Source: an uncultured Methanosarcinales archaeon
GTDB lineage: Archaea > Nanobdellota > Nanobdellia > Woesearchaeales > CAYZNE01
Direction of reading: 5' to 3'
NCBI GenBank assembly: GCA_964405295.1
Contig: CAYONI010000005.1
Location: 1 to 61,782, forward strand
Length of the DNA stretch: 61,782 bases
Below the pieces are notes generated by a model. It worked only from the letters and a program-made list of their open reading frames with translations. It did not search any database and was not told the DNA's origin. Made by a program: the position numbers and the translations under genes. Below, piece by piece: positions 1 through 61,782 of the stretch. The first letter of the stretch is position 1. The number at the start of each line of letters is the position of its first letter.

Positions 1-138
1 TTTAAACTTTGCTTCAGCATCTTCTGCTTTGTTTATGTCTGGATGATATTTTTTTGCAAGTTTTTTGTAGGCTTTTTTGATCTCCTCTTTAGAAGAACCC
101 TTTTCTACATTTAGTATTTTATAATAATCTTTAGACAT
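1..138 (-). CDS. dnaJ: Chaperone DnaJ, N-terminal J domain (runs off window)
   Basis: Manual translation [37 protein letters not shown], with HPD motif; downstream of dnaK. Confidence 0.95.
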
Positions 139-139
139 T

Positions 140-826
140 TTATCCTTCAATTTCTTGGTCTTTATCAATATTGTGTTGTTTAAATAATTCTTCTATTGTA
201 ATATTATTTAGTTTGTTGCAGTCTTCTGGTTCTGCATCTATCTTTGAAAATAGTTGTGTTTCAAGTTTTAACAATTTCCCATCTTGGTCAACTACTTTTA
301 ACCAATCTTCATATGTTGTATACAAATGTTTATACGCAAGATGTAAATTAAGAATTCTTTTTTCAATAGATAACACTTTGCTTCCATTTGCCCTAAGATC
401 AGAATATGCTAATAATTTAGTTGGAATGTTAGGTTCAGTTATATCAAACCAAAAACCGTGTGGACGTATTAACTTTGCTATTGAGGGATAATCTTCTTTT
501 AATTCTAAATAAATCATTTCTTCATGATTTAAATCTGGATACTTAATCTTTAATTTTCTCCAAAACCTTATTTGATCTTCTGTATACTTATATTTTTCTT
601 TTACTTTTTCAAAGTCACCAGAATTACATATTGGTTTCATGATATCGTGCATTACTGCAGCAATAATCATTCTCATTTGTTCTTGATTTGTTATTAATCC
701 TTTTTTCAGATATTGCTCAGACATAAAAACTACAACTTTGATAACATTTAGAGTATGCTCTCTAATCTTTTCTGGCAAATAATATTTATCCCATAATTTA
801 AATGCTTTGTTAATACTAATTTTCAT
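140..826 (-). CDS. HD-domain phosphohydrolase
   Basis: H (REHT)...HD (VMHDIMK)...H...H...D (YSDLR) metal-binding pattern. Confidence 0.8.
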
Positions 827-827
827 T

Positions 828-1040
828 TTATACTAATGTTTTAGAATCATACATCTTTTTTGGTGTGTGATGATACATTTTTAGTTTCATTTCTTGTTCT
901 TGATTAATTGATAATAAATTATCAGAATAATCTTTAGAAAGATAAGATGCTGCTGATCCACGCTGAGCTAGAGGTTTATTAAAATCTCTTTGCAATTCAT
1001 ATTGCATGAACTTTTGCTGTTGATATATTGTCGGTGGCAT
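828..1040 (-). CDS. Small hypothetical protein
   Basis: 70-aa ORF tightly packed between dnaK and HD gene on same strand. Confidence 0.55.
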   Translation of the reverse strand: MPPTIYQQQKFMQYELQRDFNKPLAQRGSAASYLSKDYSDNLLSINQEQEMKLKMYHHTPKKMYDSKTLV

Positions 1041-1064
1041 TTTAAAAAAAAAGTAAGAAAAAAA

Positions 1065-2942
1065 CTATTTCTTTTCCTCTTTATCCTCTTTGACTTCTTC
1101 TTTGTTATCCTTAACTTCTTCGTAGTCTGCATCCACAACTTTCTCGTCATCCTTTTTACCTTCAGGCTTTTGAGATCCAGCTTGTTGTGCAGCTTGTTGT
1201 TCTGCTGCAGCTTTCTTGTACATTTCTTCTGAAACTTTCTGGAATTTTGTAGTTAATTCATCTTTTGCTTTTTTGATTAACTCATAATTCTTTTCTTTGT
1301 CTTTCAAAAGTTCTTTTAAACCATCAATATCTTTTTGGATGCTTTCTAGTTCTTTCTTGTCAACTTTGTCTCCCATTTCTTTCAGAGTTTTTTCGTATTG
1401 GAAAACAATTGCTTCTGCTTGGTTAAGAGTTTCTACTTTTTCTTTCTTAGCCTTGTCTTCTTCTGCGTGAGCTTCTGCGTCTTTTCGCATTTTCTCAATT
1501 TCTTCTTCTGAAAGATTAGTTGTTGCAGTTATCTTAATACTCTGTTCTTTCTTTGTTCCCAGATCTTTTGCAGATACATGAACAATTCCGTTTGCATCAA
1601 TATCAAATGTTACTTCGATTTGAGGTATGCCTCTTGGTGCTGGCGGAATTCCCAATAAATCAAATTGTCCTAGAGTTTTGTTATCAATAAACATTGATCT
1701 TTCTCCTTGACCTACTCTAATTGTTACAGCAGGTTGGTTGTCTGCAGCTGTACTGAAGATTTGAGATTTCTTACTTGGGATAGTTGTGTTCTTATCTATT
1801 AGTTTTGTAAATACTCCACCTAGAGTTTCAATTCCCAGACTTAGAGGTGTTACATCTAATAATAGAACGTCTTTAACTTCTCCTGCTAGGATTCCACCTT
1901 GAATTGCAGCTCCCAGAGAAACAGCTTCATCTGGATTAACAGATTTGTCTCCGTCTTTACCAGTTAATCTCTTTACCATTTCTTGAACAGCGGGTATTCT
2001 AGTTGAACCTCCCACAAGAATAACTTTGTCTATTTTTGTTTCTTTAGCATCAGCTATTGCTTTTTTTGCAGGCTCTTCTAGTTTTGTTATAATATCTCCT
2101 ATTAAAGCTTCGAATCTTGCTCTTGTTAATTCTTTTTCTAGATGTTTTGGGCCATCTTGATCTGCAGTGATAAATGGTAAGTTAATACTTGCAGTCATCT
2201 TACTTGATAATTCTATCTTAGCTTTTTCTGCAGCTTCTTTTAATCTTTGCATTGCAGTTTTGTCACTGGTTAGGTCGATGTTTGTTTGTTTTTTGAATTC
2301 ATCTGCTAACCAATTCATTACTAAGTTATCAATATCGTCTCCACCCAGGTGATTGTTTCCGCTTGTAGATTTTACTTCGAAAACTCCGTCTCCTAGTTCT
2401 AGAACAGAAACATCGAAAGTTCCTCCTCCAAAATCGAAAACTAGAATTGCGTGATCATTTGTTTTTGTTAAACCATAGGCTAAACTTGCTGCAGTTGGCT
2501 CGTTGATTATTCTTAGAACTTCTAAACCTGCAATCTTTCCTGCATCTTTAGTTGCTTGTCTTTGAGAGTCTTCAAAGTAAGCTGGAACAGTGATTACTGC
2601 TTTAGTTACTTTTTGTCCTAGATAAGCTTCTGCATCTGCTTTAAGTTTTTGCAGAATCATTGCTGAGATTTCCTGAGGAGTATAGTCTTTACCTTCTAGA
2701 GGAAATTTCTTATCTTCTCCCATGTGTCTCTTAATACTTGCAACTGTGTGTTCCGGGTTTGAAACAGCTTGGTTTCTTGCCACACGACCCACTAGTTTTT
2801 CTTTATTCTTATATGCAACTACACTAGGAGTTGTTCTTTCTCCTTCTGCATTCGGTATGATTACAGGTTTACCTGCTTCCATTACTGAAACTGCAGAGAA
2901 AGTTGTTCCAAGATCGATTCCAATTATTTTTTCTTTATTCAT
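1065..2942 (-). CDS. dnaK: Chaperone DnaK (Hsp70)
   Basis: [21 protein letters not shown] motifs. Confidence 0.99.
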
Positions 2943-3058
2943 TTTTTTTTACCTCGTTATTTTGTTTTATTTTAATATTATCGTCGAGCATTACTCGATA
3001 TTTTCCAGAACTTTGTTCTGGGTTTTGCCACGTTCTAGATGGGGGTTAGTAATGAAAA

Positions 3059-3676
3059 TTACAATCCTTGCCTTTGCTCTTTATCTCTTCTTTCAGATAT
3101 TTCTTTAGTAGTTTTTCCTTCATTAAAGTCTCTTTCAATTTTATCAAACTCTGCTTTAGTTTGTTTTCCAATAGAACCTCTAGAAATTTTAACTTTAGCA
3201 GATCGAATGACAACACCATTTAATTCATAACCTTCTTGTAATACTTCTAAAACTATATCAGAATTTTTATCAGAATGTTCAGTCAATAGAACTTCTTGTT
3301 TATAAGGATCAAATAATTTTCCTTCTCCATCTATTTTCTTTAATCCATTTTCTTCTAGTATTGAATAAAAGTTTGAGTAGATAAGTTCCATTCCTTTAAT
3401 GAACTCTTTTGAGTCTTTATTTTGGAATCCTAATTGAAAGTTATCTAGAATTGGTAATAAATTTTTTATTAGCTCTTTATTTGCTAACTTAGCAAATCTC
3501 AGGTTGTCATTTGCATTTCTCTTTTGAAAGTTTTCAAATTCTGCTTGTAACCTTTGTAAGTGTAGAGTTAAATCTAATTTGTCTTTGTTTAATTGTTCTA
3601 CTTTAGATATCTTTGGTGCTGCTAATCCAGTATGTCCTTTTGCAGCTGCATTCTTCTGATCTTTATTCTTGCCCAT
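3059..3676 (-). CDS. grpE: Nucleotide exchange factor GrpE
   Basis: RLQAEFENFQKR, LLPILDN, FDPYKQE, GYELNGVVIRSAKV; ATG at 3676 preferred to TTG at 3709. Confidence 0.95.
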   Translation of the reverse strand: MGKNKDQKNAAAKGHTGLAAPKISKVEQLNKDKLDLTLHLQRLQAEFENFQKRNANDNLRFAKLANKELIKNLLPILDNFQLGFQNKDSKEFIKGMELIYSNFYSILEENGLKKIDGEGKLFDPYKQEVLLTEHSDKNSDIVLEVLQEGYELNGVVIRSAKVKISRGSIGKQTKAEFDKIERDFNEGKTTKEISERRDKEQRQGL

Positions 3677-3734
3677 CCTAAACCCCTTGATTCGTTGACT
3701 TAAGCTCAACGTAAGAAGGGGTAATATCTACTTG

Positions 3735-3748
3735 TTTATAAAGTTTTC
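3735..3748 (-). promoter_or_regulatory. Putative BRE/TATA promoter of grpE-dnaK operon
   Basis: Minus strand GAAAACTTTATAAA; similar purine-rich+TTTATAAA motifs precede many genes in this window. Confidence 0.55.
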
Positions 3749-3757
3749 GGTGAGATA
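3749..3757 (+). repeat. Left target-site duplication GGTGAGATA
   Basis: Identical 9-mer at 11966-11974, each directly abutting a TIR. Confidence 0.9.
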
Positions 3758-3784
3758 GGCTTTGTGTAATAATAGAAGTAGTTT

Positions 3785-4876
3785 TTACACAAGGTTTTTC
3801 TTTTTTACACAGGCTTCGAAATCTATGTTTATTTTGTTTTCAAATGCTTCTTGTATTAAGACACAGATGTTGTGGCATAAGAATTTGATTTTTATTTCGT
3901 TTGAGTTTGCTATTTCTGTTTTTGTGTTTAAGTGATCTCCAAATCTCTTTTTTATCATATGGAATCCACACTCTATGTTACTTCTAGCATGATATTTTTT
4001 CATGAATTTTTCTTTGTTGTATTTAAATTCTAAGAACATTTTTCTCCATATTGGTGATCCTCTGGCTTTCCCATTAGTATTTTTCTTAAATGGAATGTAA
4101 GAGTTTAATCCTAATTCATGTAAGAACTCGTGAACTCTTTTACTACTGTAAGCTTTGTCTGCGGTGAAGTTTTCTAAGTTAAAGTGTTTGGTTTTGTTCC
4201 CTATAACTTTTTCCAGCATAGAAATGTCTCCTTTGTTTTTTGTTGTTACTTCTACTGATAAGAAAGTGTTTGTTTTACAACCTATTACTGCATGGGCTTT
4301 TCTCCATACTCTTTCTTTACCAGTATGTTTGCCCCATTTGTAATTAAACCATTGGTCAAATCTTGATATTGAGAATCCTGTGCTGTCTATTGCTCCTGTT
4401 GTTTCAAGTTGTGCTAAGGGAATTGCTGTTATTAGAATTAGATCGTCTATTATTTTGTTTAGTTCTTTTGAGTTAAAGAAGTTATCTATACTTTTGAAAC
4501 AAGGAACTTTATTTATGTAATGTAAGTTTTTTAGTTCTTTTAATATGCTTTCAGCTTTTCTTAGGTCACTTTTGTAATAAACTTTTATGCACATTGAGAA
4601 TATTCTATCTTTAATACTATAAGGTTTTCTTCCTGGTTTAGGCAATGCTTCTTCAATTGATAAGAATAATAATTCTTCTAATAATTTTTTGAATAAAACA
4701 TCTTCATTAGTTTTAGCATTGTTATATGCGTTCCAGTCTTGAGAATAAGTTTCTTTTTTAGGTTTTATTTCTTCTTCTGGTTCTATAGGTTCAATTGGTT
4801 TAATGAAAGTGTACTGCCCAGAGTGAGTAGGGTATAATTCTATTACTTCATCTTTAGTATTTTCGGCTGATTTCAT
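3785..4876 (-). CDS. IS5-family DDE transposase
   Basis: AIDSTG, TADKAY, YHARSNIECGFHMIK (DDE + Y-R-E-K motif); N-terminal DWNAYN like IS903-group NWxxYN. Confidence 0.92.
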   Translation of the reverse strand: MKSAENTKDEVIELYPTHSGQYTFIKPIEPIEPEEEIKPKKETYSQDWNAYNNAKTNEDVLFKKLLEELLFLSIEEALPKPGRKPYSIKDRIFSMCIKVYYKSDLRKAESILKELKNLHYINKVPCFKSIDNFFNSKELNKIIDDLILITAIPLAQLETTGAIDSTGFSISRFDQWFNYKWGKHTGKERVWRKAHAVIGCKTNTFLSVEVTTKNKGDISMLEKVIGNKTKHFNLENFTADKAYSSKRVHEFLHELGLNSYIPFKKNTNGKARGSPIWRKMFLEFKYNKEKFMKKYHARSNIECGFHMIKKRFGDHLNTKTEIANSNEIKIKFLCHNICVLIQEAFENKINIDFEACVKKKNLV

Positions 4877-4930
4877 ATAAACATAGAAATATGTTTCTAT
4901 TTAAATAGTTTTCGTAACTCTTAAGTAATA

Positions 4931-4971
4931 TCGGCTTAAAATATAGAAAAATATTTAAATGATTAAGCCGA
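4931..4971. promoter_or_regulatory. Inverted repeat TCGGCTTAA/TTAAGCCGA flanking TATA-like box in divergent promoter
   Basis: Perfect 9-bp IR around TATTTAAA between transposase and AbrB-like gene. Confidence 0.5.
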
Positions 4972-4982
4972 CTTTAATAAAT

Positions 4983-5219
4983 ATGGCTGAAATTAACAAA
5001 GAAGAGCTTGCAAACATAGTAGGATACCACGAGGACTCAGAATACCTAAAAGAAGACAGAGCAATAATAAAAGACAAAAAACAATACTCAGTAAGAATCC
5101 CAGCTAAATTTGCAGAAAAAGCTAACATAAAAAAAGAAGACAAATTCAGATTTGTTTTAATACCACCAAATGAAGAAGAAACAGAATTCACAATACAAGC
5201 AACACTAATAAAAAAATGA
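4983..5219 (+). CDS. AbrB/SpoVT-like DNA-binding protein
   Basis: KQYSVRIPAKFAEKANIKKEDKFRF swapped-hairpin pattern; ATG 4983 preferred. Confidence 0.7.
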   Translation: MAEINKEELANIVGYHEDSEYLKEDRAIIKDKKQYSVRIPAKFAEKANIKKEDKFRFVLIPPNEEETEFTIQATLIKK

Positions 5220-5398
5220 AAAAACAAGAATTCAACCCAATAGAGAAAAAAATACTACGATTATTATATCAATCAAAAACAGAACTAACAACCTATGAAG
5301 TAGCAAAATACGCAGAAATAAGCTACCCAACATCAAAAAAATACCTAAAAGAATTAATAAAAAAAGGAGCCATAGAAAAAAATGAAAAAGAAAACTAA
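5216..5398 (+). CDS. Winged helix-turn-helix protein
   Basis: ILRLLY...LTTYEVAKYAEISYPTSKKYLKELIKKG HTH pattern. Confidence 0.75.
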   Translation: MKKQEFNPIEKKILRLLYQSKTELTTYEVAKYAEISYPTSKKYLKELIKKGAIEKNEKEN

Positions 5399-5542
5399 AA
5401 GAAAACCAACAACATACAAATTCAAATTCAACCTACTAAAAGGAATACTCAAAAGAAAAAAAAGAAAATAAAAGCACAACCACAAGACAACAAAGCGTGA
5501 GCTTTAAATAAAAAGTATATCAATTTATGTGGAGAAGAAATT

Positions 5543-7537
5543 ATGAAAAGAGAAGAAACTAATGATATTATGCAATATCTTGTGCCTAAACTAAAGGATG
5601 TAAATATTAATATATCCATTTGTAAAATAGACGTTACAACTGAAAAAAGTGGAAATAAAAGAGGGGATATTTGGATTTCTATTGAAAAACACGAATCAAG
5701 AAACTTTGAAAAAAATATAATTGCCTTAATTGAAGCGAAGCACAAAAATTCCACTATAGGAGATATTGATTGGAGAGATGCTATGCGTCAAGGTAAAGAA
5801 AAGTCATTAAAACAACATTTAGACTATTATATTGTTACTAATTGCAGATCAGAAGTAAGGTTTTATAATTCTCATAATGATGAGGAGATAATACTTGATG
5901 GTAAGGTAATTACTGGACTTGTACCAATTGATGTTTTACAAAAAATTCAAACACAAGTAAACAAGGAAAATTCTTATGTTATACATAAAGTTAGTAAAGT
6001 AATTAAACCTATATCAGAACATAAATTTAGAAATACGCTTAAAAAATTAGCTGATGTTTATAGAAGTGCTGGACTAAAAAAAGGAGATGAGAGAATTGAT
6101 CCAACCATAAGTTTTGTTGTTTTAAAATATATTTCTGAAAAAGAACAAGAACAAAGAACTTTAGATAAAGTCATAAAATTGTGGCACAATTTAAATGATA
6201 TTGCTTCTGAAAAATCTGTTGGAGATTTAAGAGTTGAATTTGACACAATGGTTAATTTGATTTGGGGGAATAAGAGTAGATACAAAGACAATATCTATAA
6301 GGACTTTAAAGATTTAATGATTTTCCCTTCTAAACTAAAAGATGAACATTTTAAGAAGATGTATGCTGAATTAGATGATTATCATTTTCATGGTGCAAAT
6401 TTTGATTTATTTGGTGCAATTTATGAAGAGTTTGCTTCACAAACAAAAAAGAGAGAATTTGGAGAATTTTACACAAGAAGACATATTACTGGTATGGTTG
6501 CAAGAATATTATTAAGAAAAGAAACTAATCCAAGAGAACTTAAAATATGTGATAATGCTTGTGGCACGGGAGGTTTTCTCACAGAGGCTTATAAGGCTCT
6601 TATAATGAATTATTCTGCAAATAATAAACTAAATAAAAATATCTTAAAACAACTTAAACAGAAAACATTTTGGGGTTATGATAACGATGATAAATCTGTA
6701 GCAAGAACAAAATTAAATATGTTTCTTGTAGGTGATGGGCACATTCATATTTACGAAAATGATTCATTAAATGGATGGAATTCAGAAATGGGGTATGAAG
6801 AAAACACTTTTGATTATATCCTAACTAATCCTCCAATGGGTAAATATGATGGTGAAGTAAGTATTAATAATTTTGAGTTTACAAATGAAAGTAAATATGA
6901 ATTGATGTTTTTAGAAAGAGTAATTAAATCTACTAAACCAGGTGGAGAAATTGCAATTGTAATTAATGATGGGACTCTTGAGACTCCATCTAAAGGAGAT
7001 TTTCGGAAAAAAATACTAGAACATTGTAATATCCATGCAGTTATATCTCTAACTAAATTCGCTTTTGCACCTTACACAAAAGAAAAAACATATATAATGT
7101 TTTTACAGAAAAAACAAGATGAAAATGTTGGAGACTTTCAGAAATCCCCAATATGGCATTTTATTGTTGATTATGATAGTTATGCTAATAGTGATAAGAG
7201 ATACAAAACAAAATATCATGATGATTTGCCCGAATTGGAGCAAAATTTTGATTCTGCAATTAAATTATCAAATATTTTTTTAAGTAATTCGTCTATTTTC
7301 AAAAATAGTAGGAGTAATTTTGAACGAGAAGTAAATGACCGAGAAAAAGAAGAGGGACTCGAAGGTCTTAAATATGGATTTATTGAGATAGAAAGAGTCA
7401 ATAAGGGAAATTTCTATAACTTACTAAGTGAATACCATCTTAGACCTTATCAATTAAAGCAAATAAAAGAATCTGATTTTAATTTAAATTTCAAAAAAAT
7501 ACAAGAGAAATTAAAAAGCTTGAGTGAGGGAAAATGA
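5543..7537 (+). CDS. Fused restriction endonuclease-N6 adenine methyltransferase (type IIB/IIG-like RM subunit)
   Basis: N-terminal GD-x-EAK nuclease motif; FGEFYT, DNACGTGGF (motif I), NPPM (motif IV). Confidence 0.88.
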   Translation: MKREETNDIMQYLVPKLKDVNINISICKIDVTTEKSGNKRGDIWISIEKHESRNFEKNIIALIEAKHKNSTIGDIDWRDAMRQGKEKSLKQHLDYYIVTNCRSEVRFYNSHNDEEIILDGKVITGLVPIDVLQKIQTQVNKENSYVIHKVSKVIKPISEHKFRNTLKKLADVYRSAGLKKGDERIDPTISFVVLKYISEKEQEQRTLDKVIKLWHNLNDIASEKSVGDLRVEFDTMVNLIWGNKSRYKDNIYKDFKDLMIFPSKLKDEHFKKMYAELDDYHFHGANFDLFGAIYEEFASQTKKREFGEFYTRRHITGMVARILLRKETNPRELKICDNACGTGGFLTEAYKALIMNYSANNKLNKNILKQLKQKTFWGYDNDDKSVARTKLNMFLVGDGHIHIYENDSLNGWNSEMGYEENTFDYILTNPPMGKYDGEVSINNFEFTNESKYELMFLERVIKSTKPGGEIAIVINDGTLETPSKGDFRKKILEHCNIHAVISLTKFAFAPYTKEKTYIMFLQKKQDENVGDFQKSPIWHFIVDYDSYANSDKRYKTKYHDDLPELEQNFDSAIKLSNIFLSNSSIFKNSRSNFEREVNDREKEEGLEGLKYGFIEIERVNKGNFYNLLSEYHLRPYQLKQIKESDFNLNFKKIQEKLKSLSEGK

Positions 7538-8619
7538 TTAAAAGTGAATTTGGAGAATTATTCAATTATCTCTCAGAAACTAATATCACAGAACAATATT
7601 TCTATGAACACAGAGGAGATTTTCCAGTATATAGTGGACAAACTAAAAACGAGGGGGTGGTTGCATATATCGATTCAGCTAATCAAAAAGAACCAAGTTT
7701 AGTTTTTACTACTTATGGTAGTGCTGGAAAATTAAACTATCGAGAAGGAAATTTTACTATAGGTAGAAATGCTATGGGTTTAAGGCCTAAGAAGAAATAC
7801 AAACAAGATATTAACTTAAAATGGTTTGCTTATAAATTTCAGAATCTTTTTTATAGGTTAAGAATAGGAGATCCCCAAGGTCAAAAAAGCTTAAATAAAT
7901 TGTTGCTTAATAAGATTTCAATAGAAATTCCAGATAAAAAAATTCAGATTAAACAATTATCTTATTATCAAAAAGCCACTGCTCTTAAAAAAGAAATATT
8001 AAACATAAAGACTGAATTGGATAATTTTTTAAAAAGCAAACAACTGATTAAAAAAGCTAAGTATAAAGAACAGATAAAAAAGATTTTTAAGATAGTTGGT
8101 GGCAACAGTGGATTAACTGAAGAATTTGTATATTACAATCAACCAACAAATAATGAAGAAAAAATTAATATTTTATCTGGTGCAACAATAGAAAACAATT
8201 TACTTGGGTTGGTTAACATTAGCTCTAAACTACATAATAAAAAATTAAAGGTATTTGTGGCACCATTTATTCAAATTGTGCGTAAAGGTTTAGCTGGACA
8301 TATGAGGTTTTTTAATAAAGGAAAATTTGTTGCCAATGATGATATTTATATTCTTAAAGTTAGAAATGAATGGAAAGATAGAATAAACTTAAGATGGTTT
8401 TGTTACCAATATCAAGAACTATTTTTTAATCTTGTAACATCAAAAAGTGATAATGCTACTTTTAATAAGAAATATACCGAAGAGCAATTTATTGAAATCC
8501 CTAATGAAAAAATTCAAAAAGAAATAACAGAAAAATTACTTATTTGTGATAATTTATTGAGTTTTATAAAAAGTTTAAGTTTAGAATTAGATAACCTTAT
8601 TGAGTGTGAAATTGTATGA
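7534..8619 (+). CDS. Restriction-modification specificity (HsdS-like) subunit
   Basis: Two repeated TRD-like halves (INLKWFAY / INLRWFCY; IEIPDKKIQ / IEIPNEKIQ); overlaps MTase stop. Confidence 0.85.
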   Translation: MIKSEFGELFNYLSETNITEQYFYEHRGDFPVYSGQTKNEGVVAYIDSANQKEPSLVFTTYGSAGKLNYREGNFTIGRNAMGLRPKKKYKQDINLKWFAYKFQNLFYRLRIGDPQGQKSLNKLLLNKISIEIPDKKIQIKQLSYYQKATALKKEILNIKTELDNFLKSKQLIKKAKYKEQIKKIFKIVGGNSGLTEEFVYYNQPTNNEEKINILSGATIENNLLGLVNISSKLHNKKLKVFVAPFIQIVRKGLAGHMRFFNKGKFVANDDIYILKVRNEWKDRINLRWFCYQYQELFFNLVTSKSDNATFNKKYTEEQFIEIPNEKIQKEITEKLLICDNLLSFIKSLSLELDNLIECEIV

Positions 8620-8659
8620 TGGTATTTTTCTTATAAAATAAAAGCTTACTCAAAATAGA

Positions 8660-9043
8660 TTATTTAATACCTGTTAGTACATCAACTTTTTTTTGTGTTT
8701 CATCATCAAGATTTTTTGAATTATCCATTATTTCTTGAATTTTTTCTTGAATAATTGTGTTTTTGTCTCCCTGAATAATTTGAACATTTTCAGAATTTAT
8801 TATTATTGGTGCATCTTTCTCTTTAGATTTATTTTTTTTAAAGAATTTAATAATATAAGGAGTAAGTATGCTTGCAGTAACATTTATACCAATTTGTAAA
8901 GCAAGAGGGATTGAAGTTTCTTCACCATATGCAGAACGTATATAAAAACCTCCTTTAACATTTTTTATTGAACAGAGCTCTTCCTTAAATTCTTTCACTT
9001 GTGCTCTATTTACTCCTTTAATATCAAAAAATATTTGTTTCAT
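8660..9043 (-). CDS. Hypothetical protein
   Basis: 127-aa ORF with one hydrophobic segment; co-oriented with 9069-9377. Confidence 0.65.
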   Translation of the reverse strand: MKQIFFDIKGVNRAQVKEFKEELCSIKNVKGGFYIRSAYGEETSIPLALQIGINVTASILTPYIIKFFKKNKSKEKDAPIIINSENVQIIQGDKNTIIQEKIQEIMDNSKNLDDETQKKVDVLTGIK

Positions 9044-9068
9044 TTATATTACCAAATTAAATATTTAA

Positions 9069-9377
9069 CTAGGGTTCTGTTTGGTCTGTTTTTTTGTATG
9101 CATAAATATATTTTGCGTCTTCGTCTGCACCACCTGTGCCACCATCAGTTCCAATAGTTTCAATAAAGTAGTTTTCAATTTCTCGAGCATCTTCAAAGTT
9201 ATCTGCTTCTTTATATATACGCCATGCATTTTGTTTTGGTACTTTATGATCACCAAATAATCTTTGTTCAATATCTTCAGTAATTCCAACATACCAAGTT
9301 TTCTTTTTGCTACCTTCTTTGTTGATATGTGCAAGTATTTCTCTTTTTATTTGTTCTTTTTCCATATAAATCACCAT
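9069..9377 (-). CDS. Small GIY-YIG-like nuclease-fold protein
   Basis: WYVGITEDIEQRL...H...AREIE pattern; YIYAY at C-terminus. Confidence 0.6.
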   Translation of the reverse strand: MVIYMEKEQIKREILAHINKEGSKKKTWYVGITEDIEQRLFGDHKVPKQNAWRIYKEADNFEDAREIENYFIETIGTDGGTGGADEDAKYIYAYKKTDQTEP

Positions 9378-9463
9378 TTAGTTTAAGTTATTATTGATAA
9401 AAACACAAATTTTTATAAACTTTTCTATAAATTCGGCTGAAAGTATATACTATTATAAAAAGC

Positions 9464-9525
9464 AATAAAAGTGCAAAAACACCTATTTTTTGTACAAAAG
9501 CAATAAAGGTGCAAAGCTAATATAT
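9464..9525 (+). repeat. 62-bp module copy 1 (AATAAAAGTGCAAAAA...AATAAAGGTGCAAA..AATATATT)
   Basis: Same two boxes, same 38-bp offset, at 9797-9858. Confidence 0.7.
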
Positions 9526-9589
9526 TTGGCTTTGCACATTTAATTAGTCTTTTTGCACATTATTAGAATTTTCACAGAATTTAAAGTAA

Positions 9590-9745
9590 TTATTTTTTTA
9601 ATTCAAACTTTTTACATTTCCCATCCTTTAACTTCCCATTCACACTACATCTAAAAGGAACACCAATACTTCTTACATTTGCACCTTCAGGTATTTCACC
9701 TTCATTACCATGTTTACATTTTCTACAAAGAGGGTATAACTCCAT
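9590..9745 (-). CDS. Small Cys-rich (zinc-finger-like) protein, 51 aa, not in ORF track
   Basis: Manual translation MELYPLCRKCKHGNEGEIPEGANVRSIGVPFRCSVNGKLKDGKCKKFELKK. Confidence 0.65.
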   Translation of the reverse strand: MELYPLCRKCKHGNEGEIPEGANVRSIGVPFRCSVNGKLKDGKCKKFELKK

Positions 9746-9796
9746 ATTATATATAAAAATAAAGCTTATATTTAAATTAGCCGATTATTAAAAGTG

Positions 9797-9858
9797 AATA
9801 AAAGTGCAAAAATCATTTATAAATATGCAAATCAAATAAAGGTGCAAAACCAATATAT
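9797..9858 (+). repeat. 62-bp module copy 2
   Basis: Direct imperfect repeat of 9464-9525. Confidence 0.7.
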
Positions 9859-9896
9859 TGATTAAATTTATATATAAACCAACATTATAATTACAT

Positions 9897-10499
9897 ATGT
9901 TATTTTCAATTGATGCAAATGTTCCAATATCATTTAATGAATCTAAACATTTCGATTTTTTAGAAAAATTTAAACATAACTTTACTATTGATGAAGAAAA
10001 CTTAAAAGAATGTTCAAAAGATGGGCTTTATAGAAAAGTATCAAATATACAAGATATAGATATTAATTTTACTCTACCTGAAGAATTAGTACTATATGTA
10101 GAATGGTTATATAAAGAAAAATTAAAAAAACCAATACATCAGAAGAATAAAAATGATTATAGAGTTATTGCTAATGCAATAGATAAAGAAGCAGATTATA
10201 TATTAACAAACGACAGGATTTTATTTCATACTTTTAATAAAATACGAAATATTGATAAACAAGAAAAGAAACTTATTCCAGATAACTTAAAAATTATTCA
10301 TATTGCTGCTTTTTTAAGATTATTACCAGATATGGGATATGACACTAAACTCGTTGCAAGATTAAACAAGAGCATATATTGTAAAACTGAAATTCCAAAC
10401 AACACAATAAATATACAAAAGATGGGTTGGAAAATAATTCATGTTCAGGAAATATTTAATCCTTATGGGGATAATTTAATAAATTTAGCTAAAGGGTGA
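9897..10499 (+). CDS. PIN-domain protein
   Basis: SIDANV...E...NDYRVIANA...ILTND acidic PIN pattern. Confidence 0.7.
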   Translation: MLFSIDANVPISFNESKHFDFLEKFKHNFTIDEENLKECSKDGLYRKVSNIQDIDINFTLPEELVLYVEWLYKEKLKKPIHQKNKNDYRVIANAIDKEADYILTNDRILFHTFNKIRNIDKQEKKLIPDNLKIIHIAAFLRLLPDMGYDTKLVARLNKSIYCKTEIPNNTINIQKMGWKIIHVQEIFNPYGDNLINLAKG

Positions 10500-10503
10500 T
10501 AAA

Positions 10504-10713
10504 ATGAAATTTTTAAATAAATTATTACTAAAACGAAAAGATAGGGTTTTTTCTTCAGAAAAGGAAATTCAATTAATGAATGAAATAAGAGAAGATTTTA
10601 TTAAGAAACTTGAAGAAAAAGAAAAGAAATCTTTTAAACATTCTACCTTAATTCATTCTCCAGAAATAAATTATAAAAAGAAAATAATAATAGAAAAAAC
10701 ATTGAGTGCATAA
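10504..10713 (+). CDS. Small hypothetical protein
   Basis: 69-aa ORF with GGTGA SD, tightly packed between neighbours. Confidence 0.55.
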   Translation: MKFLNKLLLKRKDRVFSSEKEIQLMNEIREDFIKKLEEKEKKSFKHSTLIHSPEINYKKKIIIEKTLSA

Positions 10714-10714
10714 A

Positions 10715-11026
10715 ATGGTTGACAAAAAAGAAAATAAAAGAATTGCAAGAACTCCTACTTTTACTAAATATTATGTAACTAATGTTATCAATACAGTAAC
10801 TGAGCAAGATATTAGGTTAGAATTTTTTAATGAAAAAGTAAAAAATGATAAAGATGAATTCATTTTCTTATCTGATTTTCTTGTTATTTTTTCTCCAATC
10901 GGAGCAAAAAAGACATTAAAGGAATTAAAAGACGCCATTGATGTTTATGAAAAAAATAATGGGGTAATAGAACTAAAAAAAGAACCTAAATCTAAAGAAG
11001 AAACCTCAGAAGAAGAGCTTTTATAA
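10715..11026 (+). CDS. DUF3467-like protein
   Basis: YVTNV..TVTEQDIRLEF...SPIGAKKTLKELKDAIDVYEKNNGVI pattern. Confidence 0.65.
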   Translation: MVDKKENKRIARTPTFTKYYVTNVINTVTEQDIRLEFFNEKVKNDKDEFIFLSDFLVIFSPIGAKKTLKELKDAIDVYEKNNGVIELKKEPKSKEETSEEELL

Positions 11027-11036
11027 TTTCTTAGAA

Positions 11037-11255
11037 TTATGTTGTGTGTAGTGTTGTTGTATGGTTGTTTTTGTTGATTTTTATTTTTTTTAGCCATTCT
11101 AGTTGTTCGCAGTGTTCTTTTAGGCTTTGAGGGTTGGTGCCTATTTTTCTTTCTAGTTTGGACATTGTTATGCCTGGATTATCTTTGATCATTGCTAGTA
11201 TTTCTTGTTGTAATTTTAGTGCTTTTCTCTTCATACTACGTTTTTGTAGAAACAT
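11037..11255 (-). CDS. Winged helix-turn-helix protein
   Basis: ILAMIKDNPGITMSKLERKIGTNPQSLKEHCEQL. Confidence 0.75.
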   Translation of the reverse strand: MFLQKRSMKRKALKLQQEILAMIKDNPGITMSKLERKIGTNPQSLKEHCEQLEWLKKIKINKNNHTTTLHTT

Positions 11256-11302
11256 TTATATATTATTATGCTACAATATCGTAGTAATATAGGTGATATT
11301 AA

Positions 11303-11632
11303 ATGAAAAAAACAATACTTTACTTAATAATAGGCGTAATTATCATAATCTTAGCAGTGGTCGTATTTGCTATTCTAATGCCTAGTACCACGGTGAAAGA
11401 ATCCACTGAAAGCGAACCACATCGTGTTGATGGTTCTTATGTTGATGAGGCAGTAGGTGTGTCTTGTAATAAGGATTCTGATTGTTCTAGTGGGGAAGTT
11501 TGTATACGTTTTAATGATCCTTCAAAGAATAAGTGTGTAGAACAAGGAACTGGTGGCTCACCTATTTGTGGCGATAAGGTTTGTGAATCTAATGAAATTA
11601 GTACTTGCCCAAGAGATTGCAGTGCAAACTAA
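11303..11632 (+). CDS. Membrane-anchored Cys-rich protein
   Basis: N-terminal TM; CNKDSDC and CGDKVCE...CPRDC repeats typical of DPANN surface proteins. Confidence 0.75.
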   Translation: MKKTILYLIIGVIIIILAVVVFAILMPSTTVKESTESEPHRVDGSYVDEAVGVSCNKDSDCSSGEVCIRFNDPSKNKCVEQGTGGSPICGDKVCESNEISTCPRDCSAN

Positions 11633-11648
11633 AACAAATTAAATAATT

Positions 11649-11882
11649 TTATAGCTGTCCAAACACCCCAAAAAATATTGATTGTGATATGATCCAAGAG
11701 ATAATGCTTATTATTATAGCTATAATGTTCAAAATTAAGACTTTCTTATCTTTCTGTTTATAACTGATAAGAGATCCAACCAAACCCAAGAATATTCCAA
11801 CAATTGGGACTAATAATCCTAATATGATGCCTAAAATAGCACATAATACTCCTTTAAGCCTAGAAACAACCTTCTTTACCAT
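11649..11882 (-). CDS. Small membrane protein
   Basis: Two to three hydrophobic helices, LLVPIVGIFLG. Confidence 0.7.
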   Translation of the reverse strand: MVKKVVSRLKGVLCAILGIILGLLVPIVGIFLGLVGSLISYKQKDKKVLILNIIAIIISIISWIISQSIFFGVFGQL

Positions 11883-11965
11883 ATTTTATTATTAGAATTA
11901 AATATTTATAAAATCTCCTCACAAAAACCGAGTTTTTACACAAAACACCCTATTTACACAAAGCC

Positions 11966-11974
11966 GGTGAGATA
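11966..11974 (+). repeat. Right target-site duplication GGTGAGATA
   Basis: Identical to 3749-3757. Confidence 0.9.
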
Positions 11975-12094
11975 GAAAGAGAATTTCGTTTAATCTATGT
12001 TAAACTCAATTGAGAAAGAGAACTAAAACCAAAAGGGACACAAAATAAAGATTATCAGGAAACTTATTAAATGAATTAGCAATACAAAGTTATT

Positions 12095-12829
12095 ATGAAC
12101 TCCATTCAAAAAATAAAACTAAATATAGAATCACTACTAGGATTAACAAATTCAGAACCAACTTTTTTTTCGTCAATTTCTTATTATGTGAAAAAATTAC
12201 ACGAATCCATGAACAATGAACAAATAGACGTTGATGAATTAAAATTTCTAATTAATAAAATAGAAGAATTTTATAAAAAATATAGACCATCTGACACCCC
12301 AGGAGTTTTTTATATAAGTCCTAAACAGATTTCTAATTCAGATTCTATTGTTAAAGAAATATATCAACTGATAGATGAATTATCAAAAAAGACACCTGAA
12401 GAAATTGAAGAAGAACTAAGTAAAACAAGAAAAAAAGTAGAAATAACTAATTCTTTAAATATTATTGATAGAAGATTATTAGATTCTTGTAAAACTGCTT
12501 TCGATTCTAAAGATTATTGGGATTTTGTGTTTAAGGCAATGAGACATTTAGAAATAAGGATTAGAAAAAAAGCAAATCTTAATCCCGAAGATACAGGAAT
12601 TGGTTTAATTACAAAAGCATTTCATATCATGAATGGAAAACTTAAAATTCCTTCTTGCGAAACCTCTTCAGAAGAGGAAGGTTTCTTTCATATATTAAGA
12701 GGAATTGTAATGTTTCATAGGAATGCAAAAGGTCATAGGGAAGGAAACATTGACAAAAAAAGAGCATTACAAATAGTCCAATACATTGATTATTTAATTG
12801 ATATGGTAGAATCTTCAGTTATAAGATAA
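12095..12829 (+). CDS. TIGR02391 (Ymh/HEPN-like) family protein
   Basis: C-terminal YWDFVFKAMRHLEIRIR...GLITKAF...EEEGFFHILRG...RNAKGH. Confidence 0.8.
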   Translation: MNSIQKIKLNIESLLGLTNSEPTFFSSISYYVKKLHESMNNEQIDVDELKFLINKIEEFYKKYRPSDTPGVFYISPKQISNSDSIVKEIYQLIDELSKKTPEEIEEELSKTRKKVEITNSLNIIDRRLLDSCKTAFDSKDYWDFVFKAMRHLEIRIRKKANLNPEDTGIGLITKAFHIMNGKLKIPSCETSSEEEGFFHILRGIVMFHRNAKGHREGNIDKKRALQIVQYIDYLIDMVESSVIR

Positions 12830-12883
12830 TTTGAATTCGTAATAAGAAAAAAGGGCAGTTTTCCTAATTAAAGAGCATTTTGA

Positions 12884-13630
12884 CTAAAATATCTTTTCCA
12901 CTTTATATTTATTGGAATAATTTATAACATTTCCAGAATAAGTTAAAATTTTTAATAGTATCTTATCGACCAATAATTTAATTAATTCGTAGTCTTTTAG
13001 TGGCTGAGTGTAATCTACAAATCTGACTTCATGAACAATTTTATTTCTATTATCTTTTATCCTTTTTATATCAGAAGAAGAATATTCAAATTCTAAATGC
13101 TTCAAAACAGCATTAATTTTCTTTTTTAATGTTTTAAAAGCTAGTTTTGAACATATGTTTTTAATATGCACCCTATCAATAGAAATTTTTTCTTGTTTTA
13201 GGTATTTATTAATTGTACCAGTCATGTTTATGATAACATCATTATCTTCTTCAACATTTAAATTATTCTTATTTCTTATTACTTCAACACATAATTCTAA
13301 AGCAGAACTAAGTAAGAGATATCTTGATTCTAGTAATTTAGCTAACTCAGCTTGACAAATTATATCTATTACATTATCCAATTTTAATTTTTTCTTATAC
13401 ATTAATTCTTTAGAATTAGATTGATGTTTATCTTTATTATTAAGAAATTCTTGCAAAGACAAAGGACCGATACAATCAACTAGGTCTGCTTCACCAATTA
13501 TTGTTCCTGAACCACTTTTTATTAAACCTATTTTCCCTCTTTTATGTGTTCTTGACCCTCTAATCTCCCAAGTCTTAACACCAGATAAAATTAAATCAGT
13601 ATAAGGTTCTTTTATTATTAAACAATCCAT
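12884..13630 (-). CDS. ASCH-domain / HEPN-domain fusion protein
   Basis: N-term LIIKEPYTDLILSGVKTWEIRG (ASCH GxKxxExR); C-term RNKIVH (HEPN RxxxxH). Confidence 0.7.
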   Translation of the reverse strand: MDCLIIKEPYTDLILSGVKTWEIRGSRTHKRGKIGLIKSGSGTIIGEADLVDCIGPLSLQEFLNNKDKHQSNSKELMYKKKLKLDNVIDIICQAELAKLLESRYLLLSSALELCVEVIRNKNNLNVEEDNDVIINMTGTINKYLKQEKISIDRVHIKNICSKLAFKTLKKKINAVLKHLEFEYSSSDIKRIKDNRNKIVHEVRFVDYTQPLKDYELIKLLVDKILLKILTYSGNVINYSNKYKVEKIF

Positions 13631-13782
13631 TTATAGAATTAGAGGAAATTTATTTAAAAGTTCTTCTAAAACATTCAACCTACCAAAAACAAAACCTCTG
13701 CAAAACTTTGCGTTAGCAAACTTATCTTTTTGCAGCAAAATAGAGAAAGATTAATAAAAACCCTTCACAATAACAAAATAAA

Positions 13783-14193
13783 ATGAAAAAATCATTTTTA
13801 AAAACAACATTTTATTCCTTGATAATCACTTTCATTCTTATAATAATATATTTCCTAATACCCTTTCCTTCAACTATCCAAAGAGCATCTTTTCTATTAC
13901 TTGCAATATTAGGAGTTATATTTCTTGTGCTAGGTGTTATGCTTATATTTATTTCTAGAAAAGAAAAAGGAAAATTAAGATTGTTTTTAATGTCAACTGG
14001 GATTTCAGCAGTAGCTCCTTTAGTTTCTACAATATTACACAACTTATTTTATGCTTTATCTATAACTTTTGAAAACTTTAAGTATTTATTTGAAGCATTA
14101 CACGCAACTTTCTTTATAATTGCAATGATTATCGCCCCAATAGTATTTATTGCTGGAATAATAGGTAGTATAATCCTTTTTAAAAAGAAATAA
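13783..14193 (+). CDS. Membrane protein
   Basis: Four hydrophobic helices, ILHNLFYAL. Confidence 0.8.
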   Translation: MKKSFLKTTFYSLIITFILIIIYFLIPFPSTIQRASFLLLAILGVIFLVLGVMLIFISRKEKGKLRLFLMSTGISAVAPLVSTILHNLFYALSITFENFKYLFEALHATFFIIAMIIAPIVFIAGIIGSIILFKKK

Positions 14194-14259
14194 TTAATCT
14201 AACAAACATTTATAAACATCTGCAACTAATCAAATCATTAATATACGGGGGTTTTACAA

Positions 14260-15003
14260 ATGATATTTTACGTAATATTAGTAATAGTTATACTTTACAT
14301 CTTATCGTCTATTAAAGTTATAACACAATACCAAAAAGGAGTTATATTTACTTTAGGAAAATTCTCAGGGATATATAATCCAGGATTAAAACTTATTTTG
14401 CCAATATTTCAAGTCTGGCACAGAATTGATATGAGACTTAAAGCAGTTGATGTTCCTGATCAGGATGCAATAACTAAGGATAATGTTTCTTTAAAGGTTA
14501 ATGCAGTTCTATACTTTAAAGTTTCAGAAGCAAGTAAAGCTGTTCTAGAAGTAGAGCACTATCAATATGCAGTTTCTCAACTAGCTCAAACTACAATGAG
14601 AGATGTTGTTGGTGAAGTTACACTTGACAACTTGTTAAGTAAGAGGGATATGGTTTCTAAAAGGATTAAAGAAATTGTTGATGCAGCTACAGATCCCTGG
14701 GGAATTAAGGTTGAATCTGTTGAGTTAAAACATGTTGAACTTCCAGAAAACATGAAGAGAGTTCTTGGAAAAGAAGCAGAAGCTGAAAGAGAAAAAAGAG
14801 CTGTTATAATTAAAGCAGAAGGAGAAGTTATTGCATCAGATAACATGGCTAAAGCAGCAACCACATTAGCAAAAGCACCAGGAGCCCTACATCTAAGAAC
14901 ATTGCAAAGTATGAATGATATGTCAAGCGATCAAAGCAATACAATAATATTTGCAGTGCCTCTAGAAATACTAAGAGCTTTTGAAAGACACGGTAAGAAA
15001 TAA
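14260..15003 (+). CDS. SPFH/stomatin (slipin) family protein
   Basis: ITKDNVSLKVNAV, AQTTMRDVVG, WGIKVESVE, AEAEREKRA. Confidence 0.95.
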   Translation: MIFYVILVIVILYILSSIKVITQYQKGVIFTLGKFSGIYNPGLKLILPIFQVWHRIDMRLKAVDVPDQDAITKDNVSLKVNAVLYFKVSEASKAVLEVEHYQYAVSQLAQTTMRDVVGEVTLDNLLSKRDMVSKRIKEIVDAATDPWGIKVESVELKHVELPENMKRVLGKEAEAEREKRAVIIKAEGEVIASDNMAKAATTLAKAPGALHLRTLQSMNDMSSDQSNTIIFAVPLEILRAFERHGKK

Positions 15004-15015
15004 TTCCAGCAAAAC

Positions 15016-15045
15016 GGTGCCAATAAACATAACTTATTAAGCATT
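15016..15045 (+). repeat. Bulged-hairpin repeat copy
   Basis: GGTGCCAATAA-acataac-TTATTAAGCATT right after SPFH stop. Confidence 0.7.
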
Positions 15046-15110
15046 TTTTTCTTTTTCTTTATTAAAATCTAAATAAACTTTATAAAAAAACAAACATAAT
15101 ATAGTCTAAA

Positions 15111-15653
15111 ATGGAAACTCTAACAATAAAAGCAGCATTCAAGTATCCTTTCAACAGAGCGAAAGGCATGTGGAATATATTATGGATACTAATCCCAATA
15201 ATTGGTTGGTTCGCACTGGGTGGATATATAGTTAGAATTATTAAAGGATTTCTTAAAGGAAATTTTAAGAAACTACCAATATTTAGTTTCAGAAGTGATT
15301 TAGAACTTGGTTGTACTATGTTCTTAAAATCTCTACCTTTCTTAATAGCATATACAATTGCTGCTTTGATTTTGAGTGCAATATCTCCTGTACTAAGATA
15401 CATTATGGAGATACTTATAATTCCTATACTAACAATAAATTTCATTAACAAACAAACAATTGAATCTTACTTTGAATTTAAGATAATAAAACACGTCTTC
15501 AATAATTTTGGAGACTATATTGTAATGATACTAAAAGGGATCTTATTGGCATTAATATTCTTAGTTATGTGTGTAATCCTAGTTGGTTTCCCTGCAGGAG
15601 CTTTCACTGAAAGCATATTCATTGCAGACTTTTACAATAGAAGGGTAAAATAA
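15111..15653 (+). CDS. DUF4013-like membrane protein
   Basis: AFKYPF...LIPIIGWFALGGYIVRII...LP. Confidence 0.75.
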   Translation: METLTIKAAFKYPFNRAKGMWNILWILIPIIGWFALGGYIVRIIKGFLKGNFKKLPIFSFRSDLELGCTMFLKSLPFLIAYTIAALILSAISPVLRYIMEILIIPILTINFINKQTIESYFEFKIIKHVFNNFGDYIVMILKGILLALIFLVMCVILVGFPAGAFTESIFIADFYNRRVK

Positions 15654-15680
15654 ATTTATTTATTTATTTCCGGCGAAGCA

Positions 15681-15713
15681 GTACCAATAAATCTTTATTG
15701 ATTTATTGAGTAT
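15681..15713 (+). repeat. Bulged-hairpin repeat copy
   Basis: GTAC-CAATAAATC-tttatt-GATTTATTG-A-GTAT. Confidence 0.75.
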
Positions 15714-15773
15714 TTATTTTCTTTTATAAATCAAGCACGCACATTTAAATACTAAAATGCATTCTTATAGTTC

Positions 15774-16253
15774 ATGTCAATGAACATTGAAATTAGAAGA
15801 TTTCCAACAGACAAATATGAGTATTACAAAGAGATAAGTTCTTTGATTGATATGGCAGAAGACGAAGCTGTAAAAGATGGCTTAACAAAACTAATAGCAG
15901 ATTATAATAGAATCGGGATAATAATAAACAAGGACATAATAATTGCAATTTCTGAAAACAATATACTTCTAGGTTACACCCTTGGCAGATATATGAAAAT
16001 AGAAAAAAGAAATGAAAAAGATAAAGATCAAACTCTTTACCGTGCAACTCAAATTATTGCTTCAGAAGTCCAAGAAAATATTTGCTCAAATTTATTAAAA
16101 ACACAAATAGAATTTGCAAAATCTTTAGAAGCAGATGTTCTAGTGACAGAAATAGCTGATGACTCCAAATTAAAAGAGATTTATGAAAAGCAGGGAGCTA
16201 AATTCTATAATTCAGGGAATTATAAGAAAACCGTTAATATAAATTTAAGATAA
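15774..16253 (+). CDS. GNAT-like protein (degenerate)
   Basis: IAISENNILLGY...SNLLKTQIEFAKSL...IYEKQG pattern. Confidence 0.55.
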   Translation: MSMNIEIRRFPTDKYEYYKEISSLIDMAEDEAVKDGLTKLIADYNRIGIIINKDIIIAISENNILLGYTLGRYMKIEKRNEKDKDQTLYRATQIIASEVQENICSNLLKTQIEFAKSLEADVLVTEIADDSKLKEIYEKQGAKFYNSGNYKKTVNINLR

Positions 16254-16259
16254 TGAAAA

Positions 16260-16877
16260 CTAAATCTTCAACTGATTAACTTCACTAAGCAAATACGCCT
16301 TCATATTGTGTGCAGATCTTCCTTTAATAGTATAATGTGAATTTTCAACTGCCATAAAAGGGGTTATTATACCTTTCTTCTCTGCAGTCTTAAAAGAAGA
16401 CAAAGTTTTAGTTATTCCTGCATTCTTAGCATATAATGCAGCTGCTTCTTGAGACAAAATAAAATCATAATTTCTTGCATGCTGAATTATTTCACCTTCT
16501 TTAACAAGACGATACTCTAAACTATCAAGACGATTAACTTTAACAAATAATCTTTCATTATCTGCTTTCTTAGACTTTGTAGTTTTATTACTAAGTCGCA
16601 TTATAGTTGGTGATCTTGCAATTAAAGATGCCCTAGCGTTTTTAGTAAGTTCAAGATTTTTAATCAACCTATTATTTACACAATCTCCAATATAGAAACT
16701 TTGAACTTCTTCTATTAGAACAAAAGGATTAAAAGAGGATTTATTTGTATATCTAGTAACAAGTAAATAGGTTATATCACCACCTATTTCATCTCTTTCA
16801 GAATTTCTTCTAGTAAACTTAATAGGATCTGGAATTGAAGTAGTTATTCTTTCTTTGAAGTCTGCCATAAAAACCAT
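16260..16877 (-). CDS. Hypothetical protein
   Basis: 205-aa ORF with upstream TATA-like motif. Confidence 0.65.
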   Translation of the reverse strand: MVFMADFKERITTSIPDPIKFTRRNSERDEIGGDITYLLVTRYTNKSSFNPFVLIEEVQSFYIGDCVNNRLIKNLELTKNARASLIARSPTIMRLSNKTTKSKKADNERLFVKVNRLDSLEYRLVKEGEIIQHARNYDFILSQEAAALYAKNAGITKTLSSFKTAEKKGIITPFMAVENSHYTIKGRSAHNMKAYLLSEVNQLKI

Positions 16878-16998
16878 TCGCAGGCTATAATTTATAAAGT
16901 TTTCTGCTATTAATCACTTAATAGTGGTTAAAAAGGCGCAGAAAGGTTTAAATAACTCACCGCTTTTACATAAATTACAAACATTTATGGTGATAAAT

Positions 16999-17787
16999 AT
17001 GGTTTTCAAAAAAGATTTTATCAAATCAAATCAGTATCCTGAAGAAAAAAGCATTGAATTTCTTGAAGAATTTGGAATATTAAAAAAAATATACAAAGAC
17101 AAAACAGAAATGATTGAAAGAATTGAAAGAGGAGAAAACATACTAAAAAATAGCGAACAGTATACATCTGAAGAAAAAGTTTTTATCTTCTCTTTAGCAA
17201 GTTCAATAAATCGAATTACAGATGAGAATATATTTAGCATACCTACATCAGACAGTGGAATGAAAATATTCTTTAAAGAAGTAAACATCGAAGAGATAAT
17301 AGAAAAAACCTTTGATAAGTTCTATGAAATTACTAAAAACCTAGGTCACTACGAAATTAATAACTCCGACAATAAAGAAATTAATACTCTAATAACTCCA
17401 ACAAGATATAATCTTAATAAAGCAGATGAGCTTGAAACATTAGAAGAAAGCCTTAATGAACCTATGGAAATTACAAATCCTCATTACATGGATGATAAAG
17501 AAAAATTAAAATTCATATTGGCTCTAACAAGTGTAAACTATATGCAAGAGCCAACTACGCTACATAACAATAAGCATACACCCATACAAACCATAACCAT
17601 TCAACAAGCATATAATGAGTTAATAAAAGATAAAGATGCAATAAAAGGTTATAAAGACGAGCTAGAAGATGGATTTAAGGCATTGTCTAATTGGTATAAT
17701 TTCGACCTAGATAAAGTAACCATTAAAGAATTCTACAATCCTAATTTTTGGGATGCAATGCTTATGAATGCAGATCAAGGTAAATAA
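16999..17787 (+). CDS. Hypothetical protein
   Basis: Long ORF; GGTGA SD before ATG 16999. Confidence 0.65.
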   Translation: MVFKKDFIKSNQYPEEKSIEFLEEFGILKKIYKDKTEMIERIERGENILKNSEQYTSEEKVFIFSLASSINRITDENIFSIPTSDSGMKIFFKEVNIEEIIEKTFDKFYEITKNLGHYEINNSDNKEINTLITPTRYNLNKADELETLEESLNEPMEITNPHYMDDKEKLKFILALTSVNYMQEPTTLHNNKHTPIQTITIQQAYNELIKDKDAIKGYKDELEDGFKALSNWYNFDLDKVTIKEFYNPNFWDAMLMNADQGK

Positions 17788-17902
17788 TTTTTTTATTTTA
17801 TTTTACCAACATTTCAAGAAAGTTCTTTATGTATGCAACATAACTCTTGGTAGAAGTATGTCCTAATCAGTCTACATCTAACTATAAAAATTATCTAAAA
17901 AA

Positions 17903-18505
17903 CTAATAAAAATCTTTCAGAGTTACAGATTTCTTTGGATTAACAAGAAGTTCTTTTACAGGTTCGAAATCAGCCAAAAGCTCTTTTCTTTTTTCAGGGT
18001 TATTCCCATTATACAATAGAACTGCAGGATGAAACATTGGAACAACTTTTCTATTATTTATATCATAAACCTTACCCTTTAATTGAGTTATTCCTTTAGT
18101 AGTTCCTAATATATATTTTGTTGCAAAGTTGCCCAGTGTGATTATAACATTAGGATTTATTATTTCAATTTGCTTATCCAATCTAATTCTACACTTTTCC
18201 AGTTCCTCTTTGGTTGGATCCCTGTTATTTGGTGGCCTACAGAGTATTGTGTTCGTAATATAAACTTCTTCTCTTGAAATACCTGTTTCTGACAATAAAG
18301 AGTTTAGTATTTGACCAGATTTTCCAACAAAAGGAGTATTTTCTAAATCTTCTTTGTTGCCAGGAGCTTCACCAATTATCATAATCCTAGAAGTAGCTTT
18401 ACCTGCACCAAAAACAATATTATGCCTGTTTTTACAGAGTTCAGGACACTTACAACAATCTTTGTACTCTTCCTTTAGTTTTTCTAATTGTTCTGCTTTA
18501 TTCAT
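17903..18505 (-). CDS. udg: Uracil-DNA glycosylase family 4 (4Fe-4S)
   Basis: CxxCxxL, GEAPG, PFVGKSG, CRPPNNRDP, FHPA. Confidence 0.95.
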   Translation of the reverse strand: MNKAEQLEKLKEEYKDCCKCPELCKNRHNIVFGAGKATSRIMIIGEAPGNKEDLENTPFVGKSGQILNSLLSETGISREEVYITNTILCRPPNNRDPTKEELEKCRIRLDKQIEIINPNVIITLGNFATKYILGTTKGITQLKGKVYDINNRKVVPMFHPAVLLYNGNNPEKRKELLADFEPVKELLVNPKKSVTLKDFY

Positions 18506-18606
18506 ATTATCTAACTCTTTTATAATTGCTAATAAGGAATAGGTATTTTATAAATTTATTCTAAGAAATCTATAATTTTAAAAAAAATAAAAAAATAAAA
18601 AAAGAA

Positions 18607-19806
18607 TTATCTCGCTAAAGAGAGTAATTCATATTGTCTGCTATCTTCTCGATCCTCAGCTCTAATTTCATCTAAAGATTTTTCAGTTGGCTCTCTAGGA
18701 ATAAAAGATAATACTCCTCTTGAATTAACAACTTCATATTCTCTTGATTTAGTAGTTCTAGCAGAGTAATCAACTCCTCCGATATTATCCCAAGACCGCA
18801 CCTTAGCATATATTTGAACATACTCTGCAAATTCAGGCTCATCAGGGAATAAAACTGATTCAGATATCTGAGTTGGAGAATTTCCATAGTCAAAATAATA
18901 CTCAGTACTTTCCCATTGACCGTTTCCATAGAAATTAATTTCTAATTCTGCAAAATCAATTCCTTCACCATAAGATGCAACAAAATTTACATAAAAATCA
19001 TTTTGCCCATATCCTTGAGAAATATCTAATGTTGTTATGTCTGCCAATTCAACATCATCTAACTGAACATTCTCATAATAATTATATGGTCCGAAATTAA
19101 GACTATAATAACAGTCTAAATCAAAATCATCTTCCATTAAATCAAACTTAACTTCTGTATCTGATTGATACATGTAGCCCCCATTAGGGTTAAAATGATT
19201 ACTTGACCAAGTAGAGTAATAGTTGTCATCAATATCACAATGTACTCCATAATAATAATGAGGGATTATTTCTGCATCTTCAAGTTCTAATTCTGCCCAA
19301 CCGCACATACTACTATAAACTTCATTATCTATTGATACATAAGAATATTTTCTTAGTGTTAAAGAATAGTCAACATCTTGAGGTTGAGGATATTCTTCTT
19401 CTAAACATGCACCGCTCCAGCAACCATACCCACAATAAGCCTCATAACTTATACATGAGCCATTACCATCACAAAGTTGTTCCATCACATGTTCATTATC
19501 TGTGCAGTAATCCCAATGCCATTCAATATTAGTACCATTTGTATCGTTGATTCGCACATAACCCTGATTATAAACGTCATCACCATCAGAATCGTAGCAT
19601 CCTCTAATTTCAACAGGTTCAACATCATTAGTCAAAGTCGGTTTTATTCTTGAAGCCTGCCCACCAAGATTAATTTGATCTTCTTCTCCACCAACAACCG
19701 TAGTTGTTTGTTTGTTATTTGGTATAAACAATAATACTAAAGCGACTATTGCAACAATTGCAACAATAGAAACAAAAGCAACATTATTTTTTTTGTCTTT
19801 TCCCAT
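18607..19806 (-). CDS. Membrane-anchored acidic surface protein
   Basis: N-terminal TM (IVAIVAIVALV), CYDSDG...DYC...CxxGCxxGAC module. Confidence 0.8.
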   Translation of the reverse strand: MGKDKKNNVAFVSIVAIVAIVALVLLFIPNNKQTTTVVGGEEDQINLGGQASRIKPTLTNDVEPVEIRGCYDSDGDDVYNQGYVRINDTNGTNIEWHWDYCTDNEHVMEQLCDGNGSCISYEAYCGYGCWSGACLEEEYPQPQDVDYSLTLRKYSYVSIDNEVYSSMCGWAELELEDAEIIPHYYYGVHCDIDDNYYSTWSSNHFNPNGGYMYQSDTEVKFDLMEDDFDLDCYYSLNFGPYNYYENVQLDDVELADITTLDISQGYGQNDFYVNFVASYGEGIDFAELEINFYGNGQWESTEYYFDYGNSPTQISESVLFPDEPEFAEYVQIYAKVRSWDNIGGVDYSARTTKSREYEVVNSRGVLSFIPREPTEKSLDEIRAEDREDSRQYELLSLAR

Positions 19807-19882
19807 AAAAATATCACCTAAATATCATACTAATAGGGTATTTATTGATATTAACCTTTATAAAGTTAACGGAGTTAAGAAC

Positions 19883-20068
19883 TTATTTTTTTCTCTTCTT
19901 AAAACAAGCATCACAATAGACCTCTGGTCTACGTGGCTTAAACGGTAGAAAAAACTTCTTTTTACATTCACAGCAAACTACTTCTGTTTCTCTTTTACGA
20001 GAACTCGACTTTTTACCTTCTCTCTCAAAATCAATATGCTTGTTTAATTTACTAAAATCTTTTTTCAT
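19883..20068 (-). CDS. CxxC-x17-CxxC zinc-ribbon protein
   Basis: VVCCECKKKFFLPFKPRRPEVYCDACF. Confidence 0.8.
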   Translation of the reverse strand: MKKDFSKLNKHIDFEREGKKSSSRKRETEVVCCECKKKFFLPFKPRRPEVYCDACFKKRKK

Positions 20069-20143
20069 AAAACAAATAAACTTCAAACATTTAAATAACT
20101 TATTATCACAACCATTATAAATCAGTCAAATCTCGAAAATAAC

Positions 20144-20473
20144 ATGAGATACAAGAAGGTTTATGGGCAATCTAAAATCAATAAATGCCCATTCTGCGAC
20201 AAACAAGCAACAACAGAAAACAAACAGGGAGTCCCAGTTTGTCAACAACACAAAAACAATTCTCTTGACCTAAAATGTGCCTGCGGTTCTTGGTTAGATA
20301 TAAGAAAAGGAAAATATGGCCCATTCTGCACATGCATAGAGTGTGGAATAATTAATCTAAATAAAGCATTAGAAATAAATCAAAATATTAAAATTAAAGA
20401 AAAATCAACAGAAGACATAAATGATTCTAAGAATATTATTGTGACTTCTGATGAAGTTGATTTCTTATTTTAA
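20144..20473 (+). CDS. Zinc-binding hypothetical protein
   Basis: CPFC...CQQH...CACG...GKYGPFCTCIEC. Confidence 0.8.
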   Translation: MRYKKVYGQSKINKCPFCDKQATTENKQGVPVCQQHKNNSLDLKCACGSWLDIRKGKYGPFCTCIECGIINLNKALEINQNIKIKEKSTEDINDSKNIIVTSDEVDFLF

Positions 20474-20543
20474 AATAAAAAACAAAACAAGTCCAATTAA
20501 AATAAGAATTCCAAGACCAATAATCATAAATATCTACAACTAT

Positions 20544-20705
20544 CTATTTCAAAATAAACCAGCAATAAATATTAATTAAACCAAGAATTAGCGGATATAA
20601 TAAATAAACTCTAAAACCATTTACAATTATTCCAGCTAAAGAAAACACCATCAAACCTAAACTAACTGCAAACACCAACCAAAGTGCATAAGTTCTTCTG
20701 TCCAT
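20544..20705 (-). CDS. Small membrane protein, possibly degraded
   Basis: Manual translation MDRRTYALWLVFAVSLGLMVFSLAG...; further hydrophobic codons downstream of stop. Confidence 0.35.
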   Translation of the reverse strand: MDRRTYALWLVFAVSLGLMVFSLAGIIVNGFRVYLLYPLILGLINIYCWFILK

Positions 20706-20879
20706 ATAGGTTTAATTAAATTTCATATTTATAAATTTTAATAAAAAGAAAAGGGGTTGCCATACTGTTTTGTGCAATCGTCTTTTACAACTTTCCAGTT
20801 CGATGCATGCACTTCTTTGTACAACAGGATATAGGGGTTATAAATTGTTTAGAAAAATAAAAAAAATAAAGGAAAGGAT

Positions 20880-21953
20880 TTATCTTACAATCTCAATTCC
20901 TAATTCATTTGATAATTCTTGTCTTGCAACATTAGCTTGTTTAGCTGATTGCTTGCCAAGAATCCATGGAGAGTTTACACCAGTTATGATTGTCATAACA
21001 GTAATTCTTCCCTTCATATCGTCGTCAACTCTTGCTCCCCAGATAACGTTTGCATCTGCATCCATTGATTCAGTTACTAATTCACCAATTTTGCTGATGT
21101 CATCCAAAGTCATATCTGGTCCACCAGAGATATGCAAGATTGCGCCAGTTGCACCTTCGTATGATATGTCAAGTAAAGGATTACTTAAAGCTCCTTTTAC
21201 AGCTTCTTCAACTCTATTATTAGTATCAGATGCACCAACTCCAATTGCAGCTACACCACCATCAGTCATGATAGCTCTTACATCTGCATAGTCTAAGTTT
21301 ACTAATGAAGGCACTGCAATAGTTTCAACAATTCCTTTAATCATTGTTGCAATTAATTCATTAGCAACTGCAAATGCTTGTTGCACTGGTAAGTTACCTG
21401 CAATTTGAACTAATCTATTATTATCAATTACAATTACAGTATCTGCTACTTGTCTTAGTTTTTGAAGACCAAATTCTGCTTTGTCAACTCTTGCTCTTTC
21501 TATTTTGAAGGGCATTGTTACAGTTCCGATTACGATTGCACCTGCTTCTTTAGCTATTTGAGCAACAATTGGTGACGCACCAGTTCCTGTTCCTCCACCC
21601 ATTCCAGCACATACAAAACACATATCTGATCCTTTTAATGCTTCTTTTAATTCCTGAATAGATTCTCTAGCTGCCTCAGCTCCTTTTTCCGGGAAACCAC
21701 CACATCCAAGACCTCTTGTTACATCCTTACCAATAAGGAATTTCTTGTCTGCTTCGATCATATTAAGATGTTGTAAATCTGTATTGCATGCAACGATTTC
21801 TGCTCCTTTTACTCCTTTCTTGTAAAGCCAGTTTACCATGTTATTTCCAGCTCCACCTGCTCCTAAAACTTTGATATTTGCTTGGCCTACTTCGAAATCA
21901 GATTCGCCGATATTTTCTTGTTGCTTTAAAGCACTTTCCACAATAAAATCCAT
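20880..21953 (-). CDS. ftsZ: Cell division protein FtsZ
   Basis: GAGGAGNN, GMGGGTGTG, NLDYADVR; ATG 21953 after GGGGG SD. Confidence 0.98.
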   Translation of the reverse strand: MDFIVESALKQQENIGESDFEVGQANIKVLGAGGAGNNMVNWLYKKGVKGAEIVACNTDLQHLNMIEADKKFLIGKDVTRGLGCGGFPEKGAEAARESIQELKEALKGSDMCFVCAGMGGGTGTGASPIVAQIAKEAGAIVIGTVTMPFKIERARVDKAEFGLQKLRQVADTVIVIDNNRLVQIAGNLPVQQAFAVANELIATMIKGIVETIAVPSLVNLDYADVRAIMTDGGVAAIGVGASDTNNRVEEAVKGALSNPLLDISYEGATGAILHISGGPDMTLDDISKIGELVTESMDADANVIWGARVDDDMKGRITVMTIITGVNSPWILGKQSAKQANVARQELSNELGIEIVR

Positions 21954-21992
21954 TTTTGGTTTCCCCCTTGTTATATTTTTTCCAATTTTTTT

Positions 21993-22024
21993 GGTGCCAA
22001 TAATCATTTTGATTATTGAGCATT
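21993..22024 (+). repeat. Bulged-hairpin repeat copy (in ftsZ leader)
   Basis: GGTGC-CAATAATCA-ttt-TGATTATTG-A-GCATT. Confidence 0.8.
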
Positions 22025-22307
22025 TAGTTTTATATGTTCAAACATATATTCTGCAGCATCAAAAGGCTTTTAAATGATGAGTGTGATTTCAAACAACAAA
22101 AGCCCCGCACAACCCTTGAAATCCCATCAAAGAGGGTTTTCAAAGCTTTTGAGGGTTTTTTATTTGAAGATTGCCTTTTTAACTACAATTAGAATTATGA
22201 TATAACTTATATATAAACCTTTCTATACTATAGTATACAATAATAGAATTATGGATAAAAAAATAGAAGAATTTGTTTTTTTAATATACTAAAACTTTTC
22301 AGTTTTA

Positions 22308-22841
22308 TTATCTAACAAAAAGGGTTCTTTTTCTACCAGAATACAAACCCATGTCTGCCATCTGCTCAAATTGCTCTGGTTCTAAGACAAGTGTGTTCAA
22401 AGTTATACCATATTTTTCCTTAATATTGTATACATTTACCTTTATAGGTTCAGGATTTACGTTTCTACCTATTACAAGCAAATTTATCCTGTCCTTTGTC
22501 TCTTTGCCATACTGCATTATAGACTCTATATTAGGATCGTGCCTTATCAGCTCTACAAATTCATTAATATGAGCCTCTGAATCTTCAAATAAAGAACTTA
22601 AATAAGCTGAAGCATCACCATCATTTAACTTATACAACCTAAGTGACTTAATCTTATTAAAACCCACCAGATTCTGCTTTATGAGCCTTCTAAGAATTCT
22701 GTGCGTTGTAGCTACAGGAACACTACTTTCTTCAGTAACCTCATTAAGACAATATTCCTTTGTAGGATTCTTAATAAATACACCTAAAACAGCCACTGTT
22801 TTGGAATCCATAAGCCCTAAAATTGATTCTTTAAAGTTCAT
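22308..22841 (-). CDS. HTH protein with degenerate nucleotidyltransferase-like C-domain
   Basis: LNEVTEESSVPVATTHRILRRL HTH; QYG...INLLVIG. Confidence 0.7.
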   Translation of the reverse strand: MNFKESILGLMDSKTVAVLGVFIKNPTKEYCLNEVTEESSVPVATTHRILRRLIKQNLVGFNKIKSLRLYKLNDGDASAYLSSLFEDSEAHINEFVELIRHDPNIESIMQYGKETKDRINLLVIGRNVNPEPIKVNVYNIKEKYGITLNTLVLEPEQFEQMADMGLYSGRKRTLFVR

Positions 22842-23058
22842 TGTAGTTTTTACCGCACTAAATTAAATTTTTAGCTTATTTCTGTCTGAAACTCCAATAT
22901 TTATAAACTTTATCATTTATAGAAACTTATTTTTAAATTTGGAATTCATTTCCATATTTGGAGTCTATTTTCATATTTGATATGAAGTGCATTTAGAAGC
23001 ATATTACAAAAATTGGATTTTTTAGAAAAAAATTTAGAATATTTTTTAATTTTAGAAA

Positions 23059-23217
23059 CTAATCCTGCATACCCTTAGCCTTTCTTCGATAAGAACCAAA
23101 TTTGTCATCAACTGGGAACTTTGCAGGTCTAGGCTTAACTGTAGCAACACCGCACTCAGAACATTTATCAGAAAGAGTATATTTTGCACATTTTGGACAT
23201 TTCATTATATGCTGCAT
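23059..23217 (-). CDS. nop10: H/ACA RNP protein Nop10
   Basis: IMKCPKCAKYTLSDKCSECG...PAKFPVDDKFGSYRR; follows aIF2-alpha. Confidence 0.92.
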   Translation of the reverse strand: MQHIMKCPKCAKYTLSDKCSECGVATVKPRPAKFPVDDKFGSYRRKAKGMQD

Positions 23218-23232
23218 TTTACTTCCTTTGAA

Positions 23233-23345
23233 TATGTGCTTAAGGTCAGCTGATTCTAAACAAAGCATCAAGTGCGTTGTGGGAGGTTGCTCCCTACGGG
23301 ACCACCGCACATTCAAACTACACATTGATTCAGTGAAAGCACATA
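23233..23345. ncRNA. Unrecognised structured intergenic element, copy A
   Basis: Closed by TATGTGCTT/AAGCACATA stem; core shared with 55237-55388. Confidence 0.55.
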
Positions 23346-23357
23346 AACATTAATATT

Positions 23358-24143
23358 TTACTTCTTATCAGCTCTTACAAAACTGAATTCAGCCTTATTT
23401 TTTTCACAGAACTCTTTTGCAAGATCAAGACCCTTTTTTAGAATTGTCTCTGCTTCCAAATAATCATGAGCAATTAACATTAATCTGAACTTACTTGAAC
23501 CAAGATATTTGATTGAAATCTTCTCTTTATCAACATCTCCAATCATAATTAAAGCCTTTCTAACAGTATCAACACCATTTGCTTCATAAGTCTTTACTGA
23601 GACATCACCAACAATCTCAACTTGTTTAGGTTTTATTCTCTCCCTAATAAGCTTTTCAATAACTTCTGTTTGCTTTTTTTCAAGGCCCAAAACAGAGAGA
23701 TCATAATCTTCTTCAATTACTGCCTCGAAACTAGGATAAACACATTTATCTTCTTGCATAGGAACTTTAGCAACTGCAAAATAAAACTTCTGAACATCAA
23801 GTTCTAAAAGTTTTGCTGAATCTTCAATTATCTTTTCAGCTTTTAACTCCTGCTTAATCTTGTCCATCTTTTTTCTCTTCTGATTATCATTAACTCTTCT
23901 AAGAGAAAGATCTATATGGCCTCTTTCAGTATTAACTCTAAGAACTTTACAAACAACAGCTTTACCAACTTTGACAAAGTCATTAATATTTCTTATTCTT
24001 CCTGGACTAACTTCAGAAATATGGATCATACCAGGCTTTCTATATTCTTCAACATTAACAAAAACAGCATTATAAGCTACTTTATTAATTTTACAAAGAA
24101 CTAATTCTCCTTCTTCTGGATAACCCTGATTATTTAATAACAT
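23358..24143 (-). CDS. eif2a: Translation initiation factor aIF2 alpha
   Basis: YPEEGELV, GMIHISEV, GHIDLSLRRV. Confidence 0.96.
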   Translation of the reverse strand: MLLNNQGYPEEGELVLCKINKVAYNAVFVNVEEYRKPGMIHISEVSPGRIRNINDFVKVGKAVVCKVLRVNTERGHIDLSLRRVNDNQKRKKMDKIKQELKAEKIIEDSAKLLELDVQKFYFAVAKVPMQEDKCVYPSFEAVIEEDYDLSVLGLEKKQTEVIEKLIRERIKPKQVEIVGDVSVKTYEANGVDTVRKALIMIGDVDKEKISIKYLGSSKFRLMLIAHDYLEAETILKKGLDLAKEFCEKNKAEFSFVRADKK

Positions 24144-24182
24144 TCTTCTAAATACCCCTAATTAAAAGTTTTATCGAAGACA

Positions 24183-24380
24183 CTATCCTAAAACTTCAAG
24201 AATTCTTGCTTTTATTTTGGTTTTTCCACCAGTTGGTTCTGCGATTTCGTTTTCACAAACTAAGCATTTAATAGTACTTGCTGATTTCCCAAAAATTATC
24301 TGCTCATTCTTGCATTTAGGGCATCTTACCTTGATAAACTTTGATTTTGTTTCCTTAAGTCTTTGATCTGAAACTGACAT
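24183..24380 (-). CDS. rps27e: 30S ribosomal protein S27e
   Basis: SKFIKVRCPKCKNEQIIF...C..C...PTGGK. Confidence 0.96.
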   Translation of the reverse strand: MSVSDQRLKETKSKFIKVRCPKCKNEQIIFGKSASTIKCLVCENEIAEPTGGKTKIKARILEVLG

Positions 24381-24391
24381 TTTTTACACCT

Positions 24392-24703
24392 TTATATAAG
24401 CTCTACTTTTTTAGCTCTTATTCCTTTCTTTTGAGCATGAGTTTTCTTACAAACAGAACAAGTATATCTAAAATCTGTTTTCTTGCTTGTTTTTTTACCA
24501 ACCATTTTTGGTTTTGGAGGTTTTGAATACTTACCTAAATTACCAGTTCCCTTCCAAAAACCTCTTAATTTAGTTCTAACTTTAGAACCAATACTAAGTG
24601 GATGAGCAGAACCTTTAGCCTTTCTTTTTGCTTGTGAAACTATATGCTTAGTATGCTTCCTACAGAATGGGCATAATCTATTTATTTCTTTAGGTTTTTT
24701 CAT
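24392..24703 (-). CDS. rpl44e: 50S ribosomal protein L44e
   Basis: CPFCRKHTKH...KKTDFRYTCSVCKK. Confidence 0.95.
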   Translation of the reverse strand: MKKPKEINRLCPFCRKHTKHIVSQAKRKAKGSAHPLSIGSKVRTKLRGFWKGTGNLGKYSKPPKPKMVGKKTSKKTDFRYTCSVCKKTHAQKKGIRAKKVELI

Positions 24704-24788
24704 TTTTATTTACTTTAATTTCTGACTAAAAATGAGAGCTCAAAAACTCTTTCATTTTTGCATGTTTTCATTTTTTTATTTACACTCA

Positions 24789-25388
24789 TTACCTAGAAGC
24801 ATCTGCTTGTCTTTCTAATTCTAATTTCTTTTTAACAATTGATGAATTTGCACTTAACTCATAAGCTGCCAATATTTCTTCAGCAAGAGCCTGCTCTACT
24901 TTCTTCTTTTTGTTAAAACATTTTTGATAAGCACCTTGAGTTATAAGTTTTAAAACAATGTCAACTCGTCTTTGAGGAGCACACTCAACAGGCTTAGGAT
25001 ATCTCGCACCACCATATTGAACAGTTAAAATTTCTTCTCTTGGAGCACCATTCTCAATTGCTTTAATAAAAACTTTAATAGGATTTTCTCCTGTTTTTTT
25101 CTCAATTATTTCAAAAGCTTTAATCACACTCTGCATTGCAGAATTTAATTTTCCAGTATTGTGACCTGAACTTGCCTTGTGTTTTGAAGACTTGTGTCCA
25201 GAAACCATAACTCTATTAATTAGTCTTTCAACAATAAATATTCTTGATTTATGAAATCTATTACCTGCATATTTTCCACAATTTTTTGGAACAATCTTTG
25301 GCGTAAGAGTTATATACCTTTCTAATCCTGGATCCTCTACTTTAAGACCTTCTGTGGACCATCTATTGAATGCTAAAATTTCAGTCAT
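24789..25388 (-). CDS. rps7: 30S ribosomal protein S7
   Basis: IVERLIN, APREE, PQRRVD, KKLELERQA. Confidence 0.96.
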   Translation of the reverse strand: MTEILAFNRWSTEGLKVEDPGLERYITLTPKIVPKNCGKYAGNRFHKSRIFIVERLINRVMVSGHKSSKHKASSGHNTGKLNSAMQSVIKAFEIIEKKTGENPIKVFIKAIENGAPREEILTVQYGGARYPKPVECAPQRRVDIVLKLITQGAYQKCFNKKKKVEQALAEEILAAYELSANSSIVKKKLELERQADASR

Positions 25389-25490
25389 TTTTTATTATCA
25401 CCTTAAACTAATATGGCATACTCATTTGAGTATAAGTAACTCTGTGGAAATTTGATTAATTTATAAAGGTATCGAAAGAATAGTCGTGGG

Positions 25491-26222
25491 TTAATCTAAT
25501 AATAATTTAATCTGAATTTCTCCAAAATGTTTTCTTTGTTTCATACTAAGGGCATTTTGGTTCTCTAAATGCAAAAGAGGAATAAAAGTCATAACTTTAT
25601 CTTCTTTAGTCTCACCTGGAACCAATTGAGAAAAAGTCAATAGAGGATTTGCCTTAAAATAAACAGTTGCTTCTTGTAAAATATGCTTCATTCTTGCCTG
25701 AAGATCTTGCTCAGGTTTTTTTGGAGCAATGATTTTAACTTCTTCAGGTTTCCTATACACATTTCTTCTTTGCTCTAACTTTAATGCTTTTTCAAGAGCA
25801 TTAACTAGATCATAAACAGAAACTTTTCTAATTCTTGGCTGAGGAGTTCTTGGTTTTATTGCATTTTTTTCATCACTATAATCAACTGATTCTCCTGCAA
25901 TTTCTTCAAGAAGATCAATGCTGTCGTCGCTGTTAAGCATATCATCGAATGCAACAATTTCTGTATCAAGAAGTCTTTTTGATTTTATTTTCAAAAGAAT
26001 TGCTGATGCAAGAATAACTTTTCCAGAAATTCTAAAATTCATTTCTTTAAATTTTCTTAAATTTTGCAAAAATCTTTTTGCTAATATAGAAACATTAATA
26101 TCCCAAGGGTTCATATTTTCTTGTTCAATTAATTCATAAATCATTGATTGCCAACTAATGTCATCTTCCTTAAACAACATATCAAAAATTTTCGTTCCTG
26201 GGGAGTCTGATTTAGTTACCAT
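25491..26222 (-). CDS. scpA: Segregation/condensation protein ScpA (kleisin)
   Basis: MNPWDINVS, SGKVILASAILLKIKS, TFIPLLHL...QRKHFGEI. Confidence 0.9.
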   Translation of the reverse strand: MVTKSDSPGTKIFDMLFKEDDISWQSMIYELIEQENMNPWDINVSILAKRFLQNLRKFKEMNFRISGKVILASAILLKIKSKRLLDTEIVAFDDMLNSDDSIDLLEEIAGESVDYSDEKNAIKPRTPQPRIRKVSVYDLVNALEKALKLEQRRNVYRKPEEVKIIAPKKPEQDLQARMKHILQEATVYFKANPLLTFSQLVPGETKEDKVMTFIPLLHLENQNALSMKQRKHFGEIQIKLLLD

Positions 26223-26350
26223 ATTAAGTAATCCAGTATACAATTTCATATATTAATACTCTGTTTTTTATAAATTTTGTTATGAATTTATATATTGAGA
26301 AATATTGAATTCAAATATTTTATTTATTCAAAGGGTATTAATACCTTTTT

Positions 26351-27493
26351 TTACTCTTCTAAGTCAACATTAAAGCTAAGTTCTTCTCCTGAAACCATAT
26401 CTTTTAGACCAACCCAAATTGAGTCAGGGCCACTAATTTCATTTCCATCAACAACAATTTGTTCAGTATATACTGTGTCTGGAGTACAAGGAGAAGGGCC
26501 CGCAGTCCAACAGTATTCATATGCCCCATTACCATTAGTAATTGTAATTCTTGCTCGATAGTGAGTAACATAATCATCCCATGCTATTACATAATGTTCC
26601 CAATTAGCTACGGTTACAGTATATTCCAAAGGAGTATAGTCTTCTAAGGAGTATAAAGGAATATAATAAAATTCTCCTGGACCAGAAGTTACTTTAAGAT
26701 ATTTATTTGAAATTGCAGTATTACCTAGCATACTGCTTTCATCCACAACTACTGGTTGTGCAACACTAATACAACCATTGGAATCACAAATTTCTTCGTA
26801 GGAGGTTATACCCCCGGCTGAGATTATATTTCCTCCTGTATAAATTCCATCATGGGCAACTATAACATTACTTGCAGTTAGAGATCCTTCAACTCCAATA
26901 TCACCAGATGAAGTAATTTTAAAAGGAATAGTAGAGGAAGTATCATCATTAATATTAAATTCACCATTATCAGAGATAATTGTAAAATTTTTTCCATTTG
27001 CTCCAGAATCATAAAGTTCTATTTGTGGTGCAGGGTAGTTTCCTTGAATTCTAAAACGACCTTCATTTATAAGAAGATCTCCTAGAATATCTAATGAACC
27101 ATTAACATCTAATGCTTTTCCTGGATTAGTTGTTCCTATTCCTACCTTCCCATTGGTTGCAACATAAACCCCTCCTGTGGAAGTATCAAGATTTTTGATG
27201 TGTATTCCATCTCCTGATTCAATATATAAAGTCCTCTGCGGGTTGGGATTGACACTTGTGTCACAACTATCATCATAAATCCAAGAATCATCACCTAACT
27301 GTAACTTACCAGTACAATTAGGAGAAATCTGAAATATATCTGCACCAACAACAACTTTATTATCAATATTAGAACCATAAATAAAATTAGTATAAGAAAC
27401 AGGGTGATAGCTCATGCCAAAAGGAACAAATGCGTTAGCACTAACTACTAAAACAAGCATAAAAAACAATGATAAGATAAATATTTTTTTCAT
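26351..27493 (-). CDS. Secreted fibre/adhesin-like surface protein
   Basis: Signal peptide; GKVGIGTTNP-LDVNG beta-repeat; paralog of 27591-29387. Confidence 0.75.
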   Translation of the reverse strand: MKKIFILSLFFMLVLVVSANAFVPFGMSYHPVSYTNFIYGSNIDNKVVVGADIFQISPNCTGKLQLGDDSWIYDDSCDTSVNPNPQRTLYIESGDGIHIKNLDTSTGGVYVATNGKVGIGTTNPGKALDVNGSLDILGDLLINEGRFRIQGNYPAPQIELYDSGANGKNFTIISDNGEFNINDDTSSTIPFKITSSGDIGVEGSLTASNVIVAHDGIYTGGNIISAGGITSYEEICDSNGCISVAQPVVVDESSMLGNTAISNKYLKVTSGPGEFYYIPLYSLEDYTPLEYTVTVANWEHYVIAWDDYVTHYRARITITNGNGAYEYCWTAGPSPCTPDTVYTEQIVVDGNEISGPDSIWVGLKDMVSGEELSFNVDLEE

Positions 27494-27590
27494 TCTGACA
27501 CCCCAGCATAAATATAATTAGTAATATAGTAGAATTTACAACTAATCCTTTTAAAAGTTACCTATTATTTTAGAATTTAAAAGAAAAAAC

Positions 27591-29387
27591 CTAAGGCAAC
27601 TCACAAATTATATCAACAATAGTATAATCAGGGGTAGAACCCTCTGTCCACTCGTTAGTTGCAGGAACATATTTATATCCAATTAAATACTCAGCAGCAG
27701 TTCTACTAACATAATCTAGACCAAATTCTGCACAGAACGCATCACCAGTATAAACATTCACTGCATGAAACCGCATTATATCATTATAAGAATCCCAATT
27801 AGCATCAGGATTTTTACATGCTAAATAATCTCCCTGGGTACTTGTTGGGGGACAAGCATACATTGCACTTTCATCAGTATTTCCATCATAGATTCTTGGT
27901 CTAGAAAAAGTTATTGACCCATCATCATTTTCTGTACATTCTACCCAAATTAATTTACCATTAGTTGGACTACTATCACCATCTTGAACTCTTAAACCTG
28001 AAGTGGTTACAACCCCATCATATAAAAGAGTACTATCTCCATCAGCCCAGGTCAATCTTCCACGCCGATTAGTATTTGAGTCCACTGAAAACCTAGGGCA
28101 CTTAGCACTGGTAGTACCCACTCCAACAGCATTATCAACATACTGCTTGTTTGCTGCATCAGTATTAGAAGTCGGAGTCTGAACACCTGAAATTTTCCCA
28201 TAAACTTGTAAAGTCTTAGTAATAGAATCTAAAGACAGAAGATATTCATCTTCATCAGCCCAATAAAACTTCCCATTACTATGAAACCCAAACATTAACT
28301 CTTCACCTGCAACACCTTCATTAAAAGAGATTGCAGCATTCCCATGTAAATCATAGAACGCAATATCATTATTAAAACTATTATGCAAATAATTATTAAT
28401 AGGGTAATCAATCTTTAATCCTTTATTTAATAAAACTGCTTTATCAAATCTAGCAGAATAAGAATTACTTGGTTGCCAAATACAATTATGTTCTGCACAA
28501 CTTGTCTGACCTGAATGAGAACTACAAGGATTAGGAGTTCCTTCACAATTATTATGCTCAGTACAAGAATTTATACAATTAGGTTTATTTGGCACACAAC
28601 TAGAACCAGATACATAACAATAAACTTGATAATAAGTATCAGAACAATCTATATAAGGGGGATTAGGGCCATAAAACTTATAACATGCATCAACACCCCA
28701 CCAACATGGACCAAAATAGCCCCCACTACAACATTCTTCACATCTATCTTCAGTATTACAACTCTTTTTATTAGCAGTACAACTAGCAAGCTCCAAACTA
28801 CAACCACTATCACAATTACTTGATGAAAAATCTTCACATGCCCTTGTAACCTCGGGTTCAATACAAACTCCTGTACTACTATAATCAAAATAAGAATTAG
28901 CTCCTCCTGTTCCAATAATATCTAATTTAGAAATAGGGGTGTTTGTTCCAATACCTACCTGGGGAGTTACAACTTTTCCTTGGGCCCGAATAGTTCCATC
29001 TACATCAAGATCATAAAGAGGATATTGTTCTTTGATACCAACTTTCCCTATAGTATTAATATGGATACCTAAATTATCATTTGATTTAATTTCGATAGTA
29101 TCATCAGAATCTATATGAAGAGTATTCACATTATTTCCGTTACCTGTACTTGTGTCACAACTATCATCGTAAATCCAAGAATCATCACCTAACTGTAACT
29201 TACCCATACAATTGGGGCCTATATTAAATATTTCTGCGTCAACAATAACAGCTCCCTCACTAGTGGAAGACTTAATAAAATTAGTATATAATGTTGGATG
29301 ATAACTTACGCCCAGAGGAACAATTGCAGAAACACTAATTGATAATATGATTAAAAAAGCCAATGATAAGATAAATATTTTTTTCAT
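27591..29387 (-). CDS. Secreted fibre/adhesin-like surface protein with Cys-rich insert
   Basis: Signal peptide; GKVGI/VGIGTNTP repeats; DAANKQYVD motif; Cys-rich region. Confidence 0.75.
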   Translation of the reverse strand: MKKIFILSLAFLIILSISVSAIVPLGVSYHPTLYTNFIKSSTSEGAVIVDAEIFNIGPNCMGKLQLGDDSWIYDDSCDTSTGNGNNVNTLHIDSDDTIEIKSNDNLGIHINTIGKVGIKEQYPLYDLDVDGTIRAQGKVVTPQVGIGTNTPISKLDIIGTGGANSYFDYSSTGVCIEPEVTRACEDFSSSNCDSGCSLELASCTANKKSCNTEDRCEECCSGGYFGPCWWGVDACYKFYGPNPPYIDCSDTYYQVYCYVSGSSCVPNKPNCINSCTEHNNCEGTPNPCSSHSGQTSCAEHNCIWQPSNSYSARFDKAVLLNKGLKIDYPINNYLHNSFNNDIAFYDLHGNAAISFNEGVAGEELMFGFHSNGKFYWADEDEYLLSLDSITKTLQVYGKISGVQTPTSNTDAANKQYVDNAVGVGTTSAKCPRFSVDSNTNRRGRLTWADGDSTLLYDGVVTTSGLRVQDGDSSPTNGKLIWVECTENDDGSITFSRPRIYDGNTDESAMYACPPTSTQGDYLACKNPDANWDSYNDIMRFHAVNVYTGDAFCAEFGLDYVSRTAAEYLIGYKYVPATNEWTEGSTPDYTIVDIICELP

Positions 29388-29511
29388 TTCTTGACACCCC
29401 AAACAATAATCTATAACATATCTGAAAACATAGTTTAAAAGTTTTTCTAATTTTAGTCATAAAAACCATCAATAATTATATTTATAAAAGAAAACACTTT
29501 TCATAATAACT

Positions 29512-31287
29512 ATGACAGATAAAATAAGAAGCCCTATTGTATCAGTACTAGGACATGTAGATCATGGAAAATCAAGCATCCTAGATCAAGTTAGAGAATC
29601 TAATATTCTAAAAACAGAAGCAGGAGCAATTACCCAAGCAATTGGTGCAAGTATTATTCCAATAGATATAATAAAAAAGAAATGTGGCAAACTTCTTGAT
29701 TCCCTAAAAATGGATTTTACAATTCCAGGATTATTAGTTATTGATACACCAGGTCATGCTGCATTCACTTCACTACGAAAAAGAGGAGGTGCACTTGCAG
29801 ACATAGCAATTGTGGTTATTGATATTAATGAAGGATTTAAACCTCAAACTATTGAAGCAATTGAAATCCTAAAATCAAGCAAAACCCCTTTTATAATTGC
29901 AGCAAATAAACTAGACTTAATCCCAAGATTCAAAACAGAAAATAAAGGTTTATTAGAATTAATTAATTCACAAGAACCTGAAGTTCTAACAAAAATAGAA
30001 ACAAAAATGTACGAAATTGTTGGGCAGCTTCATGAAAAATTTCAAATAGAAGCAGAAAGATTTGATAGGGTTGATTTCACAAAACAAGTTGCAATAGTTC
30101 CATGCTCTGCAAAACTAGGATTTGGAATTGCAGAATTAATGATGGTTGTTACAGGGCTTGCACAAAGATTTCTAGAACAAAATCTTCACATAAGTGTAGA
30201 TGGACCTGCAAAAGCAACTATTCTTGAAGTAAAAGAAGAACAGGGTTTTGGGAAAACAGTTGAACTTATACTCTATAATGGAAGCTTAAAGGTTAATGAT
30301 ACAATTGTTATTGGATCGGTTAGCGAACCAATTGTTACAAAAATAAGAGCTCTTCTTCAACCACTTCCACTTCAGGAAATGCGTGATAAGAAAAGCAAAT
30401 TTAAACAAGAAAAGCAAGTATTTGCTGCAACAGGAGTTAAAATAAGTGCACCAAATCTTGAAGGAGTAAGTTCAGGAATGCCACTAATCTCTTGTAACAA
30501 TACAGAAGAAGAAATAAAAAAAGCAAAACAAGAAGTTCAAGCAGAAGTTAATGAAGTTATGATTGAAACAGATAATGCGGGAATTGTTCTTAAAGCAGAT
30601 AATCTTGGTTCACTAGAAGCAATGATTCACCTTTTACAGGAAAAACAAGTTATGATAAAAAAAGCAACAATAGGAAATATTTCTAAAAAAGATATCATAG
30701 ATGCAGAAGCAAATTTTGAAGAAGACCCAAAAAACTGTGTTATCCTTGCATTCAATTCTAAACTTGACACAAATTATATTTCAGAGCACGTTAAAATAAT
30801 TTCAAGCAATATCATATATAAAATTCTTGATGATTATGAATCCTATATTGAAGGACAAAATAAAAAAGAACAAGAAGAAAAATTAAATAAATTAGTTAGA
30901 CCAGGAAAAGTTGAATTTCTTCAAAACTGTACTTTTAGACAAAGTAATCCTGCTGTTATTGGAGTTGAAATTATTGCGGGAATGCTAAGAACAGGGAATA
31001 GTTTAGTGAACGCTGATTCAGGTAAAAGCATTGGAACAATAAAGAGCATTCAAAAAAATAAAGACTCAGTTAACAAATGTAAACTCAGAGACCGAGTTGC
31101 ATTAAGCATTCCTCATTTAACAATTGGAAGACAAGCAAATGAAGGAGAGATTTTTCTAGTTGATATTCCTGAAAATGATTTTAGAGAATTAAAAAAGTGG
31201 GCAAAATTTCTAACAAGAGAAGAAAAAGCAGCGCTGAAAGAACTTGCTGAACTTAAAAGAAAGGAATTCCCTGTTTGGGGAGTTTAG
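29512..31287 (+). CDS. infB: Translation initiation factor aIF5B (IF-2)
   Basis: IRSPIVSVLGHVDHGKS, DTPGH, NKLD. Confidence 0.97.
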   Translation: MTDKIRSPIVSVLGHVDHGKSSILDQVRESNILKTEAGAITQAIGASIIPIDIIKKKCGKLLDSLKMDFTIPGLLVIDTPGHAAFTSLRKRGGALADIAIVVIDINEGFKPQTIEAIEILKSSKTPFIIAANKLDLIPRFKTENKGLLELINSQEPEVLTKIETKMYEIVGQLHEKFQIEAERFDRVDFTKQVAIVPCSAKLGFGIAELMMVVTGLAQRFLEQNLHISVDGPAKATILEVKEEQGFGKTVELILYNGSLKVNDTIVIGSVSEPIVTKIRALLQPLPLQEMRDKKSKFKQEKQVFAATGVKISAPNLEGVSSGMPLISCNNTEEEIKKAKQEVQAEVNEVMIETDNAGIVLKADNLGSLEAMIHLLQEKQVMIKKATIGNISKKDIIDAEANFEEDPKNCVILAFNSKLDTNYISEHVKIISSNIIYKILDDYESYIEGQNKKEQEEKLNKLVRPGKVEFLQNCTFRQSNPAVIGVEIIAGMLRTGNSLVNADSGKSIGTIKSIQKNKDSVNKCKLRDRVALSIPHLTIGRQANEGEIFLVDIPENDFRELKKWAKFLTREEKAALKELAELKRKEFPVWGV

Positions 31288-32321
31288 TTAGGATAAGCTT
31301 TATCATACAAATCCTTATTTTCTTCTATCTTTGCACGCAGTGGTGCAATTAGCTTAATAACTTCTTCTGCAAGACCTTGTTTCAGATCAACAGATACAAG
31401 TTTCTTTGATGCAAAAGCTTTCTCAACTTCTTCATAAGTTTTGAAAGTTATTTTTCCACCATATTGTTTTGGTCTATCTATAATAAATTCTCGTCCCTCA
31501 AAATTTAATTTAACAAAAATAATATGTTTTAATATTGCAAGAAGACCATTACCTTCGACTTGGCCATCTACAGAAAATGCTTTGTTAATTTTTTTCTTTA
31601 TTATCTTATCAGAATCATCAAAATCTATTTTTGAATTAGGTTCTGAAGACGACATTTTGCCAGATTCACTAAGACCAGGAATTAGAGGGCTCATTAAATG
31701 TATTCTTTTTTCATAACCAATTTTTGGTAAAAATTCCCGAGCAAACATAAATATCTTTCTTTGATCAAGACCACCAAACTGTGCATCAACACCCAAGTAT
31801 TGTTCGTCAAGAGCTTGTAGAATTGGGTAAAGCAATCCAGACATCTTTGGAGTTTCAACTTGTTTAACAACTTCTGCTCCTGCTCTTTGAGTGTCCCTTG
31901 TGGATGCAATTGCAGACAATTTATACATGTCAAGAGTATATTCTGGTTTTGTCTGAAAATCTTTTCCCATAACAAAATTTAATTTATCCAAAGGCACATT
32001 CATTGATTTCAACATTTCCTTCATAATAAATTCATAGTAATCAGTTTTATGTTTAAGCAATTCCCAGGAAGCTTTCATATTATCTAGATATGCATGAAGA
32101 GTTGCAAACAACATTGTAACTTCACATTCTGCTTTTAGAAAATCTCCTAATTTTAATATCCAAACGAAATAACCAAGATGCGGCTTGCCAGTAGGTGCAG
32201 TACCAATATAAAGTTTCAAATCTCTTTGTTTTAAGATCTCTTTTAACTTTTCTTCACCCACAACTTCTTTTAGGTTTTTGGTTATTAATTCGTATTTCTC
32301 ATCTGGGTTCATAATATTCAC
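31284..32321 (-). CDS. tyrS: Tyrosine--tRNA ligase
   Basis: HLGY, YPILQALDE, AQFGGLDQRKI, KMSSS. Confidence 0.97.
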   Translation of the reverse strand: MNIMNPDEKYELITKNLKEVVGEEKLKEILKQRDLKLYIGTAPTGKPHLGYFVWILKLGDFLKAECEVTMLFATLHAYLDNMKASWELLKHKTDYYEFIMKEMLKSMNVPLDKLNFVMGKDFQTKPEYTLDMYKLSAIASTRDTQRAGAEVVKQVETPKMSGLLYPILQALDEQYLGVDAQFGGLDQRKIFMFAREFLPKIGYEKRIHLMSPLIPGLSESGKMSSSEPNSKIDFDDSDKIIKKKINKAFSVDGQVEGNGLLAILKHIIFVKLNFEGREFIIDRPKQYGGKITFKTYEEVEKAFASKKLVSVDLKQGLAEEVIKLIAPLRAKIEENKDLYDKAYPN

Positions 32322-32434
32322 CTATAAGAAAACAATTATGCATTAATGTTTAAAAAGTTAGTCCTTAATAAAAATTACAAACCATAACATTTAAAAATTA
32401 GCACAATGTAAAAAGCAATTATAGGGGTGTAGTA

Positions 32435-33127
32435 ATGCATATAAATTTGTTTACAAAAATTAAACCAAACGCAACAGTCATTTGTGGATTTCCAGGATTT
32501 GGGCTAATAGGAACAATAACAACTGAATTCTTAATTGAACATCTAAATGCAGTAGAGGTAGGAGTATTTAATTATGAAGAAGTTCCACCAACACTCGCAA
32601 TCCATCAAGGTAAAATAGTTAAACCAATGGCAGTTTATTACGATAAAAAACATAATATTGTAATTATTCATGTAATGATATCAACAAAAGGAATTGAATG
32701 GAAAATAGCAGACTGTATCGCAAAATTAGTTAAAGAAATTAAAGCAAAAGAAGTAATTAATCTTGAAGGAGTTGCTGCACCACCAAAACAAAAAAATATT
32801 GAGTTTTATTATGTTGGCAATCACAAACTTTCTGATTTCGGATTAAAACCCTTAAAAGAAAGTATTGTTTTAGGTATTATTGCAGGATTAATGTTAAGAA
32901 TTAAAAATATTAATGCAATATTCGCAAGTACAACTTCAAAATTACCTGATAGTAAAGCATCAGCAAAAGTAATTGAGGTTCTTGATAAATATCTAAAACT
33001 TAATGTTGATTATAAACCACTGCTTAAGCAAGCAGAAGTTTTTGAAGAAAAACTAAAAAAAATAATTGACAGAAGCAATACTGCAATTCGAACAGTGAAA
33101 AACAGCGATATGAACTATGTAGGATAG
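32435..33127 (+). CDS. PAC2 family (proteasome assembly chaperone-like) protein
   Basis: GFPGFGLIGTITTEFLIEHL, PDSKAS, LLKQAE. Confidence 0.9.
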   Translation: MHINLFTKIKPNATVICGFPGFGLIGTITTEFLIEHLNAVEVGVFNYEEVPPTLAIHQGKIVKPMAVYYDKKHNIVIIHVMISTKGIEWKIADCIAKLVKEIKAKEVINLEGVAAPPKQKNIEFYYVGNHKLSDFGLKPLKESIVLGIIAGLMLRIKNINAIFASTTSKLPDSKASAKVIEVLDKYLKLNVDYKPLLKQAEVFEEKLKKIIDRSNTAIRTVKNSDMNYVG

Positions 33128-33179
33128 ATTTTTAAATAGAATGTTATTTCTAAAAGCATATTAAATCGAGGTAAATATA

Positions 33180-33755
33180 ATGGTAAATGTAAAAAAAGGA
33201 GACCTAGTTCAAGTGAACTATGTTGGTAAATTTGAATCGGGCGAAATCTTTGATCAAAGCAAAGATAAACCTCTAGAATTCATCGCAGGAGAAAAAATGG
33301 TTGTTAAAGGATTTGATGAAGCAATCATTGGAATGGCAAAAGCAGAAAAAAAAGTAATAACAATCAAACCTGCAGATGGATATGGTGATTCTAATCCTGC
33401 ACTAACTCAAGAAGTTCCAAAAGAAGCTTTTGGAGATAAAGTTGGTCAATTAGAAGAAGGTGTAGTTATAGGACTTCAACATCCTAATGCACCAGGCCAA
33501 ATGATGCCTGCAAAAGTAACTAAAATTGAAAAAGACAAAATTCATCTTGATCTAAATCATCCTCTTGCAGGAAAAACTCTTATCTTTGATTTAGAAGTTG
33601 TTGATTTTCATGAAGCAACAGATGAGGATAAGAAAAAGTTTATGCCACCAAAACCACCACAAGCTGCACCTGAAGATAAAGCAGAAGAAAAAAAGGAAGA
33701 TTCTCCAGAAGAAAGTTGTGATGGAGATTGCGCTGGTTGTGGACATAAGCATTAA
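33180..33755 (+). CDS. slyD: FKBP-type peptidyl-prolyl isomerase (SlyD-like)
   Basis: GDLVQVNYVG, LDLNHPLAGKTL; Cys/His tail. Confidence 0.9.
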   Translation: MVNVKKGDLVQVNYVGKFESGEIFDQSKDKPLEFIAGEKMVVKGFDEAIIGMAKAEKKVITIKPADGYGDSNPALTQEVPKEAFGDKVGQLEEGVVIGLQHPNAPGQMMPAKVTKIEKDKIHLDLNHPLAGKTLIFDLEVVDFHEATDEDKKKFMPPKPPQAAPEDKAEEKKEDSPEESCDGDCAGCGHKH

Positions 33756-33759
33756 TTAA

Positions 33760-34161
33760 TTATTTTTTTATTTCTTTTTTTATTTTAAGAAAGAATTCTT
33801 TTGCTTTGGGATAAGTTAATATGTTATGAACTTCATCTATAGGAACCCATTTAGCTTCTGAGTTTTCAGCATCATGTGAGGTTAATTTATTTTGTGTAGT
33901 TGTAAAATATAATATAACTATGTTTTTTCTAACATCTGAGCTTTTCCTTGAACCTCGTTGATATGAGCCTAATTCTTTGATGAAAGTTAAATCAGATATA
34001 CCTGTTTCTTCAAAGATTTCTCTTTTTGCAGATTCTAATTTAGTTTCTCCATCATCAATATGCCCTTTTGGTAAAGCCCAACTATCAGTTTTATCTTGAT
34101 ATACAACAAGTATTTTGTCTTTATTGACTACAAGTCCCCCTGAGCTAAATTCATCTATCAC
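33760..34161 (-). CDS. NUDIX hydrolase
   Basis: PKGHIDDGETKLESAKREIFEETG. Confidence 0.95.
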   Translation of the reverse strand: MIDEFSSGGLVVNKDKILVVYQDKTDSWALPKGHIDDGETKLESAKREIFEETGISDLTFIKELGSYQRGSRKSSDVRKNIVILYFTTTQNKLTSHDAENSEAKWVPIDEVHNILTYPKAKEFFLKIKKEIKK

Positions 34162-34216
34162 AAAATAATAATAGAGAGAAGTAATTTATTAAGTTTTTCT
34201 TTTATTTTAAGAAAAA

Positions 34217-34801
34217 CTATTTTATCTTAAACAAAGGCTTTTTATGTTTTAGAAGCCAATCTTTTCTTAATAAACCCCAATTATATTCATCTTTCCAAAT
34301 ATTTGTTTTTCTATCAAGATTTTTTTCTTTTGCAACACCTTCTAATTTAAAACCTAATTTGTATAAAACTTTTTGTGATGCAAAATTGTAAGGATTAGTA
34401 TCTGCAGTAATTTTATGCATTTTTACTTTACGAAATAAATAATCAACAAAACATTTTGAAGCTTCTGTAGCATAACCTTTGCCCCAATAATTCTCATGAA
34501 ATCCATAACAAAGTTCTCCTGCCAAATCCCTATACCAACTTAGATGACAGAATTCTAAATTTCCAATTAATTCATTGGTTTCTCTGAGAAAAACTCCAAG
34601 ATAATATCCATCCTCACCCTTATCAATTATTCTTTTTAGATATTTTTCAGCTTGTTCAATTGTTTTTATGGGTTTTCCTCTGGTTTCCCAATTCATCCTA
34701 GAACAAATTCTAGCATCTTTCAGAGTAAAAGGTCTCATAAATAATCTTTTAGATTCTAATTTTGGCGCTTTACGCACTAACTTTTTATCTGGGAATATCA
34801 T
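34217..34801 (-). CDS. GNAT N-acetyltransferase (RimJ/RimL-like)
   Basis: LESKRL, YWGKGYATEA, NFASQKVLYKLGF. Confidence 0.92.
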   Translation of the reverse strand: MIFPDKKLVRKAPKLESKRLFMRPFTLKDARICSRMNWETRGKPIKTIEQAEKYLKRIIDKGEDGYYLGVFLRETNELIGNLEFCHLSWYRDLAGELCYGFHENYWGKGYATEASKCFVDYLFRKVKMHKITADTNPYNFASQKVLYKLGFKLEGVAKEKNLDRKTNIWKDEYNWGLLRKDWLLKHKKPLFKIK

Positions 34802-34816
34802 TTTATTAATACACCT

Positions 34817-35380
34817 TTATTCTAAGAAAACTTTATGTTTTTCATTACCTTCTAACTCAAGCATAATTCTTTTGAAAATTACTGCTTCAGGATCAGGCAT
34901 TAAATTTACTCTTTTCTTTATGTCTGCAAAATCTTTAAAATCTTCAACTTTTCTCTCTTCAAGTAATTCACGAACATGCTTTTTACCAACACTAGGTAAT
35001 AATTCAAGAGAGTGCATTCTAATGCTTAGGGGTTGAGCCTTATTAAAAAATTCTACAAATCTAGGTTCATTTTTACTTATAAGACTTTTAATAATAGTTA
35101 TTAACTCTTGTTTCGCAGTTTGAGTTAATCTATCAAGATTTATTCTTCCATTAATATGGTGTATATCATCTCTTTTACCTTCACCAATATAAACTTCTGC
35201 TAAGGGTTGCAAAAAGACTTCTTTTCTTGGAACCAATTCAAGTATAGTAAAGTTAGAAGTTCCTATAGCTTGAGCTATTGAAGTTCTTCTATGTAAGGGA
35301 GTTTTATCAAAAGGATAACCATTTGGTAAAAAATCCAAAACAATTGCAGTTTCTTCTTTACTTGTTCTTTTTTGTTCCAT
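34817..35380 (-). CDS. DUF655 family putative RNA-binding protein
   Basis: VLDFLPNG, AQAIG..FTILEL, RMHSLELLP. Confidence 0.9.
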   Translation of the reverse strand: MEQKRTSKEETAIVLDFLPNGYPFDKTPLHRRTSIAQAIGTSNFTILELVPRKEVFLQPLAEVYIGEGKRDDIHHINGRINLDRLTQTAKQELITIIKSLISKNEPRFVEFFNKAQPLSIRMHSLELLPSVGKKHVRELLEERKVEDFKDFADIKKRVNLMPDPEAVIFKRIMLELEGNEKHKVFLE

Positions 35381-35477
35381 TTTATAGTTTTTAGTTCGGG
35401 TATTTATTAATCTAACTATTCTTATTTATAAACCATTATTATAAAGAAAAAGAAAATCAAACATAACTTTCAAATGA

Positions 35478-35906
35478 TTATTTCTTCTGTTTGGTGCTTT
35501 TAGCGCTTGACTTAATTTTTGGTAAAGGCACAGGAGAAGGTAGATTCATTGAGTTGCTTAAAATTAATGATTCAACATAGCATTTATTCAATAATGAATT
35601 AAGTATTTTCTGTGCGATCAATGTAGGCAACTTCTTATCCTTCTTCCACTTATCTAAAGCTTCTTTAGTTTTATCATCTTCCAAAAGTTCAATAGCATTA
35701 CCTTTTAATTCTATTATCCCAACTTCTGGTTCAAACTTACATGTAAAAACGAATTCTACATTTAAAGCAGTCTTTTTGTCAATGAAATTAACTTTTGCTT
35801 CTTTAATATCAACAAAATGAATATTATTAGTAATTTTAATCCCGCCTTTGACAGCTTTCTTTTTCTCAACATTTATTTTTGTGAAGTTAAACCCAATTAG
35901 AGCCAT
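35478..35906 (-). CDS. Conserved archaeal protein (SecB-like fold possible)
   Basis: IGFNFTKINVEK...NLPSPVPLP. Confidence 0.7.
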   Translation of the reverse strand: MALIGFNFTKINVEKKKAVKGGIKITNNIHFVDIKEAKVNFIDKKTALNVEFVFTCKFEPEVGIIELKGNAIELLEDDKTKEALDKWKKDKKLPTLIAQKILNSLLNKCYVESLILSNSMNLPSPVPLPKIKSSAKSTKQKK

Positions 35907-36022
35907 TTTTTATCCCTCATAAATTTTATATCTAATATTTGAACGAACATAGTCTTATTTATATACTTTGTGCTTTAGATTTTATAAAAAGCTTTATTAA
36001 TGATAAGAGGTAAAATAGACCT

Positions 36023-36271
36023 ATGAGACTAGATAATCCACTACGTAGATATGCTGAAAAAATAAATTCACCAAGTAATGTTCTTGATTATGAAAAAAAA
36101 TTTTCACTACCTGAAAAAATATTTAATGTAGAATCAGGATGCCCTATATGTTATTCCAATATTAAAGGAAACAGGAATATGGGATTTCACTGTGAAAAAT
36201 GCAATTTAATTTTCACAGAAAAAAATATCGTAGATACAAAGAAAATAATAAACACGAAAAAAATGAAATAA
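36023..36271 (+). CDS. Small zinc-ribbon protein
   Basis: CPIC...FHCEKC. Confidence 0.7.
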   Translation: MRLDNPLRRYAEKINSPSNVLDYEKKFSLPEKIFNVESGCPICYSNIKGNRNMGFHCEKCNLIFTEKNIVDTKKIINTKKMK

Positions 36272-37582
36272 TTATATTTCTATAGTATCACCAACTTCTG
36301 GGCCATAAATCTTTGTTGATTTAGGAAGATTTAATTTTGCCCATTCACAAACTGCATTAACTGCTTCAACATCTCCATGTTGGACAATTAGAGTTTTTGG
36401 TTGCATTAATTTAAGGTATTTGAAAATTTCTTCTCTTCCAAGATGACCTGAAAAAGAGAATTGTTTAACTTTACATTTTACTTCGGTTTTCCAACCTTTA
36501 ATATAAACAGAATTTTGTTCTAAAAGCATTCTTCCATTAGTATGTTTACATTGATAACCAACTAAAAATATTGCATTTTTAGGATTATGCCACATATGTT
36601 TAATATAATGAAGAACTGGTCCACCTTGAATCATTCCAGAAGTTGTTAAAATTATTTTTGGAGTTGTACTTTTTGCAATTCTATTTCTATCATTTTGAGA
36701 CAAAACAAATTTACTTTTAATAAAAAACATTTTACTCAAAATTTTCTGATTCTGAATATATTTACCTGAACCTGTAAGAACTTTTCTTGTAATTTTATTA
36801 CACATTCCATCAAAATATAATGGAGCTCTGAAACTTTTATCTTTATACAAATCATTTAACATGATTAGAAGCTCTTGTGCTCTTCCAAGTGCAAAAGTTG
36901 GAATAACAACACTCCCACCGTTGTTAATTGTTGTTTTAATATCATCAATTAATTCTTTACCAATCATTGGAGTTTTTGGCAGTCCTCTATAACCATATGT
37001 ACTTTCAACTATTAAAACATCAAGTTTACCTGCAAGCTCTTTATGATCCATTTCAGTCATAAGGTTTGTTGGTCTTGAGTTAATGTCTCCAGTATAAAGA
37101 ATTTTTTTATTATCTGATTCAATATATATAGATGCACTTCCAGGAATATGCCCTGCATTCAGAAATTTAAATTTTATTTTTCTAAAATCATACTCTTTAT
37201 CAAATTTCACAATTCTTGCTCGCTTGATAGACCTTTTAACATCAGCTCTTTCATATGCAGGATGAAGATGTTTTATTCTTGCAATTTTATATGAATCTTT
37301 AAGAAGAATTTTTGTTATTGCAATAGTTGGCTGTGTTGCAAAAATAGGAGGTAATAATTTCTTATGAAAAAGCAATGGTAATGCACCAGAATGATCAAGA
37401 TGTGCATGACTAAGAAACAATCCGTCTAAACCCTTAAGATCATCTATGACTTTTGGATAATCATATCCATGATTCTTGAATTTTATACCTGCATCAAGAA
37501 GATATTGATCGCCATGGTCAGTTACCATTTCAATACAACTTCTGCCAACTTCTTTAGCACCACCGTGGAATATTAATTTCAT
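36272..37582 (-). CDS. MBL-fold beta-CASP ribonuclease
   Basis: GGAKEVGRSC, SHAHLDH, AGHIPG, ESTYG, FSGH. Confidence 0.93.
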   Translation of the reverse strand: MKLIFHGGAKEVGRSCIEMVTDHGDQYLLDAGIKFKNHGYDYPKVIDDLKGLDGLFLSHAHLDHSGALPLLFHKKLLPPIFATQPTIAITKILLKDSYKIARIKHLHPAYERADVKRSIKRARIVKFDKEYDFRKIKFKFLNAGHIPGSASIYIESDNKKILYTGDINSRPTNLMTEMDHKELAGKLDVLIVESTYGYRGLPKTPMIGKELIDDIKTTINNGGSVVIPTFALGRAQELLIMLNDLYKDKSFRAPLYFDGMCNKITRKVLTGSGKYIQNQKILSKMFFIKSKFVLSQNDRNRIAKSTTPKIILTTSGMIQGGPVLHYIKHMWHNPKNAIFLVGYQCKHTNGRMLLEQNSVYIKGWKTEVKCKVKQFSFSGHLGREEIFKYLKLMQPKTLIVQHGDVEAVNAVCEWAKLNLPKSTKIYGPEVGDTIEI

Positions 37583-37689
37583 TTTCTTACCTCTTTAATT
37601 AAGATAACCTAATATTTAGAACATATCTTTATAAGTATTGTGGATTTTATTAAAAATTGATAACGCTTATAATAATTAATAAAAATTAA

Positions 37690-39612
37690 CTAAATTGCAT
37701 CAATGTCTTTCATTGATTTAGAAATAATATCTTGACAATTATTGAGCATAGCAATTAATGTATCATCAGTAGTGGCTTTCTTAATTTGACCAAGACGGTC
37801 CATTAACTGTCTAAAAAATCTAATAACATCACCTTCTAATAAAGTTGTATTATCAAGAACATCAAAAATAGTTTTACCATTATAAATTGGATAAACTAAT
37901 GCAGTTAACTTGTTAAATTCTTTAAATCTTTTTTCTCTGTAAAGATAATCATTATTTTTTAATAATTTTTTAAGAGACCTAAGATCATCAGTTAAGTATT
38001 TCTCGAAGAATTTTGTCTTTTGTCTAGCTTCATAACAGAGTGCAGCGATTAACATCAAGATTTGGTATTCGTTTAAATCTTTATAAAATTCTGTTGAAAA
38101 AATTTCTCCGAAATCAATTTCATCTGCATAAATTTTAGACGAGAAAATCCCTTTTTCTGTAAGAGCAATATCTGAATTAACATAATTTAATTTCAATAGT
38201 TTCTTCTTAATATTATTGAAATTCCTAAATATAACTGACTTTTTCAAATTATTAATATGTTTACCATATTTCTGATAAGTATAAAAGTTTTTACACAAAA
38301 TTTTATTAATCTCATCCTGCTTATGCATTTTTATTAAATTAAGAACTGTATTAATAGAAAGCTTAAACTGAGACTTAATTGGGTCAACATCCTTGAAAGT
38401 TATCTTTTTCAAGTATTCGTAATCAAAATCTCTTCTATCAAGCATAACATAAACAAATCCCTCTTTGTCGATCCCTCGCCTACCAGCTCTTCCTGCAATC
38501 TGAAAAAACTCTTTTGAATTAATAAACCTAAAACTTACACCATCAAATTTTCTTATAGAATTAAAACAAACCGTTTTTGCAGGCATATTAATTCCAACAG
38601 CAAAAGTTTCAGTGGTATATAGAATTTTAATTAATCCCTTTGAAAATAACTCTTCTACAAGTTCTTTAGCTATCGGCAGTAATCCTGCATGATGGAAACC
38701 GATTCCGTTTGGAAGAACTTGCCTTAACAACTTTGTTGATTTAAGATTATTTATTTTTTTTGGGGCATTTTTTAATTTTGCTCTTATATAAGCACTTATT
38801 TCAGGATTAAATTTAAAGATTTTTTTATTAAATAAATCTCTAGCATTATCCTCACAAGTTTTTCTTGAGAATACAAAGAAGAAGCATGGAGTTTTATCCT
38901 TCATTTCTCTTACTAAATCTATATGATACGGTGCAGGAACAAACTTTCTTCGCCCTTTCCCTCCTTTTCTACCACGAGATACAGGAACCTCTGAAACATA
39001 CTTTATTTGTTTAAGTTGAGTAACCCCAAGTTCTGTGTCAAAAAAATTAACATGCAAGGGAACATTTCTTACATCTTGAACTATAACTTCAACAGTATGC
39101 TTATTTATATGCTGAATCCACTCAGCAAATTCATGTGCATTAGGAATTGTTGCAGACAAGCATAAGAATCTTACATTTTTATCAGAAAACATTATTGACT
39201 CTTCCCACACATATCCTCTTTCAACATCATTAATAAAATGAATTTCATCAAAAATAACATAGCCAACATCTTTTAGAGAATGATCATTTGATATAGCCAT
39301 ATTTCTGTAAATTTCTGTTGTCATAATTATTATTTGTGCTTCAGGGTTTTTGACAATATCCCCGGTCATTAAACCAACTTTATCTTTACCGTAAGAATTA
39401 CAAAATTGTTTATATTTTTGATTTGATAAAGCTTTGATTGGAGCAGTATAAATCACTCTTTGCTTTTGGCCTATAAACTTATGAATAATATAATCTGCAA
39501 TAAGTGTTTTACCAGATCCTGTAGGCGCAGAAACCACAACCGAATTGTGCCTGTCAATGCATGCAATAGAATCTTCTTGAAACTTGTCTAATGTGAAACC
39601 TTTAAACTTCAT
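37690..39612 (-). CDS. Ski2/HelY-like DEAD/DEAH RNA helicase
   Basis: APTGSGKT, PIKALSNQK, DEIH, QIAGRAGRRG, EGDVIR. Confidence 0.93.
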   Translation of the reverse strand: MKFKGFTLDKFQEDSIACIDRHNSVVVSAPTGSGKTLIADYIIHKFIGQKQRVIYTAPIKALSNQKYKQFCNSYGKDKVGLMTGDIVKNPEAQIIIMTTEIYRNMAISNDHSLKDVGYVIFDEIHFINDVERGYVWEESIMFSDKNVRFLCLSATIPNAHEFAEWIQHINKHTVEVIVQDVRNVPLHVNFFDTELGVTQLKQIKYVSEVPVSRGRKGGKGRRKFVPAPYHIDLVREMKDKTPCFFFVFSRKTCEDNARDLFNKKIFKFNPEISAYIRAKLKNAPKKINNLKSTKLLRQVLPNGIGFHHAGLLPIAKELVEELFSKGLIKILYTTETFAVGINMPAKTVCFNSIRKFDGVSFRFINSKEFFQIAGRAGRRGIDKEGFVYVMLDRRDFDYEYLKKITFKDVDPIKSQFKLSINTVLNLIKMHKQDEINKILCKNFYTYQKYGKHINNLKKSVIFRNFNNIKKKLLKLNYVNSDIALTEKGIFSSKIYADEIDFGEIFSTEFYKDLNEYQILMLIAALCYEARQKTKFFEKYLTDDLRSLKKLLKNNDYLYREKRFKEFNKLTALVYPIYNGKTIFDVLDNTTLLEGDVIRFFRQLMDRLGQIKKATTDDTLIAMLNNCQDIISKSMKDIDAI

Positions 39613-39693
39613 AATTCAGAATGAATAACCCCTCTTTATTAAGTTTAGGATTTTTTAGATAACTTTATATTACAGATTAATTTTTCTCTAATT

Positions 39694-40386
39694 ATGGAAG
39701 AACATCGAGTGCAAAAATTGTTGAGTAATTATGGTTATTGCTCCAGAAGAAAAGGTGAAAGATTAATAGAGGATGGAAGAGTTAGAGTTAACAACAGAGT
39801 AATTACCATTGGAGATAAAGCAACCGAAACTGACAAGATATTTGTTGACGACAAACTCGTTAACAAAGAAAAGAAAGTTTATATCATGTTCAACAAACCA
39901 GTTGGCTGCGTAACTGCACTCACCGACGATGAATACCAAACTGTGATGGATTTTATTCAAGTGAAACAAAGAATTTTTCCTGTTGGAAGACTTGACTATA
40001 ACACTTCAGGATTACTCCTTCTAACAAACGATGGAGATTTTGCAAATAAAGTTATGCATCCAAGTAATGAAATTAACAAAACATATCTTGCAGGTGTTGA
40101 CAGAAAAATAGAAGATATAGATGTTGAAAATCTAGAGAAAGGGATTGAGCTTGAAGATGGGAAAACAAGTCCTGCAAAAGTTAGGCAGCTTGATGCAACT
40201 CATATGGAGATAACAATTCATGAAGGTAAAAATAGGATCGTTAGAAGGATGTTAAAAGAGATAGAATTCAGAGTTAGATTTCTAAAAAGAGTTAGAATTG
40301 GTCAACTTAAGCTTGCTGATATAAGAGAAGGTGAGTTTAAACATATTTCTGAGAATGCTTTGAGAAAAGTATTCTCAAAAAACTAA
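39694..40386 (+). CDS. RsuA/RluB family rRNA pseudouridine synthase
   Basis: S4 domain (CSRRKGE), PVGRLDYNTSGLLLLTNDG, EGKNRIVRRM. Confidence 0.95.
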   Translation: MEEHRVQKLLSNYGYCSRRKGERLIEDGRVRVNNRVITIGDKATETDKIFVDDKLVNKEKKVYIMFNKPVGCVTALTDDEYQTVMDFIQVKQRIFPVGRLDYNTSGLLLLTNDGDFANKVMHPSNEINKTYLAGVDRKIEDIDVENLEKGIELEDGKTSPAKVRQLDATHMEITIHEGKNRIVRRMLKEIEFRVRFLKRVRIGQLKLADIREGEFKHISENALRKVFSKN

Positions 40387-40399
40387 TAGTTTTTTGGAC
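40373..40399 (-). repeat. Bulged-hairpin repeat variant
   Basis: Minus strand GTC-CAAAAAACTA-T-TAGTTTTTTG-A-GA overlapping stop codon. Confidence 0.55.
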
Positions 40400-40444
40400 G
40401 ATATTTCATATAAAATATCATTTGAAAAATAAAAATAAAAAAAT

Positions 40445-40885
40445 TTAAGGCATAGCGTTTTTTATACTAGTGTAAATACCAGTACCAATACCTGCAATTG
40501 TAGCTAAAGTTTCTTTTACTTGAAATCCAAGTACAGGACTAACAATCTTATCGTTAGTAAAATTATATAATGCTTGTGGAACTTTTGCAATATCGGTCAC
40601 AACGGCCGGTACATCAGGCATAGGTGCATGAGCCATTAAATATAATGTTATACCCCCTATTAGACCTGTAGCTCCTACCTTTACAGCTAGTTGTGATCCT
40701 GATCCTAATAAATCTTTGTTATTAATCTCCTCAAAAGCCATTGCACTAGATCCTAAAAGACCTACCTGATGACCTAAATAATCAAGTGAAGGATCATGAA
40801 ATATCTCTGATGTCACAAATCCTACTACTCTTGGAATTGTATAAGCTCCACCAATTTTCAAAGTTGATTTAAGTTTTGGGCCCAT
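40445..40885 (-). CDS. Hypothetical membrane protein
   Basis: GGAGG SD, hydrophobic segments. Confidence 0.7.
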   Translation of the reverse strand: MGPKLKSTLKIGGAYTIPRVVGFVTSEIFHDPSLDYLGHQVGLLGSSAMAFEEINNKDLLGSGSQLAVKVGATGLIGGITLYLMAHAPMPDVPAVVTDIAKVPQALYNFTNDKIVSPVLGFQVKETLATIAGIGTGIYTSIKNAMP

Positions 40886-41062
40886 TTTTTATTACCTCCG
40901 TTTATCCTAATTCTAAACGTTATAACCATATGTAGGTAGAACTTATTTATAAAGTTTTCTATATTTTTATCACTCAAAAGTGACAAAAACCCCAAAAAGC
41001 AAGGGCGTTTATAAATAAACTGCACTCAGAAGAACAACTTTCATCAAGAAAAACATAAAAAA

Positions 41063-41677
41063 CTAAGAAACAAACTTATTCATAGGATCAAATAACTTCT
41101 TTTGTAAAGATCTAAGCTTTAGAAACTCAAGAAAACTTTTGTTCTTATCTTTCCTTATTTTATTCAATTTCTCCTCGGGCATAATTGCAAATATTTCTAA
41201 AAACATATCAATACTTTTGTCAAAAGCAACTTTATTATACTCCACAAAATCCTTTCCCGCCTCTCTCAAATTAGCAAGAAACTCCTCAAGTATATGTAAT
41301 ATTTCGTTGTCTGTAAAAAACTCATAGACTACCTTATTAAGTTCTCTTCTATCATCAAACATTTCTTTAGGAATCTTTTTTATTAAATCATCTACAGCCA
41401 CATTCCTTGTTTTAATTCTTGAAAATATCTCATAATCTTTAAACAACTTATCAGAAATCAACTCACTTAGCTTTTTCCAATTAATCTCATAGGCAACCTT
41501 TTTTCCAGATCGTGCCTTAAATAAAATATCTAAACCAATTAAAGATTCAAGCTGTCTATAGACAACTGGTATTGACTTGTTTGTCTCCTTTGCAATCTGA
41601 CTCACATAATCTATTCCTGACATAACTTTCAGAAGTATTTCATTTAATGTTTCGTTAATTAAACCCTTTTTTTGCAT
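41063..41677 (-). CDS. Winged-HTH (ArsR-like) regulator
   Basis: YVSQIAKETNKSIPVVYRQLESL...SGKKVAYEIN. Confidence 0.8.
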   Translation of the reverse strand: MQKKGLINETLNEILLKVMSGIDYVSQIAKETNKSIPVVYRQLESLIGLDILFKARSGKKVAYEINWKKLSELISDKLFKDYEIFSRIKTRNVAVDDLIKKIPKEMFDDRRELNKVVYEFFTDNEILHILEEFLANLREAGKDFVEYNKVAFDKSIDMFLEIFAIMPEEKLNKIRKDKNKSFLEFLKLRSLQKKLFDPMNKFVS

Positions 41678-41772
41678 AAAATCACCTTTACCTTTACTGA
41701 AAACGAAACTTATATAAATAAGTTCCGATTTACCTTTACCTAAAAGGTAAACTTACCTTTGGAGGAGATAAA

Positions 41773-42336
41773 ATGAGTTTAGAAAAAATGTTAAGCCAAG
41801 CAGAAAACAAAGCAAAAACGAAAATAGGCAATCTGCCATGGTATGCAAGACTAGCCTTTCCAGAAGAAATGACTGAAACAAAAGAACTTATCAAAAAATC
41901 AAAGCAACTTAGAAAACAAAACAGCAATTACCAAAGCAGCCCTGAATTTTATTATCAAGAAACAGAACTGATTGCTCAATCAAGAGATATAACAATTGCA
42001 GCTGCAAACAGAGCCTATGACTCCTATGAAAAACTTAAACCAATACCAATTATTGGAAAAATATGCGAATACTTATTAATTAGTCAATTCAAAGGAACAT
42101 TAAAAAAAACTCCATCAAGAGAAGGTCTAATAAATCTAATAGACAATCAATACAAAGTAGTGTTTAGTGGAGGTAGCCTAATAGCAGAATCAAATACAAA
42201 TAACAATTTTAAACACTACTACCAAAAAGCTAACAGACCAATTAAACAAAAAAAATACGATACAGGACTATTAGAAAACCTTACAGAAACAGTAAAAAAG
42301 ATTTATGATTTTTTTACTGGTGAAAAGAAAAGCTAA
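41773..42336 (+). CDS. Hypothetical protein
   Basis: 187-aa ORF, GGAGG SD. Confidence 0.7.
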   Translation: MSLEKMLSQAENKAKTKIGNLPWYARLAFPEEMTETKELIKKSKQLRKQNSNYQSSPEFYYQETELIAQSRDITIAAANRAYDSYEKLKPIPIIGKICEYLLISQFKGTLKKTPSREGLINLIDNQYKVVFSGGSLIAESNTNNNFKHYYQKANRPIKQKKYDTGLLENLTETVKKIYDFFTGEKKS

Positions 42337-42352
42337 TTTTATCCCGCTTTTC

Positions 42353-42384
42353 GGTGCCAATAACTTTTTTAGTTATTGAGCATT
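42353..42384 (+). repeat. Bulged-hairpin repeat copy
   Basis: GGTGC-CAATAACT-ttttt-AGTTATTG-A-GCATT. Confidence 0.8.
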
Positions 42385-42441
42385 CTTTTTTTCTCTTTCT
42401 AAAGCAAAAAGTTTAAATAAACACCCTTCTTAATTCTATTT

Positions 42442-43734
42442 ATGTTAAACATAAAACTATTAAGGGAAAATACAGAACTTGTGAAGCAGAATATTGCAAA
42501 GAAGCAAGAAAATGAAAAACTTGTACTAGTTGATGATATCCTTGATTTAGACAAACAATGGAGAAAACTAGTTTATGATCTTGATCAATTTAAATCGCAG
42601 AGAAACAAGTTAAGCGAAGAAATCAATAAAACAAAAAAAGCAGGAGAAGATGCTAAAGCAATTATTGAAAAAGCTAAAGAAATTCCTAAAAAAATAGTTG
42701 ATCTAGAAGAGAGAGCAGAAAAATTCAAAACTACAATAAATGAAAAGCTTTCAAAATTACCAAACATAATGCATCCTGATGTTCCTGTTGGAAAAAATGA
42801 TTCTGAAAATGTTGAAATAAAAAAAGTTGGAGAAATTAAAGAAAAAGATTTTCCTATTCTAAATCATGTTGAACTTTGCGAAAAAAATAACTGGGCAGAC
42901 TTTGAAACATCTGCAGAAACAAGTGGTAACGGATTTTATTACTTAATGGGAGACTTAGCATTACTTAATCAGGCATTAATTAGTTTTGCAATTGAGTTTC
43001 TACGAAAAAAAGATTTTACATATATCGAAGGACCATTGATGTTAAGAAGAAAAATAATTGCTGGAGCAGTTGATGCAGATGTATTCGAAGAGTCGATATA
43101 TAGACTTGAAGGAGAAGATTTAAACTTAATAGCAACAAGTGAACATAATATTTTAGGATTATTACTTAACAAAGTTATTCCAGAAGAAAATTTACCACTA
43201 AAAATATTCTCATATAGTATGAGTTTTAGAAAAGAAATAGGGAGTCATGGCATAAACGAAAAAGGTTTATGGAGAACTCACCAATTTAATAAAGTAGAAC
43301 AATTTATTTTTGCAACACCAGAAAAGACTTGGGAAGCATATGACGAGCTACTAAAGAACTCTGAAGAAATGATGAAAGAATTAAAGCTTCCTTATAGACT
43401 TATTGAGATGTGCACAGGAGATTTAAGTTTGTGGAAAGCAAAAGCTGTAGATATAGAAATATACCGCCCAACAACCAAAAACTATGGAGAATTACTTTCT
43501 TTAAGCAATTGTACTGATTATCAGACTAGAGAACTAAATGTTAAATTATTGAGAAAAAACAATGAAAGAGAAATGGTTCACGCACTCAATAATACAGGAA
43601 TCGCAACTTCAAGAATGATGGTTGCAATATTAGAAAATTTTCAGAATAAAGACGGAACAGTTACAATTCCTGAAGTATTAAAAAAATATATGTTTAATAA
43701 GAAATTGATGAAACCCAACAAAAAACTATTCTAG
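42442..43734 (+). CDS. serS: Serine--tRNA ligase
   Basis: LIATSEH, FRKEIG, RTHQFNKVEQF, SNCTDYQ, NNTGIATSR. Confidence 0.97.
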   Translation: MLNIKLLRENTELVKQNIAKKQENEKLVLVDDILDLDKQWRKLVYDLDQFKSQRNKLSEEINKTKKAGEDAKAIIEKAKEIPKKIVDLEERAEKFKTTINEKLSKLPNIMHPDVPVGKNDSENVEIKKVGEIKEKDFPILNHVELCEKNNWADFETSAETSGNGFYYLMGDLALLNQALISFAIEFLRKKDFTYIEGPLMLRRKIIAGAVDADVFEESIYRLEGEDLNLIATSEHNILGLLLNKVIPEENLPLKIFSYSMSFRKEIGSHGINEKGLWRTHQFNKVEQFIFATPEKTWEAYDELLKNSEEMMKELKLPYRLIEMCTGDLSLWKAKAVDIEIYRPTTKNYGELLSLSNCTDYQTRELNVKLLRKNNEREMVHALNNTGIATSRMMVAILENFQNKDGTVTIPEVLKKYMFNKKLMKPNKKLF

Positions 43735-43790
43735 TTTTTTGAGCAGGATTTTCAATCATACAACAAAAAACTATACTAGTTTTTTGAGCA
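43716..43790 (+). repeat. Two 30-bp direct repeats (29/30 identical), hairpin-family variants
   Basis: CAACAAAAAACTAT(T/A)CTAGTTTTTTGAGCA at 43716 and 43761. Confidence 0.8.
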
Positions 43791-43854
43791 TTACTTGGGT
43801 AATACAACCAAAAAAATTATTTTAATTTTTAACAAATCAAACAAAGGTGAGATT

Positions 43855-44175
43855 TTGGAGAAATATAAACTTCCTGGATGGCTATGGCTAATTTTTGGTT
43901 TAGCAATAAGTATTTTTGCACAAATCGTTATGAGTAATCAGGAAAACCCTACGGCAATGCAACTCTTTTTCTATATTGGATTAGTATTCATAGCTATAGG
44001 AGTATTTAAAATTATAATTAAGATAATGCTTAAACCAAAAGAAAGTAAATATGAGAAAAAAGAGGCTCTATCAGAACAAAACAACAAATTCAAAGTTATA
44101 TTATGCCCAAACTGTAAAGCAAAAAACTATAATTCTTTCAACTATTGTAGAAATTGTGGAACTAAATTACACTAA
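43855..44175 (+). CDS. Membrane protein with C-terminal zinc ribbon
   Basis: Two TMs, CPNC...YCRNCG; TTG start after GGTGA. Confidence 0.8.
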   Translation: MEKYKLPGWLWLIFGLAISIFAQIVMSNQENPTAMQLFFYIGLVFIAIGVFKIIIKIMLKPKESKYEKKEALSEQNNKFKVILCPNCKAKNYNSFNYCRNCGTKLH

Positions 44176-44618
44176 TTATTAAAATGATAAAAAATTTGGA
44201 CTGGAGCAGGTTTTACCTTAGATATATTATTCCAACCAGTATGCAAGCTGCTTGAATCAACAAAGTCTATTGGAAAAAAATAAATGTACTCAGTATTTCT
44301 ATAATTAATCATAAGTTCTATACCTTGATCAATATCAATTGTGTAATCTGACCCATCTAAATATAAGGGCAAATAAAAATCTCTAGAATAATTAATTGGC
44401 ATAGATTCTGCAATCTCAACCTCAGCAAAAATAACATTTTTTAATTGATCAACAGTATTTCTCGTTTTTGCATCTTGGGCATCAACAATCCTTTTTTGTA
44501 CAAAAACAGATACAATAGTAAAAATTACCAACATAAAAGTTATTAAAATAATAAATTCAACACTTGACTGAGATTTTTTACTGAGTAGCTTCTTCAAGAA
44601 TAATTCCTCCATCAACAC
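44172..44618 (-). CDS. Archaeal pilin-like protein (class III signal peptide)
   Basis: KKSQ-SSVEF followed by hydrophobic helix. Confidence 0.8.
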   Translation of the reverse strand: MLMEELFLKKLLSKKSQSSVEFIILITFMLVIFTIVSVFVQKRIVDAQDAKTRNTVDQLKNVIFAEVEIAESMPINYSRDFYLPLYLDGSDYTIDIDQGIELMINYRNTEYIYFFPIDFVDSSSLHTGWNNISKVKPAPVQIFYHFNN

Positions 44619-45060
44619 TTATTATTTTGAGCTTAAGTGCTCCTGAATGAAAATTTTCTGGACTAGCAAAGATGCTAGAAGTATCAGATCCCAAAGGGTA
44701 ACTGCCATTTAAATTAACTTCAGTAAAAAAAACAGATTCAGTGGTTCCTCTTCTTAAATTATATGATATAACCAGTTCGGATTCAAATGTACTATTAATA
44801 AAATAGATATTTTTAACGTTAGTAGGAAGATTAAGTTGCAAATTAACAGATGAACCTTTGCCTGTAGTATAATATAATAACTCAGAAGTGTCAATTATTT
44901 GGTTCCCAATATCTTCAACTTGAGAAACGACAAAACCATCATTTGAACTAAGAGAATATCCATAGAAAATATAGACTGCAACTAATAAAATCATTAATCC
45001 AAATGTAACAATTGCTAAATACTCAAAAGATATCTGGCCCCTTTTTACCTTTACGCCCAT
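44578..45060 (-). CDS. Archaeal pilin-like protein (class III signal peptide)
   Basis: KRGQ-ISFEYL followed by hydrophobic helix. Confidence 0.85.
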   Translation of the reverse strand: MGVKVKRGQISFEYLAIVTFGLMILLVAVYIFYGYSLSSNDGFVVSQVEDIGNQIIDTSELLYYTTGKGSSVNLQLNLPTNVKNIYFINSTFESELVISYNLRRGTTESVFFTEVNLNGSYPLGSDTSSIFASPENFHSGALKLKIISVDGGIILEEATQ

Positions 45061-45153
45061 TTTAGTATAAAATTACTTCACTCGTTTATAAAATTTATTC
45101 TTAAACATAAATAAATGAATAACTTTTTATATTTAGATAACTAAAATACAAAT

Positions 45154-46005
45154 ATGGTTATAATTGGAGTAGACATGGGTGGAACACGAATTAAAGCTGG
45201 CCGTGTTTACAAAGGAAGAATTACAAAATATATATCAAAAAAAACTCATGCAAGAACATCACAAGAAGAAGTTATGTCACAATTATTTAAAATCATAGAT
45301 ACACTGATGAGCCATAATGTAAAATTTATATGCATTGGAGTTCCGGGAATAGTTAATGAACACGGTACAGTTGTAAGCTTAACAAATATTCATTCATGGT
45401 ATAATGTTCCATTAAAAAAAATTCTTGAAAAAAAATATGGACGTCCAGTTTTTATAGAAAATGATGCAAATTGTTTTATTCTTGGCGAAAAATATTTTGG
45501 TAAAGCTAAAAAATTCAGAAATATTGTGGGAATAATTATGGGAACAGGAGCAGGAGCAGGGATAATAATCAATAATCAATTATATGAAGGATTAGCTGGT
45601 GGTGCAGGAGAATTTGGTGCAGTTGAATTTAGACACAAAACCATTGAAGATTATTGTTCAGGAAAATTCTTTCTATGGAAATATCATTTAACAGGAATAA
45701 ATCTATTTGATCGAGTAAGGAAGGGAGAGCATAAAGCAATGAAAATCTTCAGAGAATTCGGAGAAAACATTGGTAAAGAACTTGCAATAGTCGTTGACTC
45801 AATAGCACCAGAATTAATAATTTTAGGAGGGTCAATTGCAAAATCTTACACTTTTTTTAAAAAAGCTATGCTAAAATCATTGAAGGAAGAAATATCTGAT
45901 ACACAATTTAGCAAATTAAAAATAAAAGTTTCAACAAACAAAAATATTGCAATTCTAGGAGCATCTACTTTGCATAAAGAATATCTAAAAGAACATAAAT
46001 GGTAA
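45154..46005 (+). CDS. ROK family sugar kinase
   Basis: GVDMGGT, ENDANC, GTGAGAG, AGEFG. Confidence 0.92.
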   Translation: MVIIGVDMGGTRIKAGRVYKGRITKYISKKTHARTSQEEVMSQLFKIIDTLMSHNVKFICIGVPGIVNEHGTVVSLTNIHSWYNVPLKKILEKKYGRPVFIENDANCFILGEKYFGKAKKFRNIVGIIMGTGAGAGIIINNQLYEGLAGGAGEFGAVEFRHKTIEDYCSGKFFLWKYHLTGINLFDRVRKGEHKAMKIFREFGENIGKELAIVVDSIAPELIILGGSIAKSYTFFKKAMLKSLKEEISDTQFSKLKIKVSTNKNIAILGASTLHKEYLKEHKW

Positions 46006-47775
46006 TTATCTTTTATTTTGACTAAAGAAAAAATTTCCTACTCTATCTAGAGATGAAGCACTTTCTGCACTCCGATCATACCTTATATTTTTGACTCGGG
46101 GAAACCTTAGTGCAAAACCGCTTTCATAGGTAGAACTTTTTTGTATTTCTTCATATTCAATTTCAAGAACAATCTTAGGAACTACTTTTACAAGTTTACC
46201 CTTTTCTTCAGTTATATACGGTTTTAATAATTCTGTTAATTGAGAAAAAGTAACACTTCCAATTTCATCTTTTAATTCTTTTATACCAGTTCCAACTTTA
46301 CCCATTTCTAGAAATTCTCCTGAAGCAGAGTCATAACAGGCAAGAATAAATGAGGTTAACCATCCAGAACGTTTACCATTACCCCATTCAGCACCGACAA
46401 TAACAAGATCAAGAGTTTCCATAACTGGCTTTAGCTTGACCATATGACCAACTCGTGCACCAGGCTTATAGGGCACATCAAGATTTTTGAACATTAATCC
46501 TTCATTGCCCGAATCAAGAGCTTCTTTAAATAATTGTTCTGCTAATTGAACTGAATCAATTTTTAATGATCTACCAAGAACAAGTTCACCTTTTTTTTCA
46601 TCTATAATAGACTCAATAATTTTTCTTCTTGATTCAAAAGGCTGAACAAAGACTTCTTTATTTTCAAGAACAAGAATATCAAAAACATTTACTTCAACAG
46701 GGAAAGTTTTTGCTGTAGCTTCAATATCATATTTTCTTCTTATCCTCTGAGATATTGACTGGAAAGGAAGGTATTTTCCTGTTTTAAAATCAAAACCAAC
46801 AACTTCTGAGTCTAAAATAAAGTTATCACCATAAACATGTTCTTCAGCATATCTGGCAACATCAGGAAATTGTTTTGTAACATTATCAAGTCGCCTTGTG
46901 AAAAGAGTTATTTTCCCATTTTTTTTGTGAATCTGCACTCTAAAACCATCATATTTATACTCTGCCTGGCAGGGTTTTCCAACAACCTTAAATCCCTCTT
47001 CAAAATCTTTAACTTTCGGTCCGAGCATGACTTTAACAGGAGTTTCAATTCGAATTTTAACATCTTTTAATCCTTGGATACCCTTTTCTTTTGCAATAAC
47101 AACAATTTCTGCAAAATCATTGATTTTATCTAGTGCAGCCTGCACAATATTAACATAGTTATTGTAATTCTCTCTATTATCAGGGGTAATTGATTTTTCT
47201 TCAACATTATAATGTGGATCAATATCTAGAAATGCCCAAACAATTGCATCTCTAAGTGAAGAATCAGCAACACCAACTCGTAAATCTTCAAGAATACTCC
47301 GAGTAATATACCTTGCACTTATTGGATCTGCACTACTTAATAGCTCTGATAATAATTTTACTTTAATATCAACACTTTTTAATCCTTCAATTTTAGCTGC
47401 TTTTCTTAAATTTGAAAAAACTTTCTTTACAGTTAAGTCTGTAGAAAATAAAGTGCTCTGTTCTCTGAAATTAACAAGATGCCCTGCGACCAATCCTAGA
47501 TCTCCAAGCTTTTTCCATTCATCTTCAACTTTTTCAGGTTTTATACCCATACAAGAAGAAAGTGTTTTTATGACAAGTTTATCTGAAATTCCTAAATGTC
47601 TATTGTCCCAACTAGGAAAAATATTTCCTTTAATTAGAAGCAAATACATCTCAAGTTCATTCCTATTATTATACTTTAAATTCTTAATAAACTCAGATAT
47701 TAAATAAGTTTTTTCTAATCTTTTAGATGTTGCTTCTAGCTTAGAATATAGCTCTGCAAGCACAGTGTATTTCAT
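46006..47775 (-). CDS. lig: ATP-dependent DNA ligase
   Basis: EYKYDGFRVQIH, EGLMFK, KLKP, LRFPR; ATG 47775. Confidence 0.97.
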   Translation of the reverse strand: MKYTVLAELYSKLEATSKRLEKTYLISEFIKNLKYNNRNELEMYLLLIKGNIFPSWDNRHLGISDKLVIKTLSSCMGIKPEKVEDEWKKLGDLGLVAGHLVNFREQSTLFSTDLTVKKVFSNLRKAAKIEGLKSVDIKVKLLSELLSSADPISARYITRSILEDLRVGVADSSLRDAIVWAFLDIDPHYNVEEKSITPDNRENYNNYVNIVQAALDKINDFAEIVVIAKEKGIQGLKDVKIRIETPVKVMLGPKVKDFEEGFKVVGKPCQAEYKYDGFRVQIHKKNGKITLFTRRLDNVTKQFPDVARYAEEHVYGDNFILDSEVVGFDFKTGKYLPFQSISQRIRRKYDIEATAKTFPVEVNVFDILVLENKEVFVQPFESRRKIIESIIDEKKGELVLGRSLKIDSVQLAEQLFKEALDSGNEGLMFKNLDVPYKPGARVGHMVKLKPVMETLDLVIVGAEWGNGKRSGWLTSFILACYDSASGEFLEMGKVGTGIKELKDEIGSVTFSQLTELLKPYITEEKGKLVKVVPKIVLEIEYEEIQKSSTYESGFALRFPRVKNIRYDRSAESASSLDRVGNFFFSQNKR

Positions 47776-47881
47776 AATTAGAAGACCATTAAGCAAGTTT
47801 ATATACTTTTTGGTGAGTGAAAATAATTTTACTGCCCTAAAAAGCAAAAACAATATAAAACAACAAAGACAAAACAAACAT

Positions 47882-49033
47882 ATGTTTAACCTTCAAGAAT
47901 ACATAAAATCAACAAAAGTCTTTGTAATATTTTCATTTGTAGTAGCAATGATTATGCCTATTCTTGCGCCATATTTGAAAAGTGTTGGTTTTAGTGATGT
48001 AACATTAAGTTTATTGTTCGCAATATTCCCGCTAGCAGCAATTATTATTTCCCCAATAATAGGTAAAATTTCTGATGAAATAGGAAGAAATAAAATAATC
48101 TTTATTGGCATTGTAATTGAAATTGCTGCACTTATATTATATGGATTAGGATTAAACACCTGGACAATAGTTATTGCAAGAATTTTTGATGCAATTGCAG
48201 GAATAATTTTAGGAGTTTTAGCTCTGGCAAAAGTCGAAGATCATTTAAGTAACAAATCAAGAGGAAAATTTGCAGGAATAAGCTTGAGCATCCAATCTGC
48301 AGCAGGAATGATTGCACCACTTATAGGAGGATTTCTTGCCGATTATTTCTTCATAAAAGCACCGTTCATATTAGGAATAGTTATCTTAGGGATATTATTA
48401 TTCATGATAAAAGAACCTAAAAGAAAAAAACAAAAAACAAAAATAAGCAAAAAAGATTTCAATTGGCTATCAGAGATAAAAGAATTTCTATCATATAAAA
48501 AACTTAGAGGAATGGCAATTCTCGGATTTGTATTTAATACAATGAACCCTGCAATAGTATTATTTCTTCCAATATTAATAACTGAATATATGGGCCTATC
48601 TTATTTTCACGTTGGCCTGGCATATGCTGCACTAAGTGCAGCCCATATCCTCCAATTTATATTCGGCAAATGGGCAGACAGAAGCGCTTACAAAGTAATA
48701 ATGATAGGGTCAATTATTTCAGGAACCTGTGCAATCTTAATCGGACGATCATTCACATTTACATTATTGTTAATTGTATTATTTATTAGAGGTATTGGAA
48801 ACAGCATGTGGAATGTTTCTGCATGGACACTCATGTCTAAAATAGGTGAAAAAATAAAATTAGAAGGAGAAATAGTTGGCTCATATCTATCAATCACAAA
48901 ATTTGGATCACTTATCAGCTACCTTGCCAGCGGGTTCATAGTTGCAATGTTCGGAATTAGAAATTTATTTGCAGTTACTGGAACTATCATTGTAATTGGA
49001 GCTGCAATCGCATTCTTTTTTCTAAAAGAGTAA
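47882..49033 (+). CDS. MFS transporter
   Basis: GKISDEIGR motif A, ~12 TMs. Confidence 0.9.
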   Translation: MFNLQEYIKSTKVFVIFSFVVAMIMPILAPYLKSVGFSDVTLSLLFAIFPLAAIIISPIIGKISDEIGRNKIIFIGIVIEIAALILYGLGLNTWTIVIARIFDAIAGIILGVLALAKVEDHLSNKSRGKFAGISLSIQSAAGMIAPLIGGFLADYFFIKAPFILGIVILGILLFMIKEPKRKKQKTKISKKDFNWLSEIKEFLSYKKLRGMAILGFVFNTMNPAIVLFLPILITEYMGLSYFHVGLAYAALSAAHILQFIFGKWADRSAYKVIMIGSIISGTCAILIGRSFTFTLLLIVLFIRGIGNSMWNVSAWTLMSKIGEKIKLEGEIVGSYLSITKFGSLISYLASGFIVAMFGIRNLFAVTGTIIVIGAAIAFFFLKE

Positions 49034-49097
49034 CACAAAACAACATTATCATAAGATTTAAAAAGAATCACCTCAATATTCTTATTTGGTGAGCTAG

Positions 49098-49661
49098 ATG
49101 TTATATCTTATAATAGGAATTTTAATAGTTATAGTAATTGCAGCAATATTGTTCACTATATTAAAAAGTATAATAAAAGCAATTCTTTTCACACTATTCA
49201 TAGTTGCAGTATTAGGAATTATATTTGGAATTTTTATTATAACTGATGCTAATACATTCAAACAAAAAATGGACAACAGCCAAAACACATACTTATTCAT
49301 TAATGATAATATTGCAATTCAAGGTGTTAGAATAAAAAATGAAGATAATAATAGTGTAATAAATCCAATTGGAAGCGAACAATTAGAAATAATTAATGAA
49401 AAACTCAAAGATAATGATTTAAAAGAAATAAAAGGTAGTGATTACAAACTAATTTTTATTAAATCATATGAAAAAAATAATACACAAGAAAATTTTGAAG
49501 GAAAAATGGAAGAAACTTTTAGTAATCCTGCAAACTTAATTAAAAACATTAAATCTGGGAATCTTAGAATTTATCCTGAAAACACGATGTTTAAAGTTCT
49601 CAAGTATATTCCTGACCAAATTATTAACTTAGCTTCAAAACTTATTAGTAAAAAAGGGTGA
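49098..49661 (+). CDS. Membrane-anchored hypothetical protein
   Basis: Two N-terminal TMs. Confidence 0.75.
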   Translation: MLYLIIGILIVIVIAAILFTILKSIIKAILFTLFIVAVLGIIFGIFIITDANTFKQKMDNSQNTYLFINDNIAIQGVRIKNEDNNSVINPIGSEQLEIINEKLKDNDLKEIKGSDYKLIFIKSYEKNNTQENFEGKMEETFSNPANLIKNIKSGNLRIYPENTMFKVLKYIPDQIINLASKLISKKG

Positions 49662-49665
49662 AAAA

Positions 49666-50025
49666 ATGTTTTTCAATAAAAAAAATAAAGATGACGACCT
49701 TGATTTTGATAAAGATATGGGTGCACCATTTGATGATAAAACATCCAAAGATGATCTTCTTGGTGACACAAATAAAACTTCTGAGTTTGATAACTTTACT
49801 TCAAACGATTACTCAGCACAATCAGAATCATTAAGTGCTTTACATAGTCAAGGCCATAGCCAACAACCTTCACAAATGCAAGCAACTACAAATATGGATT
49901 CAAAAGAATTTCAAATAATGAATTCAAAACTTGATGCTATCAAATCTGAGATGGATGCACTAATGCAACACGTTCTAAAACTTGAAAGAGAAATTAATTC
50001 AAACAAGAAAAAACCCATGTGGTAA
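49666..50025 (+). CDS. Hypothetical protein with C-terminal coiled coil
   Basis: EFQIMNSKLDAIKSEMD. Confidence 0.7.
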   Translation: MFFNKKNKDDDLDFDKDMGAPFDDKTSKDDLLGDTNKTSEFDNFTSNDYSAQSESLSALHSQGHSQQPSQMQATTNMDSKEFQIMNSKLDAIKSEMDALMQHVLKLEREINSNKKKPMW

Positions 50026-50032
50026 ATTTAAA

Positions 50033-51202
50033 ATGCACAGATTTCAACTTAAAGCAGAGTACTTATTAAAAAAAGATATAAACGAATTATATATTATGAG
50101 TGCAATCCGAACTTTTGCAATCTCAACAATCATGATTTTTATTCCAATCTTTCTTCTAAAAAATAACTTCTCATTTATTGAAATTGGACTCTATATTGTT
50201 TTTTGTTATTTAACATCAATGTTTACTTGTTATCTTGCACTAAAGCTTGCATCAAAAAAAGGAGTTAAACACTGCATAATTGTCAGTGTCCCCACAACAA
50301 TACTATTCTTTCTTATGTTATATAACCTTGTCACAATTAATCTAGCCATTGGAAATTTTTGGACACTTCTTGTCCTAGGTATTACACACTCTCTTGCAGG
50401 AAGTTTTTATTGGATGGGATTTCATCTTGAATTCTCAAAATTTTCTGATGTAAAAAAATCTGCAAAACAAGTTGGGATAACAAATGTTGTATCAACAGTT
50501 TTTTCAATACTTGGACCACTATTTGGTGCAATAATTATAACAACATATTCTTTTAATGCATTATTCATAATTGTTATGATATTAATGGGAGTATCATTTG
50601 TGCCTTTGCTTTTTAGTAGAGAATATCATGAACCTTTTAGTTTTGATTTCAAAGAAGTTTTATCAAAAAGTAAAGATCATAAAAATTGGCCTTTTATTGC
50701 AGAAGGAATAAGAGATATGTCTGCAAGAATTTATTGGCCGGTTCTGTTATATATTCTTGCAATTAGTCTTAATCAAATAGGGGGTATATATGCAATCTCT
50801 AATACGGGGCTGGTTCTAGTAACATTATATCTTGGAAAAATTATAAATAAAAAAAATAAAAGAAAGATATTAACAGTTGGTGCATTTCTAAACTCGACAA
50901 CTCTTATAATTAGAACACTATTCAAAACAATTGCAATTATTGCAATAGTTCAAGGCGCAGGGGGATTAACCTGGGCAATGGTTCACATACCTTTTAGCTC
51001 AACATATTATAATAATTGCAAAAAGAAAGGTATCGGTTACTCAGTTTACTTTCGAGAGCTTTATCTTGACATGGGAAGAGTTATAGGGTCTTTAATACTA
51101 ATAATTCTATTACTAATTGTTGAACCAAAACTTGCATTAATAATTACTATAATAATCGGTGCATTTGCAGGATTGGTTATGACAAAGATTAAAGATGAAT
51201 AA
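50033..51202 (+). CDS. MFS transporter
   Basis: Multi-TM, ILGPLFGAII; ATG 50033. Confidence 0.85.
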   Translation: MHRFQLKAEYLLKKDINELYIMSAIRTFAISTIMIFIPIFLLKNNFSFIEIGLYIVFCYLTSMFTCYLALKLASKKGVKHCIIVSVPTTILFFLMLYNLVTINLAIGNFWTLLVLGITHSLAGSFYWMGFHLEFSKFSDVKKSAKQVGITNVVSTVFSILGPLFGAIIITTYSFNALFIIVMILMGVSFVPLLFSREYHEPFSFDFKEVLSKSKDHKNWPFIAEGIRDMSARIYWPVLLYILAISLNQIGGIYAISNTGLVLVTLYLGKIINKKNKRKILTVGAFLNSTTLIIRTLFKTIAIIAIVQGAGGLTWAMVHIPFSSTYYNNCKKKGIGYSVYFRELYLDMGRVIGSLILIILLLIVEPKLALIITIIIGAFAGLVMTKIKDE

Positions 51203-51227
51203 ACTCAATAATTAAAAATTATTGGTC
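51202..51227 (-). repeat. Bulged-hairpin repeat copy (reverse orientation)
   Basis: Minus strand GAC-CAATAATT-ttt-AATTATTG-A-GTT. Confidence 0.65.
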
Positions 51228-51252
51228 ATTCACCAAAAAAGATGAATAAAAA

Positions 51253-51696
51253 ATGAATAAGGAAAAATTTATTTCAAAAAATGTATGGGTGCTTTTAATC
51301 CCTGCACTCTTCTTTATATTTGATAGAATCTTCAAAAACATTGCACTGAAAAACATTACTACAAGCAATTTTCTGTTTGATTTTCACTATGTTGCAAACT
51401 CTGGTGTCAGCTGGGGTCTGTTAAAAGGAAACTCCGGATTACTACTATGGATATCTGTGATTATTGTTGGAGTTTTATTATATTTCTACAAAGATTTAGA
51501 GAATGTAAAACTTGGAACAAACTTAATTTTGATAGGTGCAATAAGTAATATCTTTGATAGAGTTCTTTTTGGACACATTGTTGATTACATAGATTTTCGA
51601 TTTTTTCCAGTATTTAATATCGCAGACGCCTGCATAGTACTGGGTGGGATCTACATTATTCTGTGGTTTTTGTTCTTTGAGAAGAAGAAGGGATAG
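51253..51696 (+). CDS. lspA: Signal peptidase II (lipoprotein signal peptidase)
   Basis: NSGVSWG, GAISNIFDR, VDYI, PVFNIAD. Confidence 0.93.
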   Translation: MNKEKFISKNVWVLLIPALFFIFDRIFKNIALKNITTSNFLFDFHYVANSGVSWGLLKGNSGLLLWISVIIVGVLLYFYKDLENVKLGTNLILIGAISNIFDRVLFGHIVDYIDFRFFPVFNIADACIVLGGIYIILWFLFFEKKKG

Positions 51697-52084
51697 AAAT
51701 ATATTTACCAATCGATGTTCTTTTTAATTGAGTAATTTCTTCTTCATTTAAAGCTCTAGATGTAAATTCATAATCTCCTAAATTTGTTTTATCTATAATA
51801 ATAGCTATATCTTCTTTAGCTGGAAGATTAGCAACAACAATAGTTTTTGGAATACTTATAGCCTTACCTGACCTAGAATAAGCAACAGCAATATTTTTAT
51901 TTAAATCTTCAAAAGTGTACAAAGTAGACATCTTATCACAAACATATAATATTTGCCCCTCTAAACTTTTTTCTGCTACAGAAGTATTAGACTTACCTTT
52001 AGATTTATCTTCAACCTCAGGTTCAACTGTATATTTCTTCTTAATTTCAATTGCAAAAATATAGGATAATGCGGGATGTATCAT
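51656..52084 (-). CDS. Hypothetical protein
   Basis: 142-aa ORF with upstream TATA-like motif. Confidence 0.6.
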   Translation of the reverse strand: MIHPALSYIFAIEIKKKYTVEPEVEDKSKGKSNTSVAEKSLEGQILYVCDKMSTLYTFEDLNKNIAVAYSRSGKAISIPKTIVVANLPAKEDIAIIIDKTNLGDYEFTSRALNEEEITQLKRTSIGKYISIPSSSQRTKTTE

Positions 52085-52220
52085 AAAAAATCAGAATCAA
52101 CTATATATTATAAATCTTTCTCAAAACCGCATAAGATTTATAAATAAAACCGGTTTCCATAGCAATAAGTGATTAACTGAGTCCTATACATTATTATGGG
52201 GTGCTCGGAGGAGATTATAA

Positions 52221-52712
52221 ATGGAATTTAAATTAAATATTGGTTGTCCAAAAACCAAGAAATGTATTAAAAAAGAATTAAAAGATACTGATTGTAAACC
52301 TATGATAGGTAAAAAAATCGGTGATGTTCTAAAAGGAGAAGCAATTGACTTTCCTGGTTATGAATTTAAAATAACAGGCGGTTCTGACTCTTCAGGATTC
52401 CCGATGAGATGGGATGTTGATTCTACAGCTAGAAAAAAGATTCTTATTGCATCTGGTGTTGGAATAAAAAAGAAAAAGAGAAAAGGAATCAGATTAAGAA
52501 AAACTGTTGCAGGAAACTTTGTTCATGAAAAAACTGCACAAATCAATCTTAAAATAATGAAGTATGGCCCTCAACCTTTAGAAAAAGTTGCTGAAGAGCC
52601 GAAAACAGAAAAAGCTCCAGTAGCAGAGGAGAAAAAACCTGAAGTTAAGAAAGAAAAACCAAAGGAAACTCCTAAAAAAGTGAAAGAAGAAAAAAAGGAG
52701 GAAGCCAAATAA
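52221..52712 (+). CDS. rps6e: 30S ribosomal protein S6e
   Basis: GYEFKITGGSDSSGFPMR, RKTVAGN. Confidence 0.96.
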   Translation: MEFKLNIGCPKTKKCIKKELKDTDCKPMIGKKIGDVLKGEAIDFPGYEFKITGGSDSSGFPMRWDVDSTARKKILIASGVGIKKKKRKGIRLRKTVAGNFVHEKTAQINLKIMKYGPQPLEKVAEEPKTEKAPVAEEKKPEVKKEKPKETPKKVKEEKKEEAK

Positions 52713-52769
52713 AGTTCAAAGGAGATGTGAGGTATTAGCTACCTTGAATCCATATAAAGGTGAAATAAA

Positions 52770-53390
52770 ATGGGATATCTAAAATATCTAAAAGCAATCT
52801 GGAATAAACCAGACGCAGAAGCTAAAAAACTAGCACAAGAAAGGTTAATTCAGTATAGAAGAGAACCTGCAACTCTAAGAGTAGCTAAACCAACAAGGAT
52901 TGATAGAGCAAGAGCTCTTGGCTATAAAGCAAAACAAGGATTTATCATTGTTAGACAAAGAGCACTTAGAGGCGGACATAAAAGAAAGAATGATATTAGA
53001 GGTAGAAGGCCTAAACACAATCGAAGAAATCTTGTTTTAAGAAAATCTTACCAACAAATCTGTGAAGAAAGAGCAAACAGAGCATATACTAATTGCGAAG
53101 TTTTGAACAGTTACTATCTTACTAAAGACGGACAAAACGTTTGGTATGAAATCATATTAATTGAAAGATCACATCCACAAATTCTTGCAAGTAAAGAATT
53201 AACAAACATTGCAAAGAAGAAAGGAAGAACTTTTAGAGGACTTACAAGTGCAGGTAGAAAAGCTAGACATCTAGATGTAAAGGGTAAAGGAACAGAAAAA
53301 CTTAGACCTAGTAAGAGAGCTAACTACAGAAGAAAGCACAGAAAAGACGCTCCAAAGTTTAGAAAGCGTGATAACAAGAACAACAAGTAA
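52770..53390 (+). CDS. rpl15e: 50S ribosomal protein L15e
   Basis: PTRIDRARALGYKAKQG, EVLNSY, FRGLTSAG. Confidence 0.97.
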   Translation: MGYLKYLKAIWNKPDAEAKKLAQERLIQYRREPATLRVAKPTRIDRARALGYKAKQGFIIVRQRALRGGHKRKNDIRGRRPKHNRRNLVLRKSYQQICEERANRAYTNCEVLNSYYLTKDGQNVWYEIILIERSHPQILASKELTNIAKKKGRTFRGLTSAGRKARHLDVKGKGTEKLRPSKRANYRRKHRKDAPKFRKRDNKNNK

Positions 53391-53436
53391 ATATTCTTTT
53401 TTTTATTTCTTTTTTTATTATTTTATTCCGTTTTTC

Positions 53437-53470
53437 GGTGCCAATAAATCATTAATATTTATTGAGCATT
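53437..53470 (+). repeat. Bulged-hairpin repeat copy
   Basis: GGTGC-CAATAAAT-cattaat-ATTTATTG-A-GCATT. Confidence 0.8.
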
Positions 53471-53553
53471 TTTAATTACAATCTATTCTACCTTAATTTA
53501 TAACAACATTTAAAAACAACCTGAGTCATATTCTGTATAAAAGAAGGTGAGAT

Positions 53554-55236
53554 ATGGAGAATATTCTATTTGACATTGCGATAATTATCATAGTTGCTGC
53601 AATAGGAGGATTTATTGCGAATAGGACTAAACAACCATTAGTTCTTGCATATATTCTTACAGGTGTATTATTAGGTCCTATACTAGGATTAATTACAGAT
53701 TTAAATACAATTCACATGTTATCTGAAATTGGCATTGCATTCTTATTATTTATTGTAGGTCTTGATTTAAACTTAAAAAAATTAAAACATATTGGACCAG
53801 TTGCAACAGTTGGAGCAATAAGCCAGATGGCATTATTTTTTATATTGGGTTTTGCAACAGGAAGTTTCTTTGGATTTACATCAATGACGTCTATATATGT
53901 GGGTTTGATAATTATGTTCAGTAGTACAATGGTTGTCCTAAAAATGCTCTCTGATAAAAAAGAACTGGACACTCTACACTCAAGAATTGTTATCGGAACA
54001 TTATTAATGCAGGACATAGTTGCGATAATCGCACTTTCACTATTAAACCAGGTAGGAAATCTTAATATTACAAGTTTACTTATTACACTAATAACAGGTG
54101 TAGCCTTAGTTGGTTTAGCATATCTACTTGCAAAATTTATATTCCCAAAAATATTCAAACTAGCAGCAAGATCTCAAGAAGTCCTATTCATGATCAGTCT
54201 TGCAGTGTGCTTTTCATTTGCATTTTTATTTCACATAGGAGGATTTTCAATTGCAGTGGGAGCATTTATTGCAGGAGTAACAATTGGTAACTTACCATAT
54301 AATCATGAAATTTCAGGCAAAATAAAACCTCTAAGAGACTTTTTCGCAGTTCTATTCTTTGCCTCATTAGGACTAGAATTAATATTTAATGGAATAATGA
54401 ATATAATCTGGCCAATTGTAGTTTTAGTTATGATAGTTATAATATTAAAACCAATAATTATAATAATAACTGTATCTATGTTTGGATACAAAAAAAGAGT
54501 ATCATTTCTTTCAGGATTAACACTTGCACAAATCTCAGAGTTTGGTCTAATACTTGCTGCACAAGGATTAATGTTGGGACATATCTCAAGAGAAATCTAC
54601 ACAATAGCAATTGTTGTTGCACTAATCTCAATTACTAGCACATCATATTTTATTAAATTTGAACAAAGACTATATTATAAGATATCAAAAAAACTAAGAT
54701 TTTTAGACAAAATTGGTAAAAAATCTCAAGCATTAGAATTATTTAATGACAAAACAAAGCACAAAGTTATACTCTGTGGGTATAATAGAATAGGATATAG
54801 TATTTTCCATAGTCTTCAAAAAATAAGAAAAGATTTTGTTGTTGTTGAATATAATCCAGATATAATTAAGTCTTTAATTAATAGAAAAATACCTTGTATA
54901 TACGGTGACTTGAATGACCCTGAAGTTCTTGATAATCTTAATTTTAGCGAGGTTGAACTAGTTATATCAACAATTCCTGATCTTTCAGCAAATTTAATTA
55001 TTCTACATGAAGTTAAGAGAAGGAAGAAGAAAATAAATATTATTTTAACAGCGTATAGTATTGGTGATGCACTCGAATTGTATAAAGCAGGAGCAGATTA
55101 TGTTATTGTTCCACACCTACTTGGAGGAGAACATGTTTCCCTAATGCTTGAGAATATTGGGGATAATCTTGACGAACTAATTAAAACAAAACTAAGACAT
55201 ATCAACGAATTGCATTTGAGAAGAAACTTAATGTAA
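53554..55236 (+). CDS. CPA2/Kef-type cation:proton antiporter with TrkA-N domain
   Basis: SSTMVV, QDIV, PLRDFF, QISEFG; CGYNRIG and YGD in RCK domain. Confidence 0.92.
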   Translation: MENILFDIAIIIIVAAIGGFIANRTKQPLVLAYILTGVLLGPILGLITDLNTIHMLSEIGIAFLLFIVGLDLNLKKLKHIGPVATVGAISQMALFFILGFATGSFFGFTSMTSIYVGLIIMFSSTMVVLKMLSDKKELDTLHSRIVIGTLLMQDIVAIIALSLLNQVGNLNITSLLITLITGVALVGLAYLLAKFIFPKIFKLAARSQEVLFMISLAVCFSFAFLFHIGGFSIAVGAFIAGVTIGNLPYNHEISGKIKPLRDFFAVLFFASLGLELIFNGIMNIIWPIVVLVMIVIILKPIIIIITVSMFGYKKRVSFLSGLTLAQISEFGLILAAQGLMLGHISREIYTIAIVVALISITSTSYFIKFEQRLYYKISKKLRFLDKIGKKSQALELFNDKTKHKVILCGYNRIGYSIFHSLQKIRKDFVVVEYNPDIIKSLINRKIPCIYGDLNDPEVLDNLNFSEVELVISTIPDLSANLIILHEVKRRKKKINIILTAYSIGDALELYKAGADYVIVPHLLGGEHVSLMLENIGDNLDELIKTKLRHINELHLRRNLM

Positions 55237-55388
55237 TAATACTATTCTAAAGCGAGCTGATTAAATGATTATATTAAGTGCGTTGTCGAGGGATGCGTCT
55301 ACGGGAAATTAGAAATTTCCTGTATGCTCACGCACTACGGACCGACAGCACTAATAAGTTTATATCTACTCAGCGAGAAATAGTATTA
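55237..55388. ncRNA. Unrecognised structured intergenic element, copy B
   Basis: Closed by TAATACTATT/AATAGTATTA stem; core shared with 23233-23345. Confidence 0.55.
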
Positions 55389-57266
55389 TTAATGTAAAGA
55401 AATATTCTCTTCACTTAATAAATAAATTAATTCTATTAGGGTTGAACTCGACCAGGATTGATTTAGACAACCTTCTCCTGTCTGCATTTTTGCAGAACTA
55501 ACTTCAGAAGAACCTCCAATAACGCCACTAAAAAATAAATCTTTGAGTGAAGCATCAAATATTGATTTTATTTTCACAGAGAATTCTTTCTTATCAACTA
55601 AATATAACTGTGTTGCTGCAATATTATTAATAAAGTACCAAGAATCTCCTCTATGATAACTTTTATTATCTGAACCAGAATGTATATCTGTAAACCCGCA
55701 GTTATTTTTGTCGATAGAACTTAGACCTCCCCAATTTAACCATAAAGCATCAAGGGAATTTTTGAATGCAGATTTCCACTCTTCATCACTAAATAAATGA
55801 GGGTAAACATATCTTGCAAGAAATATGTTTGGTCTTTGAACAAAATCTGCATGATCATCACAAACTCTATCTGCAATTCTTCCATCTTTAAAGAATTTTT
55901 TTCTAACATTAAGAATTAATTTTCTTTCAATATCCAAATCTCTTTTTCGAACTCGTTGATGAGTTAATATCGAACATAAACACAAAGTTTTAATCATAGA
56001 CAAAGTTAAAGCTTGTATTTCAATGCAATAACCTGCACGGCCATTATCTTCATAATTAGTATCCATCCAAGTTTCATTTTTACCAGAATATATTAAACCG
56101 TTTTGCATATTGTTCCTAATAAAATCATCAAAAATATTTTCTAATTGTGATTTTAATTTTATCAAAGAATCTTTGCTATAAAACTCAAATATTCTTCCTT
56201 TATTAACTAGGATATACAGAAAATCATAATATCTTTTAAAAAACCAACCAGTACTATCAATAGCTTTTAATTCTGACCTAGGAATTCTAGAATTTATTAG
56301 TCCCTTATTATGCTCGAGAGAAAGATATTGGTCTAGTATTTTTTTTGTAATATCAAACTTGTTTGTTAAAATTAATGCTCCGAGGGAAATTAGGGAATCT
56401 CTTGTCCAAAATTGAAAAAACCACGGCCACCCTGCAAATATTTGTTTTACAAAATATTTGTTATTGAGCAAAACCTGGTGTATATTCATATTTAGAGAAT
56501 ATGATAATGTTGATAAATCTTCTTGATATTTTGTTTTAATAGAAGATTTGAAAATACTATCAAAACTAAACGTAGAAATATTTATCTTAGAATAATGTTT
56601 TAATCTTTCTATTGCTTCAGGTTCTGTTTTAGCATAAGAAATAGCTATTCTTCCATTGGCAGAAACAAATTTAAAACTTATTGCTCTATTGATATACCTA
56701 TTTGAAGAATAACCTCTTTTATTGTCTATAGAATAGCATTTAGAAATCCAATTATCTTCCACTTTTAATGAATTTTTATCAATTGAATCAAGCAATATAG
56801 TTAGGAAAAATCGATCTTGTAGAGTTTTTAATGAACTATCAGAATACTTTAAACACTCTATTATTAAAATATTATTTTTAATGTGATATTTGTAAACTCT
56901 TCCTAGCTCAGGAAAATCATAGAAATCTCTGAAATCCAAATCTATTGAAACAAAATCATTATAATTTTCAACATCACAAATAAGAATGTGACCAAGATAA
57001 TAAGTTTGTTTTGAATCAGCTTTAATAATAGATGTTTTTTTTGGAGAATGAATTACCTTAACAGTCTCACCTAAAAAATTAATTGAATCAATTAATTTAT
57101 ACATAGAACTATTTCTGAAAAAACTAAAACCCTGATAACTTGTTTGATCATTAGAAATAGAAAAATAACTTCCTTTATTATTACTCAATAAAACTATTGG
57201 ATTACTACACTCTCCAGATATTTCTTGCTTATTAAAGATATGTGTTATTCCAACTATACTTCTCAC
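55389..57266 (-). CDS. Amylo-alpha-1,6-glucosidase (glycogen debranching) family
   Basis: AGWPWFFQFWTRDSLISL, TWMDT, QRPN, YHRGDSW, QSWS. Confidence 0.88.
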   Translation of the reverse strand: MRSIVGITHIFNKQEISGECSNPIVLLSNNKGSYFSISNDQTSYQGFSFFRNSSMYKLIDSINFLGETVKVIHSPKKTSIIKADSKQTYYLGHILICDVENYNDFVSIDLDFRDFYDFPELGRVYKYHIKNNILIIECLKYSDSSLKTLQDRFFLTILLDSIDKNSLKVEDNWISKCYSIDNKRGYSSNRYINRAISFKFVSANGRIAISYAKTEPEAIERLKHYSKINISTFSFDSIFKSSIKTKYQEDLSTLSYSLNMNIHQVLLNNKYFVKQIFAGWPWFFQFWTRDSLISLGALILTNKFDITKKILDQYLSLEHNKGLINSRIPRSELKAIDSTGWFFKRYYDFLYILVNKGRIFEFYSKDSLIKLKSQLENIFDDFIRNNMQNGLIYSGKNETWMDTNYEDNGRAGYCIEIQALTLSMIKTLCLCSILTHQRVRKRDLDIERKLILNVRKKFFKDGRIADRVCDDHADFVQRPNIFLARYVYPHLFSDEEWKSAFKNSLDALWLNWGGLSSIDKNNCGFTDIHSGSDNKSYHRGDSWYFINNIAATQLYLVDKKEFSVKIKSIFDASLKDLFFSGVIGGSSEVSSAKMQTGEGCLNQSWSSSTLIELIYLLSEENISLH

Positions 57267-57298
57267 CCCTAAAACTAAATTAAAACTATTTATTAATA

Positions 57299-58561
57299 TT
57301 ATTCAAATCCTAGCAACTCTTCTTCAATTCTAAGTAACTGATTATATTTTGCAGTTCTATCTGATCTACAAGGAGCACCGGCCTTTATTTGTCCACAACC
57401 AATACCAACAGCTAAATCTGCAATAAAACTATCTTCTGACTCACCACTTCTATGACTCACCATCACATTCCACCCATAACTCTTAGCAAGCTTAGCAGAC
57501 TTTAATGCTTCTGTTAATGTGCCTATTTGATTAACTTTCAATAAAAGTGCATTACAAAGTTTTTTCTTATTTGCAAATTTTATTCTCTTAGTATTTGTTA
57601 CAAGTAAATCATCACCTACGACTTGAACTTTACTTTTTTTACCAAGAGCTTTCATAAACATACTAAATCCTTTAAAATCATCTTCTGCAAAAGGATCTTC
57701 TATTGAAATTATAGGATATTTTGCTATAAGTAATTGATAATAATCAACTAATGCAGTTCTATCGAAATTAAGACCTTTAGCAAGCTCGTATTTCTCGGTT
57801 TTTTTGTCATAGAATTCTGATGCAGCAGCATCAATTGCGAACTTAATTTTATCACCAAAACCAAGAACCCCTCTTGTTTTCATCAACAAATCTAGTGCAT
57901 GATGGGCAAATTTAAGATTTGGAGCAAATCCTCCTTCATCTCCAACACCTGCAGATTCAGGCCCATAATCTTCTATAATTATTTGTTTTAATTTATGATA
58001 AAATTCAGATATTAATCTGACTCGTTCATGCAAAGTCTCTGCATTTGGAACAATCATAAATTCTTGCAACATAAGCGCATTTGAAGCATGTTTCCCACCA
58101 TTTATTACGTTGCTATACAAAACAGGTAGCACTATTTCTTCTGCCTTAATATCAAATAGATTAGCAATATGAATCCATAAAGGAATGCCCAAACATTGAG
58201 CTGCACATCTAGCACAGGCCATACTTACAGAAAGAATTGCATTAGCACCAAGTTTTGATTTATTCTTTGTGCCATCAAGTTTTATCATAGTTTTATCTAT
58301 CTTTTTCTGGTCAATAATAGATACTCCAAGAAGAGCTTTTTTTATCTTAGTATTTACATTATTTACAGCAGTATCAACACCCTTGCCAAAATAAGCATTC
58401 TTTTTGTCTCTAAGTTCAAGAGCCTCGTGGATTCCTGTACTCGCACCACTAGGATCGATTGCAGAAGCAGTGTTGTTTTCTGTGAATACTTGAGCTTCAA
58501 CTGTAGGATTACCCCTAGAATCAAGAACCATTCTTGCTTTAATATCCGTTATCTCAAACAT
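57299..58561 (-). CDS. eno: Enolase
   Basis: DSRGNPTVE, PSGASTG, GDEGGFAP, VSHRSGE. Confidence 0.98.
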   Translation of the reverse strand: MFEITDIKARMVLDSRGNPTVEAQVFTENNTASAIDPSGASTGIHEALELRDKKNAYFGKGVDTAVNNVNTKIKKALLGVSIIDQKKIDKTMIKLDGTKNKSKLGANAILSVSMACARCAAQCLGIPLWIHIANLFDIKAEEIVLPVLYSNVINGGKHASNALMLQEFMIVPNAETLHERVRLISEFYHKLKQIIIEDYGPESAGVGDEGGFAPNLKFAHHALDLLMKTRGVLGFGDKIKFAIDAAASEFYDKKTEKYELAKGLNFDRTALVDYYQLLIAKYPIISIEDPFAEDDFKGFSMFMKALGKKSKVQVVGDDLLVTNTKRIKFANKKKLCNALLLKVNQIGTLTEALKSAKLAKSYGWNVMVSHRSGESEDSFIADLAVGIGCGQIKAGAPCRSDRTAKYNQLLRIEEELLGFE

Positions 58562-58625
58562 AAACACACCTCTAAATGAAATATAGAATAATGATTTATA
58601 AAAGTTATTAAAAGAATAAGAAAAA

Positions 58626-59093
58626 TTATTCGTCTACAGAGAAATAATAGATTGTAGTTTTTCCTGTATAGTTACCATACGAAAGATTATCTGTATTATA
58701 TAAAATAACTTTTATAGAAACATTATCTACATCTGGTTCCATAATAAAATTATTTGGCGTAAACTTAATATAATCTGCGATTTCAGGAGTTAACTCAATA
58801 TAGACCTGAACAGGTTCTTCTTTAGGATAAAGATAAAACATCCTCTGCGCAGTATTTCCTGGGGGAATTCGCCCCATATTTAACATATCTGTATCAACAG
58901 CAAGCCCAATCCTAGCACCAATCATAAAACTAACGTTTATTTCTGAAATTGCAATTGGCCTTTCAGACAAGTTTTTACTGACTAAAATTGAAGTTAGCCC
59001 TATCAATAAAACAACAAAGATGAGTGTTATAAAAACTATCTTTGCTAATTTCTTATGATTAGTAACAAATTTATCCTTATTTCTTTTTACCAT
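58626..59093 (-). CDS. Membrane-anchored Ig-like protein
   Basis: N-terminal TM, beta-rich, GNYTG. Confidence 0.7.
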   Translation of the reverse strand: MVKRNKDKFVTNHKKLAKIVFITLIFVVLLIGLTSILVSKNLSERPIAISEINVSFMIGARIGLAVDTDMLNMGRIPPGNTAQRMFYLYPKEEPVQVYIELTPEIADYIKFTPNNFIMEPDVDNVSIKVILYNTDNLSYGNYTGKTTIYYFSVDE

Positions 59094-60270
59094 TATTTAT
59101 CCTTCCCTTTTCTATATTGTGTCTTTTAAAATAAAAAATTATAAATAAAACCATGCCCAACAACAATAATACTACAAGAACTATTAAAACAACCAAAACA
59201 ATATTAACAGGCTCTTTTACAAGTTCTTCTGGTGGTCTCTCAACCAACTCAAGATTTACAGATTTTGTTTTCTCTTCATCAGAATAAAAAAGAGTTATAT
59301 TTAAGATGTAATTACCAGAAGAAATTCCAGAAGGATTAAGATAAGTTGTTAAAGTTTTAGTTTCAAAATTAGATAAATCAACAGGACTAGTTTTTGATTC
59401 AGTTCCGTTAAGACTAACTGTTGCATAAACGTTTTTTATAACATCATTCCAATCACTTCTTATTTGAAGATCAAATTTCTGAATTGAATCATTAAATAAA
59501 ACATCAGTACTAGCAACTATATCTACATTTAATTTACCAATCTTAAATTCAGTTGTTTTAGTAATTATTTTATCTAAATAAAAATAATTTAGAGTTGCAT
59601 TATAATAACCAGAATTAAAATTATATGTTGACAAAGGGACAGTAAACTTTTGTTTTTGTTGCGAAGCAATACTTATACCATTATCCAACTCCTCAATTAA
59701 AGTGTTATTATTCTCATCTTTAACAATAAACTCATAACGCATATTACTTAAATCACTATTCCCCCTATTCCATGCAGTAAAAAATAATTTTGAATTTTCA
59801 CCTAGATTGACATTATTAACTGAAAAATCGATTATACTCGCATAAAAGCCTGGATAAGGAACAAAAATATTTACTGCTGTACCACCAGAGGTTGTAATAA
59901 CAAACATCCCCGTATCAGCTATATCAGATAAATTATCTCTAACCTCAAGCCAAATCTTATTTGTGCCGGGAGTAAAGTCTTCTGCTTTGACATTATCAGG
60001 AATACTAACCTCCATTATAACCCCCTTATCTGGATCATCAAGAGGAATTTGGGTTCTTGAGAGAGTTGCATATTCTGCAAACTCACCAGAAATTTTAACT
60101 ATAGAATCTCTGGTAGGATATAATGGAGAAAATTTAATAGTAAACTCTAAACCAGGTTCAAAATCAAATGAACGATCATGTTGAATGCTAATTCCAACTG
60201 ATTCTACAGAAAATGGTAGAAGAAGTATAATACAAAAAGATAATAAAAAGAACAAATAAAACTTTCTCAT
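59077..60270 (-). CDS. Secreted multi-Ig-like protein with C-terminal TM anchor
   Basis: Signal peptide; VFVPYPG-type linker; GYYNAT/GNYILN; C-terminal TM + basic tail. Confidence 0.8.
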   Translation of the reverse strand: MRKFYLFFLLSFCIILLLPFSVESVGISIQHDRSFDFEPGLEFTIKFSPLYPTRDSIVKISGEFAEYATLSRTQIPLDDPDKGVIMEVSIPDNVKAEDFTPGTNKIWLEVRDNLSDIADTGMFVITTSGGTAVNIFVPYPGFYASIIDFSVNNVNLGENSKLFFTAWNRGNSDLSNMRYEFIVKDENNNTLIEELDNGISIASQQKQKFTVPLSTYNFNSGYYNATLNYFYLDKIITKTTEFKIGKLNVDIVASTDVLFNDSIQKFDLQIRSDWNDVIKNVYATVSLNGTESKTSPVDLSNFETKTLTTYLNPSGISSGNYILNITLFYSDEEKTKSVNLELVERPPEELVKEPVNIVLVVLIVLVVLLLLGMVLFIIFYFKRHNIEKGRINNGKKK

Positions 60271-60351
60271 TTTATAGTTAATATACCTCTTATTTTTATT
60301 TTACTACAAGAACAAAATTTAAAAAAAATAAAAAAATAAAAAAACTTTATA

Positions 60352-60951
60352 CTACTCTACTGCATCGTTAGCTTCAATACTTATCTGTAATGTTCCACTA
60401 TCTCCACTTGCTGCATCTGCTTCAGCAATAGACAATTGGAAATCAAGAGTCATATTATTACCACCAGTAGTAGCTAAGCTATTACATATAGTGCTCTCAA
60501 CATCTATACCATTAATTGCGGTATAAGATCCAGGAGCTTCAGTAGTACAAAAATTTCCACCGTCAGTAATCTTGTAAAGAACATTTGAACCAGCACCAAT
60601 AAGTCCTGTATCAGTATCATTTACACTCATATTAACTGAACAAGCAATATTACCAACATTTTCAAGAACTAATCCACCAGGAGAATCTGCCCATGATCCA
60701 GCACATCCTGCGTCTGCAGCTGCGTCAGAAGAGAGAACACAAGGTCCGCCAGCAACAACAACATATCCACTTAAGAAGTCAATTGCAGTTGTTGAAAAGT
60801 TAACAACAAGATTATCAGTAACAGAATAATCTACAGTTCCTGTAGTTGCAGCACCAGTTTTTTGGCCGCCAGTACTTAATAATGTTCCTCCGAGAGAAAC
60901 AACGATTGCTGCGATTAAGAGAACCGCTAATGTTTTATTTGATACATCCAT
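60352..60951 (-). CDS. Secreted fibre-subunit-like protein
   Basis: MDVSNK + hydrophobic helix + TGAAT; Gly/Thr/Ala-rich beta protein. Confidence 0.75.
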   Translation of the reverse strand: MDVSNKTLAVLLIAAIVVSLGGTLLSTGGQKTGAATTGTVDYSVTDNLVVNFSTTAIDFLSGYVVVAGGPCVLSSDAAADAGCAGSWADSPGGLVLENVGNIACSVNMSVNDTDTGLIGAGSNVLYKITDGGNFCTTEAPGSYTAINGIDVESTICNSLATTGGNNMTLDFQLSIAEADAASGDSGTLQISIEANDAVE

Positions 60952-61013
60952 TTTTTTTTACCACCTTTATTTTATTTATTTATTATTATATTACTTTTTT
61001 ATTACAATACTTA

Positions 61014-61235
61014 CTATGGTTTTTCTATAGTATAACTAATCTTAGCAGCAGATACAGGAGCTACATCAGGGTCCATTATATTATAACTTATCTTGCCAGA
61101 ACTTACTGGTTCAGATATTTTATTCTTTGTTATAGACGTATTACTAGCCGATAACATTAAGACTGTACTAAAAACAGAAATAACCACAGTCAAAATCACT
61201 AGAACAAAAATCACCTTATTTGATACATCTTCCAT
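61014..61235 (-). CDS. Small membrane protein with DVSNK N-terminus
   Basis: MEDVSNK + TM; internal PVSS/AxKISY repeat. Confidence 0.65.
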   Translation of the reverse strand: MEDVSNKVIFVLVILTVVISVFSTVLMLSASNTSITKNKISEPVSSGKISYNIMDPDVAPVSAAKISYTIEKP

Positions 61236-61425
61236 TTTATCACACACCATTCATTTTCTATATCTATGATCTGATATAGGAGATTCCTAGAATCTCTTTA
61301 TTTAATAACTGTAATACTAATATACTAAAATAGCTACTATATAAATATTCCGTTTTTTTTAGTCATTAAAGAGAGAAAATTAAAGGTTATTCAGTATTCA
61401 AATAAAAATAATATACTATTATAAT

Positions 61426-61700
61426 GACATCCTCCCTAACCTTTAGGTTGGGGTACTCAATAATTATAAATTATTGGTACATTTGCTTCGCAAATTGTAT
61501 CCTGTTAAAAGGATGTCGTCCAAACACTCAAAAAGTAAAACTTTTTGGTGTGCACAAGATTATAATCTTGGCATATTAGGAATTTTCAATTCCTCCTACA
61601 CCAAAAATATTTATATTTTTGCTTGAAAGCATAAACTTACAACACAATAAAATCTTGATTTTATGTGCCAATAATTCCTAATTATTGAGCATTAATGTTG
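61426..61700. repeat. Cluster of bulged hairpins with IS200/IS605-like end hairpin
   Basis: Hairpins at 61453-61480, 61524-61551, 61551-61573, 61602-61621, 61643-61667, 61665-61692; CCTCCCTAACCTTTAGGTTGGGG at 61431-61453. Confidence 0.65.
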
Positions 61701-61782
61701 TAGTATTAGCTTTTTTGAGAATAAATAATAAAATATAATTCTAGAAAAAGTTATTTAGAAAAATGAGAACTTTGTGTTTTTA

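Follow-up and report, generated by a model that had tools for sequence, protein, structure and literature searches.

In a tiny archaeon, an intact 8.2-kb element carries, as a unit, a restriction-modification system along with further passengers. The segment at 3758-11965 of the window (the whole stretch of DNA that was analysed, 61,782 nucleotides) is very probably an intact, autonomous, non-composite transposon, i.e., a "transporter IS", of an IS903-like lineage of the IS5 family, with a target directed to promoters. The evidence comes from the ends of the element, from 25 related elements that have GGCTTTG-type ends, cargo inside and their own perfect 9-bp duplications, and from the register in which these elements lie next to promoters.

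Anatomy of the element

The element spans 8,208 bp between perfect 12-bp inverted ends, each of which abuts one copy of a 9-bp direct repeat (Table 1), and all coordinates of these repeats are as given in the sequence-only reading. Perfect copies of the 12-mer are found only at these two places, in the window and in the 1.27-Mb genome; because the pair is unique at both scales, a 21-base coincidence of terminal inverted repeat and target-site duplication is far beyond chance. Taken alone and with up to two mismatches, the 12-mer has 8 matches in the window compared to 6.25 expected, i.e., it is not enriched. Contigs from two public runs span both junctions; since the runs probably represent the source samples, this support is not independent.

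Table 1. Features of the element and of its landing site (window coordinates)
Feature	Position	Strand	Details
grpE promoter	3735-3749	minus	BRE-like CGAAAAC 3749-3743, then TATA box TTTATAAA 3742-3735
Left 9-bp target-site duplication	3749-3757		GGTGAGATA; first base overlaps BRE of grpE promoter
Transposase-proximal end	3758-3815	+	GGCTTTGTGTAA 3758-3769 and two inverted subterminal core copies
DDE transposase, 363 aa, IS5 family, IS903-like	3785-4876	minus	PF01609, E 8.4e-24
Divergent promoter region	4877-4958		82 bp between transposase and AbrB-like gene
AbrB/MazE-like small DNA-binding protein, 86 aa	4959-5219	+	PF04014, E 0.0043, weak
Winged-helix (TrmB/MarR-type) protein, 60 aa	5216-5398	+	PF01978, E 2.4e-7
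Nuclease-type domain and N6-adenine DNA methyltransferase, 664 aa	5543-7537	+	PF02384, E 4.9e-39
Specificity (S) subunit, 361 aa	7534-8619	+	PF01420, E 6.2e-15, 2 target-recognition stretches; PADLOC Specificity_I
127-aa ORF	8660-9043	minus	no family found
GIY-YIG-like protein, 102 aa	9069-9377	minus	PF01541, E 3.1e-5, 24.6 bits vs cut-off 22.6
Cys-rich putative ORF, 51 aa	9590-9745	minus	no family found
PIN-like predicted fold, 200 aa	9897-10499	+	Atlas structure matches PIN/DUF3368 clusters, TM 0.59-0.65
69-aa ORF	10504-10713	+	ORF call
DUF3467 protein	10706-11026	+	PF11950, E 5.8e-6
Second winged-helix protein, 72 aa, near distal end	11037-11255	minus	PF13412, E 2.9e-5
Small predicted membrane/secreted protein, 109 aa	11303-11632	+	read by eye
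Small predicted membrane/secreted protein, 77 aa	11649-11882	minus	read by eye
Distal end	11900-11965	minus	terminal repeat 11954-11965 (reverse complement of GGCTTTGTGTAA) and direct subterminal core copy 11936-11943
Right 9-bp target-site duplication	11966-11974		GGTGAGATA, second copy; abuts distal inverted end

Inside the ends there are 14 ORFs, one intact transposase and 13 others, as had been counted approximately before, and the transposase, likewise read as the only one, is a single match in its own genome. The element consists of a single transposase, a single inverted-repeat pair, passenger genes within and one duplication around the whole; the unit, non-composite transposon proposed at the outset is further supported by the 25 relatives built on the same plan. 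Among NCBIfam models, IS5_2 (NF033579) is by far the best for the transposase, at 138.2 bits and 1.8 bits short of the cut-off of 140; the next model, IS1182, scores 44 bits. The N-terminal motif W48..Y51..A54 lies in QDWNAYNN (residues 46-53), which is the DWxxYN N-terminus noticed earlier. Residues D164, D240, Y295, R298, E302 and K309 are invariant in the alignment with ISAba10, and D164, D240 and E302 are the predicted catalytic residues.

The ends are asymmetric and carry subterminal copies of their own terminal motif at fixed offsets. Two inverted core copies are present in the proximal end (TTACACAA at 3785-3792 and TTACACAG at 3805-3812), whereas the core copy of the distal end, TTACACAA, is direct and is accompanied by a weaker one near 11917-11923. 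The subterminal 13-mer of the sequence-only reading is real and belongs to this wider architecture: over 26 elements, the own terminal 8-mer gave 65 matches in 4,576 positions up to 100 bp from the ends versus 201 in 151,248 interior positions, and a direct copy at offset 22-24 of the distal end was found in 18 of them.

Next to the transposase, the divergent region contains the palindrome ATAGAAA-TATG-TTTCTAT (4883-4900) and a third ATAGAAA copy, which make it a candidate operator. The MazE/AbrB-type match of the first divergent gene is sub-threshold in the window (17.4 bits versus a cut-off of 24.7); homologues are similarly placed in L062, L071, L072 and L077, and by eye the proteins have a common motif, Q[YF]S[VIL]RIPKKF. 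The winged-helix reading frame, which begins before the AbrB-like frame ends, has homologues in L062 and L071. The pair recurs at the equivalent position in 9 of the 13 elements examined; of the AbrB/winged-helix genes proposed earlier, the conserved pair was recovered, and the name AbrB stays provisional.

We propose that one DDE transposase (D164, D240, E302) would bind the GGCTTTG termini together with the subterminal copies of the terminal motif, would excise or copy the whole segment, and would join it to target ends staggered by 9 bp, the catalytic steps being modelled on those of IS903/IS5. The AbrB-like and winged-helix genes, divergent from the transposase, would form a conserved accessory module that most likely represses the transposase promoter via the repeats in the 82-bp region, and the segment from this module to the distal end would be exchangeable cargo. 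Target choice would be directed to the 9 bp immediately upstream of a BRE/TATA, which leaves both the promoter (here that of grpE-dnaK) and its gene undamaged.

A family of loaded elements

Homologues of the transposase were found at the order level in 36 of 401 genomes (E<=1e-20) and at the class level in 47 of 401 (E<=1e-30, G000 included), with a single match in 34 and 41 of these, respectively. Close homologues bear the database names Woesearchaeota and Pacearchaeota, and the lineage is common in DPANN archaea of the class sampled. Elements with inverted ends and a perfect 9-bp duplication were obtained at 15 of 23 order-level loci (11, then 4 more) and at 10 of 20 class-level loci; including the window, there are 26 elements of 1,664-11,371 bp, and all their duplications differ. 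The remaining 18 of the 43 related loci gave no duplication-bearing end pair: some stop at contig edges, and in L072 and L076 the inverted ends lack a matching duplication. The transposase C-terminus is near one end in the first 11 resolved relatives, whereas at least four of the other elements (L084, L085, L086, L030) have an additional gene in the gap between the transposase and the nearby end.

Extra DNA is enclosed in all 26 elements, 15 of which carry genes for DNA methyltransferases or restriction-modification. The cargo is variable, as had been predicted together with the GGCTTTG ends and the conserved gene pair. For example, the element of G108, with a transposase 60% identical to that of the window and an identical 12-bp end, has DUF6978 and DUF1828/1829 genes as cargo but lacks restriction-modification genes; eight cargo proteins of the window (the AbrB-like, winged-helix and methyltransferase proteins excepted) matched no other element. 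Among the resolved elements, a partner repeat adjoining the transposase was seen only in the 1,664-bp copy, in which the transposase is degraded, so that the layout named beforehand as refuting the unit reading was not encountered in the others. We found no description of the family in print, and this large family is apparently undescribed so far.

The search for further copies, suggested by the sequence-only reading, yielded the 25 relatives with different duplications and no second identical copy: a second 8.2-kb copy was found neither in the genome itself nor in the genome or metagenome collections searched, the congeners or the two runs that hold the element. The empty site, also sought, was not found in any of these places; the other checks suggested by that reading all turned out in its favor. 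Because both searches were negative, we infer from the relatives that exactly this cargo moved as one piece, and the insertion is likewise only presumed to be recent.

Two other accounts of this layout were weighed. A small IS903-like insertion could have come first, creating the 9-bp duplication, and could have received ~7 kb of cargo later, on the stretch from the transposase gene to the distal end, such that the 8.2-kb unit never transposed whole; this would be consistent with the wholly different cargo of close relatives such as G108, with the eight unmatched cargo proteins, with the G+C content of the cargo (0.24-0.28), a little lower than in the transposase region (0.29-0.32), and with the lack of a second copy in our searches. 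We consider it quite unlikely, since every resolved element is loaded, the only one below 2.3 kb being the degraded 1,664-bp copy, and since perfect duplications around 25 independent units of 1.7-11.4 kb are the outcome expected of loaded-unit transposition. Accretion is required sometime for cargo turnover, but not necessarily at the window site. It is extremely improbable that the real element is an IS of ~1.2 kb around the transposase, with a fortuitous match or a stray solo end at 11954. Elements of the IS903 group are indeed about 1 kb long, and solo ends exist near some relatives; however, no end-like sequence separates the transposase start (4876) from the AbrB-like gene, the far repeat is flanked by the identical 9-bp duplication, and the relatives have the same long layout. 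The matched ends, the duplication and the relatives refute an incidental far repeat unless the repeats are assembly artefacts, and contigs bridge both junctions.

Insertion at the edge of promoters

The non-composite transposon lies directly ahead of the grpE promoter, which the insertion left intact; genomes of the same genus conserve this promoter as far as the point of insertion. In the operon, grpE (PF01025) is followed by dnaK (PF00012) and by an HD-domain-like gene; accordingly, the earlier claim of an undisrupted landing upstream of the BRE/TATA of grpE-dnaK-dnaJ holds for the promoter, grpE and dnaK, with the HD-domain-like gene in the place given to dnaJ.

The same position recurs in the family. 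A BRE-like RAAA and a TATA box are found in one exact register past the duplication in 24 of 26 elements: in 24 of 52 flanks, a single one per element, the TATA pattern begins exactly 7 nt past the duplication, versus at most 3 flanks at any other offset. As background, the pattern occurs at 0.17% of all positions and at 0.83% of intergenic ones. This pattern was derived post hoc from the first 12 sites, and it held in 12 of 14 held-out elements. Column counts (n=25) are A in 25/25 at +3 and +4, C in 15/25 at -1, and R at +1. The two exceptions are L100, which adjoins another element end, and L073, which has the near-miss TATTTAAG. Among the genes downstream are grpE (four times), TFB (twice), and those of ribosomal proteins L34e, L37e and L1, RNA polymerase subunit N and a proteasome subunit. 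On their promoter-distal side, five elements (L061, L065, L096, L100, L101) adjoin the end of another element, which looks like repeated hits on one promoter. On the pattern of these sites, insertion ahead of the BRE/TATA is a family-wide rule and not luck.

Selection acting on near-random insertions is an unlikely substitute for targeting, although it has points in its favor: the genomes are small (0.5-2 Mb) with short intergenic space, insertions in genes or between a TATA box and its gene would do harm, the analysed sites are all natural ones that have passed selection, and purifying selection in compact genomes would also enrich extragenic insertions, so that survivors just outside promoters might mimic a preference. 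Any position upstream of the BRE would be tolerable under such survivorship, whereas the observed distribution is a spike at a single offset, the base pattern spans the cut, and the five abutting ends resemble repeated use. The four grpE-promoter elements (window, G108, G389, G115) come from four genome families, and they could in principle descend from one ancient insertion whose cargo was turned over, given that their transposases are among each other's closest in the sample (60, 55 and 41% identity). Such vertical descent is very unlikely: three same-genus genomes keep the grpE promoter and have neither element nor transposase, their grpE upstream sequence being 82-88% identical up to about window position 3742-3750 and diverging thereafter; the four duplications are perfect and different, although divergence at the level of families should have eroded the copy far from the promoter; and G250, with an equally close transposase (60%), has its element at another promoter.

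Directed insertion of this kind has analogues in Ty3, which integrates at Pol III start sites via TFIIIB, and in Tn7, which integrates at attTn7. The likeness is in the fixed distance from a landmark, the intact adjacent gene, repeated use leading to tandem arrays, and the safe harbour; there is no homology, and the landmark here is the archaeal BRE/TATA, which may be read either through bound TBP/TFB or directly as DNA sequence. Targeting proteins like TnsD or TniQ are absent.

Cargo and comparison with known systems

The central cargo appears to be a two-gene restriction-modification system of the BcgI/BsaXI kind, i.e., a fusion protein with a putative nuclease domain, and an S subunit, whose start overlaps the stop of the methyltransferase gene. 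The N-terminal domain of the 664-aa protein has invariant D42/E64/K66 and an alpha-beta-beta-beta-alpha-beta order, which point to a PD-(D/E)XK nuclease, and has no Pfam match. The model of the protein (pLDDT 79.7) matches EcoKI M (Z 28.8) and BsaXI (Z 24). As in the Type IIB enzymes BcgI and BsaXI, a class that cleaves on both sides of the recognition site, one nuclease-type/gamma-class N6-adenine methyltransferase fusion would act with a separate S subunit with two recognition domains; the BsaXI chains align with model residues 1-574 (Z about 24), and the rmsd of the full BsaXI alignment, about 24 A, indicates that the domains are alike and their arrangement is not. A Type I system was rejected, no helicase or ResIII (HsdR) ORF being found in 3758-11965.

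Of the restriction-modification and nuclease/PIN cargo read earlier, the methyltransferase and the S subunit were thus recovered; the 200-aa protein has no Pfam or PADLOC match, and its structure matches make a PIN-like fold a lead. The 109-aa and 77-aa proteins gave no significant families. The 72-aa winged-helix protein had no tblastn match to other elements at E 1e-3, and by eye it is like L032 9430-9675.

The element shares with the IS903 group a DDE_Tnp_1 transposase with an N-terminal W..YN.A and D-D-E / Y-R-E-K residues, as well as a 9-bp duplication. Termini of this group begin with GGC (an ISfinder character), as do GGCTTTGTGTAA here and GGCTTTGTTGCA in ISAba10. The latter, a bacterial member of the IS5 family, is a bare 1,024-bp IS with a 9-bp duplication, GTTTCAACA; it has the same residues and the same GGCTTTGT start of the termini, which upholds the IS903 link proposed before. 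The archaeal transposase has 23% identity to that of ISAba10 and about 40 extra N-terminal residues. The element is 8.2 kb long with 14 ORFs, compared to about 1 kb and one ORF in the IS903 group, and it differs from that group in its asymmetric ends, subterminal repeats and AbrB-like/winged-helix module.

Two other classes of transposon were considered and rejected. In the composite Tn903, cargo lies between two IS copies, whereas here it lies within one element; the genome has only one transposase match, and 3758-11965 contains no second transposase ORF. Unit transposons of the Tn3 family have a transposase of ~1,000 aa, ~38-bp inverted repeats, a 5-bp duplication, and a resolvase with a res site; the present transposase is a 363-aa PF01609 protein, the duplication is 9 bp, and there is no resolvase family among the ORFs.

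The purine-AAA half-site beside the duplication recalls the palindromic IS903 target motif WTTYA-N9-TRAAW, as printed in Table 1 of PMC2577343; compared to that printed palindrome, the present family has RAAA and a TATA box on one side only, the other side being patternless (n=25). Bacterial restriction-modification units with inverted repeats and short target duplications were described by Furuta, Abe and Kobayashi in 2010 (PMC2853133), one of them comprising a Type IIG system, an S homologue and a transposase-like gene. In that survey, no archaeal restriction-modification system survived its selection, the units were mostly without an identifiable active transposase, and no family, common ends or target rule were defined. 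IS231-type elements contain extra DNA and passenger genes (PMC2266710), and the transporter IS (tIS), as defined in PMC9330008, consists of an IS-type transposase and inverted repeats enclosing passengers, the cargo moving at every transposition. The tIS described there are bacterial, whereas the present family is archaeal and almost always loaded, with a cargo of mostly restriction-modification and nucleic-acid enzymes and a defined target at the promoter edge.

The element and its relatives

Both ends of the 8,208-bp element are perfect and are flanked by an identical 9-bp duplication, and on this point the sequence agrees with the earlier, sequence-only reading. The two perfect copies of the terminal 12-mer are the only ones in the window and in the 1.27-Mb, 98-contig genome (G000). 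In two public runs, contigs span each of the junctions and show no difference there; since these runs are probably the source samples of the genome, the bridging excludes a private assembly error, and that alone. The ends enclose one transposase ORF and 13 other ORFs, and the G+C profile does not set the element apart. Loci around related transposases are referred to by L numbers and genomes sampled from the order and class by G numbers; the coordinates of the main features are collected in the table.

Features of the element, its surroundings and two related loci (window coordinates unless a locus is named)
Feature	Position	Strand	Size	Sequence or support
9-bp duplication, outer side of each terminal repeat	3749-3757; 11966-11974		9 bp	GGTGAGATA
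Terminal repeat	3758-3769; reverse complement 11954-11965		12 bp	GGCTTTGTGTAA
Transposase ORF	3785-4876	minus	363 aa	
N6-adenine methyltransferase	5543-7537			PF02384, E 4.9e-39
S subunit, two recognition stretches	7534-8619			
Hypoth_Ymh protein and ASCH protein	12095-13630			PF09509, E 3.4e-17 (Hypoth_Ymh); weak HEPN_Apea match (ASCH protein)
HD-domain-like gene after dnaK	140-826		228 aa	PF01966, E 5.3e-4, below cut-off
TFB gene downstream of an element	L071, 480-1400			PF00382, E about 3e-47
TFB gene downstream of an element	L101, 13999-14934			PF00382, E about 3e-47

The transposase matches PF01609 (Pfam, E 8.4e-24), and among NCBIfam models it fits IS5_2, an IS5-family equivalog, best, with 138.2 bits against a cut-off of 140. 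In a tblastn search against plasmids, the 25 matches listed were IS5-family elements only, at 21-28% identity; one of them, ISAba10, which was examined in full, is 1,024 bp long, begins with GGCTTTGTTGCA, has an inverted copy at the other end and lies between two copies of the 9-bp repeat GTTTCAACA. When seven archaeal proteins were aligned with ISAba10 (residue numbers are those of the window protein), W48, Y51 and A54 in the N-terminal part proved invariant, as did D164, D240 and Y295-R298-E302-K309. Because the invariant residues, the ends and the duplication length agree with ISAba10, the transposase looks, as far as sequence can tell, catalytically whole and IS903-like in end sequence, duplication length and protein motifs, features that IS903 itself displays.

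A single transposase match was found in the genome of the window and none in the three same-genus genomes (congeners). With G000 counted, matches were present in 36/401 genomes of the order (E<=1e-20) and in 47/401 genomes of the class (E<=1e-30), usually one per genome (34/36 and 41/47, respectively). The nearest transposase relatives in a 5.8-billion-protein collection, which gave 319 homologues at E<=0.001, are 68% identical, and the few named relatives there are assigned to Woesearchaeota or "archaeon". None of the statements made here depends on the unpublished genome G134.

The far repeat, beyond the cargo, had been proposed to be the partner end of the element, and a test in relatives was suggested. 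We fetched 23 order-level and 20 class-level loci and searched each for a terminal inverted repeat of 8 or 11 bases accompanied by a 9-bp duplication. A perfect repeat pair was found immediately in 11 order-level loci, four further order-level loci combined one repeat mismatch with a perfect duplication, and 10 class-level loci had terminal inverted repeats with a perfect 9-bp duplication. The relatives are the same kind of duplication-flanked long element, and the far repeat is thus the partner end; no end-like sequence adjoining the transposase start was found. Together with the window element, the relatives make 26 elements of 1,664-11,371 bp, no two of which have the same duplication, and all of which have ends of the type (G/A/T)(G/A)C(T/G)TTG; the transposase of the shortest, 1,664-bp element is degraded. 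In the first 11 elements, the transposase C-terminus is near one end and the extra genes lie across the transposase from it; at least four elements (L084, L085, L086 and L030) have a gene on the near side of the transposase as well. No duplication-bearing end pair was identified in 18/43 loci: a credible pair was absent from L066, L067, L070, L078, L080, L031, L082, L083, L087, L088, L090-L093, L095 and L099, and L072 and L076 have inverted ends but no duplication. L033 and L034 were inspected for ends alone.

Insertion at the edge of promoters

The element had been noted to lie just upstream of the grpE BRE/TATA, the archaeal promoter elements, and this register recurs across the family, in 24/26 elements. 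In all of the first 12 elements, one flank consists of six bases starting (G/A/C)(A/T)AA and then a TATA box, directly after the duplication. The TATA pattern [TC][TA]T[AT][TA]A[AT]A at +7 to +14 was drawn from these 12 elements and was, therefore, applied to the 14 elements resolved later, 12 of which show the same register. The background of the pattern is 0.17% of all positions (626/359,760) and 0.83% of positions outside ORFs (378/45,659). Among the 52 flanks, the pattern starts at +7 in 24, and every other offset accounts for no more than 3. The exceptions are L100, which adjoins another element end, and L073, with TATTTAAG in place of the pattern. Counts per column (n=25) are A at -3 in 17, C at -1 in 15, G/A at +1 in 23, and A at +3 and +4 in 25 each, with the consensus TTTATAAA at +7 to +14 and no symmetry on the opposite side of the target. 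For IS903, Table 1 of PMC2577343 gives the target motif WTTYA-N9-TRAAW with a 9-bp duplication. The promoter faces the proximal end, i.e., the one next to the transposase C-terminus, in 14 elements and the distal end, beyond the cargo, in 10.

Downstream of these promoters lie mainly housekeeping genes: grpE in four elements (those of the window, G108, G389 and G115), TFB in two, as well as genes for ribosomal proteins L34e, L37e and L1, RNA polymerase subunit N, a proteasome subunit and EF-1 beta. The grpE operon of the window had been described as including dnaJ, which is incorrect; the gene that follows dnaK (PF00012) is HD-domain-like. The four grpE elements are read as independent hits because they belong to four genome families and have four differing perfect duplications, and because the congeners of the window genome have the same grpE promoter without the element.

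A register exact to one base is not what selection by itself would produce. A tentative explanation, which we hold to be possible rather than probable, is that the transposase, either by itself or helped by the AbrB-like and winged-helix proteins encoded beside it, captures a TBP/TFB-bound, sharply bent promoter and inserts the element at the upstream boundary of the BRE. Ty3 targets through TFIIIB, the subunits of which include TBP and Brf1, homologues of archaeal TBP and TFB; if capture of the TBP/TFB-bound promoter is real, it would be a prokaryotic counterpart of this targeting. The family would then be a self-targeting "safe-harbour" vehicle in DPANN archaea that takes restriction-modification (RM) and other defence genes to a position before strong housekeeping promoters, with grpE a favourite. 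Alternatively, the DNA sequence of the promoter may be what is recognised.

Some loci contain more than one end. In L061, L065, L096, L100 and L101, another end of the GGCTTTG/GGCGTTG type abuts the duplication opposite the promoter, forming tandem or stacked elements, as expected under repeated hits on one promoter; in G007 (L031), two element ends are 99 bp apart. Separately, a near-perfect palindrome, CGTTGAC-TTAAG-CTCAACG, is located between the grpE TATA box and start in the window (3693-3711), and similar GTTGA(C)-N-(G)TCAAC palindromes occupy the same place before grpE in G108, G389, G115 and the congeners G001 and G002. This palindrome may serve these archaea as a heat-shock operator.

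Ends, accessory module and cargo

The proximal and distal ends are not equivalent. At the distal end of the window element, the terminal TTGTGTAA is followed inward by a direct copy at 23 nt and a weaker copy about 20 nt beyond, and the proximal end has inverted copies at 28 and 48 nt, the former containing the transposase stop codon. Across the 26 elements, the repeated core varies with the terminal motif (TTGTGTAA, TTGCACA, TTGTCG, TTGTACGA, TTGTTGAA). The own 8-mer of each element (<=1 mismatch) occurs 65 times in 4,576 positions located 13-100 nt from the ends and 201 times in 151,248 positions of the element interiors; at the distal end, a direct copy is found at offset 22-24 in 18/26 elements and another at 43-45 in 10/26. 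The co-variation of the core with the terminal motif is good evidence that the subterminal repeats are protein-binding sites. IS903, in contrast, has simple 18-bp ends.

Directly upstream of the transposase, and divergent from it, small genes for an AbrB/MazE-like and a winged-helix protein are present in 9/13 elements. The AbrB/MazE-like proteins have the common stretch Q[YF]S[VIL]RIPKKF, and the window pair is nearest to that of G250 (46% and 52% identity). At the module position, L064 has a possible ribbon-helix-helix protein; in L061 (17062-17220) and L068 (17033-17251), a small zinc-ribbon protein (PF09723-like) replaces the pair. The divergent regions contain 2-3 copies of a motif particular to each element, often palindromic, and that of the window (4877-4958) contains the palindrome ATAGAAA-TATG-TTTCTAT at 4883-4900. 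These motifs may be operators for the AbrB-like and winged-helix pair. An own motif of 8-12 bp in 2-3 copies was observed between the transposase and the AbrB-like gene in L032, L063, L065, L071, L072 and L077, for example, TTCATATGA (L032), AACCATATGGTT (L077) and AGACCTAA (L065).

Apart from the module, the cargo is unrelated between elements. DNA methyltransferase or RM genes are carried by 15/26 elements and include fused Type IIG-like proteins of 784-1,337 aa, window-like pairs of a methyltransferase and an S subunit, C5 methyltransferases (one with Vsr) and one N4/N6 methyltransferase. Other cargo in the family comprises PD-(D/E)XK nucleases, a UvrD-type helicase, PIN_3, a Cas2-like protein, SocA/Panacea, glycosyltransferases and a papain-like protease.

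The window element contains no HsdR-type gene. Residues 1-270 of its methyltransferase (window 5543-6352) are 58-87% identical in more than 100 archaeal and bacterial proteins, and 20 of these, when aligned, all have D42, E64 and K66. The AlphaFold model (pLDDT 79.7) shows an N-terminal domain in which a first helix leads to three strands and a second helix to two more; the second strand carries D42 and the third carries E64/K66, and we take this order and placement to be the PD-(D/E)XK pattern. Over residues 155-636, the model is similar to Type I M subunits (EcoKI M: Z 28.8, rmsd 5.0, 451 aligned), and Type IIB BsaXI aligns to residues 1-574 at an rmsd of about 24 A. The two genes at 5543-8619 are read as a BcgI/BsaXI-like two-gene RM system, in which the nuclease part is predicted. 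The RM family of the window cargo looks widely exchanged. Homologues of residues 1-270 include proteins labelled Methanoperedens, Methanoregula, Thaumarchaeota, Pacearchaeota, Oceanobacillus and Zixibacteria, and several homologues are fused to an S domain.

Pfam searches at E up to 1 yielded nothing usable for the N-terminal 266 aa of the methyltransferase or for the 200-, 127- and 69-aa ORFs, and the 102-aa ORF is marginally GIY-YIG. The PIN and AbrB labels of the sequence-only reading are retained here as likenesses, with weaker support than was stated originally; for the 200-aa ORF, a PIN-like predicted fold is a lead only. Pfam and PADLOC gave no assignment for the remaining cargo ORFs of the window, PADLOC naming the methyltransferase and S subunit and no further defence system. 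The distal winged-helix protein and its L032 counterpart are alike by eye; tblastn gave no match between them at E 1e-3.

Known systems and the history of the window element

Bacteria move accessory genes mainly on DNA transposons that carry cargo. The window element and its 25 relatives show that DPANN archaea have a cargo-transposon vehicle, that it carries mostly RM and other nucleic-acid enzymes, and that it is placed before promoters with single-base precision. The likeness to IS903 lies in the enzyme, the ends and the duplication, whereas the family differs in being a loaded unit and in its accessory module, end architecture and target. The vehicle is a possible account of the spread of defence genes among reduced, host-dependent archaea that appear plasmid-poor. 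It is also a natural compact system, with one 363-aa protein and a defined archaeal-promoter target, in which one could test directly how a simple DDE transposase selects its target. Annotators should take an "IS5 family transposase" call in such a genome as the boundary of a multi-gene mobile unit beside a housekeeping operon.

PMC9330008 treats the transporter IS as an established concept, and PMC2266710 describes IS231-type passenger DNA. RM genes within transposon-like repeats with short duplications are reported from bacteria in PMC2853133, where no archaeal case survived the survey; in a 2019 survey of archaeal integrated elements, passenger-gene transposons are among the classes not detected (PMC6563490). 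The literature searched, without most subscription journals or ISfinder, described no archaeal IS903-like cargo family and no promoter-edge targeting.

No empty site was found in the congeners or in the two public runs, which hold the stretch as contigs with no joint from 3757 to 11966; eight joints listed in the runs, with sides of 20-30 letters, were disregarded. In the three congeners, the grpE side is kept to the insertion point, with unrelated genes beyond it, and the right-flank genes of the window were not found. When the right flank was aligned locally to G002, the score was 30, which 73/500 shuffles also reached, and for G001, 469/500 shuffles did as well as the real sequence; to the right of the element, congener matches are scattered over many contigs. 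The Hypoth_Ymh and ASCH genes, immediately to the right of the element, were not found in the three congeners and, therefore, the element borders on a variable, defence-like island beside grpE. A scan of genome contigs for other copies gave 29 pattern matches and no relative, and the single locus recovered from metagenomes is identical to window 1-14876 and, therefore, from the same organism; no second copy of the 8.2-kb element was found in its own genome, the genome contigs or the metagenomes.

Because neither an empty site nor a second copy was found, the proposals that the insertion is recent and that 8.2 kb moved as one piece have indirect grounds. Recent insertion is inferred from the perfect ends and duplication and from absence in the congeners, and movement as a unit from the family pattern of long, duplication-flanked elements. 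The alternative, that some cargo entered later at this site, appears quite improbable. In run X1, a 190-letter contig (depth 2.9) matches window 3694-3752 with 4 differences, and the fit ends at the insertion boundary; this contig may represent a related strain whose insertion site is empty or holds other DNA.

Follow-up and report, generated by a model that had tools for sequence, protein, structure and literature searches.

A folded, non-coding mobile element of one DPANN archaeal order, read as a possible MITE

The 113-nt element between aIF2-alpha and nop10 in a contig of 61,782 nucleotides (the whole stretch analysed, called the window) belongs to a mobile family. The preferred reading, held with about even confidence, is a non-autonomous DNA transposon (MITE) of one DPANN order, with a fold kept for its own spread and not for host use. 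The family shows duplications at AT-rich intergenic insertions, fast turnover and no coding, and its members in relatives carry exact IS66 or IS5-like ends. The initial annotation had described two copies as a candidate structured RNA. All of its blocks are present at 23233-23345 (copy A), and gene coordinates confirm the place of this copy in the operon. The second copy (copy B, 55237-55388) has the identical block order plus a 35-nt apical-loop insert with two hairpins, and GTGG/CCAC against GTCG/CGAC is a real compensatory pair. The annotation overlooked the flanking direct repeats and nine other copies in the source genome. The parts of the two copies are listed below.

23233-23345, plus: copy A as first annotated, between aIF2-alpha (23358-24143, minus) and nop10 (start 23217, minus)
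23224-23354, plus: entire copy A insert, 131 bp with the 8-bp duplication reading; 23226-23354 with the 10-bp reading
23216-23225, unstranded: left target-site duplication of copy A, contains the nop10 start region; single copy in the empty sites of G002 and G003
23355-23364, unstranded: right target-site duplication of copy A, contains the aIF2-alpha stop codon
23233-23241, plus: 5' arm of outer stem P1, copy A; partner 23337-23345
23242-23248, plus: conserved purine-rich bulge (AAGG block), copy A; faces GA at 23335-23336
23249-23253, plus: 5' arm of P2, copy A; partner 23330-23334
23254-23271, plus: left linker, copy A; sequence variable, length nearly fixed, genomic matches no better than shuffles
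23272-23310, plus: conserved core, copy A (P3, GT bulge, P4, joiner, P5, loop)
23272-23275/23307-23310, plus: P3, copy A core
23276-23277, plus: GT bulge, copy A core
23278-23282/23302-23306, plus: P4, copy A core
23283-23290, plus: G-rich joiner, copy A core; proposed third strand
23291-23293/23299-23301, plus: P5, copy A core; TCC/GGA
23294-23298, plus: 5-nt apical loop, copy A core
23311-23329, plus: right linker, copy A; sequence variable, length nearly fixed
55237-55388, plus: copy B, core start 55278; between a cation/proton antiporter gene and a convergent glycogen-debranching gene
55300-55334: apical-loop insert of copy B, 35 nt, two hairpins; near-identical insert in genome copy C2
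55228-55236, unstranded: left 9-bp target-site duplication of copy B, contains the antiporter gene stop codon
55389-55397, unstranded: right 9-bp target-site duplication of copy B, overlaps the glycogen-debranching gene end; empty in G002 and G001

The direct repeats that bracket the insertions measure 10 bp at copy A and 9 bp at copy B. In G002, the closest relative, both targets are single-copy and hold no element. G003 is empty at site A and G001 at site B, and a G001 contig end bears one element arm at site A. An exact repeat of at least 7 bp abuts the inverted terminus in 53 of the 162 copies whose flanks are complete (8 bp in 37 of them), compared with 0 of 150 swapped-flank controls. 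The insertion targets are AT-rich and intergenic, with no consensus. In the source genus, repeats of at least 8 bp flank 14 of 54 copies against 8% of controls; they measure 8-13 bp (37 in one case) and often overlap the stem, and insertion adds about 112-131 nt relative to the empty sites. The element is 124-340 bp long and has no transposase ORF. Its long forms hold hairpins alone, placed at the apical loop and never forming an ORF. Four doubles of 300-340 bp (L065, L089, L106 and L124) have two opposite-strand modules on one terminal stem, with one pair of ends. On the minus strand of the window, the nop10 frame is open upstream through most of copy A as an 88-aa ORF (23059-23325), with 23217 as the likely start.

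Turnover between sister species is fast, and certain junctions are hit repeatedly. When 29 G002 copies were placed against the source genome (G000), 21 sites were empty, 4 were occupied (one in opposite orientation) and 4 could not be placed; for 16 G001 copies, 7 sites were empty and 1 was shared. The core of the resident copy at C1:165714 has decayed by comparison with that of the G002 copy occupying this site. The junctions at G000:C7:23680, C14:12360 and C1:117829, compared with L358, L372, L382 and L397, are the same and hold different copies, once in opposite orientation. At the one site represented by C14 and L382 the interiors differ as much as paralogs. Near-identical copies are found at unrelated targets, and identical linkers at different targets. 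In L361, L364, L374, L376 and G000:C11:15722, one outer-stem arm is partly duplicated target or its inverse, and such target-derived arms suggest stem growth by template switching. The "mobile RNA-derived element" offered by the initial annotation stands in its first half, given the duplications and empty sites. The carrier is a DNA element with IS-derived ends in relatives, and any RNA origin would be hypothetical.

The ends fall into two classes: GTA..TAC with an 8-bp duplication, and GGC..GCC mostly with a 9-bp duplication. Of 401 genomes of the order, 37 contain single-ORF IS66 elements (scoring above the NF033517 cut-off and accompanied by a DUF2080 gene), which show 13 end types and 8-bp duplications; their subgroup bears the name ISBst12. 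Out of 164 cores, 62 have both ends within 2 mismatches of one of the 13 IS66 types, 11 are GGC-type by a loose test, and 91 are neither. The IS66-ended copies are commonly 130-135 bp long. One core is common to at least six end types of the IS66 class and to one unrelated, IS5-like type, and five identical cores of 33 nt are found with two end types. Of the 401 genomes, 90 contain the GGC end motif, a tally that takes in one match in the unpublished G337, which supports nothing else here. The IS5-like element L333 is 889 bp long; its GGC ends are flanked by a perfect 9-bp duplication, and it encodes a DDE_Tnp_1 protein of 268 aa whose best family is NF033579 (IS5), below cut-off. The GGC copies retain the distinct left and right ends of L333 at 18-19 of 20 bases.

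Terminal inverted repeats are thus shared with autonomous IS by the family in relatives. The single-ORF IS66 and the IS5-like DDE_Tnp_1 elements resemble the element in their ends, identical over 13-19 bp, and in duplication length; unlike them, it has no transposase, and its interior was not found in these IS. The core was absent from 23 IS loci and from 30 IS66 loci, and the interior does not appear to be a deletion product of a partner IS. Loop inserts were followed in 9 metagenome loci in search of an autonomous form, and no ORF was found inside the element. Other families were rejected as partners: IS1595 (0 of 61), IS6-like (4 of 61, ends differ), ISL3 (1 of 61), an IS903-type family (8 of 301, ends mostly different) and the two three-ORF IS66 of the source genome (ends differ).

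The window copies and most copies of G000 and G002 have no intact IS end pair. The termini of copy A match none of the IS ends found, and a search of G000-G003 with an IS66 query gave no homolog. Classical end recognition is hypothetical for window-type copies, because these have no IS termini and their repeats are variable and often overlap the stem. Window positions 23241-23255 share 14 of 15 bases with the left end of IS66 L274 (all 15 in L390; 11-13 in shuffles), and an IS end may be the source of the bulge and P2. The window itself holds an intact transposase gene:

3758-4876, minus: IS5-like transposase; gene 3785-4876, 363 aa, intact; one GGC-type end at 3758-3770

Its partner end is not visible within 3650-5150. 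Its GGC-type end is of the class carried by copies in relatives, none of the source-genome copies keeps this end, and any role of the gene here is putative. Beside it, at 5543-8619, two ORFs of 664 and 361 aa may encode a restriction-modification methylase and specificity subunit.

The source genome (1.27 Mb) contains 11 copies, 10 full and one with a decayed core, all intergenic and in both orientations. Searched with a model of the 10 full copies, 14 of 61 relatives were positive; apart from the source genome, seven genomes had 14-49 matches each. A broader model was positive in 24 of 151 phylum genomes, all of one order, and the element was not found in the other 127. A search by core pattern hit 123 stretches, spread over 26 of the 64 parts into which the genome collection is divided. 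By title, 111 of these are Woesearchaeota, Nanoarchaeota, Nanobdellota or "archaeon", 1 is Aenigmatarchaeota and 11 are "Methanosarcinales". The last label is doubted for the matching stretches; at one locus so titled, the neighbours are homologous to neighbours of woesearchaeal loci. No match was found among the viral contigs, plasmids and phages searched. For 104 copies with both neighbours, the strand arrangements number 34, 29, 23 and 18, none lies inside a long ORF, and no neighbour family recurs in more than 3 loci.

The plus strand of copy A folds better than dinucleotide shuffles (RNA z -3.0). For copies A and B, on either strand and with RNA or DNA parameters, z ranges from -2.6 to -4.6 against such shuffles. 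The consensus order is P1, a bulge, P2, two linkers, P3, the GT bulge, P4, the G-rich joiner and P5 with its 5-nt loop. In the 10 full source-genome copies, 90% of 290 cells are paired and 19 of 29 pairs changed on both sides, a value reached by 0 of 500 shuffles, the 29-pair structure having been drawn by eye from the same 10 sequences on which it was scored. The commonest subtype comprises 109 copies, and its helices are the top covarying column pairs. The selection on structure proposed at the outset is supported by this covariation of five helices. The GAG-GTTG-CTC hairpin first drawn for copy A is the energy minimum of that copy only, and comparison favours P5 (TCC/GGA, 23291-23293 with 23299-23301). 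Invariant unpaired bases are numerous in the core, and the linkers are 18-22 nt long.

Joiner position 11 tracks pair 20-30: of 83 distinct cores, 50 show G/C/G and 24 show A/T/A. Their mutual information reaches 0.56, whereas none of nine other variable columns, including columns that lie between, exceeds 0.14. On a tree of 100 sequences, built with the columns in question masked from a short alignment in which exchange between copies is likely, the changes of positions 11 and 20 number 24 when taken jointly, 22 and 21 when taken alone, and 39 for a control pair. The signature as a whole makes about 21 joint switches on the tree. Both states are present under 4 of 5 end types. In 3 copies, one of them copy B, position 12 varies with pair 21-29 in matching register, and copy A fits the register only partially. 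The pattern at position 11 and pair 20-30 is probably that of a short triple helix at the core tip. It comprises 3-4 triples only, without a triplex stem of at least 6 nt; the definition of intrastrand triplex repeats in the available part of PMC4666352 has a stem of 6-15 nt. A variant module without the GT bulge retains the mirror-symmetric joiner and the apical helix (L322, L323, L336-L338, L340, L342, L344 and L346, and the second arm of L089 and L124).

The non-canonical motifs of the plus strand are purine-rich (bulges and tandem G-A motifs). Wobbles are rare, with 18 G.T against 5 A.C in 2,512 cells, a count biased by the preselection of cores with at least 9 of 12 Watson-Crick pairs; in the source genome they number 17 against 9. 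Read on the plus strand, the triple is G.G-C or A.A-T, which is a purine motif. Read on the minus strand, it is U.A-U or C.G-C, the pyrimidine motif usual in RNA, and pair 7-35 alternates between A-U and G.U (81 against 79). Purine triplexes cannot form in RNA according to the available part of PMC4666352, and their formation by RNA is described as contested in that of PMC7583470. The folded strand is weakly indicated to be plus-strand single-stranded DNA, slightly likelier than RNA.

Under the MITE reading, matching DDE transposases (IS66 and IS5-like) would move the element in trans. Each round of spreading would filter for the fold, and the host would not be the beneficiary; this selection during spreading is proposed because the context is random and one resident core is decayed relative to the G002 copy. 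The plus strand of the window might become accessible as single-stranded DNA, through extrusion or copying at a fork, and might fold to a rod that joins the two ends as a ready substrate. The core with its triplex tip, set at a constant distance from the P1/P2 bulge, could offer a host factor that enables copying a site for binding or priming. Such a scheme would be compatible with any borrowed end pair. The window-type subfamily has lost its IS termini.

A bolder extension is offered tentatively and with clearly less confidence. The core may be a new class of self-serving folded nucleic acid (a putative ribozyme, catalytic DNA or single-strand priming origin) and the very unit on which selection acts. 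It would repeatedly capture unrelated IS ends, also as doubles with a module on each strand, and perhaps move without them in the window's lineage, as a transposase-independent passenger parasitising transposons. MITE interiors are commonly regarded as inert filler. Tertiary covariation in a 40-nt core across two unrelated transposase families would imply a transposition step or catalysis that needs a folded single strand. The core would then be a small, defined substrate for the question of why some non-autonomous elements outrun their helpers, and it is a natural candidate for a ribozyme or DNA triplex whose compensatory variants already exist. If the core is dispensable, the family is one more ordinary MITE, so far undescribed, and a caution to those who screen these archaea for structured RNAs.

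The alternative that survives best keeps the same MITE carrier and lets the core act as RNA, either as a new self-cleaving ribozyme or as a reverse-transcriptase copying signal on read-through transcripts; we consider it possible, though doubtful. Copy A would then be read on the minus strand by the aIF2-alpha/nop10 operon, and that strand gives the pyrimidine triple and the G.U pair. The invariant unpaired bases, the fixed 18-22 nt linkers and the hairpin inserts at one loop resemble catalytic RNA, and the opposite-strand doubles would yield one working copy on either strand. Reverse transcriptases, presumably DGR-type, occur in 5 of 14 positive genomes against 4 of 47 negative ones. However, the element lies beside none of the 21 reverse-transcriptase loci searched, and the sole reverse transcriptase of the source genome is on a small GC-rich contig. 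Orientation is unbiased, the column logos contain no conserved promoter-like motif, no Rfam ribozyme matches, and the fixed 8- or 9-bp duplications fit DDE enzymes. Twenty-four small G000 contigs (C54, C83, C20 and others) have a GC content above 38%, compared with 31.5% overall; they include the reverse-transcriptase contig and one IS66 contig, and are possibly contamination.

It is improbable that the pairing is a by-product of template switching at inverted repeats and of exchange between copies, without selection on the fold. The partly target-derived stem arms of several G001 and G002 copies and of C11, the paralog-level differences between C14 and L382 at one site, and the rarity of wobbles agree with such a process. 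It fails for the mirror-symmetric triple, whose two positions change jointly on the tree, and for the invariant loop bases and fixed spacings. The process may explain the outer stem alone.

That the element serves the host as a regulatory RNA of adjacent genes, be it a riboswitch, a processing site or a guide RNA, is very improbable and largely refuted: the copy A site is occupied in G001 too, and a TATA-like box lies within 45 nt of the end of 22 of 59 copies (peak 10-19 nt; 6 in a control window; copy A is not among the 22), but G002 lacks the element at both sites, neighbours and orientation are random, near-identical copies sit at unrelated targets, and most of the phylum genomes searched (127 of 151) are negative. 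The riboswitch of the initial annotation is contradicted by the non-recurrent neighbours and the random orientation to flanking genes; no consistent 5' sense placement before related genes was found. In guide RNAs with two variable strands (bridge RNA, TIGR, C/D, H/ACA), the strands are complementary to the target; the linkers of the element match their own genome no better than shuffles in 9 of 10 parsed copies. Retroposed or retron-like ncRNAs have a linked reverse transcriptase and duplications of variable length. The element shows no such linkage, and its duplications are fixed at 8 or 9 bp in relatives and variable in the window subfamily. The partner of REP/REPIN is RAYT (HUH), and the duplications and IS-type ends found here would point elsewhere.

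The Rfam scan (Rfam 15) assigned no known family. No gathering-threshold match lies in the window, both copies have chance-level matches only, and 20 related loci gave only a flanking tRNA. Resemblances to known motifs (c-di-AMP and THF riboswitches; twister, hammerhead and HDV; group II domain V; retron msr; K-turn) were rejected, as they rest on blocks that are variable in the larger alignment.

By analogy, the element is one that seems to work like Nezha-type MITEs and bcr1. Nezha, Correia/NEMIS, RUP and Chunjie are prokaryotic MITEs whose ends alone relate to IS, as described in the available part of PMC3184786. Like these, the element is short and non-coding, with IS-type terminal inverted repeats, duplications, empty and filled sites and a long stem-loop (PMC3184786). 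Unlike the Nezha-type MITEs as described there, it has one core under at least six IS66 end types and an IS5-like type, covarying internal helices, invariant loops and a triple signature, and its window-type copies have no intact ends. The bcr1 repeat of the Bacillus cereus group, about 150 bp long, is also dispersed, flanked by direct repeats and maintained in its fold by compensatory changes (PMC3184786). This likeness comes from description and not from sequence; bcr1 differs in its 5-bp repeats, cruciform fold and reported transcription, and neither a triple nor dual-transposase use appears in that part of PMC3184786. TM_ECO/BoxC of E. coli is a dispersed intergenic repeat without strand bias, for which a purine-motif DNA triplex has been proposed (available part of PMC4666352). 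It differs in its 9-nt triplex stems and in having no transposon link in that account, while the element has 3-4 triples in a larger mobile fold. MITEs are mentioned once in the available part of PMC13343696, on archaeal IS. A literature search with most subscription papers outside its scope found no description of the element. The element terms are absent from the main text of bioRxiv 10.64898/2026.10.21.760802, whose supplements, outside the search scope, could hold the motif.

Other GGC-ended MITEs carry unrelated, highly paired cargos of 122-298 bp, some of them recurrent across genomes (L304-L308, L311, L314, L316, L326, L331, L334, L335 and L345). L334, L335 and L345 were scanned and had no Rfam match. 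At L413:626-807, near a transposase fragment, two 91-nt tandem units share identical final sequences of about 36 nt that contain a small palindrome.
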